A stretch of DNA of 64,000 bases from Nitrosopumilaceae archaeon (GTDB lineage: Archaea; Thermoproteota; Nitrososphaeria; Nitrososphaerales; Nitrosopumilaceae). The notes beneath the pieces are model-generated. The model ran no database searches. It had not been told where the DNA came from and was given only the letters and a program-made list of their open reading frames with translations. Numbering within the stretch: the stretch's first letter is position 1; the number at the start of each line of letters is the position of its first letter. The translations under genes were made by a program, and so were the position numbers. The stretch is taken from assembly GCA_965203465.1 (NCBI GenBank), contig CBDBCR010000001.1:768001-832000 (forward strand), written 5' to 3'. Below, in pieces: positions 1 through 64,000 of the stretch.

Positions 1-1
1 C

Positions 2-1573
2 AAGTGGCGGCTCTGCCTCAGGCAGGACGACCACAAAGGCAGGCTGCCGGAAAGCCTGCGCGCGGACAAGATCGACATACTCCACGAAGGCGACCGCTGC
101 CCCGTGTGCACGCACAGCAGCGGCGGAAAGAACGCGATAAGGTTCGTTTCGGTGTGCAACGACGGGCACCTTGACGACGTTGACTGGAATTTCGCCGTGC
201 ACGGCGGCCCGTGCGAAAAAGGCGGGCAGCGTCGGCACTTCCTTTGGCACAGAACCGGCGTCGCGCTCAGGCGGATAGACATAACGTGCCCGGCCTGCAA
301 AAAGCAGGCGAACTTTGGGGATCATTTCTACAAGGAACAGAGGTGTTCGGGCAGAAATCCGGAGAGGGAGTCCCTCGGCTCGGGCCCGCACAGGCACAAG
401 TGCCCCAAAAAGTCCAGGATCATGCAGCGACAAGCGGCCAACATCAGGGTTCCGCAGGTGGAGACGTATCTGGCAATCCATCCTGACCGCACGAGGCTCG
501 ACAACCTGGCAAGATCGTCTGGAATAGGCATGGCCGGTCTGATGGCATCCAGACGCCCAGGCGGGCTCGCCAACGACGGCAATTTCAGAGAGTTCATCTC
601 GGCCATGGAAGGCTCGGTTCCTGCTAGCACGATAGCCGAGTTTCAAAGGGCCGAAAGGGAAGAAGTGATACGCGTAGTCAACGACGTAAACTCCGATCAG
701 CCGAAAACATACACCGCGATGCTTGGCCGCGAGTACGGCGTGTTCGTGCGCGCGTCCAAACACGGCGCTCCCCCAGAATCGGGCGCCGGCAGCGGCCCTC
801 CGTCGTTCGAGGTGCGCAGGCAAAGCGTGTTCCCCGTGCCCGCTAGGCACGGACGCAGGTTCACGGTAGTGCCGGTGCAGACCTTGGAGGCCGTCACGGT
901 GCAGTTCGGCTTCCGGCGCATCGTCCCCTCGTCGGCGCCGGCCGGCAGCACGCCGGCAGAAGAGGATCCGAGCCAGCTGGTCGACGTGGGATTTCCCGAC
1001 GCCGGGAACAAACGATGGTACCCCGGGACACTGCTGCGCGGAGAAGGCATTTTCATAACGTTGGACGGCGCGGATCTGGCCCTTTCGAGAGATGCCTCGC
1101 AGGCTTGGAAACGGGGCGCCGGGGAAGCCAAATATCCCGATTACCTGTTTAGGGATCAGGACGCGTCCCGCGACGAGCTGGAACCGGAGTTCGTCTGGTG
1201 GCACACTCTGTCCCACATGCTGGTCAGATCCATAGGCGAGCTTGCCGGGTATTCGGCGGCCTCAATCAGGGAGCGGGTGTACTGCGGGCGCGGGATGAAG
1301 CCCGGCGGGATACTGCTGTACGCGACGCAGCCGGGCACGGGCGGTACGCTCGGGGGGCTGGTGGGCCTCGCCCCGCGCATCGGCTCGTTCATCGCCAGGG
1401 CCGAAGAGCAGGCGTACACGTGCTCTGGCGATCCGGTCTGCGAACAGGACAAATTCGCGCCCGGCAGGGTGATCGGCTCGTGCTGCTACGGGTGCCTCCT
1501 GAACCCAGAGACTTCCTGCGAGCACAGGAACATGTGGCTGGACAGGACGATAGTGGGCGAAGACCCCCCTTGA
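2..1573 (+). CDS. drmB: DISARM DrmB-like protein (DUF1998/MrfA Zn-binding C-terminus), 5' end outside window
   Basis: Frame is open from nt 2. Motifs RFVSVCNDGHLDD, HTLSHML..GYSAASIRERVY, GGTLGGL and the C-terminal CSGDPVC..CYGCLLNPETSCEHRNMWLDR Cys cluster are typical of DUF1998/DrmB. Confidence 0.88.
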   Translation, partial: KWRLCLRQDDHKGRLPESLRADKIDILHEGDRCPVCTHSSGGKNAIRFVSVCNDGHLDDVDWNFAVHGGPCEKGGQRRHFLWHRTGVALRRIDITCPACKKQANFGDHFYKEQRCSGRNPERESLGSGPHRHKCPKKSRIMQRQAANIRVPQVETYLAIHPDRTRLDNLARSSGIGMAGLMASRRPGGLANDGNFREFISAMEGSVPASTIAEFQRAEREEVIRVVNDVNSDQPKTYTAMLGREYGVFVRASKHGAPPESGAGSGPPSFEVRRQSVFPVPARHGRRFTVVPVQTLEAVTVQFGFRRIVPSSAPAGSTPAEEDPSQLVDVGFPDAGNKRWYPGTLLRGEGIFITLDGADLALSRDASQAWKRGAGEAKYPDYLFRDQDASRDELEPEFVWWHTLSHMLVRSIGELAGYSAASIRERVYCGRGMKPGGILLYATQPGTGGTLGGLVGLAPRIGSFIARAEEQAYTCSGDPVCEQDKFAPGRVIGSCCYGCLLNPETSCEHRNMWLDRTIVGEDPP

Positions 1574-1594
1574 CCGGGCCCTGATCCGGCGGGC

Positions 1595-3868
1595 CTACGC
1601 CGGCCTCAGAATCCTGCTTCCGTTCCGGCAGATCAGACCTTCGTCCTCCATGCGGTTCAGCGCCCTTCTGGCGCACTCTAGCCTGTCCATTTCGCCCTGC
1701 ATGCCGGCCTCGCCCAGAATTTTCACCAGCGCGTCGATCATCTGCCCGTCGTCCATCCCGTCCTGTGAGGCCAGCGCTTCCATTGCGGCCTTTTTGGCCA
1801 CCCTGTCCATCTGTTCGCCCCTTTTGGACTCTAGGTCGCTGCTGTGCGAGAACAGGCCTTCTTGGATCCGGGCCACGGCGCCGGTGCGCACTAGGGATTC
1901 TAGCGCCCCGCGCACATCTTCCCTGCGGACGGCCCCCACGCCGATCATGGCTGTAACCTCGTCTTCCGACATGATCTTTTGCTTTTCGCGCTCGAACAGA
2001 TCCCGCACGCGCGCCTCCACGGTGTACTCCCAAGAGCCGCCGTCGCGCCTTACAGGGCTGTCCTGAGCCTTGGACATCTCGGAGAGCAGCAGATTCGTCG
2101 TACAGGCGCTTGCCCCCGCGCTTTCCGCTATCCCGGCCGCGGTCGACGAATGGGACACGCCGCCCATGGCTTTCAGGATCCTCCGCTCAAAGTCCTCGAG
2201 CATGCAAGCCAAATCGCACTCCTCGGCCTCCCGGCGCTGTCCTATCCAGTACACCTCCGTTGTACGCCCCCCTATCCGGGCCCGGCGGTACTCGCCCAGC
2301 GCCCCGCTCCGGAGCAGAAACAGCGCCAAGGACGGCGGGATTCCGCGATCGAGCAGCGAGTCGGGGCTCAGGACGGCGGGCAGTTCTTTGTCAATGCGGC
2401 CTGCCTTCCTTTTGCATATCTCTTTGGCCACGTCTCTGCCTTTTGCGGTCAAGTTCCAACCCTCGGCCTTTTCCACGAGACCAAAGCCGCGCAGGCGAGC
2501 CATCTTTCTGCCGTAGCGGTCAGGTTCCATGCCGAGCGACCGGGCCGCCGCCTCTTCGCTGTACTCTGAGCGCGCGTCCGCCTGCATCACGAAATCGGTC
2601 AGCAGAGCGCCCAGCGCCTTGTATTTTCTGGAAGTGATCACGCCTGCAAGCCCGCTGATGCCGCTTTTTCGCCGGTCGATCACCTGCTCTTCGGTGATCT
2701 GGACCGCGTTGAGTTTTTTCCTAGCTTGGCAGATGCCGCCGTGCGCGTCGAGAAAATGCGTGCCGACCTCGCCGCGCGCCCGGCGGCGGGCGTACGCGAC
2801 GCTCCCACTTTCTGCAGAGATGCACGGCAGCTCCAAGAGCCGCCCGCGAAGGCCTTCCGGGATCTCGCCTGCCTGGACGCTCCCCCTGAGCCGCACCCTG
2901 CCGCACGCCTCCTGCAGGCGCAAAACGCCCAGATCGCCGTCGGCCTCGATGCAGTACAGCGCAGGATCTTCGGGCACGTTGCCCGGATCCCTGTCGGGCT
3001 CGTACCACTGAGCGCCGAGCAGCCTGGCCGTCTTGCGCTCGAAATCGAAGTGCGGCGCTCCGGAAAGCTCTGCGATCTGGTTTTCTGCAACCATCTTGAC
3101 TAGGTGCTCGCCCTCCAGCGATTTGACGTGGACGGCGGGCCCGCTCACCATCTCTATCTTTCCGAATGTGACGAACGGTGCTGCCAGGCGCTGCCGTGTC
3201 TCGGCTCCAGCGAACGGCACTTCGCAAAAGTTCTCCATCTCCAGCGACCGGCCCAGCGACCTTATGTCATCGAGAGCAGTGTACAGAAAGTCAAACTCCG
3301 ACAGGCGTATCCTGCGCCCCGACCGACGCACTTTCCCGCCCGTTTGGTGGATCCTGTTGGCCAGCGGCACGGGTTGACATTTCTCGAGCACGCGGTACCC
3401 GTGGCCGCGTAGATCTTTGCTTTCGGCAGAGACCCTCACCGACATGGGGGCCTGGAGGCCAGGGACGACCGCCGACATTATGGTCCTTTGGGTTTTGTAT
3501 TCCTTGTCGTAGTGCGGCATCTGAGCAAACACGAGCGCCTCGAAACTGGCGGATCTGGTCCTCATATCGGACAGTTTCAAGCGCATCTTCGCTGCTGCCC
3601 GGACGGGCTCCAAGAACACGGCGCGGTACGCTTCGTCGTCCTTTGCAAGCGCGGATATACCGGACAGCCATCTGCACAGGCCTTCCATGGAATTCCGGGC
3701 CAGCTCGTCCCCCCGGTACTCGCTACGACCGATTTTGTCAGGGGTCTTTTCTATTATGCTGCGCGAGTTTGCGGTAGTTCTGAGCGCGTTGTACATGTTT
3801 GTCAGCATCGTGCGCAGGTTAGCCTCTTGCAGGAGGTACTCGCCCTTTCGGCCGTTACTGCGCGGCAT
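1595..3868 (-). CDS. Large hypothetical protein with several winged-helix-like segments in the C-terminal half
   Basis: 757-aa ORF with protein-like composition. wHTH-like stretches: RLRGFGLVEKAEGWNLTAKG, ALESLVRTGAVARIQEGLF, ALNRMEDEGLICRNGSRI. Confidence 0.7.
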   Translation of the reverse strand: MPRSNGRKGEYLLQEANLRTMLTNMYNALRTTANSRSIIEKTPDKIGRSEYRGDELARNSMEGLCRWLSGISALAKDDEAYRAVFLEPVRAAAKMRLKLSDMRTRSASFEALVFAQMPHYDKEYKTQRTIMSAVVPGLQAPMSVRVSAESKDLRGHGYRVLEKCQPVPLANRIHQTGGKVRRSGRRIRLSEFDFLYTALDDIRSLGRSLEMENFCEVPFAGAETRQRLAAPFVTFGKIEMVSGPAVHVKSLEGEHLVKMVAENQIAELSGAPHFDFERKTARLLGAQWYEPDRDPGNVPEDPALYCIEADGDLGVLRLQEACGRVRLRGSVQAGEIPEGLRGRLLELPCISAESGSVAYARRRARGEVGTHFLDAHGGICQARKKLNAVQITEEQVIDRRKSGISGLAGVITSRKYKALGALLTDFVMQADARSEYSEEAAARSLGMEPDRYGRKMARLRGFGLVEKAEGWNLTAKGRDVAKEICKRKAGRIDKELPAVLSPDSLLDRGIPPSLALFLLRSGALGEYRRARIGGRTTEVYWIGQRREAEECDLACMLEDFERRILKAMGGVSHSSTAAGIAESAGASACTTNLLLSEMSKAQDSPVRRDGGSWEYTVEARVRDLFEREKQKIMSEDEVTAMIGVGAVRREDVRGALESLVRTGAVARIQEGLFSHSSDLESKRGEQMDRVAKKAAMEALASQDGMDDGQMIDALVKILGEAGMQGEMDRLECARRALNRMEDEGLICRNGSRILRPA

Positions 3869-4277
3869 GGGACTTCTCCCGACATCTCTTGTACCCGTTC
3901 TTTGGGCTGATCAGGCACTGCGCTTTCCGCCGTGAACATCCGCGCTGCGCCGGCCCGCACGGGCGCCCGCGACGGATTCCCGTCCGTCCCAGGCGCAAGC
4001 GCGTTTTTTCTGCCAACGAAGTGCTAGTCGCACCATCCGTTTATACTTTTATTGTGTAGATTTAGCCGTAGTCAAGCGCGGAGCAGGCATTGCGTCGGCG
4101 CCGCGCCCTCTGCGACGGTCTTCACGGCCCGGCCGATTCGTGCTCCCGTCTCTGCATTCGGGGCGTATGGGGCGGATCTGACAGGGGCGGGTCCCCATCA
4201 CGCCGACCGTCTGAATCGCCACATTCTTGCACATGCAGTTACTACGCTCATCCAGACTCTTATAACCGGCCGCGCGC

Positions 4278-6515
4278 ATGCAGAATCCGTTGGAGTCGCC
4301 GGAACGCATAATGCAGGACGAGTTGTCCAAAGGACTATCCAAGTATTCCGAGAACGCAAAAGAAGCTTATTTGGGGGCGCTACATGCGCTACGGCAAAAA
4401 GAATACCCCGATCGGATCGTGCATTTTGCGCAGTCCCTGCGGGAAGTGGTAGATCAGCTGGCCAGATTCAGCCAATTTCCAGAATGCGAAAAGCCACGAG
4501 GCAAGACAAGAAAGGAATGCCTACAAAAAACGTTTGAGCTGTTTGGCTACCAAGAGCCACTGGATCACCTGTTGGATGGGTTAGCAGACATGTATGCTCG
4601 CCTGAGCCAAGTGGCACATCACAACGAGAAAATGCCCGATGCCGAGGCTCACAGTGTCCTGTCGGAGGTGGAGTCGATATTGGACCAGATAATTATCCCG
4701 CAGTTTGGGATAGACACGGGAACAGACGAGATGCTCAAAGGGCCCCCATCTTTGGATCGTGCACAACGGATCGTCGATTCTCAGACGCGCCCGGCAAACC
4801 CGCCTTATCTAATTGCCAACCTGGATCCTATTTGGCTGCCACACATGAAAGAGGCGGGATTTTTTGAAAATCCGCCACCCGTGGACAGAAACCAAGAGTC
4901 TCGGGCTTACAGACCATGGTTGCCGGCCTCATATCTGTTGAGATGCGTAAAGACACACGGCAAGGATGTAGCCGGAATCATCCTGTCGTGCAAGTTCGCA
5001 GGCCAACCACACCCTATGGCCTGCATCGACTTTCTCAGATGCGCAACCTGCATGACAACGGAAGACATGGAGAAGGTGGCCAGAAAGGCACTGGATGAAA
5101 ATTGGGCTCGTTTCGTAGTGTGGGACTCGTTTGCGACCAAATACGTCGAGGTTGCAGAAAAACTCTACCTGGACGGAAGATACGCCGTTTCTGCCTGCAT
5201 GTTGCTGCGCGCGTTAAGGCTGGAATTGTCCGAGCCCTGGCGCACGGCGCCCGATGCTGCCGTAACCGAACTACGCGAACTTGCGGCGCCGATAGGCGAG
5301 CACCGGTTCCAAACGACCATGCGCAAAATGCCCGCGCTGGCGCGGAAAAACCCGATGCCGATAATAAAACTGCTGGACTGCCTTTTCTACGAATCGGTCG
5401 TACTGGACAACCGGAGGAACGGCCGGGACAGCGGCTACGACGACGGAGGACACTGGCGCATGGCGGTAGAAGACGCTATACGAAGCCCCCCGGTCAGCAT
5501 ACAGTGGATGCTGGTCAGCCGGCTCAGGGACTGCGTAGTTGAAGCGGTGCGAGACGGAAACACGGAAGTGCTAAAGATCCTTTACGTTAGGGATCACAGC
5601 ATGTACCGCCGGCTGGAGCTTCACACGTATGCAGAGTTTCTAGACAAATTCGGCAAAGAGGCCGGGTTGTCCGCGCTGTGGTACTGCGACCGCCCGTGCG
5701 TGCATCACGAGCACTACCGACTTTTGGAAACGGCGTTTTCCAGACTGCCCGCCTGCATAAAGGAGAAAATAATAGAACGCATAGACGGGGGTTTTGATCC
5801 AGACCTTTTCGAATCGATAAAACTGGCACGGGGCGAGGCCAGAGCGACGGCTTGGGAAAAACGTTGGAAGCTCTGTCTCTGGGAGCCCATAAAACCCCAT
5901 TTGGACCAGAACCATACGAGCATGTACGAAAACCTGATCAAAGAGACGGGCAGGCCGGCATCCCCAGAGTACCACCCGTACATGGGGATCTTTGACGAGG
6001 GGCCGGATCCGGCCATGTTTGACGGCAAGGGGCTCAAAGAAGTCTTCGAAATCGTGAAAAAATACGAGCCTCCAGAGCCCTTCGTGTTCCACAAAGACGC
6101 GGCAGAGGGGTTTGCGGTATACGTAAAGGACAACCCGCTGGAATGCTCGCAGAAGGCACTCGACCTCGCATCGGCCCCTTTGCGCATCCAGTACGAGCTG
6201 TTTAGAGGCCTGCGCGATGCAGTCAGGAACGACGTACGCATAGAGTGGAAGGGCGCGCTGTCTCTGATCGACCAAGTCGTGGAGTCCGGCGTCCAAAACA
6301 CAACTTCGGGCCGCCGGTCGTCTCGAGCGATGGGGACGGACCAACGGCCGACCTACATCTACAGCCCGCTTTCGCCGCTCTTGTCGCTGGTAGAAGAGGG
6401 ACTGAAAAGAGACTCTCTGGGGTTTGGTTTGAAAGAAAGTATGCAAGGCGTTTTAGAAAAAATCGTAAAAATAGGTGACGCTTCTACGGAATCACAATAT
6501 CCGGACAAAATATGA
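4278..6515 (+). CDS. N-terminal part of a HEPN-like (pPIWI-associating nuclease-like) plus helical-repeat protein; ends at an in-frame TGA
   Basis: N-terminal PDRIVHFAQSLREVV and RLSQVAHH (R-x5-H) motifs, then a long Trp-rich alpha-helical region. TATA-like CTTATAA about 20 nt upstream. Confidence 0.7.
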   Translation: MQNPLESPERIMQDELSKGLSKYSENAKEAYLGALHALRQKEYPDRIVHFAQSLREVVDQLARFSQFPECEKPRGKTRKECLQKTFELFGYQEPLDHLLDGLADMYARLSQVAHHNEKMPDAEAHSVLSEVESILDQIIIPQFGIDTGTDEMLKGPPSLDRAQRIVDSQTRPANPPYLIANLDPIWLPHMKEAGFFENPPPVDRNQESRAYRPWLPASYLLRCVKTHGKDVAGIILSCKFAGQPHPMACIDFLRCATCMTTEDMEKVARKALDENWARFVVWDSFATKYVEVAEKLYLDGRYAVSACMLLRALRLELSEPWRTAPDAAVTELRELAAPIGEHRFQTTMRKMPALARKNPMPIIKLLDCLFYESVVLDNRRNGRDSGYDDGGHWRMAVEDAIRSPPVSIQWMLVSRLRDCVVEAVRDGNTEVLKILYVRDHSMYRRLELHTYAEFLDKFGKEAGLSALWYCDRPCVHHEHYRLLETAFSRLPACIKEKIIERIDGGFDPDLFESIKLARGEARATAWEKRWKLCLWEPIKPHLDQNHTSMYENLIKETGRPASPEYHPYMGIFDEGPDPAMFDGKGLKEVFEIVKKYEPPEPFVFHKDAAEGFAVYVKDNPLECSQKALDLASAPLRIQYELFRGLRDAVRNDVRIEWKGALSLIDQVVESGVQNTTSGRRSSRAMGTDQRPTYIYSPLSPLLSLVEEGLKRDSLGFGLKESMQGVLEKIVKIGDASTESQYPDKI

Positions 6516-6524
6516 TCACTGGAG

Positions 6525-7451
6525 ATGTCGCGCGCCAACCTCAACGGCATGTCATTCTACGCGGTTTTTCAATACGCCGCGTGGTGCCATAAACACGGTG
6601 AAAAGCAGGCCATGGCCTTCGATGCAAAGCAGTTCTTTGACGATTATCTGGGCGGGCAAGGCCACACGGCCTCCCGGCACGCGGTCTTGGGGGCCTGTTT
6701 GCCCGGTTTTCACCGCCTTGACCGAGAGTGGGCTAGATCGCTGCCACAAAGAGTAACGTCTTCCAAAGAGAGAAAGATCGCGTTCTGGGACGGATACGTT
6801 TCTGGCAGACAAATGTACGCGCACGTGTTTGGTGAACTTTGGAAGTGGTATGACGAGTTCGCCAACAAAGGGATTGCGCGCGATCTGGATATGGCGCAGA
6901 TCCACGAGTCTACGATAGCCCACGTCATGCTGGCGTACTTTTACGGTCTGGAGCACGCAGATGACATAGTAGAAAAGCTGCTCAGACTAAGAGACTGCAA
7001 ATCGATGGCACGCTGCGTGCAGCAGACCGGTTTTATTCTGCGTGGCAAAGGCGACGATCCGAATTTTGACAGAAAAAAACTGGCCAACCTTTGGAAGCAT
7101 GCCGCTTTCGAAAACCATGATCTCGGCATGTGGTTCACGAACACCCCGATGGACAGAAAAACTTCCATAGGCCTGTACCGGGATCACATGACGCGGAACC
7201 GGGGCAAGATCCAGATTGCCTACGACACGGTACGCGAGCTTGACGAGTACGCCAAAGATTTCCCGGAGGAGGTCGCCGAGTGCCTAGAGGTGCTTATAGA
7301 CGGATACGCAGAGGGTGACGTGCCCAAAGAATTTTGCGAGGTTTTTGATGTGGTGTACAAGTCAGAAGATCCACACGTCAAGGCCACGTGCAACAAGGTG
7401 GTGGTAAAGGCGGCTAGGCTGAAACTGAATTGGAGGTATCGGGTCAGGTGA
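6525..7451 (+). CDS. C-terminal in-frame continuation of the 4278 protein (ARM/HEAT-like)
   Basis: Same frame as 4278..6515: ...AAA ATA TGA TCA CTG GAG ATG...; same helical character. Confidence 0.65.
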   Translation: MSRANLNGMSFYAVFQYAAWCHKHGEKQAMAFDAKQFFDDYLGGQGHTASRHAVLGACLPGFHRLDREWARSLPQRVTSSKERKIAFWDGYVSGRQMYAHVFGELWKWYDEFANKGIARDLDMAQIHESTIAHVMLAYFYGLEHADDIVEKLLRLRDCKSMARCVQQTGFILRGKGDDPNFDRKKLANLWKHAAFENHDLGMWFTNTPMDRKTSIGLYRDHMTRNRGKIQIAYDTVRELDEYAKDFPEEVAECLEVLIDGYAEGDVPKEFCEVFDVVYKSEDPHVKATCNKVVVKAARLKLNWRYRVR

Positions 7452-7851
7452 CCGCGAGGGTTTAGTCAGGTCCAGGCGCCCGTGCGGCCGGGATCCGAAA
7501 CCCGCCGTCCTTTGGCTCGCACTACGCGCCGAACCTACCGCCGGGCTGAGCCGACTCTCGGGGAAACCGCGCAGGCCTAGCCGCTTGCCCTGCCGCCCCG
7601 GCCCGGCGCCTGCGTGCTCTGCTACGCGCAACGTCCCAGCCCGTCCCGAGCCGTCTTGTCGGAGCACCGGCTCAGTCAAGCAGCCATGGTTCGGCACCAC
7701 TACGCATATGGCCGCCCGAAAATCAGATCAGGCCGGCCCGCCCACCTGTCCGTAGCAGTCTGGATACTTCTGGCGCGCCCATCTCTAACAGGGGCGCACG
7801 AGCCGGACGGACCCTGAACACTATAAAAACCGCCTAGAACGCCGCCGCGCG

Positions 7852-10326
7852 ATGCGCGTGCAGTCTTGGACGAACGTCGGAGCAAAGTCCGTATTTTGCT
7901 TCTTCGCCTTAGTGTTCCTGGCCTCCAGCGGCGGCCACACCGACCACTGGGACGGCAAGATATACTACCTGATATCCGAATCCATAGTGCAGAACGGCTC
8001 GCTGGAGCTCCGCCGGGATCTCCCGTCGGCAAGCGTGATCGATTTCGACGTAGACTTGGTAATGGCGCAATCTTACGAGCTTCAGAACCCCGGCGAGACT
8101 GTGTGCCTGAACGGATGGGACTTTGACGCCAGAACGTGCAATCCGCACGAGCTGCAGGACGACTGGGCCGATCCAGCGCTGCCCGACGCCATCTACACCA
8201 CGGTGCCGCCCCTGCTCCCCCTCTTGGGGGCGCCGCTGTACGCGACAGAGCGGCTGGCAGGGATGCCCGGCCAGCTGGCCCCGTTCCTCCTGAACCCGCT
8301 TATACTGGCCGGCACGGCCGCGGTGCTGTTCCGGCTGTCCGACGAGATATTCCGCTCCAGAGCAAAGGCGTTCGTGCTGGCCCTGGCGTTCGGCGTGTGC
8401 TCTTTTGCGTGGCCCTACGGGGACACGTTCCTGCTGCAGCCCATAGCGGGCCTGTTGCTGGTATTGGCGGTCTATCTGGCGTACACAAGTTCGGGGCGGG
8501 GCGGCATCCTGCTTCCCGCGCTGGCGGGGGCCGCGGCGGTGGGCGTCATATTCGGCCACAGCGCCAGCGTCATATTCGTCCCCGGACTGGTCGCTTTCTT
8601 TGCGCTGTCCAACCGCGACCGGAAAAAGCTCGGCGCGTTCTTCTCCGGTTTTGCGGCAGTCGCGGCGATACAGCTGTGGCTCAACCAGTTCCGGTTCGGC
8701 GACATGCTGGATTTTGGCTACGGCCACCACTCGGGGCTGGAGACGCACGCCTATACGGACGGCCTGCTGGGCCTCATATTCAGCCCGGGGTTCGGCCTGC
8801 TGGTCAACATGCCTCTCCTGATATTGGCCCCGGCGGGCGCCTACCTTCTGTGGAAAAAGCACAGGGCGCTTGCGGCGCTGGTGGGGTACGTTTTTGCCGT
8901 CTCGCTCGTGTACTTTGGGACGCTGGAGAGCCCCGTGTGGCACGGGTTCGGCGGGTGGGGCCCGAGGTACCTGGTGCCTATAATACCCGTCTTGGTGTTG
9001 CCCCTCGGGTTTTTCCTGGACGGGGCAGCCGGGCGGCTCGCGAGGGCCTCGTTCGCGGCGCTTGCCGCCGCCGGCTTTTTCGTCAACCTGATGGGGACCC
9101 TGGTATGGTACCAGCTCGGTTATACCTACGGATGGAATTCGCTCCGGGCCGACGGCGTGCCGCTCGAGATGCAGATGGACCTGTTCCAGTGGGCGCCGCA
9201 GTACGCCCCCGCGTCGCTCCACTGGAACGTGCTGACTTTGGGATACTGGGATCTCATACAGCCGGCGCCGGGGCAGGCGTACTGGCCCGCGTGCGTGCCC
9301 GACGTGCTGCTGCACTGCAGTTTCGGCCTCTGGATAGTCCCCGCGCTGGTAGCCGTGGCCGCTGCCGGATTTTGGATCTCGACTACTCTCTGGGCGGGCA
9401 GCCCGAGGCGCGCGCTCGCGGCGGCCAGGCAGCGTTTGCTCGGCAGGAGCGCATACGCGGCGGCCGTCCTGGTCCAAAGCCGCCGCGCGCGCACCGCGGG
9501 CTCGGGCCGCAACCGATATTTAGGCTCGGGATCCGGCCCGGCCGTGGACGAATTCTACAGCCCCGTGCCGGACCCCGCCAAAATACCCAGGGAGTTTTTC
9601 GACTCCGAGACCACGTCCATAGACTGGAACGTGGATGTCCAAAAGGAGACGCTCGCGCAGCTCGCCCAATTCGGCCCCGCCTACGAGCCGATCGAAAAGA
9701 ACGACATGTTCGGGTGGCACGACGCGCCGGTGTATTATGCGATGGTGCGCCGCTTCAGGCCGTCCAAGATAATCGAGATAGGCGGGGGCCACTCCACGAA
9801 AGTCTCGGTTGCTGCCTGCCGCGACAACGGTTCGGGGAGCATAACCGTGGTAGATCCGTTCATCGACGATCAGTTCCGGCGCCAGCTGCCCGGCGTCGAG
9901 ATAGTCAAAAAGCCGGTCCAAGAGATTGGGACGGAGTTCTTTGAAGGGTTGCGCGAAAACGACATCCTGTTCATAGATTCTACGCACATCTGCAAGACGT
10001 ACTCTGACGTAAACTATTTGATACTGGAGGTGCTCCCGCGGCTCGGGCCGGGCGTGCTGGTCCACTTTCACGACATCCAGCTGCCCAAGCCGTACCCTCT
10101 CGAGTGGATGGAAAAGTACAAGCTATTCTTCAACGAGCAATATATACTGCAGGCGTTCCTGTACAAAAACGCAGACTTTGAGATAGTCGTGGCCCTAAAG
10201 TACATGGGTACAAAGCACCCCGACCTGCTCAGGGCCATACACACCTCGGAGCCGCCCGGCGGCGGCAGTTTTTGGATCAGAAAAGTTCAGGGCGAGACGC
10301 CGCGCAGCGGCAAGGACCCGTTGTAG
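7852..10326 (+). CDS. Multi-pass membrane GT-C/ArnT-like glycosyltransferase fused to a class I SAM methyltransferase (Methyltransf_24-like)
   Basis: About 12 hydrophobic segments with GGWGPRYLVP; C-terminal IIEIGGGHST, DILFIDSTH, VLVHFHDI and FNEQY motifs. Confidence 0.8.
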   Translation: MRVQSWTNVGAKSVFCFFALVFLASSGGHTDHWDGKIYYLISESIVQNGSLELRRDLPSASVIDFDVDLVMAQSYELQNPGETVCLNGWDFDARTCNPHELQDDWADPALPDAIYTTVPPLLPLLGAPLYATERLAGMPGQLAPFLLNPLILAGTAAVLFRLSDEIFRSRAKAFVLALAFGVCSFAWPYGDTFLLQPIAGLLLVLAVYLAYTSSGRGGILLPALAGAAAVGVIFGHSASVIFVPGLVAFFALSNRDRKKLGAFFSGFAAVAAIQLWLNQFRFGDMLDFGYGHHSGLETHAYTDGLLGLIFSPGFGLLVNMPLLILAPAGAYLLWKKHRALAALVGYVFAVSLVYFGTLESPVWHGFGGWGPRYLVPIIPVLVLPLGFFLDGAAGRLARASFAALAAAGFFVNLMGTLVWYQLGYTYGWNSLRADGVPLEMQMDLFQWAPQYAPASLHWNVLTLGYWDLIQPAPGQAYWPACVPDVLLHCSFGLWIVPALVAVAAAGFWISTTLWAGSPRRALAAARQRLLGRSAYAAAVLVQSRRARTAGSGRNRYLGSGSGPAVDEFYSPVPDPAKIPREFFDSETTSIDWNVDVQKETLAQLAQFGPAYEPIEKNDMFGWHDAPVYYAMVRRFRPSKIIEIGGGHSTKVSVAACRDNGSGSITVVDPFIDDQFRRQLPGVEIVKKPVQEIGTEFFEGLRENDILFIDSTHICKTYSDVNYLILEVLPRLGPGVLVHFHDIQLPKPYPLEWMEKYKLFFNEQYILQAFLYKNADFEIVVALKYMGTKHPDLLRAIHTSEPPGGGSFWIRKVQGETPRSGKDPL

Positions 10327-13300
10327 GACCTAGATCTGCCGGTGCGCCGGACCAGCCGGCCGTCCTCGGCGCGCCGGGCCAGCGTCTTTCGAAGCGAGGC
10401 CAGGTTCCACGCGACGGCCCGGCGGCGCGCGCGGCTGGCCCCGAAGTCGCCGCGCCGCAGATCCCGAATCAGCATGCCGGCCGTCTCGGCCGCGTACGAA
10501 AAAAACAGCGGCGCCATGTACCGCGCGTCGAAGTTTTTCAGCGCGAACCTGAGCCGGCTCCTCTCCATATAGTGCAGCTTTTGGTCGGCGCCCACCGACG
10601 GCGAGACCTTGTGCCAGGCCTCGGCCTCGGGCACGTACAGCAAGCCGTAGCCTGCGCGTATCATCCGGGCGCACCAGTCCGTCTCGTCAAAGTACAGAAA
10701 ATACCCCGGGTCCATCGCCCCGACCCGGTCTATGGCCTCCTTGCGGACCAGCATGGCCGCCCCGCTCAGATAATCCACCAGGGCGCGCGGCTCGTCGCCG
10801 TAAAAGTTGAGCGGCTTTGACGAGAACGGCGCCACCTTGGGCCACGTGCAGAATACGGATTTCCGGTCCGGCCCCCCCTCGCCCAGGTAGAATATTTTGC
10901 CCGAAGCTGCGGCCAGCGAGGCGTCCCCCTCCAGCTCCTCCAGGAGCGTCTCGGTCCAGCGCGGCGAGGCCAGCGCGTCGGGGTTCAACAAGGCCACGTA
11001 CCTGCCCCGGGCCCGACGCATGCCTATATTGTTGGCCTCGGCGAAGCCGGCGTTGCCGTGGTTGCAGACGAGCTGCACGTCCGGGAACTTTTCGCGCACG
11101 ATGCGCGCCGTCTCGTCAGAGGACGCGTTGTCCACCACGACGGTCTCTGTGTTGGGGTGCGACTGGCCCTCTATGGACCTCAGGCACGCCTCGATGTACC
11201 GCGCAGAGTTCCAGGTCACGACGATAAAGGAGACGAGCGGCTCGGGCCGCGCGGGCCGGACCCTGCCCGTCTCCGCGAGGCCCTCCAGGCTTTTGCGCAG
11301 CTCTGCGAACCTGTCGTCCCACGTGTTGCGCCCCGCGAACTCTTTTCTCTTTTCGGCCGCGCCCGGATCTTCGGACACGGCCTCGTCCAGCTTTGCCGCA
11401 AAGTCCTCCTTCGACGAGGCAAGGTAGCACAGCTCCGACATGGGGCGCAGCTCGGGCATGTCGGTGGCCACGACCGGCTTGCCGGCCGCCAGGTACTCGT
11501 ATATCTTGACGGGGTGGGTGGCCCGTATGAGCTCGGTGTCCTTGAACGGTATGATGCACGCGTCGAAGCAGTGCAGGTAGGCGGGCAGCTCGGCGTACGG
11601 CTTTTCGCCGGGCAGCTCCACGTTGGGCAGATCCAGCGCCGAGACGTCGGCGCCGAACGAGTGGCCTATCAGGACGAACGTGTACCCGGGCCGCCGCTCG
11701 GCCAGATACCGGACGAGATCCGCGTCGAACCAGTCCGAGATGGCCCCGAAATACCCCACCACCGGGCGCGCGCGCCCCGACAGGGGCGCCTCGGCCGGCG
11801 CGGCCCCAAAGTGCCCCGGGTCGCCCGCGTTGGGCAGCATCAGGGCGTTGCCGCGCCGCGAGCACTTTTCGTACAGCGCCCCAGATGTGGCCAGCACCAG
11901 GTCGGCCTCTTTTGCCAGCTTGCGCTCCTCGCCTGCCCGGGCCGAAGAGACGTTGGAAAACTGCGCAAAGTCGTCGAGCACGTCGAATACCACGGGGCAG
12001 CCCAGTCTTTCCTTGAGGCGGCTTGCAAGCGGCTGCCAGGCCGGAAACGAGACGAACAGTATAGGATCCAGGTCCAGGCGGGCCGCGGCTGCCAAAAACG
12101 CCGATTCCAGCCTGTCCAGATCCTTTCCGGAGATCCTGTCGGCGTATATGCCGAGGGGCGCGCAGTCCAGCTCCAGGCCGTAGATGCCCCCTTCCAGCTC
12201 CGAGGCGCGGCAGAACCGGTTCACGGGGCCCAGCTTTGGCCGCACCACGAAGACCCGGTGGCCGTCGGCCGCAAAGCGCCTCATGAGATGGTTGGTGCGC
12301 TGTATCCTAAAGCCCCACTCGGTTATGGGCATGCACACGACGTCCTTTTTGGCGGTCGGCTCCGGGCCGGCAAACCCCGGCGCCGCGCCGGGGGCCTGGG
12401 GGGCGGCCCGCCTCGCCAAGCGGTACAGCGGCAGGACTTTGCCCAGCGTGGAATCGTACCTGCGCAAAAGCCGGAACGTCAGGCTCTGCTGCATGGCGCG
12501 CAGCTCCCCGGACTGCTCGTCGTAGGCCCGGCGCAGCTCTGCGTTCTTTGCTTCCAGCTCGGCGCGCTCTCTGTGGGCGCGGGCGCCCAACGCCAGCGCG
12601 TCCTGCGCGCTGCCCGAGGCTGCCAGGGACAGCGCCCAGTGCCAGGGACCCCCGTACTCTGGCCTCGAGCCCCCGTCCGAGAAGGTCGGCAGCACCACGT
12701 ACTGCACGCCCGCGGCACGCAGGCGCGCGGCAGCCTCGCCAAGCAGCCGGGCCCGCGGGTAGAACAGTTTTTCCGCGCCGGGGCACGATATGCGGTCGGG
12801 GTCCGCGCCGTGCTCCATGTGGGCAGACAGGTAGTCCCCGAACTGCCCGCCAGCCCTTTCGTACAGGCACAGGACCAGCAGGAATTCGGAAGGCAATACG
12901 TGCGCCCATCTGCCGGCCCCGGCCAGGGCCGAGGCGCACTCCATGAATTTTCCGGGCGACCAGTCCCGGACGAAGACTGCCTGGCCGAACAGGGTGCCCG
13001 ACGCGCCGCCGGGGTACTCTATTACGGAGGCTATCTTTTTTCTCAGCTCCTCTATGATTCCGAGGTGCACGCCCAGCGAGTCGGCCCAGAGGCCCAGCAG
13101 CCTGGAGCGACGAGCGCCATCTTCCAGCCCGAACCAGTCTTTGCGCAGGTTCCGCACGTCTTTTTCGAACTCCGGGGCGAGCTCGGCGCCGCAGGCGCGC
13201 AGTATCCTGAGCGTGTAGGTGGTAGAGTACAGGTGCGAGAGCGCGGAGCGCGCCTCCATCTTTCCGGAGGCAAACGAGTCCGGATACCTGCCCATGACCC

Positions 13301-14987
13301 CCAAGAGGGCGTACGTCTCGACGGCCGTGAACAGGTGCGACTTCCAGTCCGGCTCTGATCCCATGCCCGAGACCGGCCAGATCTGTCCTATGCGGTCCAG
13401 CATCTCTTCGGGGACCATGAACGGCCTGTGCGCGCAGAGGTACTTTTCGGAGCTGTTTAGCATCCTGTCCCAGGCCGCGTCGTCGAGCGGGGGCAGGCGC
13501 GTCTTGCCCCTCACCGATATCACCAGATCCAAATCAGATATGCCCGGCGCCGAGACGCTCCCCTGCGAGAGCACGGAGACGTTGCCGTGCGCCTCCAGTT
13601 TTGCTGATACGGACTTTTTGACGGCCTCGTAGTCTTGCCTGGATTTGGGGACCGGCTCGTCTGTCCACTCGAAGGCCGACTGCACGTGGGGCATGTCCGG
13701 GCTCCGGGAGACCAGCCTTGCCGCAAAGCGCGCGGCGAGCTCGCGCAGCTGGCCCGCCAGAGGCCCGAGCTCCGATGCGAGCTCGGGCGGCGGGGGCGCG
13801 TCGAGCGCGCGGCGCTTGTACGAAAGGAGCCAGTCCTTGCCGCCCGGCGGCGGGGCGGCGCCGTACGCGTTGCGGGTTCTGATGCGGCTGCACCGCCCCA
13901 GGGCGGGCAGCTTTTCGCCCCCGAACATCTTTGATACCGCGGCAAAAGAGTCGCGCTTGTACGTGTACTTGCCCTCGGACATGAGAAGCAAGGAGGGCAG
14001 CAGTATGGCCATCTGGACGCGGCGCTTTGCCGAATGCACCGACTCTTTTTCAAAGCCGCCGGCGCCGAGCATGCCGTGGAGGATCTGGTGCATTATGGTC
14101 AGCTCGTCGAATTTGGAGTCGCGCACGCAAAACTCCAGATCGCCGCCCGATACGGTCTTTGAGAATTTGAGCAGCTCGAGCGGGAAAAAGTGCTGCGGGT
14201 AAAACCGCGCGTCCTGGGCAGACGCCAGCATGAGTCCGTGGTGCTGGAACGGGTCCACCCGGAAAAAGTGCTCCCAGGATTCCAGCAGGACCTCCCTCAA
14301 CTCCAGGATCTTTTCGGCCGAAGAGCACACTTCGGCCTTTAGCACGGCGAACGCGTCCAGGTCCGAGCAGCCCTCCACGTAGTCTCTGGTGGCGAGGCTG
14401 CCGTGCAATACCAGCAGGTCGAACGCGGACGGGGCCTTTTCCTGGAGGTGCGCAAAAAGAGAGGCCGCGTGCCTGCCGGGCCCGTCTCCGTCCGGCTCCC
14501 ACGCGGGGGGAGCCGCGGCCTTTTCGGGCCTGCCCCGCCCCTCTGTCATGGACGGCAGTACGGAGTAGAACCTAGCTACGGCGCCGGCGACCTCTTTTAC
14601 GTCGGCCCCGCCGCGCAAAGACGAGACGTCCTCCAAGACTTTGGACAGCGCAGGGTTTTCCGGCACCAGTTTTTCGAGGTAGAACTCGAGCATCGAGCAG
14701 TCCAGCTCGGCCGCGTCGAACCTGCCGGGATGGTCCCCCATGGCCCCGTTGAGGCCGTAGTCGTAGCCGTTTACTATGGATTCGAGCCAGTACCGGAACC
14801 TGTTCTGGACCTGCCCGAGGGCAGTCTCTTCGGGATCAAAGCCGTACGCCCTCATCACGTCGCCGTACTCTGCGCCCGTCCTTTCCAGGTGGGCCGGCAG
14901 GTTGAGGAACGGCGAGGCCTCCATTATGCGGCGCGACATGTCGGGGTTGCGCTTTAGCAGGTGGTAGAATACGTCGGATCTGTCCAT
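10287..14987 (-). CDS. 1566-aa fusion: two pol-beta-type nucleotidyltransferase-like domains, a GT4-like and a GT2 glycosyltransferase
   Basis: HGSLAT..SDLDAF and QGSVSAPGISDLDLV (GS..DxD); GYFGAISDWFD..PVKIYEYLAAGKPVV (GT-B); IVVTWNS..VVDNASSD..LLNPDA..YFDETDWC (GT2). Confidence 0.85.
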   Translation of the reverse strand: MDRSDVFYHLLKRNPDMSRRIMEASPFLNLPAHLERTGAEYGDVMRAYGFDPEETALGQVQNRFRYWLESIVNGYDYGLNGAMGDHPGRFDAAELDCSMLEFYLEKLVPENPALSKVLEDVSSLRGGADVKEVAGAVARFYSVLPSMTEGRGRPEKAAAPPAWEPDGDGPGRHAASLFAHLQEKAPSAFDLLVLHGSLATRDYVEGCSDLDAFAVLKAEVCSSAEKILELREVLLESWEHFFRVDPFQHHGLMLASAQDARFYPQHFFPLELLKFSKTVSGGDLEFCVRDSKFDELTIMHQILHGMLGAGGFEKESVHSAKRRVQMAILLPSLLLMSEGKYTYKRDSFAAVSKMFGGEKLPALGRCSRIRTRNAYGAAPPPGGKDWLLSYKRRALDAPPPPELASELGPLAGQLRELAARFAARLVSRSPDMPHVQSAFEWTDEPVPKSRQDYEAVKKSVSAKLEAHGNVSVLSQGSVSAPGISDLDLVISVRGKTRLPPLDDAAWDRMLNSSEKYLCAHRPFMVPEEMLDRIGQIWPVSGMGSEPDWKSHLFTAVETYALLGVMGRYPDSFASGKMEARSALSHLYSTTYTLRILRACGAELAPEFEKDVRNLRKDWFGLEDGARRSRLLGLWADSLGVHLGIIEELRKKIASVIEYPGGASGTLFGQAVFVRDWSPGKFMECASALAGAGRWAHVLPSEFLLVLCLYERAGGQFGDYLSAHMEHGADPDRISCPGAEKLFYPRARLLGEAAARLRAAGVQYVVLPTFSDGGSRPEYGGPWHWALSLAASGSAQDALALGARAHRERAELEAKNAELRRAYDEQSGELRAMQQSLTFRLLRRYDSTLGKVLPLYRLARRAAPQAPGAAPGFAGPEPTAKKDVVCMPITEWGFRIQRTNHLMRRFAADGHRVFVVRPKLGPVNRFCRASELEGGIYGLELDCAPLGIYADRISGKDLDRLESAFLAAAARLDLDPILFVSFPAWQPLASRLKERLGCPVVFDVLDDFAQFSNVSSARAGEERKLAKEADLVLATSGALYEKCSRRGNALMLPNAGDPGHFGAAPAEAPLSGRARPVVGYFGAISDWFDADLVRYLAERRPGYTFVLIGHSFGADVSALDLPNVELPGEKPYAELPAYLHCFDACIIPFKDTELIRATHPVKIYEYLAAGKPVVATDMPELRPMSELCYLASSKEDFAAKLDEAVSEDPGAAEKRKEFAGRNTWDDRFAELRKSLEGLAETGRVRPARPEPLVSFIVVTWNSARYIEACLRSIEGQSHPNTETVVVDNASSDETARIVREKFPDVQLVCNHGNAGFAEANNIGMRRARGRYVALLNPDALASPRWTETLLEELEGDASLAAASGKIFYLGEGGPDRKSVFCTWPKVAPFSSKPLNFYGDEPRALVDYLSGAAMLVRKEAIDRVGAMDPGYFLYFDETDWCARMIRAGYGLLYVPEAEAWHKVSPSVGADQKLHYMERSRLRFALKNFDARYMAPLFFSYAAETAGMLIRDLRRGDFGASRARRRAVAWNLASLRKTLARRAEDGRLVRRTGRSRSYNGSLPLRGVSP

Positions 14988-15273
14988 TCAGCCCGCCGCC
15001 CGGATCCCGCATGGGGTGCTTTGTGAAAAGTGCGCCGGCTCCATGTGACAGGACGGGGCGGCGGGCGCGCCAAGCGATATAGACGTTGCGAGGGGGCCGC
15101 AGTCAACAAAGGCGCCGCGTTCGGATCCGAAAATCGATCGCCCGAGCTCTCGGATTTCGCCAGAGGTGCATTTAATCCGAGTCTGGCATGTCCGCCGAAT
15201 CGCGCGCGGCCGGGCGCGGGCGACTTTGGTCAAAGGCCGGCGCAAGGCCGGCAGACGCCGATTACACGCGCCC

Positions 15274-16161
15274 CTAAAAGGTGTCCAGCCGAGTCTGGGT
15301 CTCGTATTTGAATATTAAATCTTCGCACATCTTTTTTAGGCTCTGCAGGGTGGGCGTGCGGTGCTCTGTGGTTTCAAGTTTTGACACCTGGCTCTGCAGA
15401 TCTGGGTTTTGGAGCAGCAGTGACTTTAGTGTTTTGCCGATCCTGGCGGCAAGTTCTCTGCGGTGATTGGCAGAGATCCGATCGGCGTGCTTGTGTGTGA
15501 TCTTGAGTATTTTTTCAAGGGTGTCGGGATCGTCCATCTTGAACTGCCTGTCCGGCGAACTAAAGACGTGTGTAATCAGCCCGCGCAAGACGTACGGGAT
15601 CACCACGTAGTCTTTATCCTCGTGAGAAAACGGATAGAGATACGTGGGTTCGCGGGTGCCCTCGAGCGGTATCTTGTCAAGGCCACCGTCGAGATCGTCG
15701 CGGCCGAGGCTCCCGTCCACCGTGATGCAGTCCCGGCCGAACGTAATGAACGGAAACGAGGTGCCGCGCTTCAAACTGTCGTGGTTTTCCGACTTGTCCA
15801 CGTAGCACACGGTGTGCCCGAATCTGTTCCGGTCATGGATTGTGACGTGGTGCAGTAAATCTTCCGGTGTGAGTTGCCCGTACCTGCCATCCTGCTTTGG
15901 GTCGATGCTGTTTCCTCCCTTGCATTCGGCCACGATGGCGTGAACCGTCCTGTTGGATACGGAAACTACGTCCGGCACTGCCTTTTGCGCAGACTGCAGG
16001 CTGACCGACTGTTCTATCAGTTGTACTTTATACCCCAATTTTGCGAGGACGTTGGGCCAATGTTTCGTGTCCACGCAGAGTCCCATAAACATGTTTACCA
16101 GCCGGGTATGCGTTCCCGCGACCAAGTCAGGCCACCTGTGCGCACCTGTCTTTTGCGTCAT
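15274..16161 (-). CDS. Putative PD-(D/E)xK restriction-endonuclease-fold protein
   Basis: VPDVVSVS...IVAECKGG...Q..Y motif; overlaps the stop of the upstream gene, suggesting an operon. Confidence 0.6.
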   Translation of the reverse strand: MTQKTGAHRWPDLVAGTHTRLVNMFMGLCVDTKHWPNVLAKLGYKVQLIEQSVSLQSAQKAVPDVVSVSNRTVHAIVAECKGGNSIDPKQDGRYGQLTPEDLLHHVTIHDRNRFGHTVCYVDKSENHDSLKRGTSFPFITFGRDCITVDGSLGRDDLDGGLDKIPLEGTREPTYLYPFSHEDKDYVVIPYVLRGLITHVFSSPDRQFKMDDPDTLEKILKITHKHADRISANHRRELAARIGKTLKSLLLQNPDLQSQVSKLETTEHRTPTLQSLKKMCEDLIFKYETQTRLDTF

Positions 16162-17109
16162 GGTGCATCTGGAGGTTGGTGAGCAGCCTCAGTATGGTGT
16201 TCCCGCAGTTGCCCTTGTCTAGGTATACGCGCATCATGTCGTCGGCTATCTCAAAATCCAATGGGCTGCCGGTGTGCAGATCGATCGCCATGACACCAAA
16301 GTAGCCGTCGGCGATCGATGTTTTTATCCCCCACAGGTTGAACGGCGCCGTCGAACTGAACATCCTCGAAATAAACGCGTCTATGTTCTCTATGCCGTTG
16401 GGGAATTCAAAGTCGAACGGCCTTCCGTCAAACAAATCCAGCCCGTCCACGCGCCGGGTTCCCATGCGCAAGCTCTCGACGCTTTTTACCGACTCTGAAT
16501 AGCGTTTGCGGCACATCTCTATCAAGGCCAGGTGGTCATCTACCGACTTGCCGCGTTTTAGCGCAAAATGCCCGTTGTGGTGAACTTCGTCCTGCGCGTA
16601 GCCGTGCGCGGAAGATGCGGCGCCCCGCATTATCCGCACCATGCTGTTCGCGCACGTCCTGCTTATCTGCGGATCTTTCAGGACCAGCGTTTTCATCTTG
16701 GCCGCTATGGAGCCGCTGATGGTCAGCTTCAGATCTTCGATGTTTGCATCGTCGTCTTCGTCTGATCTCAGGTAGCTATCCGAATATGACACGCCAAAGC
16801 CGTGGAAACTGTTGCCCGGCATTCCCACGATGCTCTCCAGCATATCTGAATGAAGCCACGCATAGTCGAACGCGTGGCGCGTGTCGCGCGTGAGTTTTGC
16901 CATGATCCTGGCCGTATCGTCCGATTTTTCGTTCGTGTGCAGGACGAAGAACCTGGGATCGGTCTTGTCCAGGAAGAACTCGTACGATTTATCCTCCCAC
17001 ACGTTCAGGATTTTTAGGTGGTCCAGCCCGGTGTCCCTTATTTTGCACTGCATGCCGGACGCCTTGAATTCGCTTTCGAGTTCCTTGTCGGACTCCAGTA
17101 TGTACGATT

Positions 17110-18705
17110 GTAACTGTTCACGTCGTTTAGGCCCGTTTACGCGTACGGCAGCAGCTCCTTCACGTAGTCCAGGCCCTGGTTCTTCCAGGTGGCGATGCAC
17201 GTGAAGATGTTGCCGTAGATCTCCATGCTCTCCTCCGCCCTGAGGCTGCCGCGGATCTTGCGGTGGATGACTATCTCGCGCAGGCCGCGCTCGGCCGCGT
17301 TGTTGGTCGGCTGTATGCGCGGGTCCAGCACGAACGCGAACAGGTCGTCGGCCGCGCCTTCCAGCTTGCCGAGGAACGGCCGCGAGACCGAGCTGCCCCA
17401 GTTGTCGTCTATGATGCGCCGCACGCAGCCCAGCAGCGCCGCGCGGACGCGGCCGCGCCTGGCCTTGCTCATGCGCTTTCCGGACGCGCCGCGCGCGGTC
17501 TCGAAGACGCCGCGCAGCCTCTCGAGTATGTCGCGCGCGGCCGCGCTGTCGGGGTGCGCCCGGAGCAGGTACCTGGCCTCGCGCAGGATGTGCGCCCAGC
17601 AGCGCTGGCGCCTCCACCCGTTGTACGACCTCCACCCGTCGCAGACGATCACTCCCCTGAATCCGGGCAGCACGTCGCGCAGCACGTCGCGCCCCCTGCT
17701 CGGGCGCACCACGAACAGCGAGTTGCCCGTCAGGGGGTCGAGGAAGATCCACACCCAGACGAGCTCGCCGTTGAGTTTGAACGACGTCTCGTCGATGTGC
17801 AGCACGCCGGCGCGCTGCATGGCCAGGATCATGGCCTCGACGAACGGCTTCATGTTGCGCCCCGTCCTGGCCAGCACGTTGCTTACCGTGCCTACGGAGA
17901 CCGCCAGGCCGTCGCGGCCCATCCTGCGGGCGTTCATCCTGTGCGTCAGGCGGTCGTCGAAGTTGCTCACGACGCGCCCGCACGCGTTGCGGCCCAGCTC
18001 GCCGGCGCTCGGCAGGCCGGCGTCGGGCTCCATGCCCTTTTGGCCGCACCGACAGCATTCGTAGACGTTTATCGTGTGGCGCGTGGTGACCGGCTCCGCG
18101 GGGGGAGGAGACTCCGTGACGTTGCGGGTCTTTTGCCCGGTGTTCTTTATGCTGTCGGACCCGCAGTTGGGGCACTCGCTCATCGTGTGCTCCTCGAACT
18201 CGGTGGGCTCGGGCTTGCTGGTCTTGCCCGGGTGTCCCTTTTGCGCGCCCTGCTTCCTGCCGGACTTGGGCCTGTCCCTGTTCTTTTTGGCGGCGATCAT
18301 TTTCTGGGTGTACGTCATCTTGGACGACGGAGTGTGCGCGTTGTCGTGGATCTTGTTGATCTTTTCCAGCTCCTTCACCCTGCGGGCGAGCCGCGCCGAC
18401 CTGTCGTCGGCCTTCAGCCTGGCCGCTCTTTGGTCTTCCAGCTCCTGCTTGGTCAACGCCAGCTCCGCCTCGGCGCGCAGCTTGTCGCGCTCGGCCCGGT
18501 CGGCCCTGTCCGTCTCGACGTTCAGCCGCATCTTGACCTGCTGCAGCTCGGTCCTTGCCCCCTTGAACTTGTGCTTCCACTCGGCGCACTTGCGGGTCGC
18601 TTCCCTGCAATCCAACGGCTGGCGTAAAACGTACTAGTATTTAGATCGCTGCTGTCAAAAAAATTCACCAAGGGGTGAAAATTCAGGCACGACGTGAACA
18701 GTTAC
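17110..18705 (-). mobile_element. IS66-family element, single ORF (ISBst12-group-like), 1596 bp
   Basis: Perfect 17-bp terminal inverted repeats GTAACTGTTCACGTCGT; 8-bp target-site duplication GTACGATT at 17102-17109 and 18706-18713. Confidence 0.95.
17137..18615 (-). CDS. IS66 family transposase
   Basis: Coiled coil, NAHTPSS, GAQKGHPG, CPNC Zn finger, LHIDET, VCDGW..QRCWAHILR, PTNNAAERGLR. Confidence 0.95.
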   Translation of the reverse strand: MDCREATRKCAEWKHKFKGARTELQQVKMRLNVETDRADRAERDKLRAEAELALTKQELEDQRAARLKADDRSARLARRVKELEKINKIHDNAHTPSSKMTYTQKMIAAKKNRDRPKSGRKQGAQKGHPGKTSKPEPTEFEEHTMSECPNCGSDSIKNTGQKTRNVTESPPPAEPVTTRHTINVYECCRCGQKGMEPDAGLPSAGELGRNACGRVVSNFDDRLTHRMNARRMGRDGLAVSVGTVSNVLARTGRNMKPFVEAMILAMQRAGVLHIDETSFKLNGELVWVWIFLDPLTGNSLFVVRPSRGRDVLRDVLPGFRGVIVCDGWRSYNGWRRQRCWAHILREARYLLRAHPDSAAARDILERLRGVFETARGASGKRMSKARRGRVRAALLGCVRRIIDDNWGSSVSRPFLGKLEGAADDLFAFVLDPRIQPTNNAAERGLREIVIHRKIRGSLRAEESMEIYGNIFTCIATWKNQGLDYVKELLPYA

Positions 18706-18897
18706 GTACGATTTTAGCTCGCGCAGGCGGCCGGACGATGCGTTTTCTGGGTCGGATCTAGGGGGCAGAATCATGTCCTCCAGCACATCCATGAACCCTT
18801 GCTGCGTCTTGACCTGTGGCAGACGCTCACCCTTCTCTGCCAACGGCCGAAGCCCGGATTCGGTGTGTAAAAGTGTTTATTGGTCGGCCGGCCCGAC

Positions 18898-19020
18898 GTA
18901 TCCGCCCGCCCCCTATGTCCTGCGCCTGAGACGGGCTGACGCCTGCCCACAGCGCGGCCGGGTAGGCGCTGGAGCCGGCCGTTGTCCCGCCCCGTCTTGG
19001 GGCTCTACCGCGGCGGCAGG
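18898..19020. mobile_element. Degenerate relic of the end of the IS66 element found at 42737
   Basis: GTATCCGCCCGCCCCCTATGTCCTGCGCCTGAGACGGGCTGACG aligns to GTATGCACTCACCCCCTCCGTCCGACGCCTGAGACGGACTGACG (42737 onward); similarity continues to GGAGCCGGCCGT...CGGCAGG. Confidence 0.7.
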
Positions 19021-19158
19021 TTGCGCGACGGCACCCGCGTGCCCGACGGCGCCTTCATCAGCGTGAAGATGCGCGCGCTGGACGCGTCGCCAGATCCACG
19101 GCGGTATTACTCACTGCTTGAATCGCTGGAGGACGTGATAACGGTGCGCATCATTTAG
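19016..19158 (+). pseudogene. C-terminal fragment of the 41227..41997 gene
   Basis: RLRDGTRVPDGAFISVKMRALDASPDPRRYYSLLESLEDVITVRII* matches the end of the 41227 ORF. Confidence 0.85.
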
Positions 19159-19523
19159 AGGCGGCCAGCACCCGTTTCCACTTCTCCGCGGCCGCCTTTT
19201 GGGCCAGTGCCCACGAGTACTCTTCAATCTCTTTGTTCTTGACGCGGCAGGCCGCGAGCTTTTCCTCGTCGGTCATGTACTCACAGGCGTGCTGCCAAGT
19301 GATCCTGAGGACCTCGTCCGAAGCCTCCGTTCTGAGCTCGTCCGGTATGGTCGGGCCGCTAAGCGGAATAGAGGCGAATATCAAGTGTGCCTTTCGCTCC
19401 GCGACTTTTTTCCAGGCCTCAAAGTATTCGGCGGATCTGGCTTTCCTGTCGCTCACCTCCCACGGGGTGTTGATGGCGCTCTCTACAGTGTTGGCAAACT
19501 CGGGGGGGCTCGGCCTTCTGCAT
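19151..19523 (-). pseudogene. Paralog of 41897..42361 with a +1 frameshift in a G7 run (could still be translated from the downstream GTG at 19456)
   Basis: G7 at 19502-19508 versus the 6-nt GGGTGG in copy 2; otherwise MQKAEPPEFANT...SDRKARSAEYFEAWKK... is conserved. Confidence 0.75.
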
Positions 19524-19592
19524 GGCTTACCCCTAGATTTGAGAGTATAAATCTCAAACGCTGTTCACTAGACACGGGCCTTTCCCGGCCGC

Positions 19593-20588
19593 CTACACGT
19601 CCACCTGGGACCTTTCGCCCAGCAGGAACCTGCGCGGCTTGCCGCCGCCGCGGATCTCCGAGCCCTGCGCTATTATGCTGCCCGATATGGTACCGCCGTC
19701 CTCCAAGGTGCAGCCGTCCATGATTATCGAATCGGATATGGAGCACCCAGATATGCGGCACCCGTCCCCCACCGAGACGTTGGGGCCAAGCGCCGACGAG
19801 CTTATCTGGCAGCCGTCGCCCACCAGAACGGGGCCCTCCAGCTTGCAGTCCTCCGAGACGCGCGAGCCCCCCACCCGGACGCCGGATCCGAGCACGAGCC
19901 TGTTGGCGTCGATGACGTCGTCGGGGGTGCCCGTATCCTTCCACCAGCCGTCGACGAAGCCGTGCTCCAGTTTGCCGTTTTCCAATATACCCTGCAGGGC
20001 GTCGGTTATCTCCAGCTCGCCGCGCCCCGACGGGCGCAGCTTTTCTATTATGCCGAACACCGACGGCGTCAAGAGGTACACGCCGATGACTGCCAGGTCC
20101 GACGACGAATCGGCCGGCTTTTCGGCTATCCTCTCGATTCCGTCCGGGCCCAAGAAAGCGATGCCGAACCGCGACGGGTCCTCCACCCGGCACAGCAGTA
20201 TCTGGGCGTCGGGCCCCCCCTCGAACTTTTCTACGTACGGGCGCAGCCCGGCGCGCAGTATGTTGTCGCCCAGGTACACGACGAACCTGTCCGTGCCGAC
20301 GAACCCGCGGCACAGGCCGACCGCGTGGGCTATGCCCCTCGGGGAATCCTGCTCGACGTACGTTATGCCGACGCCGAACTTGCTCCCGTCCCCGTAGTAT
20401 TCGCGCACCCTGCCGCTGTGGGTACCGCCTATTACCACGGCTATGTCGGTGATGCCCGCGTCCCGCAAATCTTCGAGGGCGTACTGCGACATGGGTTTGT
20501 TGGCGATGGGCAGCAGCTGCTTCGGTCCGGTGTGCGTCAGGGGCCGCAGGCGCGTGCCGTGGCCCGCGTGCAGTATTATGCCCTTCAC
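19593..20588 (-). CDS. rmlA: Glucose-1-phosphate thymidylyltransferase (long archaeal form with left-handed beta-helix tail)
   Basis: KGIILHAGHGTRLRPLTHTGPKQLLPIANKP, YLGDN, RGELEITD, WWKDTGT; GTG start overlaps the upstream TGA. Confidence 0.93.
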   Translation of the reverse strand: MKGIILHAGHGTRLRPLTHTGPKQLLPIANKPMSQYALEDLRDAGITDIAVVIGGTHSGRVREYYGDGSKFGVGITYVEQDSPRGIAHAVGLCRGFVGTDRFVVYLGDNILRAGLRPYVEKFEGGPDAQILLCRVEDPSRFGIAFLGPDGIERIAEKPADSSSDLAVIGVYLLTPSVFGIIEKLRPSGRGELEITDALQGILENGKLEHGFVDGWWKDTGTPDDVIDANRLVLGSGVRVGGSRVSEDCKLEGPVLVGDGCQISSSALGPNVSVGDGCRISGCSISDSIIMDGCTLEDGGTISGSIIAQGSEIRGGGKPRRFLLGERSQVDV

Positions 20589-21601
20589 AGTATCCTGCCG
20601 CCCAGCGAGACCGACTCTGCTATCCTCTGCGACTCTAAAAGATGCGAATACCACTCTACGGTGCGGGTGCGCTTGGTGGCCTCGGTCTTGCCCGACTCTA
20701 GGGCCTTTGCTATCTCGGCTGCCCCGTGGCCCACGCCCAGCTGGGCCGAATAGCCCAGGCGCCTTATCTTGGCAAAGCTGATGCGGTACGAGCGCTTGTC
20801 GGGATCGCCGTACCACTCTTTTCTGAGCGGGGCCCCGGCGGCCTTGGCCACCTCCTTTGCCAGAGGCAGCACCTGCCAGTTGTTGTCGTCCGAGCCGGCG
20901 TTGAATATCTGCCCGCTTGTCTCGTCGGCCGGCGCCGACAGGACCGACAGGTACGCGGCGGACGCGTCGCTCACGTGTATGAACGGCCTCCACTGCCTGC
21001 CGTCCCTCATTATCTTAAGCTTGCCGCCGCCGGACAGGCCCAGGACCATCGCGTTGACCGCCAAATCGAAGCGCATGCGCGGCGAGAGCCCGAAGACGGT
21101 CGCGAAGCGCAGCGCCACCGGACAGAACTTCGGGCCGGCCAGTTTCAGCGCGGCCTCTTCTGCCATGCGGTTGGCCTTTGCGTACGTGGTCAGCGGGTTG
21201 ACCGGGGACTCTTCGTCCAATACGCCCTCCCTGAACCCGTATATGGAGCAGCTCGAGGCGAGCACGTACCTCTTTACGCCGTGCTTTTTGGCGAGGCGCG
21301 CCACGCGCGCCCTGCCGCGGTAGTTTATCTCCATGGTCTTTTCGGGGTCCAGCTCGCCGGACGGATCGTTGGAGAGCGCGGCCAGGTCCAGCACCGCGTC
21401 TGTCTTTGCCAGAATAGAGCCGTCGAACCAGCGCGTGTCGCCGCGCACCGTCCTGAGCCTGGGGTTTTTGGCCACGCCGGCCAGCGGCCCGGTCCCGAAA
21501 AAGAACCGGTCGAGAACCGTGACGCCGTGGCCGGCCCTGAGCAGGCGGCGCACCAGCACCGAGCCGATGTAGCCGGCCCCGCCGGTCACCAGTATTTTCA
21601 C
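20585..21601 (-). CDS. NAD-dependent epimerase/dehydratase (extended SDR)
   Basis: KILVTGGAGYIGS, ASSCSIYG, YAKAN, RFATVFG, WRPFIHVSD. Confidence 0.93.
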   Translation of the reverse strand: MKILVTGGAGYIGSVLVRRLLRAGHGVTVLDRFFFGTGPLAGVAKNPRLRTVRGDTRWFDGSILAKTDAVLDLAALSNDPSGELDPEKTMEINYRGRARVARLAKKHGVKRYVLASSCSIYGFREGVLDEESPVNPLTTYAKANRMAEEAALKLAGPKFCPVALRFATVFGLSPRMRFDLAVNAMVLGLSGGGKLKIMRDGRQWRPFIHVSDASAAYLSVLSAPADETSGQIFNAGSDDNNWQVLPLAKEVAKAAGAPLRKEWYGDPDKRSYRISFAKIRRLGYSAQLGVGHGAAEIAKALESGKTEATKRTRTVEWYSHLLESQRIAESVSLGGRIL

Positions 21602-21638
21602 GGGGCGCGCCGGCGCCGGGCGGTTTTAATGTATTGCC

Positions 21639-22469
21639 TCACTTTACCCCAACCCAGGCAAGCTGCGCCCCCTGCCCCACGTGGCCCAGCCTCGCATCGT
21701 AGTATGCCAGGGCGTACGCGTCCGAAAAGCCCGCCTCCCGGCACATGTCCAAAAAGTCCCACCCGTAGTCGTAAAACACCAGCGAGCCCTTTTCGGAGAG
21801 CGGGTTGCCGTGGTACTGCTCGGGCAGCAGGTGCCTCACCGTATCTCCCTCCAGGCGCGCCCGCCGGACAGTCCTGCCTGTCGTCGAGCGGAAGAACGGA
21901 AACGTCGCCAGCATTTTGCCGCCCGGCCTCAGTATCCGGCAGCATTCTGACAAAGCTTCGCCGATGTCGGGCACGTGCTCGAATACGTCGCTCGAGACGG
22001 CCAGGTCGAACGTGCCGTCCGCAAAGGAGAGGCGCCCGGCGTCCTCGTGTCGCACGCCGTCCACTACCCGGCCGCCCGGGTACCCGGGCCCCAGGTACTC
22101 GCTGCCCGTCAGGCGGGCGCGGCGGCTCAAGAACGCGTACAGCTGCGTGACGTATTCGTACATGTACACGTCTCCCCCGTGCCGCATGACGTACGAGGCG
22201 ACGAACCGCTGCCTGTTGCTGAGGCCGCAGAGGGGGCAGGCCAGGTACTCGCGGTACACCGAATCGTAGTCGTCGCGCACGTTCTCTACGGAAAACTCCA
22301 CGTTTCGGCCGCACGGGCCGCACCTGCCGCGCACGCCCCACCGCTGTATTCCGCGGTGCCTCGAGGCCGCCCGCCACTCGGCCCTCCGCCTGCGCGCGCG
22401 GAGCGCAACGGACGCGGCGTAGAATTCGGCTGCCGACCTGCACTCTACAGTCCAGGCAGGCGTGCGCAA
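21639..22469 (-). CDS. Class I SAM-dependent methyltransferase (glycan-associated)
   Basis: CPLC, GSEYLG, LSFADGTFDLAVSSDVFEHV, ILRPGG, QYHGNP. Confidence 0.85.
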   Translation of the reverse strand: MRTPAWTVECRSAAEFYAASVALRARRRRAEWRAASRHRGIQRWGVRGRCGPCGRNVEFSVENVRDDYDSVYREYLACPLCGLSNRQRFVASYVMRHGGDVYMYEYVTQLYAFLSRRARLTGSEYLGPGYPGGRVVDGVRHEDAGRLSFADGTFDLAVSSDVFEHVPDIGEALSECCRILRPGGKMLATFPFFRSTTGRTVRRARLEGDTVRHLLPEQYHGNPLSEKGSLVFYDYGWDFLDMCREAGFSDAYALAYYDARLGHVGQGAQLAWVGVK

Positions 22470-22470
22470 C

Positions 22471-23394
22471 CTATCTGCCGCCCAGCAGTTCGGGCGCCTC
22501 TCTTTCCACCTGGGTTTTCATGAGGGCCAGCGCCTCTTTGGTTCCCGGGTGGGACAGGCCGAGGCGCCGCATCTTTGAGGAATCCAGGCAGGAGCGCGCG
22601 GGCCTGGCCGCCTTTTGCGGGAACCGCGAAGAGTCGGTGGGCAAGACAAGATCCGGGTCGTGGCCGAATATGCCGGCGAGCCGGACCGCGAACTCGTGCC
22701 TGCTCTGGCAGTCGGGGCCGGCAAAGTGGAACGTGCCCGCCCCGGGCCCCCCCGCCAGTTTCAGCAGCGCGCCGGCCAGCGAATCCGCCAAGGTGGCCGT
22801 GGCAAACTGGTCGGTCACTATGCTCACCCGCTTTCCGGCGCTCAGCGACTTTAGCAGCCACAGGGCGAAATTGGCCCCCTTGCGCGAGCTGGACCGCTCG
22901 CCGGCGTTCTCGGCCGGCGCCCAGCCGTACACCACGCTGGTGCGAACCGCCGCGTCGCCCGGGCCCAGGAGCTTCTCCCCCGCCAGTTTGGACCTGCCGT
23001 AGGCGCTCAGCGGGGCCGCCCCGTCATCTTCCGAGTACGGCGAACCTTTGGCGCCGTCAAAGACGTAGTCGGTCGATATATGCACCAGCTTGCCCGGGCA
23101 CGCCCCGGCCAAGACGCCCACGGCCGACGCGTTGACCGCCTCCGATTCGGACACGTGCTCTTCGCAATAGTCCACGTCGTGCAGGGCCGACGTATTTACC
23201 ACCGCGTCGGGGGATATATCAGATACCAGTTTGCGCACCGCGGCCGAATCTGTCACGTCCAGTCTCGTGCACGGGAACCCCAAGCCGGCCCCGCGCGAGT
23301 TGTACGTGCCATATACGTCCGCGCCCGATTCCAGGGCCAGCTCTGCCACCTTGCGGCCGACCAGCCCGCTTGCGCCCACCACCAGCAGCTTCAC
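22471..23394 (-). CDS. rmlD: dTDP-4-dehydrorhamnose reductase
   Basis: KLLVVGASGLVG, VDYCE, HISTDYVFDG, YGRSKLAGE, DQFATAT. Confidence 0.9.
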   Translation of the reverse strand: MKLLVVGASGLVGRKVAELALESGADVYGTYNSRGAGLGFPCTRLDVTDSAAVRKLVSDISPDAVVNTSALHDVDYCEEHVSESEAVNASAVGVLAGACPGKLVHISTDYVFDGAKGSPYSEDDGAAPLSAYGRSKLAGEKLLGPGDAAVRTSVVYGWAPAENAGERSSSRKGANFALWLLKSLSAGKRVSIVTDQFATATLADSLAGALLKLAGGPGAGTFHFAGPDCQSRHEFAVRLAGIFGHDPDLVLPTDSSRFPQKAARPARSCLDSSKMRRLGLSHPGTKEALALMKTQVEREAPELLGGR

Positions 23395-23467
23395 GCTCGG
23401 CCGGAGGCTGCGCGTCGTATATGTGCCTTGGCAAAGCGTGATAAGCGGGGGTGCGCGAAACGGCCGC

Positions 23468-24277
23468 GTGAAGAACGTCATGACCGTAGATTTGGAGGAC
23501 TGGTACTGCGATCTGCCGTTCCGCGAATGGGACGGCAGGGAGGACCGGCTCCAAGAGCCGACCAGGTACATGATGGATTTGTTCGAGAAGCGCGGGACCA
23601 GGGCGACGTTCTTCGCGGTGGGGTACGTCGCCGAAAGGTTCCCCGAGCTGCTCCGCGAGATACGCGACAGGGGCCACGAAATCGGCTCGCACACCTATTC
23701 GCACATCGACCTGAGGCGCGTCTCGGACGCCGAGCTCGAAAAAGACCTGGACAGGTCCGTAAGCGCCATAGAGGGCATAACGGGCCGCAAAGTGCTGGGC
23801 TTTCGCGCCCCGTTCTTTTCGGTCAGCAGGGCGCGCCCGGAGCAGTACGGGATCATACGGAAGCGGTTCGCCTACGATTCGAGCGTCTTTCCGGTCCGGG
23901 CCGGCCTGTACGGCATGCCCGGCGCGCCGCGGTTCATCTACCGGCCCGGGCCCGGCTCGTTCGGCGAGGGGGACGGCGAGTTCGTAGAGATGCCCCCGCT
24001 CACGCTGCGCCTGGCCGGGTTCAACCTGCCTGCCGGCGGCGGGTTTTATTTCAGGGCCCTGCCGTACCGCCTGACCCGCCGCGCCTTCAAAAAAGCCAAC
24101 GGGCAGGGCAGGCGGGCAGTATTCTACATACACCCCAAGGACCTGGATCCGGCCATGCCCAGGGTGCCCGGGTACGGGCGCCACTACTACTGGGGCAAAA
24201 AAGGCATACGGCGCAAGTTCGAGAGGCTCCTGTCGGATTTCGAGTTCGTCCCCGCGGCAGAGGCCCTGCCGCAATAG
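23468..24277 (+). CDS. Polysaccharide deacetylase family protein (DUF3473 type)
   Basis: TVDLEDWY, ATFFAVG, GHEIGSHTYSH, GFRAPFFS, GGGFYFR, FYIHP. Confidence 0.9.
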   Translation: MKNVMTVDLEDWYCDLPFREWDGREDRLQEPTRYMMDLFEKRGTRATFFAVGYVAERFPELLREIRDRGHEIGSHTYSHIDLRRVSDAELEKDLDRSVSAIEGITGRKVLGFRAPFFSVSRARPEQYGIIRKRFAYDSSVFPVRAGLYGMPGAPRFIYRPGPGSFGEGDGEFVEMPPLTLRLAGFNLPAGGGFYFRALPYRLTRRAFKKANGQGRRAVFYIHPKDLDPAMPRVPGYGRHYYWGKKGIRRKFERLLSDFEFVPAAEALPQ

Positions 24278-24283
24278 CAAAAT

Positions 24284-25174
24284 ATGCGCGGCCGGGGCCC
24301 GGCACCCGTGGACGTGGTGCTGATTCCGGCGTACAACAACGAGTCGGCCATCGGCGGCGTGGTCAGGGCCTCGGCCCGGAGCGCCGACGAGGTCATCGTC
24401 TGCGACGACGGCTCGTCCGACAGGACGGCCGAGCGCGCCCAAGAGTGCGGCGCGCGGGTCCTGCGGCACGAAAAAAACATGGGCAAGGGGGCGGCCCTGC
24501 GCACGCTCTTTGCAGAGGCGGCCCGGGTGGGCGCCGAGCGCGCCTGCACCATCGACGGCGACGGCCAGTTCGACCCGTCCGAGATACCCCTGCTGCTAGC
24601 CGAGCAGGAAAGGTCTGGCGCCGACGTCGTGGTGGGCTACCGGTTCGACGACCGCGCCGAGATGCCAAAGTACAGGAGGCTCGGCAACAGGATATTCGAC
24701 AGGATGACCAGCATGGCCGCCGACGTGGGGGTGCGCGACACGCAGTCGGGGTTCCGCGTGTACTCTAAAAAAGCCGTCGGGCAGATAGGCTTCAAGTCCG
24801 ACGGCTTTGCGGCCGACTCTGAAATACTGATGGACGCCGCGCGCCGGGGGATGGGGATGGCCGAGCAAAAGATAACCGTCAGGTACCCGGCAGGCTCGCG
24901 GATCCACTCGCAGAACCCCATATCGCACGGCTACGGCATATTCTACACGCTGCTGGAGCACGTGGCCGTGCGCCACCCGCTCAAACTGCTCGGCATACCC
25001 GGCGTGGTGCTGTTCGCGCTCGGCGTCGGGTATTCGGTGGTGGTCATATCGATATTCAACGACATCGGGTACTTTTCCATACCCTCCACCCTGGTGGCGC
25101 TCGGCTCGCTGATGTGCGGCCTGACCCTGCTGCTGATGGCCGTGCTCTTGTACGCCATAAAGATCTCGCGCTAG
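24284..25174 (+). CDS. GT2 glycosyltransferase (DPM-synthase-like, two C-terminal TM helices)
   Basis: IPAYNNE, CDDGSSD, NMGKGAA, IDGDGQF, DTQSGFR. Confidence 0.92.
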   Translation: MRGRGPAPVDVVLIPAYNNESAIGGVVRASARSADEVIVCDDGSSDRTAERAQECGARVLRHEKNMGKGAALRTLFAEAARVGAERACTIDGDGQFDPSEIPLLLAEQERSGADVVVGYRFDDRAEMPKYRRLGNRIFDRMTSMAADVGVRDTQSGFRVYSKKAVGQIGFKSDGFAADSEILMDAARRGMGMAEQKITVRYPAGSRIHSQNPISHGYGIFYTLLEHVAVRHPLKLLGIPGVVLFALGVGYSVVVISIFNDIGYFSIPSTLVALGSLMCGLTLLLMAVLLYAIKISR

Positions 25175-26085
25175 CGCGAGGCCGCGCGCAGGCAGGCCAG
25201 GCCGACTGCCGTAAAGAGGCCGGTGGCCACTGTGCGCAGCAGCACGGAGGCGGCAAACCCCTCGTCTTCGGGCACCCCCCGGAGCAGCAGCATGCCGGAC
25301 AGGCCGCCCTCGAATACCCCCAGGCCCGCGGGCACCATCGATACGGCCCCGATGAACGATGAGGCGTGGAATATGGCAGACAGGGTGGCAAAGTCCAAGC
25401 CCATGCCGAGCGAGCCGGCCAGCATGTAAAAGGCGGCTGCCTCCAAAAACACGACGCCTGCAGAGAGCGGCGCGGCGAGCGCGATGCCGCGCGGGCCCAG
25501 CAGGGAGCGGACCGTCCCCAGCGATTCCTCGGGGTCGGGGACCATGCGGCCGGCCCACCGGAGGCGCCTTGCGCGCCACAGCAGTTTCTCGAGAAGGCGG
25601 TGGTTGAGCACCAGCACCGAAAGGGCGGCGACTACCAGCAGCGGGGCCAGCGCGACCTCCTTTGGGACGTCGGCGAAGGCAAGAGCTACGGCTATGGCCG
25701 ACGCGCTGGCCAGCGCGTCGTGGAACCTTTCGACGAAGACGACGGCGGCAGTCCTGGATACGGGCACGCCGCAGTCCCTCTTTAGCAGCGGGGCGCGGAC
25801 CAGCTCGCCGACCCTGCCGGGCGAGAGCAGCATGGAGAACCCGGACAGAAAGTACAGGGAGCCGCGCCCGAACCCGACGGCGGCCCCGATCAGGCGCATG
25901 TAGGCGTGCCAGCGCACCGCGCGCAGAAACACGGCCGCGCACCACAGGAGCGCAAAGGCCAGGTACCCGCCCGGATCGGCCGAGAGCAGGTTGGAGGCGA
26001 CCTTTTGGGAATCGGAAAACACCGCCAGGACGGCGTACGCGGCCAGCGGGGCCGCGAGCAGCGGCAGCCATGAATATTTCGACAA
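25171..26085 (-). CDS. UPF0104/lysylphosphatidylglycerol-synthase TM (flippase-like) protein
   Basis: RW motif, SPGRVGELVR, VERFHD, PAGLGVFEGG; multiple TM segments. Confidence 0.85.
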   Translation of the reverse strand: MSKYSWLPLLAAPLAAYAVLAVFSDSQKVASNLLSADPGGYLAFALLWCAAVFLRAVRWHAYMRLIGAAVGFGRGSLYFLSGFSMLLSPGRVGELVRAPLLKRDCGVPVSRTAAVVFVERFHDALASASAIAVALAFADVPKEVALAPLLVVAALSVLVLNHRLLEKLLWRARRLRWAGRMVPDPEESLGTVRSLLGPRGIALAAPLSAGVVFLEAAAFYMLAGSLGMGLDFATLSAIFHASSFIGAVSMVPAGLGVFEGGLSGMLLLRGVPEDEGFAASVLLRTVATGLFTAVGLACLRAASR

Positions 26086-26156
26086 CCGGCGGCCGTATCC
26101 TGAGACGATTTAACCATAGCGCGGGTTTAATAGGCCGGTTGGGGCGGCCCCGCGGT

Positions 26157-26675
26157 TTGCGCGCCAGGGTGCTAGCGGTCTATCTTTTGGTGGCCCTCGC
26201 CGCCTCGGCCGGCGTGGTCGCCTACAAGGGGACGGAGGCCTACGACAGGCTGCCCGCGCCGGAGCCGACGGTGATACGCGACGTGCGCTCCGTCGACGCG
26301 GCGCCTGCCAGGACCTTCGAGGTGATGTCGGATCCGGACTCGTGGGCAAAGCTGCGCAGCGTGGAGAGCGCCCGGCTCGTGCCCGGTTCTCCGGCGTCCG
26401 TCGAGGTGGAGCTGCGCGAGTGGCTCGTCTCGGTCGATGTGCGCGCGGAATACGAGGCCCGGCCGCCCGAGTACCAGCAGCTGCGGGTGGTAGGCGGGTA
26501 CCTCGACGGGGCCACCATAACGCAGACCTTCGAGCCGGACGGTACGGGCACCGAGGTCTCGACGGTGGCAGAGCTGGACGTCCGCGCGTTCGCCATGGTG
26601 TCGGAGGCGCCCGAAGAGCTGGTGCGCGAGAGGCTCGGCGCTGCCTTGGCGGAGCTGGCCGCGATGGCCGGCTAG
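26157..26675 (+). CDS. SRPBCC/START-fold protein with N-terminal anchor
   Basis: N-terminal TM helix, then RSVDAAPARTFEVMSDPDSW...TQTFEPDGTGTEV; start uncertain. Confidence 0.7.
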   Translation: MRARVLAVYLLVALAASAGVVAYKGTEAYDRLPAPEPTVIRDVRSVDAAPARTFEVMSDPDSWAKLRSVESARLVPGSPASVEVELREWLVSVDVRAEYEARPPEYQQLRVVGGYLDGATITQTFEPDGTGTEVSTVAELDVRAFAMVSEAPEELVRERLGAALAELAAMAG

Positions 26676-26710
26676 TCAATCTATTTATTGCAACTTTGGC
26701 GCCGGGCCGC

Positions 26711-27520
26711 GTGCCTTTCGAGTTTCGGCCCCTCGAGATACCCGACGTGATATTGGTGGAGCCCAAGGCTTTCGGCGACGGCAGGGGGTTCTTTATGGAG
26801 ACGTACAAGGCTTCGGCTTTTGCGGACGGCGGGATACGGCGGCCCTTCGTTCAGGACAACTATTCGAGATCGGGGCGCGGCGTGCTGCGCGGCCTGCACT
26901 ACCAGAAAGAGCCGGCGGCCCAGGCAAAGCTGGTCTCGGTGGTGCGGGGGGAGATATTCGACGTGGCAGTGGACATACGGGCCGGCTCGCCCACGTACGG
27001 CAGGTGGGTGGGCCAGACGCTCTCCGAAGAGAACCGCCGCATGCTGTACGTGCCGCGCGGGTTCGCCCACGGGTTCTGCGTGACCGGCGAGGGGGCCGAC
27101 GTGCACTACAAGGTGGACAATGAATATTCTCCAGAGCACGACAGGGGGATAGCCTGGGACGATCCCGAGATCGGCATACGGTGGCCCGTCTCGGAGCCAG
27201 AGCTGTCCGGGAAGGATTCGGGCCACCCCGGGCTTGCCGGCGCGGACAACGAGTTCCGGTACGCGCCGCCGGGCGGCCTTGCGGGCCGGATCATCGAAGA
27301 GATAGAGGGCGTCGTAAAGGGCGACCACGCCGATTGGCGCGTCGGGATAGCCAAGGATCCGGAGCGGCGCCGGAAGGAGCTCGGCGAGCCGGATACTTGG
27401 CGGGCGTGGGACGCGGGGACCGAGGATGAGGCGCGCGCCATAGAGTGGCACTTTTTGGACAGGCGCATGCGCTCGGATCCGGGCGGGGGCGCCGGCTCGA
27501 GGCACGTGTACGTCTTTTAG
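26711..27520 (+). CDS. rmlC: dTDP-4-dehydrorhamnose 3,5-epimerase with an extra ~80-aa C-terminal domain
   Basis: FGDGRGFFME, QDNYSRS, LRGLHYQ, GEIFDVAVDIRAGSPTYG, GFAHGF, then WRVGIAKDP...HVYVF. Confidence 0.92.
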   Translation: MPFEFRPLEIPDVILVEPKAFGDGRGFFMETYKASAFADGGIRRPFVQDNYSRSGRGVLRGLHYQKEPAAQAKLVSVVRGEIFDVAVDIRAGSPTYGRWVGQTLSEENRRMLYVPRGFAHGFCVTGEGADVHYKVDNEYSPEHDRGIAWDDPEIGIRWPVSEPELSGKDSGHPGLAGADNEFRYAPPGGLAGRIIEEIEGVVKGDHADWRVGIAKDPERRRKELGEPDTWRAWDAGTEDEARAIEWHFLDRRMRSDPGGGAGSRHVYVF

Positions 27521-27954
27521 CGGGCAGATCCATGTGCGCGCGGGGATCCAAGCAGGCATTCGGGCGCTTTTTGAAGGGCGGCCAAGACGCTCTCGCACCG
27601 TGCACCGGATCGCGCGCGGCGGAGATGGTAGCGTCTGCCCGTAACCATTTGGTGCGCCCACTCCCGGTCGACGGTGTCTTGTAGTTGGCCCAAAAGTGTC
27701 CGAGCAGCTGGTGGATCTACGATAGCAGACGCGACCAAAGGAGGACAGAAGAGGCACCGCCAAGACACACCCACCGAATGCTGCTGAGCGCGTCCGTACA
27801 GGGCGTACTCTGCAGATCCGCCGGTTCGTGTCGAACACGATTGAGCGTGCGCATGCTGCCGCGCTGTGGATAAGGACAGAGTTTCGGAGGATTACGCGCG
27901 GCTTCCGGCTGACGCGCCGGGTGGCCTTGACCGGTTCGACGCAAAGCGCGTTTC

Positions 27955-28635
27955 TTACGGCCGCCTCGTCTTCTTGACGCATTCTTCAATGTCTTTGAAA
28001 AATTGGTCCGAATCGTATGCAAGATATTCGTAATGAGCCAATCCCTCCAAACCGCCGCAGATCTTTCTTGCCTTTGCCTTGTTCTTGGCATATGCGCCCT
28101 CGATGACCCTGATCAAATCCTGGGATTTGTCGCGATATACGTAAAACAACACATGCGGCAGAAGGTGCCCAGTTTGAGCTTCGAGAATCCACGCCTCTAC
28201 GAACGGGAGTATCTTTTCCAAGTTCCCTCCACCTATTTTTCTAAAAAGACTCTCCAGATTGCTCCCAATGGCATAGCTGTCTTTGATCAGTTGCTTTCCG
28301 ATCTCCATGCATTCGAGTGGATATTCTGGCGCGCAAAGCGAAAGTGTTGCGGCAATGTACTCTTTGACGAGGTGGTTTTTCGTCTTGTACAGCCACCCAC
28401 ATATCTGTACGGCGCATTTAGGATCCCGTCTGGACATGAGCGCGAGGTGATCCCTCACGTATCCTGCGATGCGCGGATCGTCCGTTTCGATCAGGTTCAG
28501 AATCTGCTCTCGCACCGTTGAAGATCCTTCCGACTTTTCGAACAGCGAGCGTATTGCGGCTTTTCTGCCCGGCAGTGTGCTAGACTCCGACAGTAGGGTC
28601 GCGAGATCTGGGTCTTTTAGATCCTCGGGTTTCAA
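27955..28635 (-). CDS. HEAT-repeat protein, truncated paralog of 37451..39583
   Basis: CAPEYPLECMEI..KIGGGNLEKILPFVEAWI..LPHVL aligns with CAPDHPLECVKI..EVGKGDLGKIRRFMESWI..LPDVL; lower GC. Confidence 0.65.
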   Translation of the reverse strand: MKPEDLKDPDLATLLSESSTLPGRKAAIRSLFEKSEGSSTVREQILNLIETDDPRIAGYVRDHLALMSRRDPKCAVQICGWLYKTKNHLVKEYIAATLSLCAPEYPLECMEIGKQLIKDSYAIGSNLESLFRKIGGGNLEKILPFVEAWILEAQTGHLLPHVLFYVYRDKSQDLIRVIEGAYAKNKAKARKICGGLEGLAHYEYLAYDSDQFFKDIEECVKKTRRP

Positions 28636-29016
28636 TTATGCGGCTGTACGTGTGCATGTTATAAACACATCTCCTCGACCGACACGCTTCTACAGGTAAC
28701 TCAAAAGTTCCGCCGACGGGATGACAATTGCCGATCGCAGACGCGTACAGGCAGGTCGAAACGGCAGTACCCGAAAGGCGAGTACATCCGCCTGCGCGCA
28801 TTTGGGCGGCCTCTGCTTGGCCGCTGCTGCGATCGGAAAACCGGCCACGCAACCAAGGCATAAATGGCCAGAGCGTGGCGAAAACGCTTGGATGAAAAAC
28901 GCGCACGCTTGGGCGCGTTCGGGACTCGGCGCCGGTGCCACATTGCAGCAGACGCAGGGCCTCGCGGCGGCCTTCAGCCGCGCGAGGCGTCCCGGCGTTC
29001 GCTGGAGTTCTGAGGC

Positions 29017-29871
29017 ATGGCCGACGAGAGCCCCCGCTCCGATGCCGAGTGGTACCGAGTGGTCGCCGGAAAAAGCAGCGAGGCAGAAGACTATTTCCAA
29101 AAGTACGAAGAATACGGCAAAATACTCGAAGCGCTCGGATTCCAATACGGGCTTTTGGACAGCGCTTCGTATCTGCATTTTTACTACAAAAACAAAAAGA
29201 CCATAAACGTCCCGAACTATGGGCCGATAACAGTCGAAGCCAACCTCACTCCTCCGCGTCGCGCAAGCATGGCGTACACCAGCTATGTCAAGAATTTCTT
29301 CCGCCTGTGGAGCATACACAAATCCATCCTCGCGGGCATGCCGTACGTGCACCACGTATTCCGCGTCCTCGGCGAATCCGTGCTCGGCCAGTATTACATA
29401 GCCTGCTATGCAGACGAATTCAACAAAAAGACCGATCAGTTCATAGAGTGCGTCGAGAACGAATCCAGTTCGTCCGAACGCGTTTTGCATAGCACGCTGC
29501 ACAGGTGCCACAACGCCCATCTTGGAATAAAGCCGGTTTATCTGAGAAAAAAGCTGTACACCCCGCAAAAGGCGTCCAGAATGGGCAAGTTGTATTCTGC
29601 CTGGAGCGCCGAAGACGTCCATTTCAACCCGCGCGTGTGGCGCGACGAAGATCCCGAAGAGACGCTGTACGACATGTGGGCTTTTCTGAGCTTTTCCGTG
29701 CACAACGTAGTCTCGTTTGTGGAAACCTACAAGACAGTCGCGTCCAAAGAGACGATCGAGGACACAGTGGGCCCGTTCATGGAAAAGTTCAGGTACATGC
29801 TGACCGACTTTGAGCCGGATTTGATCCCAGACGTGCCCGAGCACGACTTTCTGTGGTCGCTTGGCCGCTAG
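29017..29871 (+). CDS. Hypothetical protein, possible HEPN-like (R-x4-H: RCHNAH)
   Basis: 284-aa ORF with typical composition; all-helical character; function rests on this single motif. Confidence 0.65.
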   Translation: MADESPRSDAEWYRVVAGKSSEAEDYFQKYEEYGKILEALGFQYGLLDSASYLHFYYKNKKTINVPNYGPITVEANLTPPRRASMAYTSYVKNFFRLWSIHKSILAGMPYVHHVFRVLGESVLGQYYIACYADEFNKKTDQFIECVENESSSSERVLHSTLHRCHNAHLGIKPVYLRKKLYTPQKASRMGKLYSAWSAEDVHFNPRVWRDEDPEETLYDMWAFLSFSVHNVVSFVETYKTVASKETIEDTVGPFMEKFRYMLTDFEPDLIPDVPEHDFLWSLGR

Positions 29872-30138
29872 CGCGGGCCGTAGTTGAGCCCGGCGGCCGT
29901 AAAAGAGCCGCCCGGAACGCGCGCCAGGCCTGACCGGCGGACCTGCCCGCGGTCTCCAAACAGCCCCGCCGCCCGGATGCGCGGCGGCCTACCGGCTGCG
30001 CTCGGGGGGCCGACGGCTGCCGCGGGGGGCCGATCTCGAGGCGCCGGCCGGGATTTGGGCTCCCGATCTTGGCGGATCGGCCGATTGCGTACGGCTCCTC
30101 ATGTCGCAGGCACTTGCCGCGGAACGGCGCGCTTCGGC

Positions 30139-30816
30139 CTACGGCGTAAACAGCGCCAGGCAGACGGCCAGTACCATGAGGAATATGCCTCTGAGGAAAT
30201 GGCTCTGCGCGGCATCGACCCATTTGGCCTTCTTGAGCGAATGCAGCAGGCTGTTCTGGATGGCCACGAAGTGTTTGGCGGCCCACCGGAGAACGGCGCG
30301 GTCCTGCGGCAGGCTCTCGGCTAGATCGACAATCGTGGGAATGTGTTTAGGGGCCAGCTTGGTCGCTTTGTGGACAGCCAACGTCGTCATGAACAGCTCG
30401 GCCACCGCCCATGCCGTCATGGGCAACTTGATCGCCGCCCACGCCAGAAGCGGCGCCTCCGGGTTGCGCGGCCAGGCGAGCACGGCGTCGGACGCAAGCC
30501 CCAAGACGCCGAGCATAAGCGAGGCCATTATTCCGGCCCCGACGAACAGCTGCGATCCCTTGTTCTCGATGCGCTCGATTCTCCGGTCTTCGGCGGAATA
30601 CACGTTGTTGGCAATGCTCTCGATTACGGCCGGCTCCGCGCCAGATTGTTCCAAGCGGTCGCACCACTGCTCTTCTTCCGTTTGATCCTGATCTTCCCGG
30701 CCGTCGTCTGCGGGTGGCTCCCGGGCGGCAGCGTACTCGGCCGCCCGCCGGTCGATCTTTCGGTTTGCCGCCCACGCCGCCGCTATCGGCCAGACGAGTC
30801 CAAGTTTACCTACCAT
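30139..30816 (-). CDS. Small membrane protein (about 3 TM), resembling defence-type TM effectors
   Basis: EDRRIERIENKGSQLFVGAGI followed by two TM helices, a soluble loop and a C-terminal TM; start inferred. Confidence 0.6.
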   Translation of the reverse strand: MVGKLGLVWPIAAAWAANRKIDRRAAEYAAAREPPADDGREDQDQTEEEQWCDRLEQSGAEPAVIESIANNVYSAEDRRIERIENKGSQLFVGAGIMASLMLGVLGLASDAVLAWPRNPEAPLLAWAAIKLPMTAWAVAELFMTTLAVHKATKLAPKHIPTIVDLAESLPQDRAVLRWAAKHFVAIQNSLLHSLKKAKWVDAAQSHFLRGIFLMVLAVCLALFTP

Positions 30817-31279
30817 TCCTTTCCACCAAGAGCTGCGCCGGGGCCTGTTCGGGCAGGTCGGGCCGGCGCAGCAGCCGGCCCAGCTCGCCGCCGGGGTTGA
30901 TCTCCGAATAGCCGTCTCCGCTTCGCCAAGTCCACAAAGGACGCACTCGCCTGTAACACGAACGCGGAGATTCCGCCCGAATCCATGTCGGCAGCCCGTG
31001 GCATGCGGGGCGCTTGCGGCGCGGGTTATGTAAAGACTCGGGCGGCCCCAAACGCGGCGCGGAAACCGGCCGCACAGACGCGCGTTTTTTCCGCAACAGC
31101 CGGCGCGATCCCAGATCCGCAGATCCTCGGGGGCCGGATCCGGCCGCGGCCGGCGCAGAAACGCCCGATCGCCAAGCTGGCGCCCCCTGCATCGGGCCCC
31201 CGCGCGCGGGTTTGCCCGGATCGCGTCATGGCTGCAACGTATTTTAGGCCTGCCGGACTCCGCGCTGCAGGAACCGGCC

Positions 31280-33433
31280 ATGGAGGCTCTACAGATCAGG
31301 CTGCACGACTGCTACGGGATACACTGCATGTCCCGCAGGTTCGAGCTGTCCGACACCAGGCACGTGGCCATATACGCCCCCAACGGCACGATGAAGTCGT
31401 CGCTCGCAAGGACGTTCAAGGACGCCAGCGAGGGCAGGGATTCCGAGGAAGTGGTGTGCAACAGAACCTCCAGCCGCGTGATAGAGGACGGGGACGGGAA
31501 GGCGGTGCCGCCAGACGGCATTCTGGTGATCGATCCGCTAAAGGACTCCCAGGATATCCACGCCGCGTCGCTGGGCATACTGGCCAACGAAAAGCTGCGA
31601 AGCCGATACGGGGCGGCCGTCGCGGGCCTCGTGTCTGACAAGGAAACGGTGATCAAAAAACTGGCCGGGCCGTCCGGCCTTGCCGGAAAAACCGAAGACG
31701 CGGTATTGCGCGATTTCGGCAAAGGCGGGGGCTTTACGGAATTTTTCGCCGTCCTCGAGCAGTGCCTCGATGCGCCCCCGGATGCGGATCTGTCGGACGT
31801 CAGGTACGTCGACGTGTTCAACGAAAAGGTCGTGCGGGCCCTGGAACAAGAGCACGTGAAGGAACAGCTGACTGCCTATCTGCGCAAATACAACGAGCTG
31901 GTGTCCCAGTCCGCGTATCTGAGCGCGCAGTTCGATCACGGCAGCGCGGACACGGTCAACAAGAAACTCTCCTCGACGGGGTTTTTCAAAGCCGGGCATT
32001 CCGTAAGCCTCAGCTCGAAAGCCGGCGGCCGCGCCGAGATAAAAGACAGGAAGGCGTTCGAGCTGCTCGTAGCGGACGAAAAGAAAAAAATCAAGGCGGG
32101 CCTGGATTCCGACTGGGAAAAGATCGACAGGGACGTGTTCAGAAACTCCGACCTCCACGAGTTCCGCCGCATAGTCAAGGACAACGCCGGCCTGCTCGAG
32201 AGGCTGCTGGCCGATCCGGAAAAGCTGCGCAGGGATCTTTGGCTGAGCTACTTTGCGGCGATCGGGCCTCTGCACGACGTGGTTAGATCGTACAGATCGC
32301 GGCAAAGCGACATCGCAGAGATCGTAAAACAGGCCAAGGCCGAAAAGGCCCGGTGGGAGGAGGTGGTAAAAGAATTCAAGGGGAGGTTCTTCGTCCCGTT
32401 CGACGTAAAGGTCGCAGAGGTGCACCAGTCGGTGCTGGAAGGCAAGATGCCCACGCTGCAGTTTGACTTTGACGACGGCGTGCAGAAAACCGCGGTCACG
32501 CTGGACAAGCTGCAGAGGGCCCTGAGCGCAGGGGAACAAAGAGCGCTGTACATACTGAACGTGCTCTTCAAGATCAAGAAGCGGATCGCAGACGGAAAAG
32601 AGACCGTCGTCGTGCTGGACGACATCGTGGACTCGTTCGACTACGCGAACAAGTACGCGATAATCCAGTATCTGAAGGAAATCTCCACGGAACGGCTCTT
32701 TCACCTGGTGCTCCTTACGCACAACTTTGATTTCTTCAGGGCGGTCATGAACAGGCGCATAGTGGGGCGCAAAAACTGCTATTACGCAAGCAAAGACCTG
32801 GGCAACGTGTCCCTCGAAGAGGCGCCCAACATAAGATCCATGCTGAAAGGGATAATCGAGTGCAAAGCAGGAGATCCGGAAAGCGACGAAAAATTCGTGG
32901 CGTCCATCCCGTTTGCGCGCAACCTGGCAGAATACAAAGACGGATCCGGCGAATACGACACGCTGACGTCGCTGCTGCACTGGCGGCCCGAGACGCCAAA
33001 GATCTCGATCGGGGACCTGCAGGAAACAATCCGCGCCGTCATACCGAAAATTCGAACCGAGCGACAGGACACCTCTCGCGCCGCGTACGATGTCATCATG
33101 GAGACCGCAGACAGGTGCTCGGACAGGACGAAAAACTCGCTGTACGGCAAAGTCGCCCTCTCCGTGGCGATCAGGGTGCGAGCGGAGCGCTTCATGCGCA
33201 GCAAGCTGGGCCCGGATTCCCGCCGGGACAAGAACCCGGACACGCACGATCTGATCATGGACTGCAAAAGTCGGCTGCCAAAGCACCAGGCCGACACGCT
33301 CGACCTGGTGGGGATCATGACGCCCGGCATCATCCACCTGAACGCGTTCATGTACGAGCCGATCGTGGACATAGACGACACGCGGCTGCGGGAACTGTTC
33401 AAAGACGTGCGCAGTCTGGAAGATTCTGCGTGA
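31280..33433 (+). CDS. ABC/SMC-like AAA_13 ATPase (RloC/PrrC-like architecture)
   Basis: IYAPNGTMKSS (Walker A), coiled coil, LSAGEQRA (signature), VVLDDIVDSFD (Walker B/D-loop), LTHNFDF, C-terminal MTPGIIHLNAFMYEP. Confidence 0.82.
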   Translation: MEALQIRLHDCYGIHCMSRRFELSDTRHVAIYAPNGTMKSSLARTFKDASEGRDSEEVVCNRTSSRVIEDGDGKAVPPDGILVIDPLKDSQDIHAASLGILANEKLRSRYGAAVAGLVSDKETVIKKLAGPSGLAGKTEDAVLRDFGKGGGFTEFFAVLEQCLDAPPDADLSDVRYVDVFNEKVVRALEQEHVKEQLTAYLRKYNELVSQSAYLSAQFDHGSADTVNKKLSSTGFFKAGHSVSLSSKAGGRAEIKDRKAFELLVADEKKKIKAGLDSDWEKIDRDVFRNSDLHEFRRIVKDNAGLLERLLADPEKLRRDLWLSYFAAIGPLHDVVRSYRSRQSDIAEIVKQAKAEKARWEEVVKEFKGRFFVPFDVKVAEVHQSVLEGKMPTLQFDFDDGVQKTAVTLDKLQRALSAGEQRALYILNVLFKIKKRIADGKETVVVLDDIVDSFDYANKYAIIQYLKEISTERLFHLVLLTHNFDFFRAVMNRRIVGRKNCYYASKDLGNVSLEEAPNIRSMLKGIIECKAGDPESDEKFVASIPFARNLAEYKDGSGEYDTLTSLLHWRPETPKISIGDLQETIRAVIPKIRTERQDTSRAAYDVIMETADRCSDRTKNSLYGKVALSVAIRVRAERFMRSKLGPDSRRDKNPDTHDLIMDCKSRLPKHQADTLDLVGIMTPGIIHLNAFMYEPIVDIDDTRLRELFKDVRSLEDSA

Positions 33434-33534
33434 TCCCGGCGCGGGCGGCTTTGGCGTCGCGGCCATTCTGCACGCCTCGTTGCGCCCGGCATGGCACTTG
33501 CCCAAGCGCGCCGTCCGCCTCGTTTCCAACCGGC

Positions 33535-33900
33535 ATGCACGTTCCGAGCATTGGCCAGCCCGCCTTAACTGGAGGGCCCTGCACCGTCAAACTGCCTTGG
33601 TAAGGCCGGTGCGTCCTGAGGGCAACGTCGCGCCGGATCCGTTCTGCGGTTGCGGCACGGCCGTCATGGCGGCCGGAAAGCCGAACCGCGGGCGGATCGG
33701 AATCGGAGTGACGCACCTGGCCGCGGGACTCTTTCGGCAAAGCCCGAGATCGCCGGCGCGCCGCAGTCGCTCGGCGCCACCCGGAAACTGGCAGACGCCA
33801 AGTTCCAGTTCGAGTTGTGGGCGATAAGCCTGATACCCAAACCGCACTTGAACGAGTAGGTGGGGGGCAGGATAATGGCCGGTCTGTACAAGGCTCCCTC
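33535..33900 (+). pseudogene. Relic of an N4/N6 DNA methyltransferase-endonuclease fusion
   Basis: Fragments in shifted frames: DPFCGCGTAVMAAGKPNRGRIGIGVTHLAAGL and ADAKFQFELWAISLI, plus a stop. Confidence 0.75.
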
Positions 33901-34244
33901 GGCGAGCGGTACCAGAGTCTGGATCTACACCATGGATGTTTCAACGGCCCGAAACCCAACATTTCGGACGTTGCGGACAGCGCGAGAACAGCAAGGCAGA
34001 AGCGGGCTGGGCGGGGGCGCCAGGCCGCGTTAAGACGGCCGGCCCGCGTATATGGTAAAACCCGAGCCGGCGTCTGCCTCCCCCACGGACAATCCGGCCG
34101 CGCGGATGCGAAGGGCGCCGCGCCGGAGATCCACAGCGACCAGAGAAAAACGCGCACGCATGAAAGATATTATCTTAATATAGGATAATATGAACTGCGC
34201 AACAAAAAGCAAGGGTTATATAGAGTTCAGTATAAATCGACCCA

Positions 34245-34721
34245 ATGTCTATGACATTTCACTTGACTGGCCGACAATGGGAACGGTACGCTGAATTGTT
34301 GAAGATGTTTGAAACCTTCTGTGACACCATGAACCGCTCTCTGGAGCCGATGGGCGAGATGGCGCGCCGGGTCAACAAAACCATGGAGCCGATCGCCGAG
34401 CTGAGCCGCTCTCTGGAACCGGTAGCTGAGATGATGCGCCGGACCGAGAAAGCCATGGAGCCGATCGCCGAGCTGAGCCGCTCTCTGGAACCGGTAGCTG
34501 AGATGATGCGCCGGACCGAGAAAGCCATGGAGCCGATCGCCGAGCTGAGCCGCTCTCTGGAACCGGTAGCTGAGATGATGCGCCGGACCGAGAAAGCCAT
34601 GGAGCCGATCGCCGAGCTGAGCCGCTCTCTGGAACCCATGAACAAGATGGTCAGACAAGTCACCAAATACAACATACAGCGTGTGAGTTTTTCACACGGT
34701 TCGCTGGAGTCTGGGCGCTAG
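34245..34721 (+). CDS. Tandem-repeat amphipathic helical protein (24-aa units)
   Basis: AT-rich promoter with TATAAA upstream; (MEPIAELSRSLEPVAEMMRRTEKA) about 3.5 times. Confidence 0.7.
   Translation: MSMTFHLTGRQWERYAELLKMFETFCDTMNRSLEPMGEMARRVNKTMEPIAELSRSLEPVAEMMRRTEKAMEPIAELSRSLEPVAEMMRRTEKAMEPIAELSRSLEPVAEMMRRTEKAMEPIAELSRSLEPMNKMVRQVTKYNIQRVSFSHGSLESGR
34381..34636 (+). repeat. Perfect 72-bp tandem repeat, about 3.5 copies
   Basis: CCATGGAGCCGATCGCCGAG starts at 34381, 34453, 34525 and 34597. Confidence 0.95.
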
Positions 34722-34883
34722 CCAAACCCGTTACACGGCAGAAACTCTGCCGCCTAGCGCGTTCCTACGAGCCGAGGTGTCGCACGCGCAATCCAAGTCG
34801 ACGGCCGGTTCCGCGCGCCGTGCCGCGCTCTGGGCCAGTCTGCGGTCAGGATGCCGGCGCGTGGCCCCGGCCGCCCCCGCCGG

Positions 34884-36947
34884 CTACCCGCCTTGCGAAA
34901 CCGCCCCGTCTTGCCCGGCGCCGCCCTCCCCTTCCGGGCCGCGCCCGATGCAGTGATCAAGAAACGCGGTGATCCGGCACAGTTTTTGCGGATCTTTTTC
35001 CAGCACTATTCTGCAGAACTCGATCGCGGTCGCGATTTTGGAATCTCCGCCGGCCTTTTCAGCCGTCTCGAACGCCGGCCCGTCCATTCTCTTCATCAGG
35101 TGCTCTAGGTTCTTTTCCACCAGCACGATGTCGGCGCCCATGACCGACTCGCAGTCTGAGGGGAACTCTGCGGTCTTTCTGTTTTCCAGCCATTTTCTGC
35201 GTTTTTTGTTGCCGTCGTCGCGATCGGCCAGTACCACGTACGGGATTTTGTACGCTTCCAGCAGGTCTATGTATTTTCCGAAATTGCCGGCGCCGTTTAT
35301 GTACAGGATGAGGACGTTCCTGCGCGCCAGGTTGTATTTCTGATCCTCGCCCGCTTTGTATTCGGCCACTCCGGCCAGCAGGCTCTGATCGGAGGGCCCC
35401 TCCACCAGAATCACGCGTTTGGCGAAGAATATTGCCGGGTCGATCAAGTGCCGCAGCCGGCTCCGGTCTTTGTCGAACCGCTCGAAAGCGTCGCCTTCCA
35501 GAGACCTGACGGTGCTAGATGGGCCCTCGTTCCTGACGTACAGCACTTTGGACGAGTTTTCGAACGCCATAAAGCCCACGATCGCGGGCGAGTGCGTCGT
35601 GACGAGGATCTGGTTCCCCTCGTTGCCGCATATTTCCCCCAGGATCGCCCGCGTCAGGCCCGGGTGCATGTTGATGGACGGCTCGTCCAGCAGTATCGCA
35701 GAGTCGCGGGATCCGAGCACGAGCGCGAGCAGGTATATCGATTCTCGCAAGCCGGCCCCCGCGTCGGCTGCCCGGAACTGCTCGCCCGACCCGTCGGTTA
35801 TTACGGCCACGGGGGCCGCAAAAGTGCGCCTCAGATGCGGCCTGCCGGCGAGGTCATCTTCGTGCTCGGGCCGCTCTAGGATCACGTCCATCTTCAGTCT
35901 TTCGGGCCCGAACACGCTCTCAAACGCCCCCCGGATGGACTCGAAGCGCTCGCGGTCTGCCGGGACGGGCGAGGTCTTTAGCCCCAAAAGAAAGGAAGAC
36001 AGGTTGGATCCGTCGGCTGCGAGCGCCTCGGCCGGCACCGACCGTTTGAAGCGGGCCACCCGGACTAGCGCCTTGTTGTAAGCGCCGGCTACATCCGATC
36101 CCAATACTTCTTCCTGCCCGGGCAGGATCTTTAGCGATTCGATCCTGTCTTGTATGAGCGATCCGTCTATGTCCCTGCTGTCCGGGGAATGCACCGTGCC
36201 TCTGGCAAGAATCTCCCCCACAAGCCCCGTGAACCGGACTGCGCCGCTCCCGCCATCCCTTATGCCCACGTACGACTGGAGGCCTGCCAGCGTCCTCTTT
36301 CCGTGCTCGGGAATTTTGCGGTGATCTTCCTTGAGATCGGGCATTTCAAGCAGATTTTCTCGAAAAAACTCCGCCGTCGCGCTTTTCGCGCTTGCCTGAT
36401 CCGACAGTTCGGTTAGCAGGTTGCGCAGGGGCATTGTTCGGTTAACTTTTGCCGCCTCTTGTTCCGAAACGGCATGATCCGATATGAGCAGTTTGTCGGT
36501 TATGTCGCCGGACGCCACGAGCCCCATCTTCGAAAACTCGATTTCCACGGCGGTCTGGATTCCGTACTTTGCAGTTTTCTTCCAAGAAAGCCCGACGGCG
36601 ATCTCGTCCAAGAGGCCCGCGAGCAGGTCCCGGTTTTCGTACTCGTGGAACCTCATGCCCTGGGCGTCCGGCAGTAAAAAGCTGAAAAAATCTACGATCT
36701 TTTCCGCTTCGCCCCTTGACAGTCTCACGTGCAGTCCCAAGTGTGGATCGAGCACGCCCCTTGCGATTTGGGCGTCTTTGAGAGCCGGTGGCCTCGACAG
36801 GGCGTCCGCGAGCAGCCTGATCAGCCTGAAAAGGTTAGACTTGCCTGAGTTGTTGGGGCCGACTATTACCGCTCTGTCCGATACGTCCGCCGACACCTGA
36901 TCCCTGTACGAGTACAGCCCGCGGCATTGCAGTTTCGTGATGCGCAC
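34884..36947 (-). CDS. OLD-family ATP-dependent endonuclease (ABC ATPase plus TOPRIM)
   Basis: IVGPNNSGKSN, GAGLRE, LLDEPSINMHP, VTTHSP, ILVEGPSD, LADRD. Confidence 0.9.
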   Translation of the reverse strand: MRITKLQCRGLYSYRDQVSADVSDRAVIVGPNNSGKSNLFRLIRLLADALSRPPALKDAQIARGVLDPHLGLHVRLSRGEAEKIVDFFSFLLPDAQGMRFHEYENRDLLAGLLDEIAVGLSWKKTAKYGIQTAVEIEFSKMGLVASGDITDKLLISDHAVSEQEAAKVNRTMPLRNLLTELSDQASAKSATAEFFRENLLEMPDLKEDHRKIPEHGKRTLAGLQSYVGIRDGGSGAVRFTGLVGEILARGTVHSPDSRDIDGSLIQDRIESLKILPGQEEVLGSDVAGAYNKALVRVARFKRSVPAEALAADGSNLSSFLLGLKTSPVPADRERFESIRGAFESVFGPERLKMDVILERPEHEDDLAGRPHLRRTFAAPVAVITDGSGEQFRAADAGAGLRESIYLLALVLGSRDSAILLDEPSINMHPGLTRAILGEICGNEGNQILVTTHSPAIVGFMAFENSSKVLYVRNEGPSSTVRSLEGDAFERFDKDRSRLRHLIDPAIFFAKRVILVEGPSDQSLLAGVAEYKAGEDQKYNLARRNVLILYINGAGNFGKYIDLLEAYKIPYVVLADRDDGNKKRRKWLENRKTAEFPSDCESVMGADIVLVEKNLEHLMKRMDGPAFETAEKAGGDSKIATAIEFCRIVLEKDPQKLCRITAFLDHCIGRGPEGEGGAGQDGAVSQGG

Positions 36948-37450
36948 AGTCCGCCTGCGCCCCGCGCTGCGCTTAAATGTCCTGCGGCAGGCGGCTGCGC
37001 GATCCCGAAATCATTTAGATTCCTAGAGGGCACGGTGTGCCTCCCCCGCGGCCCCATCTTTTGCCGTTTCGTCACTTTTCGCCATCTTGAGCACCAACGC
37101 CGCGGGGGCGGTCGTAGTTGTGCCGGCGGAAAAGATCGTACCGTCGAACCGCTCGAGCTTTGGATCTTGCCGTGTAACCGCGCCGGATGGCAGTCGGTCT
37201 GGGGGCGCCCGGCTCCGCACAGTTTTGCCTTGTCTCCCACTTCTCCAGCTCAAACGCGGACTATCTACCCTTCCCATCCTCTGCCCCAGTTGCGGCCCCA
37301 TTGGAGATCGCGCCCGGCCGGAAATAGCGCAGGATCCAAGACGGATCAGAACGGCAAACCCATCCGGCCAGCGACGCCGCCGCGCCAAATTGAGTATATT
37401 AATGACGTAAAGTACGGTATATAAGGCACCAGCCGTCGCGACGCCGAAAG

Positions 37451-39583
37451 ATGGACATGAAAGAGGCATCCGAAACAGTCGGCCGGATGCTGGACGAATA
37501 CGTGTTTGAGGCAAAAGAGATAGAATCGTACCTGCGCTCAAGAGGCATCGTGCGGTACAAATCGGACATGGTAAGAATCATGCTGGCCGCGGCCGAGCGG
37601 CGGGCCCAGTTTATCGACCTAGTCTCGCGCAACCTTTTGGCATGCGCCTCGAGGACGGACGAATTCTTCGAGCTGGTCGCAGTCCTGCCCGAGTGGCGCG
37701 GGTGTGAACTCGAGCCGCTGCGCCTGCTTTATGGCCGCGATCCGCAGACTGCTTTGTGGCTGATCCGGAGGCTGGAAGCCACGGACCAAGACACGTCGAT
37801 CCCGCTGTCCTGGCTGTACACGGGAGCGGGCGAAAAAGAGCCCGGCATGCTGCTCGAAATGATCGGCAAGAGGCTGTCGCCGGCGCAAAAGACCGCTTGG
37901 ATGACGGCAGCCGACATCCTGTACGCAGGCCAGAGGCTTCCGCCCGAGGCCGAAGACTTCGTCATCCATCTTTCAAAGTCCCGCACGACGGCGGTCCAGA
38001 AATGCGCGATATCGTTCATGCTCGGAAGGGCGCAAGAGTCAAGACGAATACGGGATCGGCTCTGCCGCATCGCAAAGAACGGCAGCGACGAGGCCCGGGC
38101 GGCGCTGGCCAACGTCCACCCCCTCAAGAGGCCGGACGACGAATTTTTGCTCAAAATACTCGGGCTGTGCTCCAAGACGAAAAACGCGAGCGTGCGGGAG
38201 AGCATAGCGCTGTCCCTAGTTTCGTGCGCGCCCGACCATCCGCTCGAATGCGTAAAGATCCTCAGGCAGTGGCGCCAAGATCCGTGGTTCCGCCACAGAG
38301 TCGGCCGCCTCTTGGAGGAAGTCGGGAAAGGCGATCTGGGCAAGATACGCAGGTTCATGGAGTCGTGGATCCGCGACGCGAGGGGCTCGAAAACGGACGC
38401 CGGCACGCTGCCAGACGTGCTCTCGTGCGTGTATCGGAAGGACGAGATGCAACTCATGGAGTTGCTGGAGGAGGCAGGCTGCGAGGACGAAGCGACTCAG
38501 ATTTTGGTAGTCGACGTTCTGTGTGAGTTCCTCAGCGGCGGGTACAAAAAGGATCGCCGCTCCGTCGAATTCTGCAGGCGCGCCGAGATGGTTATCTTGG
38601 AGATAGCAAGACGGCGCGGGACGAACGTGTGGCCCGACCCGGAACTGAATCCGTTCATGCGGGTGCAGAACCTGATCAGGCAAGCAAGGTTCCCGATAAA
38701 AACGAGCATCGCAGACGCCCGCAACAACCTGAAGCGGTTCGAGAATCTGGGTCGGATCATGCGGCCGGGCACGCTAGAGAAAATGATCCGCGAAGTCCAC
38801 ACGCTGGCGGTGTGGCTGTCGAACGCCGAGCCGGATCCGGAGGGCGGCGCCGGGGATCGGGGCAGGCCGGGGGCCAGGCGCCAAAAGATCTCGCGCGCGT
38901 GGGTGTCCGACATAGACGCGTCGCTGCGGATGTTCGGGGACGGCCAGGGAATGTCCAGGATACGGCGCGGTTTGGTGTCCAGGACGGAGTTTTTTGACGC
39001 CCTGTCAGAGTTGACCGTGGCCGCTAGGCTGAAAAAAAAGTTTCCAACGACCCTGCAGCCCCGGGTGGGGAACAACGCGCTCGACGTGGAATCGACCGTG
39101 GGCGGATCGCGCGTGCTCTTTGAGGTCTTTAGGCCAAAGGGGGACATCAGGCTGCGGTACGTAAGAGGTGCGCACACGCTGGACAACGCGATACTGCCCA
39201 AGGTGGTAAAAAAAATAGACGGGCAGATAAAAAGCGCGCTGGGCGATGGGGTTCCCGTGGTGTTGGTTATAGACAGCACCGACGCGCGCGAAATAGTCGA
39301 TGCCGACATAGACGACGCCCTGTTCGGCACCGAGTATTTCGCAATGCCGTTCGGCGAGGGCGGCGCGGCGGGCCAGCCGCGCCCCGCCAGGAAAAAAGAC
39401 TCCGTGTACGACCGGACGGCCGGCGCCGGGGCGATAAGCGCGGTGCTGCTGGTGGAGATGGGCTGCGGGCGCGGCTCGAAGATAGAGATCGGCGGAAAGC
39501 TGTTCCGCGCGCCAAACCCGGCAGTCCCGCTGGGCGACGGGGCGGCCGGGGCCATAGAGGGGGCGCTTTTTGAGGCCGCGTAG
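37451..39583 (+). CDS. HEAT/ARM-repeat protein with a C-terminal PD-(D/E)xK-like nuclease domain
   Basis: Helical repeats, then FFDALSELTVAARL..LDVES..VLFEVFRP..QIK..VVLVIDS. Confidence 0.7.
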   Translation: MDMKEASETVGRMLDEYVFEAKEIESYLRSRGIVRYKSDMVRIMLAAAERRAQFIDLVSRNLLACASRTDEFFELVAVLPEWRGCELEPLRLLYGRDPQTALWLIRRLEATDQDTSIPLSWLYTGAGEKEPGMLLEMIGKRLSPAQKTAWMTAADILYAGQRLPPEAEDFVIHLSKSRTTAVQKCAISFMLGRAQESRRIRDRLCRIAKNGSDEARAALANVHPLKRPDDEFLLKILGLCSKTKNASVRESIALSLVSCAPDHPLECVKILRQWRQDPWFRHRVGRLLEEVGKGDLGKIRRFMESWIRDARGSKTDAGTLPDVLSCVYRKDEMQLMELLEEAGCEDEATQILVVDVLCEFLSGGYKKDRRSVEFCRRAEMVILEIARRRGTNVWPDPELNPFMRVQNLIRQARFPIKTSIADARNNLKRFENLGRIMRPGTLEKMIREVHTLAVWLSNAEPDPEGGAGDRGRPGARRQKISRAWVSDIDASLRMFGDGQGMSRIRRGLVSRTEFFDALSELTVAARLKKKFPTTLQPRVGNNALDVESTVGGSRVLFEVFRPKGDIRLRYVRGAHTLDNAILPKVVKKIDGQIKSALGDGVPVVLVIDSTDAREIVDADIDDALFGTEYFAMPFGEGGAAGQPRPARKKDSVYDRTAGAGAISAVLLVEMGCGRGSKIEIGGKLFRAPNPAVPLGDGAAGAIEGALFEAA

Positions 39584-39752
39584 CCGGCTCGCGCCGGATC
39601 GGCCGGGACGCGGCACGGGCGCTTCCCGCGCAGGCGGATCGGCGGACGGCAGTTCGGAGAACGGATCGCGCGAAAACTGCGCCCGCGCGTACCCGCCAAG
39701 CAGCTTCGGGCCAGGGGAAACCGAGCGCGGATCCGAGGCGGCAGTCACGTAC

Positions 39753-40670
39753 ATGCCGAAGGGCAACGCGTTCGTCGCCGGAGAGCACATGTCCATGCCG
39801 GCCGATTGGGACAGGATGGAAAATCCCGTCTTTGAGCTCGATCCCTTCGGCAAGCTGGAATGCGATATCGGGTGCGGCCGGGGCCACGTAGAGTTGATTG
39901 GGGCGTACCGCGAGATCGCAAGGCTCCGGAAGCGGATGCACATAGATTCCATGTTCCTGAACTTTGATCTGAACCGACTGCGGTCAGACATAGGCGGCGG
40001 GGCCGGGTTCGACTTGCACGATGCGGCAAGCTCGTACAGCGTGCCGGCCGGCCTGGCCGGGGGCGCGCCGGCCGAGCTCTCCGAAGATTACGCCCGCGCC
40101 CTGTTCTGCCGGCGGGAACAGCTGGCCCGCGGCGCGCTGGAACAGCTAAAGTACCACTACCAAAAAGACGCTCAAAGCCCCACCGCAAAGTTTCGCAGAG
40201 CCACGGCCCCGACAGACAACGGCGTCCAGCGCATATCCAACCCCGCTCCCGGCGACGGCAGCCGCAACACCGGCATGCTCGACGAGATCGCTTACTGCAG
40301 CCATGAGTTTTTCGACGCTTTCGGGTACCCCCTGACGCGCTTTGCGTGCTCGCTGAGCACGGCCCTAAAGATAGCCCGCAATTCGTTTGAAGGCTGCGAT
40401 CCCGTCGTCAAAGCTTACAAAACCGACGGAATCTTGGAGTTTCCCGGCACGTCCGGCTATACCATGGTGGTTTCAAACACGTGCCACAACGATGTCCTCT
40501 ACGCCATCTCGGACAGATACGCCCTGCTAAAGGCCGAGGGCCCCAAGATCATAACGCAGCACAGATCCGGGATCCTAGACGTGCTGGACTTTAACCAGTA
40601 CAGGTGCGCGCACCAAAACCTGCCCGCGGATCGCCTGCTTGGCTGCGTCATAGACCTGCAGACCACTTGA
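39753..40670 (+). CDS. Hypothetical protein
   Basis: About 305-aa ORF with protein-like composition; start uncertain (39753 or 39789). Confidence 0.65.
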   Translation: MPKGNAFVAGEHMSMPADWDRMENPVFELDPFGKLECDIGCGRGHVELIGAYREIARLRKRMHIDSMFLNFDLNRLRSDIGGGAGFDLHDAASSYSVPAGLAGGAPAELSEDYARALFCRREQLARGALEQLKYHYQKDAQSPTAKFRRATAPTDNGVQRISNPAPGDGSRNTGMLDEIAYCSHEFFDAFGYPLTRFACSLSTALKIARNSFEGCDPVVKAYKTDGILEFPGTSGYTMVVSNTCHNDVLYAISDRYALLKAEGPKIITQHRSGILDVLDFNQYRCAHQNLPADRLLGCVIDLQTT

Positions 40671-40735
40671 GCGCGCCTCGCCAGCGCAGGCCGCGTGAAA
40701 ACACGGTACAAATACGCCCTGCAGGCATAGGAAGT

Positions 40736-40900
40736 GTGAGCGACAACATCGAATTCGTGAACATGGATGACGATCTGAACGCACTGAAGGATCCCGACGA
40801 CCCGCTGTACGGCGTCTTGTCCGCGATGCGTAGGATCCTGGAGGATCTGGAGGATCGGGTGGCCGATGTGGAAGAGCGCGTGGGCAACGCCGGGATCTGA
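40736..40900 (+). CDS. Small acidic coiled-coil protein
   Basis: VSDNIEFVNMDDDL...RRILEDLEDRVADVEERVG; 54 aa. Confidence 0.55.
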   Translation: MSDNIEFVNMDDDLNALKDPDDPLYGVLSAMRRILEDLEDRVADVEERVGNAGI

Positions 40901-41226
40901 GCCGCGGCGATCGGCCGGCTCGTCCGGCAGATGCAGCGACGCCCCGCCGCGCTCGGCCTCGCCGACGCCCGCAGGACGTCCTTTCTGACGGCCGCCGGCT
41001 CGGGCTGCGCGCAGAACGGAGCCCGGCGCGGTCGTCTTTTGGTTCATGCGGCCGTTTTGCCCCGCCGCCGGATTTGCGATCGGAAATCGCCGATCCGTCG
41101 GCGCGGCTTGGTTAGCCGGCAGTCGGAAACTGCTCTTGTACAATCCCGTAATCCAAAATACCGTAGATTAGATGTACGGTAAAATAACCGGTTGGCTTTT
41201 AACCCCCGGCCTGCCCGGCCCTGAAC

Positions 41227-41997
41227 ATGTCGGCAATATGCCCGGGCCACGTGCTGGATCGTAGCGTGCGGGATCGGGCGCGCCGCGAGTTCGCCCGCCT
41301 GATCCAATGGGGGATTCTCCACGCGGCTGACACCGTAGCTGTCATGGCCGAGACGCTGGAAACGAACCCCTACGCGGTCTTGGGCTGGGGGAGCCCGGAA
41401 TCTAAAGCGTACGCTCGGGCAGCAGGCGCCAAGGACTGGAGCCTCGCAGACAAGATATACCTCGACTGGCTCAAAATGCACGATCTGCTCGCGTACCGCT
41501 ACACGCTGTACATGGAGAGTCTGGCACGCGAGTTCACCGAGGCCCTGGCCCACAACGCATCCAGGGCCGGAACGCTATACCGCTGGATGAGCTTGGAAGA
41601 GTTGCCAAGCTACCTGGACGGCACGTTCAAAAGCAGGACGGAGGCGGGCGGCGGGAGCCGCGGATACAAGGCGTTCAGTTTGTGGATCAACGCATACGCC
41701 GGCAAGCGTGCGGCGTCGGTCACGGTGCCCGTCAACTACAAGATCCGTAGCGCTCTCCGGCCCGCAGCATATACGACCGTGCCTTGGCCGGTTCAGTCCG
41801 CGGACGAAAGAATCGACAGCCGCAAGCACCTCCTCCACGCGGGCGAGACCGAGTGCAGGCTGCGCGACGGCACCCGCGTGCCAGACGGCGCCTTTATCAG
41901 CGTGCAGAGGCGCGCGCTGGACGCGTCGCCCGATCCCCCGCAGTATTACTCGATGCTTGAGTCTCTGGAGGACGTGATACCTGTGCGCTTCGTTTAG
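41227..41997 (+). CDS. Putative ADP-ribosyltransferase-fold protein (R-S-E type)
   Basis: TLYRWMS...YKAFSL...GETECRL order of motifs; TTTTAA upstream; C-terminus conserved in a second copy. Confidence 0.55.
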   Translation: MSAICPGHVLDRSVRDRARREFARLIQWGILHAADTVAVMAETLETNPYAVLGWGSPESKAYARAAGAKDWSLADKIYLDWLKMHDLLAYRYTLYMESLAREFTEALAHNASRAGTLYRWMSLEELPSYLDGTFKSRTEAGGGSRGYKAFSLWINAYAGKRAASVTVPVNYKIRSALRPAAYTTVPWPVQSADERIDSRKHLLHAGETECRLRDGTRVPDGAFISVQRRALDASPDPPQYYSMLESLEDVIPVRFV

Positions 41998-42459
41998 GGG
42001 CGGCCAGCACCCGTTTCCACTCTTCTGCGGCCGCCTTTTGGGCAAGCGCCCACGAGTACTCGTCGATCTCTTTGCTCTTGACGCGGCAGGCCGCGATCTT
42101 TTCCTCGTCGGTCATGTACCTGCAGGCGTGCCGCCAAGTGATCCTGAGGACTGCATCCGAAGCCTCCGTTTTGAGCTCGTCCGGTATGGTCGGGCCGCTA
42201 AGCGGAACGGAGGCGAATATCAAGCGGGCCCTTCGCTCCGCGACCTTTTTCCAGGCCTCAAAGTATTCGGCGGATCTGGCTTTCCTGTCGCTTTCCTCCC
42301 ACGGGGTGTTGATGATGCTCTCCATCGTGTTGGCAAACTCGGGTGGCTCGGCCTTCTGCATGGCCCACCCTAGAATGGCGGGTATAAATCTCAAACGCTG
42401 TTCACACAGGCACGGCCCCGGCCCCGGCCGCCTACACGTCCACCTGGGACCTTTCGCCC
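41855..42459 (+). repeat. About 600-bp dispersed direct repeat, copy 2
   Basis: Matches 19016-19620, including CCGGCCGCCTACACGTCCACCTGGGACCTTTCGCCC (rmlA 3' end). Confidence 0.92.
41897..42361 (-). CDS. Small helical protein convergent with the ART-like gene
   Basis: MQKAEPPEFANT...; TTTATAC box upstream; the stop present in copy 1 (TGA) is CGA here, extending the ORF by about 31 aa. Confidence 0.75.
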   Translation of the reverse strand: MQKAEPPEFANTMESIINTPWEESDRKARSAEYFEAWKKVAERRARLIFASVPLSGPTIPDELKTEASDAVLRITWRHACRYMTDEEKIAACRVKSKEIDEYSWALAQKAAAEEWKRVLAAPKRSAQVSRPPETQASSNTAGDRATRPARASAR

Positions 42460-42736
42460 GGCACCGGGCACCCTGTCGCTTGCATCACATCTCTGGCGAT
42501 CTAGGGGCGGGGGATGTTTCGGCATCCGCGTTTCGGCATCCGGGCGGGGCCGCGCCGACAAACAGATCGCGCCGGCCGGCGGCGGGCCCGTGCTGCCGGG
42601 CCGGCAGAAACGCGGGCGCGCGGAAGAGGCGCAGTTGCGCGCAAATTGATCGTCGGCCGAGCTTGGCTTCAGGCGCGATTCCCGAACAAAGACTATATAT
42701 ACGGGCAGGACTAGATGCCGCGCGGGCGGCGGCGCC

Positions 42737-44555
42737 GTATGCACTCACCCCCTCCGTCCGACGCCTGAGACGGACTGACGCTGCCCGTAGCGCGTCCGGC
42801 GGCCCGTCAGGCGCGGTCAGGCAACAGCCGCCGCCGGAGCCGGCCGTCGCCCCGCCTCGGCCCCGGGCGGCCTCGGCAGGCCGGAGGCGGGCGAATCGAA
42901 TACCGACCAGTCGCGCGGCGCCGGCGGCCCGGGGTTGAACATGTCCCATCCGGGGTCGCGCAGCATCTCGACTACCGCCCTACACGGAAATACGTCGTTC
43001 ATGCCGCACGTCATGACGAACGTCAGCAGCCTGGAGAATACCTCGCGCCCCTCCGGCGTCGTGATCTGGTGGCGCACGTTGCGGTGCCTGACCGGGCCGT
43101 CCCTTATGGCGAGCTCGGCGGCGTTGTTGTGCGGCGGCATGCCCGGGTACGACAGGAACGTGAACATGTGCGGCACCGCCTTGGCCAAGTGCTTTTTCAG
43201 CCTGCCTTCCGGGTACGCCGAGATCATAGAGCGCACCTCGCGCGTCAGCTCGGTCACGGTGAACGGCGCGGCCGTCTTCATTTTCTTGATCTTGTGGTAA
43301 AAGCCCGAGGCCTGCTCGTGCCTCGCGCGATCGCCCGCGTCGCCGTCCACGGCCGGCGCCTCTACGTGGCCGAGCAGGTGCCTCCAGCACCTCTGCACGG
43401 CGGCGAACACGGCAGGGTACGACGGGTTTCCGTCGGCGACGATCGCCAGGTGCTGGAGCCAGCCGAAATATTCCCGCAGGAACGGGATCCCCTTGTGGGG
43501 CGTGGCGACGACGAACGCCGCGTGCTTGCATATGAACACCCACACGGTGCCCACCTTGCCGACTATCCCTATCTTGATGCCGGTCTCGTCGCCCTGCACG
43601 AATTTGCACCTCAGGAACGCCCGTTTGATGAGGTCCAGCTGCCTGTCCAGCGCGCAAGAGACCGCTTTGCGCGCCGAGGCTATGGCCGACTCCGACACCT
43701 TGAACCCGAAGAACGCTTCGAGAAGGCGCGAAATGTCCGCGTCGGTGCACCGCATCCCGTACAGCTCCGTTACCAGGCCCAGCAGCACCGGCCCCATCGA
43801 CGTGCCCTCCAGGAACGGGGACGGGGCGACGATCTTCTTATTGCAGTCCGGGCACCGCCCCGTCTCCAGGACGGCGATGAACGTGACCACCTTTCTGCAC
43901 TTGTCGAAATCCGAAACCGTCTTGTGTATGCATTCCCTGCTTTCGAGCCGCGCCCCGCACCCGCAGCGCGAGACCGTGTACTTTCTGCACAGCACCGGCA
44001 CGTTGGCGTGTGAGACGCCGGGGTGCACCGCCGGCGGGCCCCTCTTGCGGCCCTTGCCGCCCGGCCGCACCGGCCTGTCCGAGCCGGACCCGTCGCTCCC
44101 CCGCGCCCCGTGCTTTTTGCGGTACTTGTTGCGCCTGTGGTTGAACTGCGACTTTGTCGACGACGGGGCGTTGGGGCCCTCGTACAGGGCCAGCCTGGCC
44201 TTGTACTTTTCCTTCTCGGCCCTCTCCGAGGCCACCTGCTCTTTCAATACCACGATCTGGTTGTCCTGGTCGAAGATCATGATGTGGGCCGCGACCAGCT
44301 CCCCGCGCAGCAGTACAGCTTCCGACGCCATGGGTGCGGCCCGAAAGACCCCGGATCTAAAGATGTCGATCAATTTTTGTTGACTTTTTGTTCATTCTGC
44401 GTTTACGGCCGGGGGGCAGACAAGCCCCGGCCGGGGGGCCGGACGGGCGCGCGCCGCGGCTGCGGGCGCCCGACCGTGGGTTCACCCGCCCCTGCAGTGC
44501 GTCAGCCTAGGGCGTTTCGTGCCTACGGGCCGGGGGGGGGGGGGTGAGTGCATAC
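42737..44555 (-). mobile_element. IS66-family element, single ORF, 1819 bp
   Basis: Terminal inverted repeats GTATGCACTCACCCCC; 8-bp TSD GCGGCGCC at 42729-42736 and 44556-44563. Confidence 0.93.
42817..44373 (-). CDS. IS66 family transposase
   Basis: NAPSS, CPDC, VQGDET, VADG..QRCWRHL, PHNNAAELAIR. Confidence 0.92.
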   Translation of the reverse strand: MIDIFRSGVFRAAPMASEAVLLRGELVAAHIMIFDQDNQIVVLKEQVASERAEKEKYKARLALYEGPNAPSSTKSQFNHRRNKYRKKHGARGSDGSGSDRPVRPGGKGRKRGPPAVHPGVSHANVPVLCRKYTVSRCGCGARLESRECIHKTVSDFDKCRKVVTFIAVLETGRCPDCNKKIVAPSPFLEGTSMGPVLLGLVTELYGMRCTDADISRLLEAFFGFKVSESAIASARKAVSCALDRQLDLIKRAFLRCKFVQGDETGIKIGIVGKVGTVWVFICKHAAFVVATPHKGIPFLREYFGWLQHLAIVADGNPSYPAVFAAVQRCWRHLLGHVEAPAVDGDAGDRARHEQASGFYHKIKKMKTAAPFTVTELTREVRSMISAYPEGRLKKHLAKAVPHMFTFLSYPGMPPHNNAAELAIRDGPVRHRNVRHQITTPEGREVFSRLLTFVMTCGMNDVFPCRAVVEMLRDPGWDMFNPGPPAPRDWSVFDSPASGLPRPPGAEAGRRPAPAAAVA

Positions 44556-44602
44556 GCGGCGCCAGCGCCAACGTTCATAACGACGGTTCCGCGCTTTCGC
44601 GC

Positions 44603-45109
44603 GTGGAATCCAGGAGGGAAAGGCTGAGGATCGGCCTGGCGCACAAGCAGCAAGTCATCTTTTTGGTCATGCTCGCGGTGGGCGGCGGCCTCTTGACGGC
44701 GAGCCTTCTGTCCGGCCCCTACGTGGCCGAGGGCATAGCCTTTATGTTGGTGGGGCTGGCAGGGTTGCTCATGTCGTGGACCACGTTCGACATAGGCGCC
44801 GGGATCAAGGAGGTAGTCCGCGAGGTGGGCAGGGAGAACCGCGAAGCTGTCCGCGAGGTGGGCAGGGAGAACCGCGAAGCTGTCCGCGAGGTGGGCAGGG
44901 AGAGCCGGGAGGCGCTGGACAGAACGCTGGACAGAATTCTGGAGGCGCAAAGAGAGTCCCAGAAAGAGACGCGGGAGCTGATAGCAGAGTCCCAGAAAGA
45001 GACGCGGGAGCTGATAGGCAAGATGTCTGAATCACAAGACCGGATATCAAAGTCCCAAGACAGCATCGCGAGGCTGCTGGAGCGCGTGGTAAAGAACTCC
45101 GGGGCCTGA
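44603..45109 (+). CDS. 2-TM plus coiled-coil repeat protein, copy 1
   Basis: Two hydrophobic helices, SWTTFDIGAGIKE, (VREVGRENREA) about 3 times and (ESQKETRELIA) twice as 33-bp repeats. Confidence 0.75.
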   Translation: MESRRERLRIGLAHKQQVIFLVMLAVGGGLLTASLLSGPYVAEGIAFMLVGLAGLLMSWTTFDIGAGIKEVVREVGRENREAVREVGRENREAVREVGRESREALDRTLDRILEAQRESQKETRELIAESQKETRELIGKMSESQDRISKSQDSIARLLERVVKNSGA

Positions 45110-45169
45110 CGGCCGGATCGCGCCGGCAGCAGCATCGACGCCGTTCGCGGCACGCCCGCAACGCGCTGC

Positions 45170-45385
45170 ATGAGCGTGGCAAAAAGTGCCGTCGGACGCC
45201 TGATCTACGGCATCTGCGAAACCGGAGGCCCGAAAGGACGCCCCATCGTGATCAGGCGCCTGATCGGGAAGCGCCGCGTGACCGAGGGGGCGTTCGGCAG
45301 GATCGCGACCTGCGCGCTGACCTGGCGCAAGCGGGGCCCGGACGCCTACGGCGAGTTCTACCGGCGCCCCCGCCAACGTTCATAA
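45170..45385 (+). pseudogene. C-terminal fragment of an IS66 transposase
   Basis: RPIVIRRLIG..FGRIATCALTWRKRGPDAYGEF aligns with REIVIHRKIRG..YGNIFTCIATWKNQGLDYVKEL of the 17137 transposase. Confidence 0.65.
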
Positions 45386-45407
45386 CGACGGATCCGCGCT
45401 TTCCGGC

Positions 45408-45863
45408 GTGGAAAACAAAAAAGACTGGGTAAGGATCGGCCTGGTACAAAAGCAGCAGGTTATCTTTGCGGCCATGCTCGTGGTTGGCGGCGGCCTCTTG
45501 ACGGCGAGCCTGCTGACCGAGCGCTTTCTGGCGGCCGAGGGCATAGCGTTTATTTTGGTGGGGCTGGCGGGGCTGCTCATGTCGTGGACCACGTTCGACA
45601 TAGGCGCCGGAATAAAGGAAACGGTCCGCGAGGTTGGCCGGCAGAACAGGGAGGCAATCCGCGAGGCGAGCAGGGACAACATGGCGGCGCTGGACAGAAT
45701 GGCGGAGGCCCAAAAAGAGGCCCAAAAGGAGTCCCAAAAAGAGACGCGCGAGATGATAGCAGAGTCCCAAAAAGAGACGCGCGAGCTGGTGGGCAGGATA
45801 GCAGAGTCACAAAACGCCATCGCGAAACTGCTGGAGCGCGTGGTAAAGAACTCGGGGGCCTGA
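45408..45863 (+). CDS. 2-TM plus coiled-coil repeat protein, copy 2
   Basis: Paralog of 44603 with a different repeat count; same upstream motif and LERVVKNSGA end. Confidence 0.78.
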   Translation: MENKKDWVRIGLVQKQQVIFAAMLVVGGGLLTASLLTERFLAAEGIAFILVGLAGLLMSWTTFDIGAGIKETVREVGRQNREAIREASRDNMAALDRMAEAQKEAQKESQKETREMIAESQKETRELVGRIAESQNAIAKLLERVVKNSGA

Positions 45864-46001
45864 CTACCAGATCGCCCGGGCCGCGCCGGAGACGCGGCGA
45901 AAGCCCCCTGCAAATCTACCCGGGCGGCAGGCAGAGCCGCGCCGTTCCGGCGAGCGGGCTGGCTCGCGCCCGCGCCAACGTCCATAGCGACGGTTCCGCG
46001 C

Positions 46002-46374
46002 GTGGAATCTAGGAGGGAAAGGCTAAGGATCGGCCTGGCACACAAGTAGCAGGTCATCTTCGTGGCCATGCTGTCGGGGGGCGGCGGCTTCTTGCTGGCA
46101 AGCACGCTGTCCGGCCTACGTGGCCGAGAGCATGGCGTTTATTCTGGCGGGGTTGTTCATGTCGTGGACCACGTTCGACATAGGCGCCGGAATAAAGAAA
46201 ACAGTCCGCGAGGTGGGCCGGGACAACCGGGAGGCGCTGGGCAGAATCGCAGAGTCGCAAAAAGAGACGCGGGATCTGATGGACAAGATGTCAGAATCCC
46301 AAGACAGGATATCAGAATCCCAAGACGGCATCGCGAGGCTGCTGGAGCGCGCGCTAAAGAGCCCGGGGGCCTGA
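46002..46374 (+). pseudogene. 2-TM plus coiled-coil repeat protein, copy 3 (inactivated)
   Basis: CAG>TAG at 46047-46049 and a small deletion frameshift near 46115 relative to copy 1. Confidence 0.8.
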
Positions 46375-46454
46375 CGGCCGGATCGCCCGGACCGGGGCGG
46401 CCCGCCAGCGCACATCCGAGGGCCCGGCGCGCCCCCGGCCGAGCAGTGTCGTAG

Positions 46455-46528
46455 TGGGCCCGAAGGGCTTCGATCCCCCGGCTCACCGATTATGAGTCGG
46501 TTACTCTACCAAGCTGAGTTACGGGCCC
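46455..46528 (-). tRNA. tRNA with CAT anticodon, likely tRNA-Ile2
   Basis: Cloverleaf GGGCCCG..ACTC/GAGT..ACCGA-CTCATAA-TCGGT..ATCGAAG..CGGGCCCA; the GGGCCC acceptor stem is Ile-like. Confidence 0.88.
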
Positions 46529-46561
46529 ACGGGCGGGCCGACCCCGAGATGCTATAAAATG

Positions 46562-47176
46562 TTAACAGTACGCCTCGTAGCACGAATCGAGCAGCATGTG
46601 CTGCGCGTCGAGGGACGCAGAGGCGCTCTCCAGCGCGCCGGGGCCGCCTAGCGCGCCCCTCCAAGAGGCCGCGTGCCTCACGTCGGCCTCCATGTGCAGG
46701 CGGAAATACTCGGTTGCCCGCTCCGAGCCGATGCCATAAAACTCGGCCAGCCCGTCCAGCTTTGCCCGGCTTATGGCGGGTATCTCTTTTTCGAAAGCGT
46801 ACATGGCCGCCGCGCCGCCCCCGTAGGTTCCCATCAGGGATCCCAAAAGGGCCACGGCCCTGCGCGTCTTTTCGAGGCCCGCGTACGAGTCCAGCTCCGC
46901 TGCCGGCACGCCCAGGCTCGAGGCGAACCTGCGCCACGGCCCTATGTGGGAGCGCTCCTCTTCCCTGTTGGACGCAAGCTCGGCCCTCTCGGATTCGGGC
47001 GCCAGATCTATGATGGGATCCATGAACCCCGGCACCGCCTTTACCAGCTGAAAGTACTCTTTCGAATAGCCGGCCAAGGAACCGAGGCTCAGCTCGCCTG
47101 CCGACCACGCGCGGTAGAACGGGTGCTTTAGGAGGCTCCTCGCCTCTATCATGGCGTCGATGCGCGCGGCCTGCAT
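46562..47176 (-). CDS. PqqC/TenA/CADD-like heme-oxygenase-fold protein
   Basis: LLKHPFYRAWSAGEL, EEERSH..W, YAFE, YFRLHMEADVRH. Confidence 0.88.
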   Translation of the reverse strand: MQAARIDAMIEARSLLKHPFYRAWSAGELSLGSLAGYSKEYFQLVKAVPGFMDPIIDLAPESERAELASNREEERSHIGPWRRFASSLGVPAAELDSYAGLEKTRRAVALLGSLMGTYGGGAAAMYAFEKEIPAISRAKLDGLAEFYGIGSERATEYFRLHMEADVRHAASWRGALGGPGALESASASLDAQHMLLDSCYEAYC

Positions 47177-47526
47177 GTGGGGGCGGGCCCGGCGGCCCGA
47201 TTAAAAACGTTGGCCGCGCGCCTCGGGGCGCGGAACCCGCCCCGCAGCTCGCAGGCGATCGCCGGCGCTTCCGCCCGGCTAGCGGCCGCCCGCGGCGCGA
47301 ACGCGCGCCGCGGACTGGGGCCGTTTCAGGCCCGGCCGCAGTTCGGACGATCCGCCGCCGGACGGCGGCCCGGCGCCGCTTCGCCGCGCAGCGGAGCCCG
47401 AGCCCGCGCGCAACGGCGCCGCGCATGCCGAGCCGGAGCGGCCTAGGCACGCCAGTCAAATCGACCCGAGTCCACACGGCAAACCCCAAACAAGGTTTAT
47501 ACGGCTCTGGAGCGGAATTGGGCCAC

Positions 47527-48135
47527 ATGACGGGGCAGGGCTTGTCGGCGTCCGGCAGCCTTTCTAGGCGCGACTTTCTGAAACTCATGGGTGCCGCCGG
47601 CACGGGCCTCGCGTTCGCCCCGTTCGTCCCCTGGGGCAACTTTCTGCCCAACCCGCACGGGGCCGTGCTCGAAAAGGTCCCCGTAGAGCTGCCCGAGGGC
47701 TCGCAGGCCAACGTGCACACGTTCCCGACCAACTTCGCCGAGGTCATCACGTACCCAAAGACCGGCGACAGGGTGCTCGACGGCGAGGCCTTCCGCAAGT
47801 GGCAGTTCATCCGGCTCCCCGAGGAGATGGGCGGCTCTGCCAACGATCCGAGCGCGTTTCGGGCCTACAGCATGGTCTGCCTGCACCTGTGGTGCCTGTG
47901 GTCGTACGTCTCGGCCGAGGGCCGCAAGCGCGGCGAGTGCCCATGCCACGGCAGCATGTACGATCCCACGACGGGCGAGGCCATACAGGGCCCCGCTTCG
48001 GTGCAGGCGGCCCCCTCCAACGTGCTGCCGCATCTGCTCTTCGAGGTGGACAGCGACGGGTACGTCTGGATACTGCCGCCCACGTGGAGCCCCAACGAGA
48101 ACGGAGTGATAGGTTATGGACGCTTCCTTAAATAA
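47527..48135 (+). CDS. petC: Tat-exported Rieske 2Fe-2S protein
   Basis: SRRDFLK Tat motif; CLHLWC and CPCHGSMYD. Confidence 0.92.
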   Translation: MTGQGLSASGSLSRRDFLKLMGAAGTGLAFAPFVPWGNFLPNPHGAVLEKVPVELPEGSQANVHTFPTNFAEVITYPKTGDRVLDGEAFRKWQFIRLPEEMGGSANDPSAFRAYSMVCLHLWCLWSYVSAEGRKRGECPCHGSMYDPTTGEAIQGPASVQAAPSNVLPHLLFEVDSDGYVWILPPTWSPNENGVIGYGRFLK

Positions 48136-49525
48136 CCGCACGGGCGTCGTGTCCCTCCTGTACTGGATCTGGGACGGCATAGACCGCACCATTTTCACCG
48201 CCATAAAGTTCTCGTTCCCCGCGCGCTTCGTGAGCCCGTTCGGGTTCCTCGGCATGCTCACGTTCATCGTCTTCGTGATACTGGGGATCTCGGGCGCGCT
48301 GCTCATGTTCTACTACCAGCCCATACTGGACAGGGCGTGGGACAGCGTGCAGTTCATCAACGACGAGGTGCCCTTCGGCTTCCACATACGCAACATACAC
48401 TACCACGGCTCCAACGCCATGGTGCTGCTGGCCGTCCTGCACATGTACTACCAGTACTTTAGCGGCCGCTACAAGATCCGCAACGAGATACTCTGGGTGA
48501 CAGGCGTGATACTGGGCGTGGTGACGATACTGGAGGCCTTTACGGGCTACGACGTCATATTCAGCGAGCGGGCCGAGCTTGCCATCAGCATCGCCGCCTC
48601 GCTGACAAACTCCATGCCGGTGATAGGGCCGGTGGTGCGCGACGCCATGTTCGGCAACGGGTTCTCCGACTTTGTGCTGCGCTTCTACGCGCAGCACGTG
48701 TTCCTGCTGCCCCTCGTGATGCTGGGCCTCATGGCCGTCCACTTTCCGCGGTTCCTCGTCTTCGACGTGCCCATGGTCATGGCCATCGGCGGGGCCATAC
48801 TGATAACCGGAGGGGTCTTCCCCATAGACCTGGGGTTCAAGTTCGACCCCAACGTGCCGCCCGGCATCACCGTCCCCGAGTGGTACCTGACCGGCATCTA
48901 CGCGTTCATGCGGACGCAGTACGACAAGTTCGTCACGGGCATGGCCTGGCCGCTCATATTCATAATCGCGCTGATACTGACTCCGTTCCTTGACCGCTAC
49001 AAAAAGTTCTCCTGGCGCGACCGCCCCCTGGTGACCGCCTTCGGCATAACGGGGATAGCGCAGGTCATGGTGACCACGTACTGGGGGTTCTACATATCGC
49101 CGGACACCAGCATAGACCTCGTCCAGAGGCTGGTCATAGACCCGGTGTTCCTGTACACCACGATGCTGCTGCTCGTGCCGGTCGGCTTTGGGTTCAGCTA
49201 CATGATGATAAAGATGTCAAAGGAGGCCGAGCGCAAGGCCAAACTGGCAAAGGCCAACGGGCCAAAGAAGGTGGCCGCCATCAACCTGTCCGAAAAGTGG
49301 GTCAACTGGGTGATAGTGGCCCTCATCGCGTTCCAGGTGTTCCTCAACATCGCCGCCTACAACGCGGCGCTGACCGGCATGAACAACCTCTCGCTGTTCT
49401 TCGTGGGGCTGGTGCTAATCGTCTTCGCCTCGCTGTTCCACGTGTACAGGTACGCCATGGCAAAGGCGAAGGAGGCGCCGCCGCCCCCGCCGGCGGCGGG
49501 CGTGCCGGAGCTGGCAAAGGCCTGA
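48116..49525 (+). CDS. petB: Cytochrome b/b6
   Basis: IRNIHYHGSN, LHMY, FTGY, RFYAQH, PEWY; multiple TM helices. Confidence 0.93.
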   Translation: MDASLNNRTGVVSLLYWIWDGIDRTIFTAIKFSFPARFVSPFGFLGMLTFIVFVILGISGALLMFYYQPILDRAWDSVQFINDEVPFGFHIRNIHYHGSNAMVLLAVLHMYYQYFSGRYKIRNEILWVTGVILGVVTILEAFTGYDVIFSERAELAISIAASLTNSMPVIGPVVRDAMFGNGFSDFVLRFYAQHVFLLPLVMLGLMAVHFPRFLVFDVPMVMAIGGAILITGGVFPIDLGFKFDPNVPPGITVPEWYLTGIYAFMRTQYDKFVTGMAWPLIFIIALILTPFLDRYKKFSWRDRPLVTAFGITGIAQVMVTTYWGFYISPDTSIDLVQRLVIDPVFLYTTMLLLVPVGFGFSYMMIKMSKEAERKAKLAKANGPKKVAAINLSEKWVNWVIVALIAFQVFLNIAAYNAALTGMNNLSLFFVGLVLIVFASLFHVYRYAMAKAKEAPPPPPAAGVPELAKA

Positions 49526-50455
49526 ATGGCCGGTTTCATGCGGTCCCTGCGCGAGCGGGCGCTGCTGCTGGACGGGGCCATGGGCACGCAGATACAGGAG
49601 CTCAACCCGTCGCCGTCGGACTTTCCGGGCGGCCGGGACGGGTTCAACGACGGGCTGGTCCTGACGCGCCCCGAGTGGATAGCCCGGATACACAAGAGCT
49701 ACCTGGAGGCGGGGGCCGACTGCATCGAGACCAACTCGTTCGGCTCCAACCGGATAAAGCTCGACGAGTACGGCATGGGGGACCGGACCGTCGAGCTAAA
49801 CGCAAAGACGGCCGGGCTTGCGCGCGAGGCGGCCGGCGCGTACCCGGGCACGCACGTGCTCGGCTCGATGGGCCCGTCGGGGTACCTGCCCAGCTCCGAC
49901 GATCCGGACCTGGGCCGAATGCCGCTGGGGCAGATACGCGAGGCGTTCCGGCTGCAGGCCCGCGGCCTCATGGAGGGGGGCGTGGACGCGCTGCTCATAG
50001 AGACCAGCCAGGATGTGCTGGAGGTAAAGCTTGCAATAGAGGCGTGCCACGAGGCCGGATCGCGCGAGCGGGGCGTGCCGGTCATCGCCAACGCCACGCT
50101 GGACAAGTACGGCAAGATGCTGCTGGGCACGCCGGTGCAGTCGGCGTACGCGACGGCCGCCGGCATGGGAATAGACGTCTTCGGGCTCAACTGCTCTACG
50201 GGGCCCGACGAGATGGAGCCGAGCATACGCTGGCTGGACGCCCATTCGTCCCACGACGTGCTCGTGGTGCCCAACGCGGGCATGCCCGAGAACGAGGGGG
50301 GGCGCGCCGTGTACCGCATGAACCCCGAGCAGATGGCCTCGTCGCTCGGCAGGATAATGGACGGCAACGGGCGCGTGAGGGCCGTGGGGGGCTGCTGCGG
50401 GACGGGGCCAGACCACATAGCGAGGCTGCGCGGCGCGCTCGACGAGCGCCGCTAG
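49526..50455 (+). CDS. metH: Methionine synthase, homocysteine-binding subunit (split MetH)
   Basis: LLDGAMGT, AGADCIETNSFG, GLNCSTGP, PNAGMP, GGCCGT. Confidence 0.93.
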   Translation: MAGFMRSLRERALLLDGAMGTQIQELNPSPSDFPGGRDGFNDGLVLTRPEWIARIHKSYLEAGADCIETNSFGSNRIKLDEYGMGDRTVELNAKTAGLAREAAGAYPGTHVLGSMGPSGYLPSSDDPDLGRMPLGQIREAFRLQARGLMEGGVDALLIETSQDVLEVKLAIEACHEAGSRERGVPVIANATLDKYGKMLLGTPVQSAYATAAGMGIDVFGLNCSTGPDEMEPSIRWLDAHSSHDVLVVPNAGMPENEGGRAVYRMNPEQMASSLGRIMDGNGRVRAVGGCCGTGPDHIARLRGALDERR

Positions 50456-50559
50456 CGGGCGCGGTATCCAGATGTTCGAAAGTCCCACACTCCCAAGCAG
50501 AACAAGACATCCATCACCGAGTATGATCGCCGACTATCCGGCCTGTTCAGCACTTTACC

Positions 50560-50893
50560 TTGTACGGCACCGTTTCTAGAACCACGCCGTTTTCCGGCGT
50601 TTTGAGCTTTGACTCCATCTTGCCTGCAAGCGAAGCCTCATGCTCTTGCTCGAACTGCCCCAAGCCCGCGTCGCCTTGCGGATCTCGGCCTCGACTTCAT
50701 CCTTCGTGTCGCTTATAGACCTTGGACGCGATCAGCACGTCCATCTCTTGCGGATCTCGGCCTCGACTTCATCCTTCGTGTCGCCCTCTGCTATCACGGC
50801 CGGAATCTGGAGAACGCGCCCGGTCAGGTTGCCGCCCTCGTGTTTCTTGAGCAGGTATGCGAACTCGTGCTCGCACCCAGAATGGTATCCCAT
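50560..50893 (-). pseudogene. HicB-like antitoxin relic with an internal duplication
   Basis: TGRVLQIPAVIAEGDTKDEVEAEIRK (HicB-like), stop, then DTKDEVEAEIRKA repeated; boundaries approximate. Confidence 0.6.
50675..50784. repeat. 38-bp perfect direct repeat flanking a 34-bp unique insert
   Basis: CTTGCGGATCTCGGCCTCGACTTCATCCTTCGTGTCGC at 50675-50712 and 50747-50784. Confidence 0.92.
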
Positions 50894-51097
50894 TACCACA
50901 ACCTCGGAGATGAACTGTTTAAGGCTATCGCGAGGATGTAGCGGCGCGGCAATTCGCCTCCAACGCTGAAGACGATCGCGTGCGGTCACCTTTGCCCTGA
51001 CAACTGTATATGCTGATCTGAGTATATCCCGAGCTGAGTATATACTGAAACGAGAATATACCGCAATAGTTATAGTGACAGTACGAGAGGTCTAGGC

Positions 51098-51580
51098 GTG
51101 GAGATCGTAGTCGGAGACATGGTGACGGGCGAAAACCTGCACGGCCGGGAGCGCGGCTCGGACGTTCTCTGGGAGCCGTATCTTATGCAGCTCGCGCCGG
51201 GCAATCGGCGAGACCGGCTACGGGCGCATGGAACCGACCGGCGACATGGCCGAAAAGGCGTACGAGGAGGCGGTGTGGGGAAAAGGGCGCAAATACTTTG
51301 CGTGGTACCGCGACAGACTTGGAGCAGAGTTTCCGTCCGACAGCTGCCGCCGGGCAGCCGATTACATTTTGGACAGCATGCAGCAGGCCGGTGCGCGGAT
51401 CTGGATCTGAAAATGGCGTTCCGCAACGAAGCGCAGTACGACGAGCCGGTCGAGTTCAGCCGCATAATCAACAAACTCCGGGACGGTTTCTACATCACGG
51501 GCGGTCCGACCTACGTGTTTGCCACCAAAATTCTGCGGTACTGGTGGGCAAGGGAGAGGGATCTTGATGCAGGTCTTTAA
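51098..51580 (+). pseudogene. Internally deleted, frameshifted archaeal/STAND-type ATPase
   Basis: N-terminal VGDMVTGENLHGRER joins directly to C-terminal-type PYLMQL...F..KILRYWW; no Walker motifs; middle portion in another frame (51228-51410). Confidence 0.6.
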
Positions 51581-53898
51581 GTTCACGCCGGACTTTATGG
51601 ACGCAGAGCAGATCGAGGCCATCGCCGTTGGCAGAAAGGGGCTCTTGTCCCACTCGGCGGGAAAGATACGCAACGCCGCGCGGGACGGGCGCACGATAAA
51701 CATGATATTTGTGGGGCCGCGCGGCATCGGCAAGAGCCACACGGCGCTTAGGTTGGCGTACGAGCTGAGTAGCGGAGGAGCAGTAACGCTGGCCCAGCTG
51801 TCGGAAGAAGAGTATTCCGTCTCGTCGCTGGAAGGGTTTTTCTCAAGGGTTCTGGACGTGCTGGGCGAGCAGGGCCCGAACGACGCAGAGCAAGGCCAGG
51901 GTGCCGTGGAGCGGGCCCGCGCGGTATTCGCAGAATACCGCAAGCGGGGCAGGCCGGTCGCGATACTGGCCGAAAACTTGCAGACGCTTTTTTCCGAGAT
52001 GGAGCAGGATCTGCCAACCCTGCGCTCGATAATACTGGAGGATCAGAGCTTTTTCATCATAGGGACTGCGCTGTCCGAATTTGATCAGATCACCTCGCCG
52101 GCGGCCGCGTTTTACAACTTTTTCGAGATAAACAGGCTGAGGGGCCTGAGTGCGGGCGAGATTGCCGAGCTGGTGGATCTGAGGCTGAAGGGGGCAGGCG
52201 AGGAGCCGCGCGGTTTTGACGTAAATCCGGCCGGGTTGCGCATACTGACCGGCGGAAACCCGAGGCTAGTCCACATGCTGTGCGACATAATGGTGCAGAA
52301 AAAGTCCGGCCACGATCTTGAAAAAGACTTGATGGGCATGCTGGACCGCCTGACCCCCTTTTACCAGGCGAGGGTGGAGGCCATGCCCCCGGAAAAACGC
52401 AGAGTCTTCGAGGCGCTGGCGCTCTCGGACGGCCCCTCCACGCCCACCGAGATCGCAGGCAGGATGGGGTCTAAAAACACTACCGTGACCGCGCACTTGG
52501 CGCGGCTCAGAAACGACGGGGTCGTCGAGAGGATAAAACTGCGGCGGAAAAAAGAGACCCGGTACCAGATAAGCGATCGCCTGTACCGGGTCTGGCGGGA
52601 GTTCAGGACGCGCGGCGGGAGGGCAAAGACGATCGCCTTCGTCAGGTTCCTGAAGTTGTGGTATTCACACGAGGGGCTGATAAAGGAATACGACAAAGAG
52701 TCAGATGCCTTGGCGTCCATGCCGACAAGAGATGCGGGCAGGGCGCGGCCCGTACTTTACGCAATGCGCTGCATCCTGAACGCGATGCCGGACGGATCCG
52801 ATCTTTTGGAGGACGCCGTGGGCAAATTCGCCGCCGCGGGAGACTACCGGGGAGCCGAATCTACAATCAAAGAGTTCCGAGACAAGAAAAAAGCCGAGTC
52901 GGGCAGCCTCTTGTCCGTGTACGGCGAGATCGTGGCCAAGAACGCAGAGCTGCGCTTAGTTCCGGACGGCCGGCGAAACGATCACGTCCGCCTCATCCGC
53001 GAAGACATCGCAAAAGCGGATCGCATGATCGAGGCATCCGAAAACACACACGACACGGAAACCTCGCACGCAGTCTCCAGGATAGTCAGATACGCCATGA
53101 AACTGGACTTGGATCTGGCCGGCGCCGTCAACGACCGCGCGCTCGCCCGTATAACAGAGTGCGAGCAGTGCAGGTGCTTTACGCACAACAAGATCTCGAT
53201 CATGGTTGCGCGCAACGACCGCGCCGGCGCCCTGAAAGCGGCCAACCGCGCCCTGAAAGCGAAACAGGATCCGAGCTTGATCGCACTGAGGGCCAGAATA
53301 CACACGTATACGGAATATACGCATATCTTCAACGATCTGGGAGCGGTGCTGCAGACGGTTGGCTCTCCGGGCAGACTCCCAGTATGCCTGCAGCAGTCGA
53401 TAGCTCCCGTCGATAGCTTCGGACATGTACGGTATGTTGCACGAGACGGTCTCCCAAATCGGGGCCATGGAACCAAAAGAGCGCGACGGCGTGGTCGAAT
53501 TCTTTTTGGCGTGCATGATCATCGCGCTGCACGGAGACGCGCCGGAAGGCGGAAACTCCGAAGTCATCGTAGGATGCATTAACCTGCTAAAGCCTCTGGT
53601 CACTTCCGACACAGTGTCTGGCCTCCCTTTGCGCTTTATCTTGGAACACAGCCGCGGCGCAGAGCGGGTCGGGCGCACGCTGGACGTCCTGTTCAAGGCG
53701 CTGGACCGGGACCAGCTCGGGGCGCTGCCGATCCTCAAACGCGCCGTCGACTACATACTGGCCAAAGACGCGGATTCACTGGAGCGCCTCCATCCGGAGC
53801 AGCGGGAGCTTGCCATCGAGATGATCTCGAAGATATCTCCCGACACTGGGATTCCGCAGGAGGCGCTGGATTCGGTGGGCTCGGGCAGGCGGCGTTAG
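51567..53898 (+). pseudogene. AAA/STAND ATPase with wHTH and TPR-like helices, frameshifted near 53.4 kb (ORFs 51567-53582 and 53425-53898)
   Basis: FTPDFM..VGR, GPRGIGKSH, TGGNPRL, TPTEIA..LARLRNDGVV; C-terminal LERLHPEQRE is in another frame. Confidence 0.65.
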
Positions 53899-53908
53899 AC
53901 GGGACGTT

Positions 53909-53957
53909 CATGCACGGGCGCGCCGGCCGGGCCATGCACGGGCGCGCCGGCCGGGCC
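53909..53957. repeat. 24-bp tandem duplication
   Basis: CATGCACGGGCGCGCCGGCCGGGC twice. Confidence 0.85.
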
Positions 53958-54007
53958 GCGGCGCCGGACGCTAGGTATTTACCAAAACGGCGCGCGCCGC
54001 GCGCACG

Positions 54008-56467
54008 TTGGAATTCATAAGCTCGGCGCTCGGCTCGGTGGCGCTGCGCCAAGAGCCGCCGCCCATGCTTATAGGCGAGCGGCTCAACGCGCAGGGCTCG
54101 CGCAGGGCCAAGCGCCTGGTCCTGGAGGGGGACATCGACGGGCTGGTCGACATCGCGAGGGACCAGGTGGAGGGGGGCGCGCACTGCCTCGACGTGTGCG
54201 TGGCCACCACCGAACGGTCCGACGAGCTGGAGATGATGGCCTCGCTGGTAAAGCGGCTCAGCCTCGAGGTCGAGGCGCCGCTGGTCATCGATTCTACGGA
54301 TCCGGCCGTGGTCGAGGAGGCGGTGCGGCGCACGCCGGGCCTGCCCATGATAAACTCGATAAACTTGGAGGGGGACGGGAGCAGGTTCTCAAGGCTCGCG
54401 CCGGTCATGAAAAAGTACGGCGTGCCGGCCGTCGCGCTGTGCATCGGGCCGGACGGCATGGCAAAGACGCCGGCGCAAAAGCTCGCCACGGCCCGGCTGC
54501 TACGCGGGGCCGGCGAGGAGCTCGGGCTGCGCGGCGGGCAGTACGTGTTCGACGTGCTCACCTTCACGCTCGGCACCGGCGAGGCCGAGTTCGCCGACGC
54601 CGGCAAGAGCACCCTCGAGGGCCTGCGCGCCGTAAAGGGGGAGTTTCCGGATTCCTTCACGACGCTGGGCCTGAGCAACGTCAGCTTTGGCCTGCAGCCG
54701 GCCGCGCGCAGGGCGCTAAACTCGGCGTTCCTGTACCACGCCGTCGAGCACGGCCTCGATTCTGCCATAGTCAACCCGCGCGAGATAACCCCGTACGCGC
54801 AGCTGGGCAGGGCGGACAGGGACGCGGCCGAAAAGCTCATCTACAACACCTCGGAGGGGGCCCTGGCCGAGTTCGTCGCGCGCTTCGATGGGGGCTCGGA
54901 GGCGGCCGGCGCGGCCGCCGAAAAGATAGACGCCTCGCTGCCGCCGGGCAGGCGCGCCAACCTGCGCATCGTCAACCGCGTGCGCGACGGCATAGAGCTG
55001 GACGTGGCCGCCGCCGTGGCAGAGCGCTCGTCGCTGCCCCTCTCGGGGGGCAGGCCCGAGGCGCCCGCCGAGGCCACGCACGAGGGGGCCATCGCCGTGC
55101 TCAACGAGGATCTGCTGCCGGCCATGAAGGAGGTCGGCGACAAGTTCGGCGCCGGCGAGCTGATACTGCCCTTCGTGCTGCGCTCTGCCGAGTGCATGAA
55201 GGCGGCCGTCTCGGAGCTGGAAAGGTACCTAGTCAAGGAAAAGGGCTCGACCAAGGGGCGGCTCGTGCTCGGGACCGTCTACGGCGACGTGCACGACATC
55301 GGCAAGAACCTGGTAAAGACCATATTCGAGAACAACGGGTACACCGTCTACGACCTGGGCAAGCAGGTGCCCGTCCAAAAGTTCGCCGACAAGATAGCCG
55401 AGGTGGGCGCCGACGCGGTCGGCCTCTCGGCGCTGCTCGTCTCCACGTCCAAGCAGATGGAGGAGTTCGTGGACAGGGCGCGCCTCGACGGCATGGGCGT
55501 GCCGGTGCTGTGCGGGGGGGCGGCCATAAACAGCTCTTACATCTACAGGATAGCCAAAAAGGGCGGCGTGTACGAGCCGGGCGTGTTCTACTGCAAGACC
55601 ATGTTCGAGGGGCTGCGGACCATGGACGCGCTCGTCTCGGGGGGCAGGGGCGAGCTGATGCGCGCCTGGCGGCAGAGGCTCGAGGCGTGGAAGCCGGCGC
55701 CGGCGAGGCCCGCGCCGGAAAAGCTGCCGCGCAGCTCTGTGCGGCCCGCGGAGCCGCCGGCGGCCCCGCGCCTGGCCGAGCCGGTGCGGTTGGGCCCCGA
55801 GGACATCGACATGGGGCAGGTCTGGGAGCTGATGGACGAAAAGGCGCTCATAAAGATGTCCTGGGGCGTGCAGGGCAGGGCAGGCGCCCCCCAGCAGGCC
55901 CCGCACGAGCAGATATTCCGCGAGTGGAAGGGGCGCGTGATAAATGAGGGGCTGCTAGAGCCGTCGGCGGTGTACTGCCACTTTGCCTGCTCTGCGCGCG
56001 GGCAGGTGCTCTCCGTAAAAGGGCCCGGCGGGGATGTCGACTTTGAGTTCCCGCGCTCGGCGCAGCCGAGACATCTGTGCCTGGCCGACTATTTCGGCGC
56101 CGACGACATCGTGGCCTTCCAGGCGGTCACTGCCGGCAGGCGCGTCTCGGATCTGGTGGGCGAGTGGAACGAGCGGGGCATGTACGCCGACGCGTACTAC
56201 CTGCACGGGATCGGGGTGCAGTTTGCAGAGGCGATGGCAGAGTGGGTCCACCGGAAGATACGCTCAGAGTGGGGCCGGCGCGGCGGCCTGCGGTACAGCT
56301 GGGGCTATGCAAGCTGCCCCGACGTGGCGCAACACGAGCTGGTCTGGAAGCTGCTGCGCCCGGAAAAGTCGGGCATGGAACTTACGGGGGCCGGCCAGAT
56401 AGTGCCCGAGCAGTCGACCGCCGCCGTGGTGGTGCACCACCCCGAGGCGACGTACTTTAGCCTCTAG
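54008..56467 (+). CDS. metH: Methionine synthase, pterin-binding, B12-binding and activation subunit
   Basis: IGERLNAQGSR, IDST, INSINLE, LSNVSFG, GDVHDIGKNLV, GLSALL, RYSWGY, PEQST. Confidence 0.93.
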   Translation: MEFISSALGSVALRQEPPPMLIGERLNAQGSRRAKRLVLEGDIDGLVDIARDQVEGGAHCLDVCVATTERSDELEMMASLVKRLSLEVEAPLVIDSTDPAVVEEAVRRTPGLPMINSINLEGDGSRFSRLAPVMKKYGVPAVALCIGPDGMAKTPAQKLATARLLRGAGEELGLRGGQYVFDVLTFTLGTGEAEFADAGKSTLEGLRAVKGEFPDSFTTLGLSNVSFGLQPAARRALNSAFLYHAVEHGLDSAIVNPREITPYAQLGRADRDAAEKLIYNTSEGALAEFVARFDGGSEAAGAAAEKIDASLPPGRRANLRIVNRVRDGIELDVAAAVAERSSLPLSGGRPEAPAEATHEGAIAVLNEDLLPAMKEVGDKFGAGELILPFVLRSAECMKAAVSELERYLVKEKGSTKGRLVLGTVYGDVHDIGKNLVKTIFENNGYTVYDLGKQVPVQKFADKIAEVGADAVGLSALLVSTSKQMEEFVDRARLDGMGVPVLCGGAAINSSYIYRIAKKGGVYEPGVFYCKTMFEGLRTMDALVSGGRGELMRAWRQRLEAWKPAPARPAPEKLPRSSVRPAEPPAAPRLAEPVRLGPEDIDMGQVWELMDEKALIKMSWGVQGRAGAPQQAPHEQIFREWKGRVINEGLLEPSAVYCHFACSARGQVLSVKGPGGDVDFEFPRSAQPRHLCLADYFGADDIVAFQAVTAGRRVSDLVGEWNERGMYADAYYLHGIGVQFAEAMAEWVHRKIRSEWGRRGGLRYSWGYASCPDVAQHELVWKLLRPEKSGMELTGAGQIVPEQSTAAVVVHHPEATYFSL

Positions 56468-57155
56468 ACAAAAACTCCAGCAGCCCGGCGTAGTCGGACG
56501 GCGAGCTGAGCAGAACGTCGCCGGTCAGCTCCTGCAGCTCTGCCAGCGTGCCGCCAAAGTCGTAGGATGTCTCGAGGCCTAGCATGCGCGCCGACGGCGC
56601 GTTCTTTTCCGACGGGAACATCAGCACCGGTATTATTTTGAAGCCGGGCAGGTGCGAGAGCAGGCCGCGCACCTGGCCGGCGGAGCTGACCACCTGCGTG
56701 ACGAAGCCGTCTGGGCGCGCGGCCGACTTTGCGTCTATGGCGCGCCCGGACGGCTCTGCCGGAATCGAAAGGTACGTCTTTAGGCCCGACCGGCGCAGCC
56801 GGGGCAGCGCGCGGCTGGGCCTTTGTCCAGAATCTTTTCCGCCGTCCCTGCGCGGATCGCCCATGACGGCCAGTATCCCCGAGACGCCGGCCTCGGAGCA
56901 CCTCTCGGCGAACTCGTCTATCTGGCCGGGATCCCTGTCGCGCACGCGCATGCTGACGGTAATCTCGACGCCGGGCGCCTCTATGGATGCGATGCCTGCT
57001 ATCTCGAGCGGCGAGACCCTCGGGCGGCCTAGCACGTTCTCGGTGATGTGGACGGCCCCGCAGTGCCTGGACATCTCCCTTATGCGCCGGACCGTCCGCT
57101 GCACGGCCCCCGAATCCGCCGAGACCTTGGGCGGGTTGACCTCGTACCTTATCAC
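56457..57155 (-). CDS. metF: Methylenetetrahydrofolate reductase-like protein
   Basis: YEVNPPK, HITEN, RVRDR, LAVMGDP, FVTQ; adjacent to metH. Confidence 0.8.
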   Translation of the reverse strand: MIRYEVNPPKVSADSGAVQRTVRRIREMSRHCGAVHITENVLGRPRVSPLEIAGIASIEAPGVEITVSMRVRDRDPGQIDEFAERCSEAGVSGILAVMGDPRRDGGKDSGQRPSRALPRLRRSGLKTYLSIPAEPSGRAIDAKSAARPDGFVTQVVSSAGQVRGLLSHLPGFKIIPVLMFPSEKNAPSARMLGLETSYDFGGTLAELQELTGDVLLSSPSDYAGLLEFLSRG

Positions 57156-57213
57156 GCACGCGCCCCCGGCGGGGCCCGATAAAACCTTTGAAGAGGGCCC
57201 GCCTGGGGCCCCC

Positions 57214-57717
57214 GTGGATCCGCGCGCCGTGCCGGTCTTGCCCGTGGGCACCTCCCGGCTGCCCCCCGGCTCGCCGTCGGCCGTGCTCGTGGCGCTGTAC
57301 GGCGAGGCGCCGCGCGTGCTGATGATAGTAAAGTCTGGCAAGCTGCGCCGGCACGCAGGCGAGGTGGCCTTTCCGGGGGGCCGGGCCGAGCCGCAGGACG
57401 CCGACCTGCTCGAGACGGCCCTGCGCGAGACGCGCGAGGAGCTGGGCCTCGAGGTTGAGCGCGCCCGCGTGCGCGGCGAGCTGGCGCCGGTCCGCACGCT
57501 CGGCTCCAACTTTGCGGTCATGCCCTTCGTGGCCGCGCTGGACAGGCTGCCCCAGCTGTCGCCTAGCGGCGAGGTGGACAGGGTGCTGCGCATACCGCTC
57601 GGGCCGCTGCTCGAAACCGCGGATCCCGAACGCGGCACGTTCGAGTTCGGGGGGCGCGTGATCTGGGGCGCGTCGGCGCGGATACTGCAGCAGCTGGCCG
57701 GCGGGGCGCGGGCGTGA
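57214..57717 (+). CDS. Nudix hydrolase (CoA pyrophosphatase type)
   Basis: SAVLV..LRRHAGEVAFPGG..TALRETREELG..IWGASARIL. Confidence 0.9.
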   Translation: MDPRAVPVLPVGTSRLPPGSPSAVLVALYGEAPRVLMIVKSGKLRRHAGEVAFPGGRAEPQDADLLETALRETREELGLEVERARVRGELAPVRTLGSNFAVMPFVAALDRLPQLSPSGEVDRVLRIPLGPLLETADPERGTFEFGGRVIWGASARILQQLAGGARA

Positions 57718-57745
57718 CGATCCCGGCAGCGGCCCGCGCATGTCG

Positions 57746-57928
57746 GGCCAACCCGGATTGAAGCGCGCAGTTGCCGGTCCGAGCAGTTCCCGTTCTGGCG
57801 GTCATGGAAGATTTCGCCCATGCCTGCCTGGCGTGTGGCGGGCGAGGCGGAATTTTCAACGCCTGCCAGAATGGGCATCTTTACCGGCGCAGGTCAGGCC
57901 AACCCGGATTGAAGCGCGCAGTTGCCGG
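57746..57928. repeat. 32-bp direct repeats (151-bp offset) enclosing an imperfect inverted repeat
   Basis: GGCCAACCCGGATTGAAGCGCGCAGTTGCCGG at 57746-57777 and 57897-57928. Confidence 0.85.
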
Positions 57929-58317
57929 GCCGCGCCAAGCAACGCCGGGCGGAGCGGAACGGGGGCGCGAAAGGCGCCGCGCGCCATCGGGCCAGGACTC
58001 GTTTCCCGCCGGTTTCGTATCCGGGCCGGCTCCGGGAGATCTGGAGAACAGAGGCGCACCGCCACGCGCACCGCACGCACGAGTGGCGGGCCGGGAGGCC
58101 GGGCCCGGTGTCCCGGGCTATGCCAGTCGGCTGCATCGTGCCGCCCGGCGCCGACTTTGCCGGCGCGTTCTGCCGCCCGGGGAGGCAGGCCCTCGCACTT
58201 GCCGCCGAACCCGCGAAAGCGCCGGAATCCGGCGCTGGGGGCGATTCGCGGGGGAATCTTGCGACTACCCCAGCCAAAACGCGCTCTTTATTACTCGCCG
58301 CGCTGAGGGCAGGAAAG

Positions 58318-60333
58318 TTGAAGGCGATGATGGCTGCCGCGCTGCTGGCCGCGCTGTTCTGGGCGCTGCCGGCCGAGGCCCAGGACGGGACGAAGTTTCT
58401 TGCGCTGCGCTGGGATCTGGTAGAGACGGTCACGCTCACGGACGCGGGCGGCGGGGTCGAGATCAGGGCGAGCGGCCAGTGGCGGGAAGGGATGTCCGCG
58501 TCGCTGACCGGCCCCGACGGCAGAGTTCACGCGCTGGACCTGCAGGACCTGGACGGCAGGTTCGTGCTCGAGGCCTCGGCGCCCGGCGGGCCCTGGTCGC
58601 CCGACGGGCTGCACGCGCTCGTCTTCGAGGGGGGCGGGGCGCGCGACGAGGTGCCGGTCGAGCTGAGCGGAGGGGCATTGGCTCCCGGATTCGGGGCCGC
58701 CTCGCGCTCGGGCGAGACCGTCACGTTCCGGACGTGGGACATGATAACGAGGGCCTCGGTAGAGTCGAGGGGAGGCGCCGACACGGTCGAGATCGAGGCG
58801 CAGACGGGCAGGACATCGCCGGTCACCGCAAAGCTTCTTCTCCCTGACGGCTCGCTGTCCGTGCTGGACGTAATAGCGCCCGACGGCCGGTACTCGTTTT
58901 CGGCCGCGGTGGGCGGCCAGCTCTGGTCGCAGGACGGCGACTATACCCTGCTCTTGGAGCAGCCCGGGAGCCCGCCGTACCGCGACGACCTGATACTGCC
59001 GGTCTCCGGGGGAGCGGTGGCGCTGCCCGTCGAGCCGTACCCCCGGGACGAGCTTACATATTCGGAGCGCTGGTCCGAGGTGGAGCGCGTCTCGGTCTCG
59101 GCCGAATCGCTGTCTGTGGCGGGGAGCTCGGAGCGGGAGCTGAGGGTGTCGCTTCTTTCGCCCGGCGGCGTCTCGGTGCCGCTCGGCACGGTCGGGCCGG
59201 GGGAGTTTTCTGCCCGGTACGGCATGAACGCGCCGGAGCCGGGCGCGTACGTGGTGCAGTTCGGCGAGCCGGGCGACGAGCTGATCGCGTACCTTGGGAT
59301 AAAGGGGGCCGGGGAGTATTTCGAGGCCGAAAGGTGGGTTATGCTGGAGCGCGCCGCGGTGGTCTCCGGCGAGCCGGACGCCGTGGAACTGAGCGGCTCG
59401 ACGGACAGGGCCGCGCCGGTCTCTGTACTTTTGGCCGGGCCCGACGGGCAGATCGAGCGGCTGCCGCCCGTCGTACCCAAAGGCGGCAAGTTCTCGATCT
59501 CGGCGCCGGTGCCCGTCTGGAAGGACGGCATGTACGCCGTGTCCGTAGAGCAGCCCGGAAGCCCGCCGTACCTGGACATCTATGCGGTCTCCGCGGAGTC
59601 GGGCCGGCCGGTGAGCACCGTTCACGTCGGGGACGTAAAGGCCTCGGGGGCGCGCTGGTCTGCCGTGGAAAAAGTCTCGGTGCGCGGCTCGACGGTATCG
59701 ATCTCGGGCTCGTCGGAGAACGACCTGCGCGCGCGCGCCAGCCTGCCCGACGGAAGCCTCGCAGACGTCGGACAGATCCGGTCTGAGGGCGGCGCCGTCT
59801 CGCTGGAACTGGACGCCTCGGAGGAGCCGTGGAACGGGAGCGGCGCGTACGCGCTGATACTGGAGGGGCCGGGCGTGCGCGACGTGGTGCCGCTCCTGAT
59901 GGAGGGGGGCCGGGCCGCGCCCGGATTCGGGCAGGGCGACGAGGCCTCGCTCAAGGCTTGGGATCTGATACGGAGCGCCTCGGTGCAGAGGCAGGGCGGC
60001 TCGGACGTGCTGTTCGTGCGCGGCTCGGCTGCCGGGCCGGTCGCCGTCGCGCTCCTGCCGCCCGGCGGCGAGCCGGCGGAGCTGGCCACGGCCGAGCCGG
60101 ACGGCGGCGAGTTTTCCGTGGAGATAACAGTGGGCGGCAGCGCCTGGTCGCGCGACGGCGTCTATGCGGTGGCCTTTGAGCAGGGCGAGCCGCCGCTGCG
60201 CGACCACCTGTACCTGGAGGTCTCGGGCGGCTCGGTGGTGCCCGAGTTCGGGGCCGCCTTTGCCGCGCTGGCCGCCGCCTCGGGGGCCGCGCTGGCCGCG
60301 CGGCTGGCGCCCAGAATTCAAATACGGGCCTGA
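58318..60333 (+). CDS. PEFG-CTERM secreted surface protein with about six internal beta-sandwich repeats
   Basis: Signal peptide, repeated W..VE.V..PDG..W..DG.Y units, C-terminal VVPEFG plus TM and basic tail. Confidence 0.88.
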   Translation: MKAMMAAALLAALFWALPAEAQDGTKFLALRWDLVETVTLTDAGGGVEIRASGQWREGMSASLTGPDGRVHALDLQDLDGRFVLEASAPGGPWSPDGLHALVFEGGGARDEVPVELSGGALAPGFGAASRSGETVTFRTWDMITRASVESRGGADTVEIEAQTGRTSPVTAKLLLPDGSLSVLDVIAPDGRYSFSAAVGGQLWSQDGDYTLLLEQPGSPPYRDDLILPVSGGAVALPVEPYPRDELTYSERWSEVERVSVSAESLSVAGSSERELRVSLLSPGGVSVPLGTVGPGEFSARYGMNAPEPGAYVVQFGEPGDELIAYLGIKGAGEYFEAERWVMLERAAVVSGEPDAVELSGSTDRAAPVSVLLAGPDGQIERLPPVVPKGGKFSISAPVPVWKDGMYAVSVEQPGSPPYLDIYAVSAESGRPVSTVHVGDVKASGARWSAVEKVSVRGSTVSISGSSENDLRARASLPDGSLADVGQIRSEGGAVSLELDASEEPWNGSGAYALILEGPGVRDVVPLLMEGGRAAPGFGQGDEASLKAWDLIRSASVQRQGGSDVLFVRGSAAGPVAVALLPPGGEPAELATAEPDGGEFSVEITVGGSAWSRDGVYAVAFEQGEPPLRDHLYLEVSGGSVVPEFGAAFAALAAASGAALAARLAPRIQIRA

Positions 60334-60345
60334 AAAGGGGCGGGT

Positions 60346-60443
60346 GCAGGAGTATCAAAGCCCGGCCAACTGAGAGGGACTCAAGATCCCGTTGGGAAAT
60401 CCCTTCTCTTAGGAGTTCGTGGGTTCGAATCCCACCTCCTGCA
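60346..60443 (+). tRNA. tRNA-Leu(CAA) with a ~13-nt intron at position 37/38 (60386-60398)
   Basis: GCAGGAG/CTCCTGC acceptor stem, AGGGA-CTCAAG[ATCCCGTTGGGAA]A-TCCCT, long variable arm, GTGGG-TTCGAAT-CCCAC. Confidence 0.9.
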
Positions 60444-60563
60444 TCACGCTGCTATGCGGCGCAGGCGCGCCACCGAATGGCCGGATATCTCGCCGTGCAT
60501 GCGGGCGTGCTCCTCGGTGCCGAAGACCAGGTCGCACCTGAAGCACTTCCAAGATCTCGACAT
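60444..60563 (-). CDS. Small C2H2 zinc-finger protein
   Basis: MSRSWKCFRCDLVF..HARMH..SGH; TATAA box upstream. Confidence 0.75.
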   Translation of the reverse strand: MSRSWKCFRCDLVFGTEEHARMHGEISGHSVARLRRIAA

Positions 60564-60726
60564 GCACGCGCTACGTCTTTTTGTGTTATAAAGATCGTGG
60601 ACGAGCTGACCACTCTGGTGTACAAGTATACCCTGCCCCTCCAGAGGCCAAAGCCGGCCCCGCGGGGGGCGGCGCGCGGGCAGGCGCCGCCAAACCAATT
60701 TACGGCGCGCCGCGCAGGCTCCGCGC

Positions 60727-61347
60727 GTGGCGGACTTTTTCGAGGCGTTCGGCGAGCTCTCGTACGCGGGGATATTCGCTGCCCTGCTGGCGGTCAACGC
60801 CGCGCCGGTGCTCATGCCGCCCTCGTGGATAATCCTGGCCACCTTCTGGGCGCTGGACCCGTCGCTCGAGCCGCTGCAGCTTGCGCTGGTCGGCGCCACG
60901 GCGGCCACGCTGGGCCGCGCCATCCTGAAGCAGGCCGGCTCCCGGATGGGCAGGCTGGTCGGCGAGGAGCAGCGCGGCAACATGGGGGCGGTGGGCAGGT
61001 ACCTGGAGGGCAAGAGGTACGGCTACGCGCTCGCCTCGTTCCTTTTCGCGGCAACGCCCCTGCCGAGCAACATGCTGTTCATCGCCTACGGTCTCATGCG
61101 GGCGCGCAGCGCGGGGCTGTACCTGGGGTTCTGGGCCGGGCGCGCCGTATCCTACTACGCGATGATCTCGGTCAGCGAGGTGGTCCTGGCCCCGTTCGTC
61201 GAGCTCTTCGAGGACAGGTACGCGGGGATACTGGTAGCAGACGCGGCGGGCATCGCCGTCATATTCCTGTTCATGTCCGTCGACTGGAGGGCGCTCGTGG
61301 TGGAGCGGCGCCTGCGCTTTTCGCGGCCGCGGCTCTGGCGGCGCTGA
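60727..61347 (+). CDS. DedA/SNARE-associated-like membrane protein
   Basis: MPPSW, GATAATLGR, FAATPLPS; multiple TM helices. Confidence 0.75.
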   Translation: MADFFEAFGELSYAGIFAALLAVNAAPVLMPPSWIILATFWALDPSLEPLQLALVGATAATLGRAILKQAGSRMGRLVGEEQRGNMGAVGRYLEGKRYGYALASFLFAATPLPSNMLFIAYGLMRARSAGLYLGFWAGRAVSYYAMISVSEVVLAPFVELFEDRYAGILVADAAGIAVIFLFMSVDWRALVVERRLRFSRPRLWRR

Positions 61348-61659
61348 CTAGCCGTAGTCGACGTACCTGCGGTGCCTCTTTTCGATCTCGGGGTTTTGCC
61401 CGTCCAGGATCCGCCTGCGCTCCCGAGCCCTCCTGGCGCCGACGTAGCGGGCGATGTCCGCGTACGGCCCGGAGCCCGGAAGAGAATCGAAGAGGGGCGC
61501 CATCATGTCGAAGAATTCCGCGGACTTTTGCCTGAACTCCTCGGCGCTCGGATCCCGCCTGCCGCCCATGCGGAACCAGGCCGAGGCCCAGCTTGCCCCG
61601 GCCACGTGCGGCAGCAGGTCGAAGGCGCGGGCGATCTCGAACCTGTCGTCGTCCCTCAC
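61348..61659 (-). CDS. Hypothetical protein coupled to hemB
   Basis: DDDRFEIARAFDLLPHV...EIEKRHRRYVDYG; GTG overlaps the hemB stop. Confidence 0.72.
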   Translation of the reverse strand: MRDDDRFEIARAFDLLPHVAGASWASAWFRMGGRRDPSAEEFRQKSAEFFDMMAPLFDSLPGSGPYADIARYVGARRARERRRILDGQNPEIEKRHRRYVDYG

Positions 61660-62636
61660 CGCCCCTCGCCCAGCAGGGCGGCGGCCCTCTCCGCGAAATA
61701 CGTCACGATGATGTCCGCCCCGGCCCTCTTTATGGAGCCGAGCACCTCGAGGGCCGCAGCGTCGGCGTCCAGCCAGCCCATCCTGGCGGCGGCCGAGACC
61801 ATGGCGTACTCGCCCGAGACGCTGTAGGCCGCCACCGGCACGCCGAACCTCTCCTTGGCCCTGTATATCAGGTCCAGGTACGCGAGGGCCGGCTTTACCA
61901 TCACCACGTCGACGCCCTCCTCGACGTCGGCGGCCATCTCGGCCATGGCCTCCCTGGCGTTGGTGTACGGAACCTGGTAGGTCTTCCTGTCCCCGAAGCG
62001 CGGGGCGCACTCGGCCGCGTCGCGGAAGGGCGAGTACATCGACGAGCCGTGCTTTGCAGAGTGCGACATTACGGCCGTATCGTGCATGCCTGCCCCGTCG
62101 AGGGCCGAGCGTATGGCCAGGACCTGCCCGTCCATCATGGCAGACGGGCAGACCACGTCGGCGCCGGCCTCGGCGTGGCTGACGGCCGTCTTTGCCAGAA
62201 TTTCGTTGCTCTCGTCGTTGAGTATGTTGCCGTCCCTCGCCAGGCCGCAGTGGCCCGACAGGGTGTACTGGCAGAGGCACACGTCGGTCATCACGGCCAG
62301 CCCGTCGCCGAGCTCGCCCTTGACGGCGCGCACCGCCTCCTGCACGACGCCGCCGCGCGCGTGCGCCTGCGATCCCGAATCGTCCTTCGAGGAGGGCAGG
62401 CCGAACAGCATTACTCCTTTCAGGCCGGCCTCCGACAGCCTGCGCGCCTCGCGCGCGGCCATCGGCGGCGGCATCCTGCGCACGCCCGGCATCGATTCTA
62501 CCTCGATCGGCTCGGAGGCGCCCTCGTCTACGAAGAGGGGGGCCACCAGGTCGCCGGCGGACAGGCGCGTCTCCCTGGCGATGTCGCGCAGGGCCGCGCT
62601 CCTGCGCAGGCGGCGGGCCCTGTAGGCGGGGAACAC
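61656..62636 (-). CDS. hemB: Porphobilinogen synthase
   Basis: RRLRR, DVCLCQYTLSGHCG, PSAMMDGQV, YSPFRDAA, MVKPAL, YSVSGEY. Confidence 0.95.
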   Translation of the reverse strand: MFPAYRARRLRRSAALRDIARETRLSAGDLVAPLFVDEGASEPIEVESMPGVRRMPPPMAAREARRLSEAGLKGVMLFGLPSSKDDSGSQAHARGGVVQEAVRAVKGELGDGLAVMTDVCLCQYTLSGHCGLARDGNILNDESNEILAKTAVSHAEAGADVVCPSAMMDGQVLAIRSALDGAGMHDTAVMSHSAKHGSSMYSPFRDAAECAPRFGDRKTYQVPYTNAREAMAEMAADVEEGVDVVMVKPALAYLDLIYRAKERFGVPVAAYSVSGEYAMVSAAARMGWLDADAAALEVLGSIKRAGADIIVTYFAERAAALLGEGR

Positions 62637-62668
62637 GCGCGCTGCGCGCCGGCCCCCGCAAATTAAAC

Positions 62669-64000
62669 CTAGGCTGCGCGCCCGAGCGCGTCGTGGTAGG
62701 CCCTCGGCACCATGTCCCTCGCGCGCGAGAGCACCTGGTGGACGGCCGCGTCGAGCACGTACGTGCGCGCCCAGTCGCCCTCGCCCCTGACAGATCTTCC
62801 CATGCCCTGCAGCAGCTTTGTCAGAGTCTGCGAGCTGTACCACAGGGGGAACCTGCGCATCTTGACGGCCACGCGCCTCTCGGCCAGGCTCGGGTACGGC
62901 ACCTTGGCTATTATCTGGAAGCGCGACAGGTCGTCCTTCAGGTCCACCCCCTCCCACAGCGACGAGGAGAGCAGCACGCTGCCCGGCGTGCCGGCGTGCT
63001 CGTCTATCACCTGGTCCTGCGTGCGCCCGTCGGGGTTCCTGCTGTGGCACATGCGCACCCTCTCGGCGTTCTCCGGCGAGAGGCCCTCGAGTATCTGCCT
63101 GCACCACGATATGGACGAGGTGAGCACGAGCCCGCGCTCCCCGGCGTGCTCGGACATTATGCGGTCCACCGCGGCGATCACCGCGGCCCTGTCCTGCTCG
63201 CTGGAGCGGCTGCTCAGGCTGCGCACGTCGGCGAACCTCACCTCGCGCGCCTCTAGCGGGAACGGCGAGCGGGGGGCGTCCACCACGGCCACCTCGTCGG
63301 CCGGTATGCCGGTGTTTTCGCAAAAGCTGCGCCTGTCTATGGTGGCCGACATGAACAGCTGGCGGGGCGTTATCAGGAACTGGCCGACGTACTTTGAAAT
63401 GTCGACCGGCTTTGCCGAGACGGACTTGAACTTGCCGTCGGGCCAAGTCTCGGCCCTGCCGACCACGAAGTTGGACGGATCCCACCCGATGTCCTTTATG
63501 GCCGCCGAGATCCTCTCCACGCGCGAGCCCATCTTGTACACGCGCTCCTCGGCCGCAGCGTCGCCCGGCTCGGCGCGCTCCTCTGCCTCCTTCAGCTTGG
63601 CCTTGTAGTGGGATTCCATCTTTTCGAGCACGCCGAGCAGCACCCCGACGTCGTCCGAATCGTAGCCCTCCATGTTCACGCCGCACTCGGCGGCGGGCCC
63701 CGCGTACACGTCGACGCCGACGAACTGCACTATCTGGTCTTCGAGCTTGTGCGCCTCGTCGAACACCGAGACGCTGCGGTTGAGGTGCTCGGCGAATGCG
63801 CGGCGGTTGTACTTTACTATCTGAAAGTAGGACGCGTAGTTCCACAGCGAGTGCTCGCCGACCAGGGCCGCGTACTTTTGCGCGTAGTAGGGGCACCACT
63901 CGCCGGCCGCGCGCGACCTGATCTGCGCTATGGTGGGCTTGAACCTGCAGGGGCGCTGCTTGGTGCCCGACTCGTCCTGGACGGTCTCGATGCACGAGCC
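62669..64000 (-). CDS. DinG/Rad3-like ATP-dependent helicase, 5' end outside window
   Basis: FDEAH, FMSATI, SLWEGVDLKDD, KVPYP, QGMGRSVR. Confidence 0.9.
   Translation of the reverse strand, partial: GSCIETVQDESGTKQRPCRFKPTIAQIRSRAAGEWCPYYAQKYAALVGEHSLWNYASYFQIVKYNRRAFAEHLNRSVSVFDEAHKLEDQIVQFVGVDVYAGPAAECGVNMEGYDSDDVGVLLGVLEKMESHYKAKLKEAEERAEPGDAAAEERVYKMGSRVERISAAIKDIGWDPSNFVVGRAETWPDGKFKSVSAKPVDISKYVGQFLITPRQLFMSATIDRRSFCENTGIPADEVAVVDAPRSPFPLEAREVRFADVRSLSSRSSEQDRAAVIAAVDRIMSEHAGERGLVLTSSISWCRQILEGLSPENAERVRMCHSRNPDGRTQDQVIDEHAGTPGSVLLSSSLWEGVDLKDDLSRFQIIAKVPYPSLAERRVAVKMRRFPLWYSSQTLTKLLQGMGRSVRGEGDWARTYVLDAAVHQVLSRARDMVPRAYHDALGRAA

Follow-up and report, generated by a model that had tools for sequence, protein, structure and literature searches.

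The stretch of archaeal DNA analysed here (the window, 64,000 nt, G000:C1:768001-832000) comes from a sponge-associated, ammonia-oxidising archaeon with a genome of 2.26 Mb and 65% GC, labelled G000, and carries an enzyme gene that converges on the gene of a small helical protein. On balance, we favour the reading that the two encode a predicted cytoplasmic toxin of the ADP-ribosyltransferase (ART) kind and a protein that restrains it as an antidote, the toxin being likely derived from virus cargo. The link of the enzyme family to viral head modules is new and was absent from the initial annotation of this DNA, which had been made from the sequence.

Enzyme sequence and predicted fold

The enzyme gene (41227..41997, + strand) encodes 256 aa, with a helical N-terminal part (residues ~1-113) and an ART core (~107-256). 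Its translation contains LYR (R119), AFS (149-151) and ETE (207-209) in the order given by the initial annotation. R119 (motif I; 41581..41583, +) lies in a predicted strand at residues 116-121, A149-F150-S151 (41671..41679, +) occupies the S-T-S position with the first Ser replaced, and E207-T208-E209 (41845..41853, +) forms the ExE motif. Among 35 homologues of 15-79% identity, R119, E125, S/T151, Y182 and E209 were invariant, and E207 and K200 were kept in 34. At position 149, where STS has its first Ser, 18 of the 35 have Ala and 5 have Ser; the full STS was found in one homologue, the register being that of the sequence alignment. Motif II of the family therefore reads [A/S/P/G]-x-[S/T]. 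The R-S-E motif order proposed earlier thus stood for the arginine, the last S/T and the ExE motif, but not for the first Ser of STS, which is Ala in the window enzyme. Variant forms of motif II are present in other families filed as RSE in the consulted part of PMC12522546 (Table 1). A TATA-like box (TTTTAA, 41197..41202, +) was located 25-30 nt upstream of the enzyme ATG, a position common to all four enzyme paralogues compared, and judging from these letters the enzyme promoter is likely leaderless.

The enzyme model, built from a 34-row alignment, had a pLDDT of 94.6 and a pTM of 0.89. A VIA structural search, independent of Foldseek, covered 48,161 chains, and its 11 highest-ranked matches all belonged to the ART superfamily, the class of these and other structural matches being assigned from their titles. 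The best match was the NAD lobe of Tpt1 (Z 9.2, rmsd 3.3, 112 aligned residues, model residues 107-256, 12% identity). It was the only match with Z above 8, and the tool cautions that lower values may reflect a common arrangement. The first eight matches were to Tpt1/KptA, DarT2, DarT1 and Scabin, with DarT1/DarT2 at Z 5.7-5.8; all of these enzymes act on nucleic acids. Foldseek returned ART folds in 41 of the 45 rows shown, with weak E-values (best 0.08), and the N-terminal helical domain of ~110 aa had no clear fold match. The ART fold postulated in the initial annotation is thus predicted, with a split beta-sheet NAD-binding core in the model. Such a fold is compatible with other chemistry as well: Tne5 is an ART-fold NADase in the portion of PMC13285283 consulted.

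No significant family was found for either the enzyme or the partner in Pfam, NCBIfam, PHROG, PADLOC or PDB-sequence searches; searches with 35 homologues and with a set of 13 were likewise without a significant family. An atlas search with the enzyme gave only leads below 0.9 (ADPrib_exo_Tox, ModB).

The convergent partner and its copies

The partner is encoded on the minus strand (41897..42361), starting at 42361, and overlaps the enzyme ORF tail-to-tail, as the initial annotation had it. Its model was all helical (pLDDT 87). The conserved core spans ~123 aa, and at the 787k, 924k, 245k and C3 loci the partner has about this length and the two stop codons overlap by ~8 bp. The 41-kb copy has lost its own stop and reads through to 41897, giving 154 aa and an overlap of 101 bp with the enzyme. 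This form occurs in 5 of the 36 database homologues of the partner, and the junction showed no differences in contigs of runs X4 and X7, from two other studies. A TATA box (TTTATA, 42383..42388, -) lies 22-27 nt upstream of the partner ATG, and one was present upstream of all eight partner copies compared, so that the partner appears to be driven by its own promoter. ATG-proximal TATA boxes (~25 nt) at both genes in the copies compared suggest two leaderless transcripts. Within 29 aligned rows, with identity down to 16%, W37, K38 and E87 of the partner were invariant. Neither Foldseek (E <=0.001) nor the atlas search gave a match for it, the best VIA score was Z 5.2, and no macro, NADAR or SecB match was detected by profile and fold searches. 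Known reversing enzymes, namely ARH, macro and NADAR hydrolases, have sizes and folds unlike those of a 123-aa helical protein, which makes binding by the partner more likely than reversal. Two tandem ADP-ribosylglycohydrolase genes were observed beside an IS-like ORF at G000:C3:821017-822913, a family found in 7 of the 301 family genomes. An ADP-ribosylhydrolase was considered as a general antidote and rejected, because none of the seven other carrier genomes encodes one.

G000 contains six enzyme loci (four intact, one interrupted by a stop at codon 9, and a remnant at 19 kb in the window), all facing a convergent partner. Partner matches in this genome numbered ten. Beyond those that face an enzyme, two adjoin the 369k locus, one at 528k is degenerate and one is an intact orphan. 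This orphan is located beyond the window, at G000:C1:887477-887860, with nearly no enzyme sequence left. It is preceded, at G000:C1:886530-887334, by a split gene that is nucleotide-sugar epimerase/reductase-like by eye. The initial annotation had asked whether the genes co-occur elsewhere, and the linkage extends to another genus: in G088, 4/4 enzyme loci of the clade faced a partner homologue (local E 7e-8 to 4e-3), as detected with a partner profile free of G088 rows. All ten enzyme loci of the clade in the two genomes were therefore linked to a partner. Of the outcomes that the initial annotation named as refuting (absence of an ART fold, unconserved motif residues, unlinked genes), none was obtained, the conserved residues being R and ExE. 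A wider profile that included G088 rows found nine partner matches in G088, some of them in tandem, and one in G105 with no enzyme adjoining.

An open partner frame was present at all seven intact enzymes of G000 and G088. Three of the ten clade loci had a broken enzyme, and an intact partner was kept at two of these three. Partner matches without a convergent enzyme numbered four in G000, five in G088 and one in G105. A toxin-antidote pair would be expected to leave just this imbalance, with partners surviving their enzymes and not the reverse. The persistence of orphan antidotes claimed initially is upheld to the extent that partners outlast enzymes and no intact enzyme stands alone, but the 19-kb copy offered as the orphan is frameshifted. 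The same qualification applies to the toxin/neutraliser reading as first worded, which gains from the survival of partners and is weakened by the frameshift and by the atypical motif II.

Both genes are under purifying selection. Values of dN/dS were 0.40-0.57 for four enzyme paralogues and 0.21-0.57 for five partner copies, with all pairwise values below 0.6; values near 0.5, together with several broken copies, are also compatible with relaxed selection. The identity matrices of nine enzyme-partner pairs were correlated (rho 0.86), these pairs being kin and not independent.

The recurrence of the unit within the window was confirmed at 19016-19625, with 89% DNA identity over 611 bp; in tblastn the enzyme remnant (E 5e-18) and the partner (E 7e-74) matched far beyond chance. 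The enzyme is cut immediately after the ExE codons, as noted initially, so that the 3′ remnant (19016..19158, +) comprises residues 211-256 only and has no catalytic motifs. The partner copy (19151..19523, -) had been called nearly intact. However, its reading frame shifts by +1 within a run of seven G (19502-19508), ~7 codons past the ATG at 19523, leaving a 101-aa frame open from a GTG at 19456. The G7 run was the same in a contig of run X1 (0 differences), X1 possibly being the source sample itself. The frameshift marks the 19-kb copy as a decayed unit and not as a clean orphan. An IS66 transposase gene (17137..18615, -, PF03050 E 2.6e-40) lies upstream of the truncated copy and is a possible cause of the enzyme deletion. 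Another (42817..44373, -, PF03050 E 2e-11) lies beside the intact copy, where it adjoins a non-coding repeat at 42723-43000 with several copies of 75-96% elsewhere in the genome. Part of this repeat recurs at ~18885-18960, just ahead of the truncated enzyme. Alignments of the flanks by eye revealed no common terminal repeat and no target duplication.

Several further genes were recorded in the window. An OLD/GajA-like ATPase-TOPRIM gene (34884-36947, -) lies near the intact copy. An AAA_13 protein gene (31280-33433, +), a 710-aa orphan with a nuclease-like C-terminus by eye (37451-39583, +) and a weak match to a pPIWI-associated nuclease (4278-6515, +) were also found. Together these four suggest a defence-rich stretch, and the OLD/GajA-like nuclease gene gives a weak hint of a defence context for the intact copy. 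The other module copies in G000 are located among housekeeping genes. At 44519-46374 (+) lie three tandem paralogous ORFs characterised by a hydrophobic hairpin and by segments of the QKETRE type that recur. The third seems to be cut short, and Pfam gave no match for the single ORF that was scanned.

Distribution and viral relatives

A single-protein search of 41 genomes found no carrier besides G000. The enzyme profile matched 8 of the 301 family genomes, namely G000, all five of genus g13 and two of five in g2, and none of the four other genomes in the genus of G000 itself. At the level of the order only 3/401 genomes gave a match. The partner profile matched 2/301 family genomes, and within the GTDB sample the pair was confined to two genomes. 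All or part of the locus was present in 17 of the 18 listed runs, from seven studies. These were labelled as sponge metagenome (four runs of one study and one small share), marine metagenome (four runs) or by coded organisms, and no RNA run was among the listed holders. Pattern scans of JGI metagenomes and GTDB contigs gave no confirmed locus. Proteins 88-100% identical to distant enzymes came from records titled Cenarchaeum sp. (L055, L056).

No convergent partner accompanied the distant enzymes, which were those of g13, of G105 and of two loci in G088. Instead, each distant locus read had a small co-directional ORF downstream, often duplicated and unrelated to the convergent partner. Distant ART arrays, each followed by one or more such ORFs, were observed at L088, L009, L010, L020, L028 and L034, and L088 (G016:C1:1368000-1380000) holds three enzymes and four of the small ORFs. 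The ORFs belong to several unrelated or barely related families and are HTH-like by eye; Pfam HTH_34 matched one of them at E 7.5e-4. A single winged-helix family for all of them was suspected but is not claimed, the profile comparisons being weak (best E 3.7e-4, probability 36%). The co-directional ORFs are likely alternative antidotes. The four enzymes for which a convergent partner was seen all lay on one side of a branch with 96/93 support in a tree of 37 rows, and the convergent helical protein is likely a replacement partner in one clade.

The exhaustive enzyme search gave 43 matches, among them P0065 (E 6e-5, with P0001 alone as query), P0066 (E 7e-5) and P0059 (E 1e-8). P0059 is a protein of 848 aa with two ART-like domains by eye and repeated WVTIRGN motifs, which we take to resemble a polyvalent virion protein; no contig was found for it. 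Relatives of P0065 at 89-91% identity were present on six IMG/VR contigs, three full-length and three matching the N-terminal 205-215 residues only, and the gene context was taken from three of the six. In L048 a terminase gene (E 9e-22) and a gene of portal size come before the ART gene, and a minor-capsid gene comes after it; gene order alone gave the names portal, protease and major capsid in these head modules. By position, the ART genes of L048 and L049 lie just downstream of the presumed portal gene, whereas the window copy is not so placed. In the sister virus L051 precisely the ART domain and the 63 residues after it are missing, and the flanks are fused. Set side by side, L048:9129-11815 and L051:3015-4589 present the ART and the 63-aa segment as an optional insert in the head module. 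This insert marks a polymorphic cargo slot in what are likely Nitrososphaerales viruses. The 63-residue segment was also found 3′ of the ART in P0059 (E 7e-10) and 3′ of an ART fragment in G408 (E 6e-16). The latter genome, from another family of the order, carries the fragment and a virus-type small partner near a contig end (L085:15229-15824).

Viral scans with P0066 and P0059 gave no match, and these two are called putatively viral only for their likeness to P0065. The viral capsid-like protein was matched in 2/401 class genomes, both of the same order (39% and 31%). These tailed viruses likely infect such archaea, the basis for the host being the 39% capsid-like match in a same-order genome; a P0065 cluster member labelled Ca. 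Brocadiales bacterium, on an 8.7-kb contig, argues against an archaeal host. A separate viral clade was not rejected by the AU test on an unrooted tree (p 0.41), and repeated independent capture from viruses was accordingly set aside as unsupported. The enzyme likely descends from an optional cargo of tailed-virus head modules, a direction of transfer that we infer.

Proposed action, alternatives and known systems

The unit is likely a toxin-antidote pair in which a predicted NAD+-using ADP-ribosyltransferase, from a family not described before, would be inhibited by direct binding of its partner. The use of NAD+, the toxicity, the binding and the target are what we infer for the enzyme. A nucleic acid is a tentative first choice of target, a protein is a possible but more doubtful one, and plain NAD+ hydrolysis as the reaction appears unlikely. 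Because each gene has its own predicted promoter, the antidote could be produced independently of the enzyme. If the antidote disappeared or fell behind its enzyme, as could happen once a virus has turned off host expression, free enzyme would bring the cell to arrest. In this way the module would serve for addiction or abortive infection. The surplus antidotes would protect against paralogues of the enzyme, or against its relatives brought in by viruses or by strains living alongside. An antiviral role of the module is put forward as a possibility that we do not favour outright. We regard as rather unlikely, taken as a whole, the wider scenario in which sponge-symbiotic Nitrosopumilaceae domesticated the virion-packaged ART of their own tailed viruses into multi-copy modules, one lineage swapped the antidote, and orphans were stockpiled against injected or rival enzymes.

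Other readings account for parts of these data. The enzyme might be non-toxic and the partner its substrate or regulator, the ART modifying the partner or a host protein as a signal. Linkage and co-divergence would suit any interacting pair, and the atypical motif II and separate promoters fit as well. We consider this improbable, as it leaves unexplained why partner copies outnumber and outlast enzymes, and why the family shows a patchy spread (8/301) and clade-specific partner swaps.

It is similarly improbable that the enzyme is an outward effector directed at sponge cells or neighbouring microbes, in which case the partner would confer self-immunity and the orphans would represent immunity that was acquired. 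No trafficking domain was found in profile searches, and a hydrophobic segment was absent from the nine enzymes scanned (maximum 19-residue hydropathy <=1.2). Four carrier genomes had no match to the viral terminase query and no sheath family, and the lack of a detected export route speaks for addiction or abortive infection more than for an attack on other cells. The hydrolase, absent from the seven other carriers, adds little to this explanation beyond G000, where the two hydrolase genes would suit it. Sponge metagenomes among the holders, the orphan arrays, the packaged-cargo position of the viral relatives and the precedent of Bxa (PMC11699363, consulted in part) are all in keeping with outward use.

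Control by antisense overlap, with convergent transcripts silencing each other and the partner protein incidental, would make sense of the convergent layout and of the stop overlaps (~8 bp at several loci, 101 bp at the window locus). It is very improbable given that the partner is under protein-level purifying selection, that its W, K and E positions are kept at 16-19% identity, and that the intact orphan at C1:887k has nearly no enzyme sequence to overlap. Equally remote is a decaying viral relic, multiplied by nearby IS and now functionless. IS66 beside both window copies, the 3/10 broken clade loci and a dN/dS of ~0.5 would be expected of such a relic, but its catalytic positions would hardly be invariant across 15-79% identity, nor its promoters conserved and every pairwise dN/dS below 0.6. 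A Tpt1/KptA-like RNA-end repair enzyme is the least probable of all: the top fold match is to Tpt1 (Z 9.2) and PF01885 was not found in the 4/4 carrier genomes tested, but the enzyme itself has no PF01885 match at E <=1, keeps an invariant ExE where TRPT1 has substitutions in the motif (PMC12522546, part consulted), and is multi-copy, patchy, pseudogene-prone and tied to a dedicated partner, unlike a housekeeping gene.

The toxin-antidote pair that we favour was compared with known systems. With the R-S-E ARTs (R-STS-ExE; PMC12522546, in part) the family shares the predicted split-sheet core, the strand-1 Arg and an ExE on a later strand; it differs in motif II, in the ~110-aa N-terminal helical domain and in having no Pfam, NCBIfam or PDB sequence match. 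Like MuF toxins, as covered in the sections of PMC5576092 consulted, the viral relatives follow a portal-like gene and have an optional C-terminal domain with a small cognate segment, and their gene position fits that of head-packaged ARTs (PMC9503650, section 3.3.1, the part used). Unlike MuF and virion ARTs, the cellular enzymes stand by themselves with no provirus detected around them, and their partner is a different, convergent one; a MuF profile matched neither the enzyme nor the viral relative. The word 'archaea' is absent from the main text of the Jamet paper.

DarTG1/DarTG2 and CmdTAC likewise combine a stand-alone ART with an antidote, which here is predicted. The DarTG antitoxin is a macro or NADAR protein, whereas the partner here is an all-helical protein of 123 aa in a convergent layout with no PADLOC match; PF01661 was not found in any of the four carrier genomes tested. 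CmdT is of the HYE type (bioRxiv 2024.02.24.581662, as far as consulted). Tpt1/KptA gave the top structural score for the core, but the family has only 12% identity to it, and has an ExE, several copies and a dedicated partner. By the features tested, the unit is not DarTG, CmdTAC, a MuF toxin or Tpt1.

In Bacteroides prophages, the Bxa-Bsi/BAH system also joins a phage-linked ART to a small binding neutraliser, the immunity protein Bsi, in a host-associated carrier (PMC11699363, excerpted), and neutralisation in our unit is proposed by analogy. The window enzyme has no N-terminal delivery domain and no adjoining hydrolase, and was likened to Bxa by description. Type II toxin-antitoxin systems likewise consist of two small linked genes, as at the clade loci of G000 and G088, but usually form a single operon, whereas the genes here are convergent with a TATA box each. 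In its working, the unit may by analogy resemble a type II ART toxin-antitoxin or Bxa-Bsi.

Searches of the open-access literature brought up no account of this family or of an ART toxin-antidote pair in ammonia-oxidising archaea. The part of PMC8651126 consulted mentions an ART in two haloviruses only. In the consulted text of PMC7848895, sponge symbionts had no overall toxin-antitoxin enrichment by COG and Pfam labels, and the string 'ADP-ribos' was not matched there. If our reading is right, the conflict system would be invisible to such annotation-based comparisons of sponge symbionts. Both protein families would be new, and together they would form an archaeal ART toxin system that is small and cheap to test. 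The enzyme may moreover be an ART that modifies nucleic acids, standing between folds of the Tpt1/DarT type and the chemistry of R-S-E enzymes. The module would also exemplify how an enzyme carried as virus head cargo can become chromosomal and have its partner replaced. Should the domestication scenario prove true as well, these archaea would possess a polymorphic conflict system based on an ART, and its viral source could be traced.
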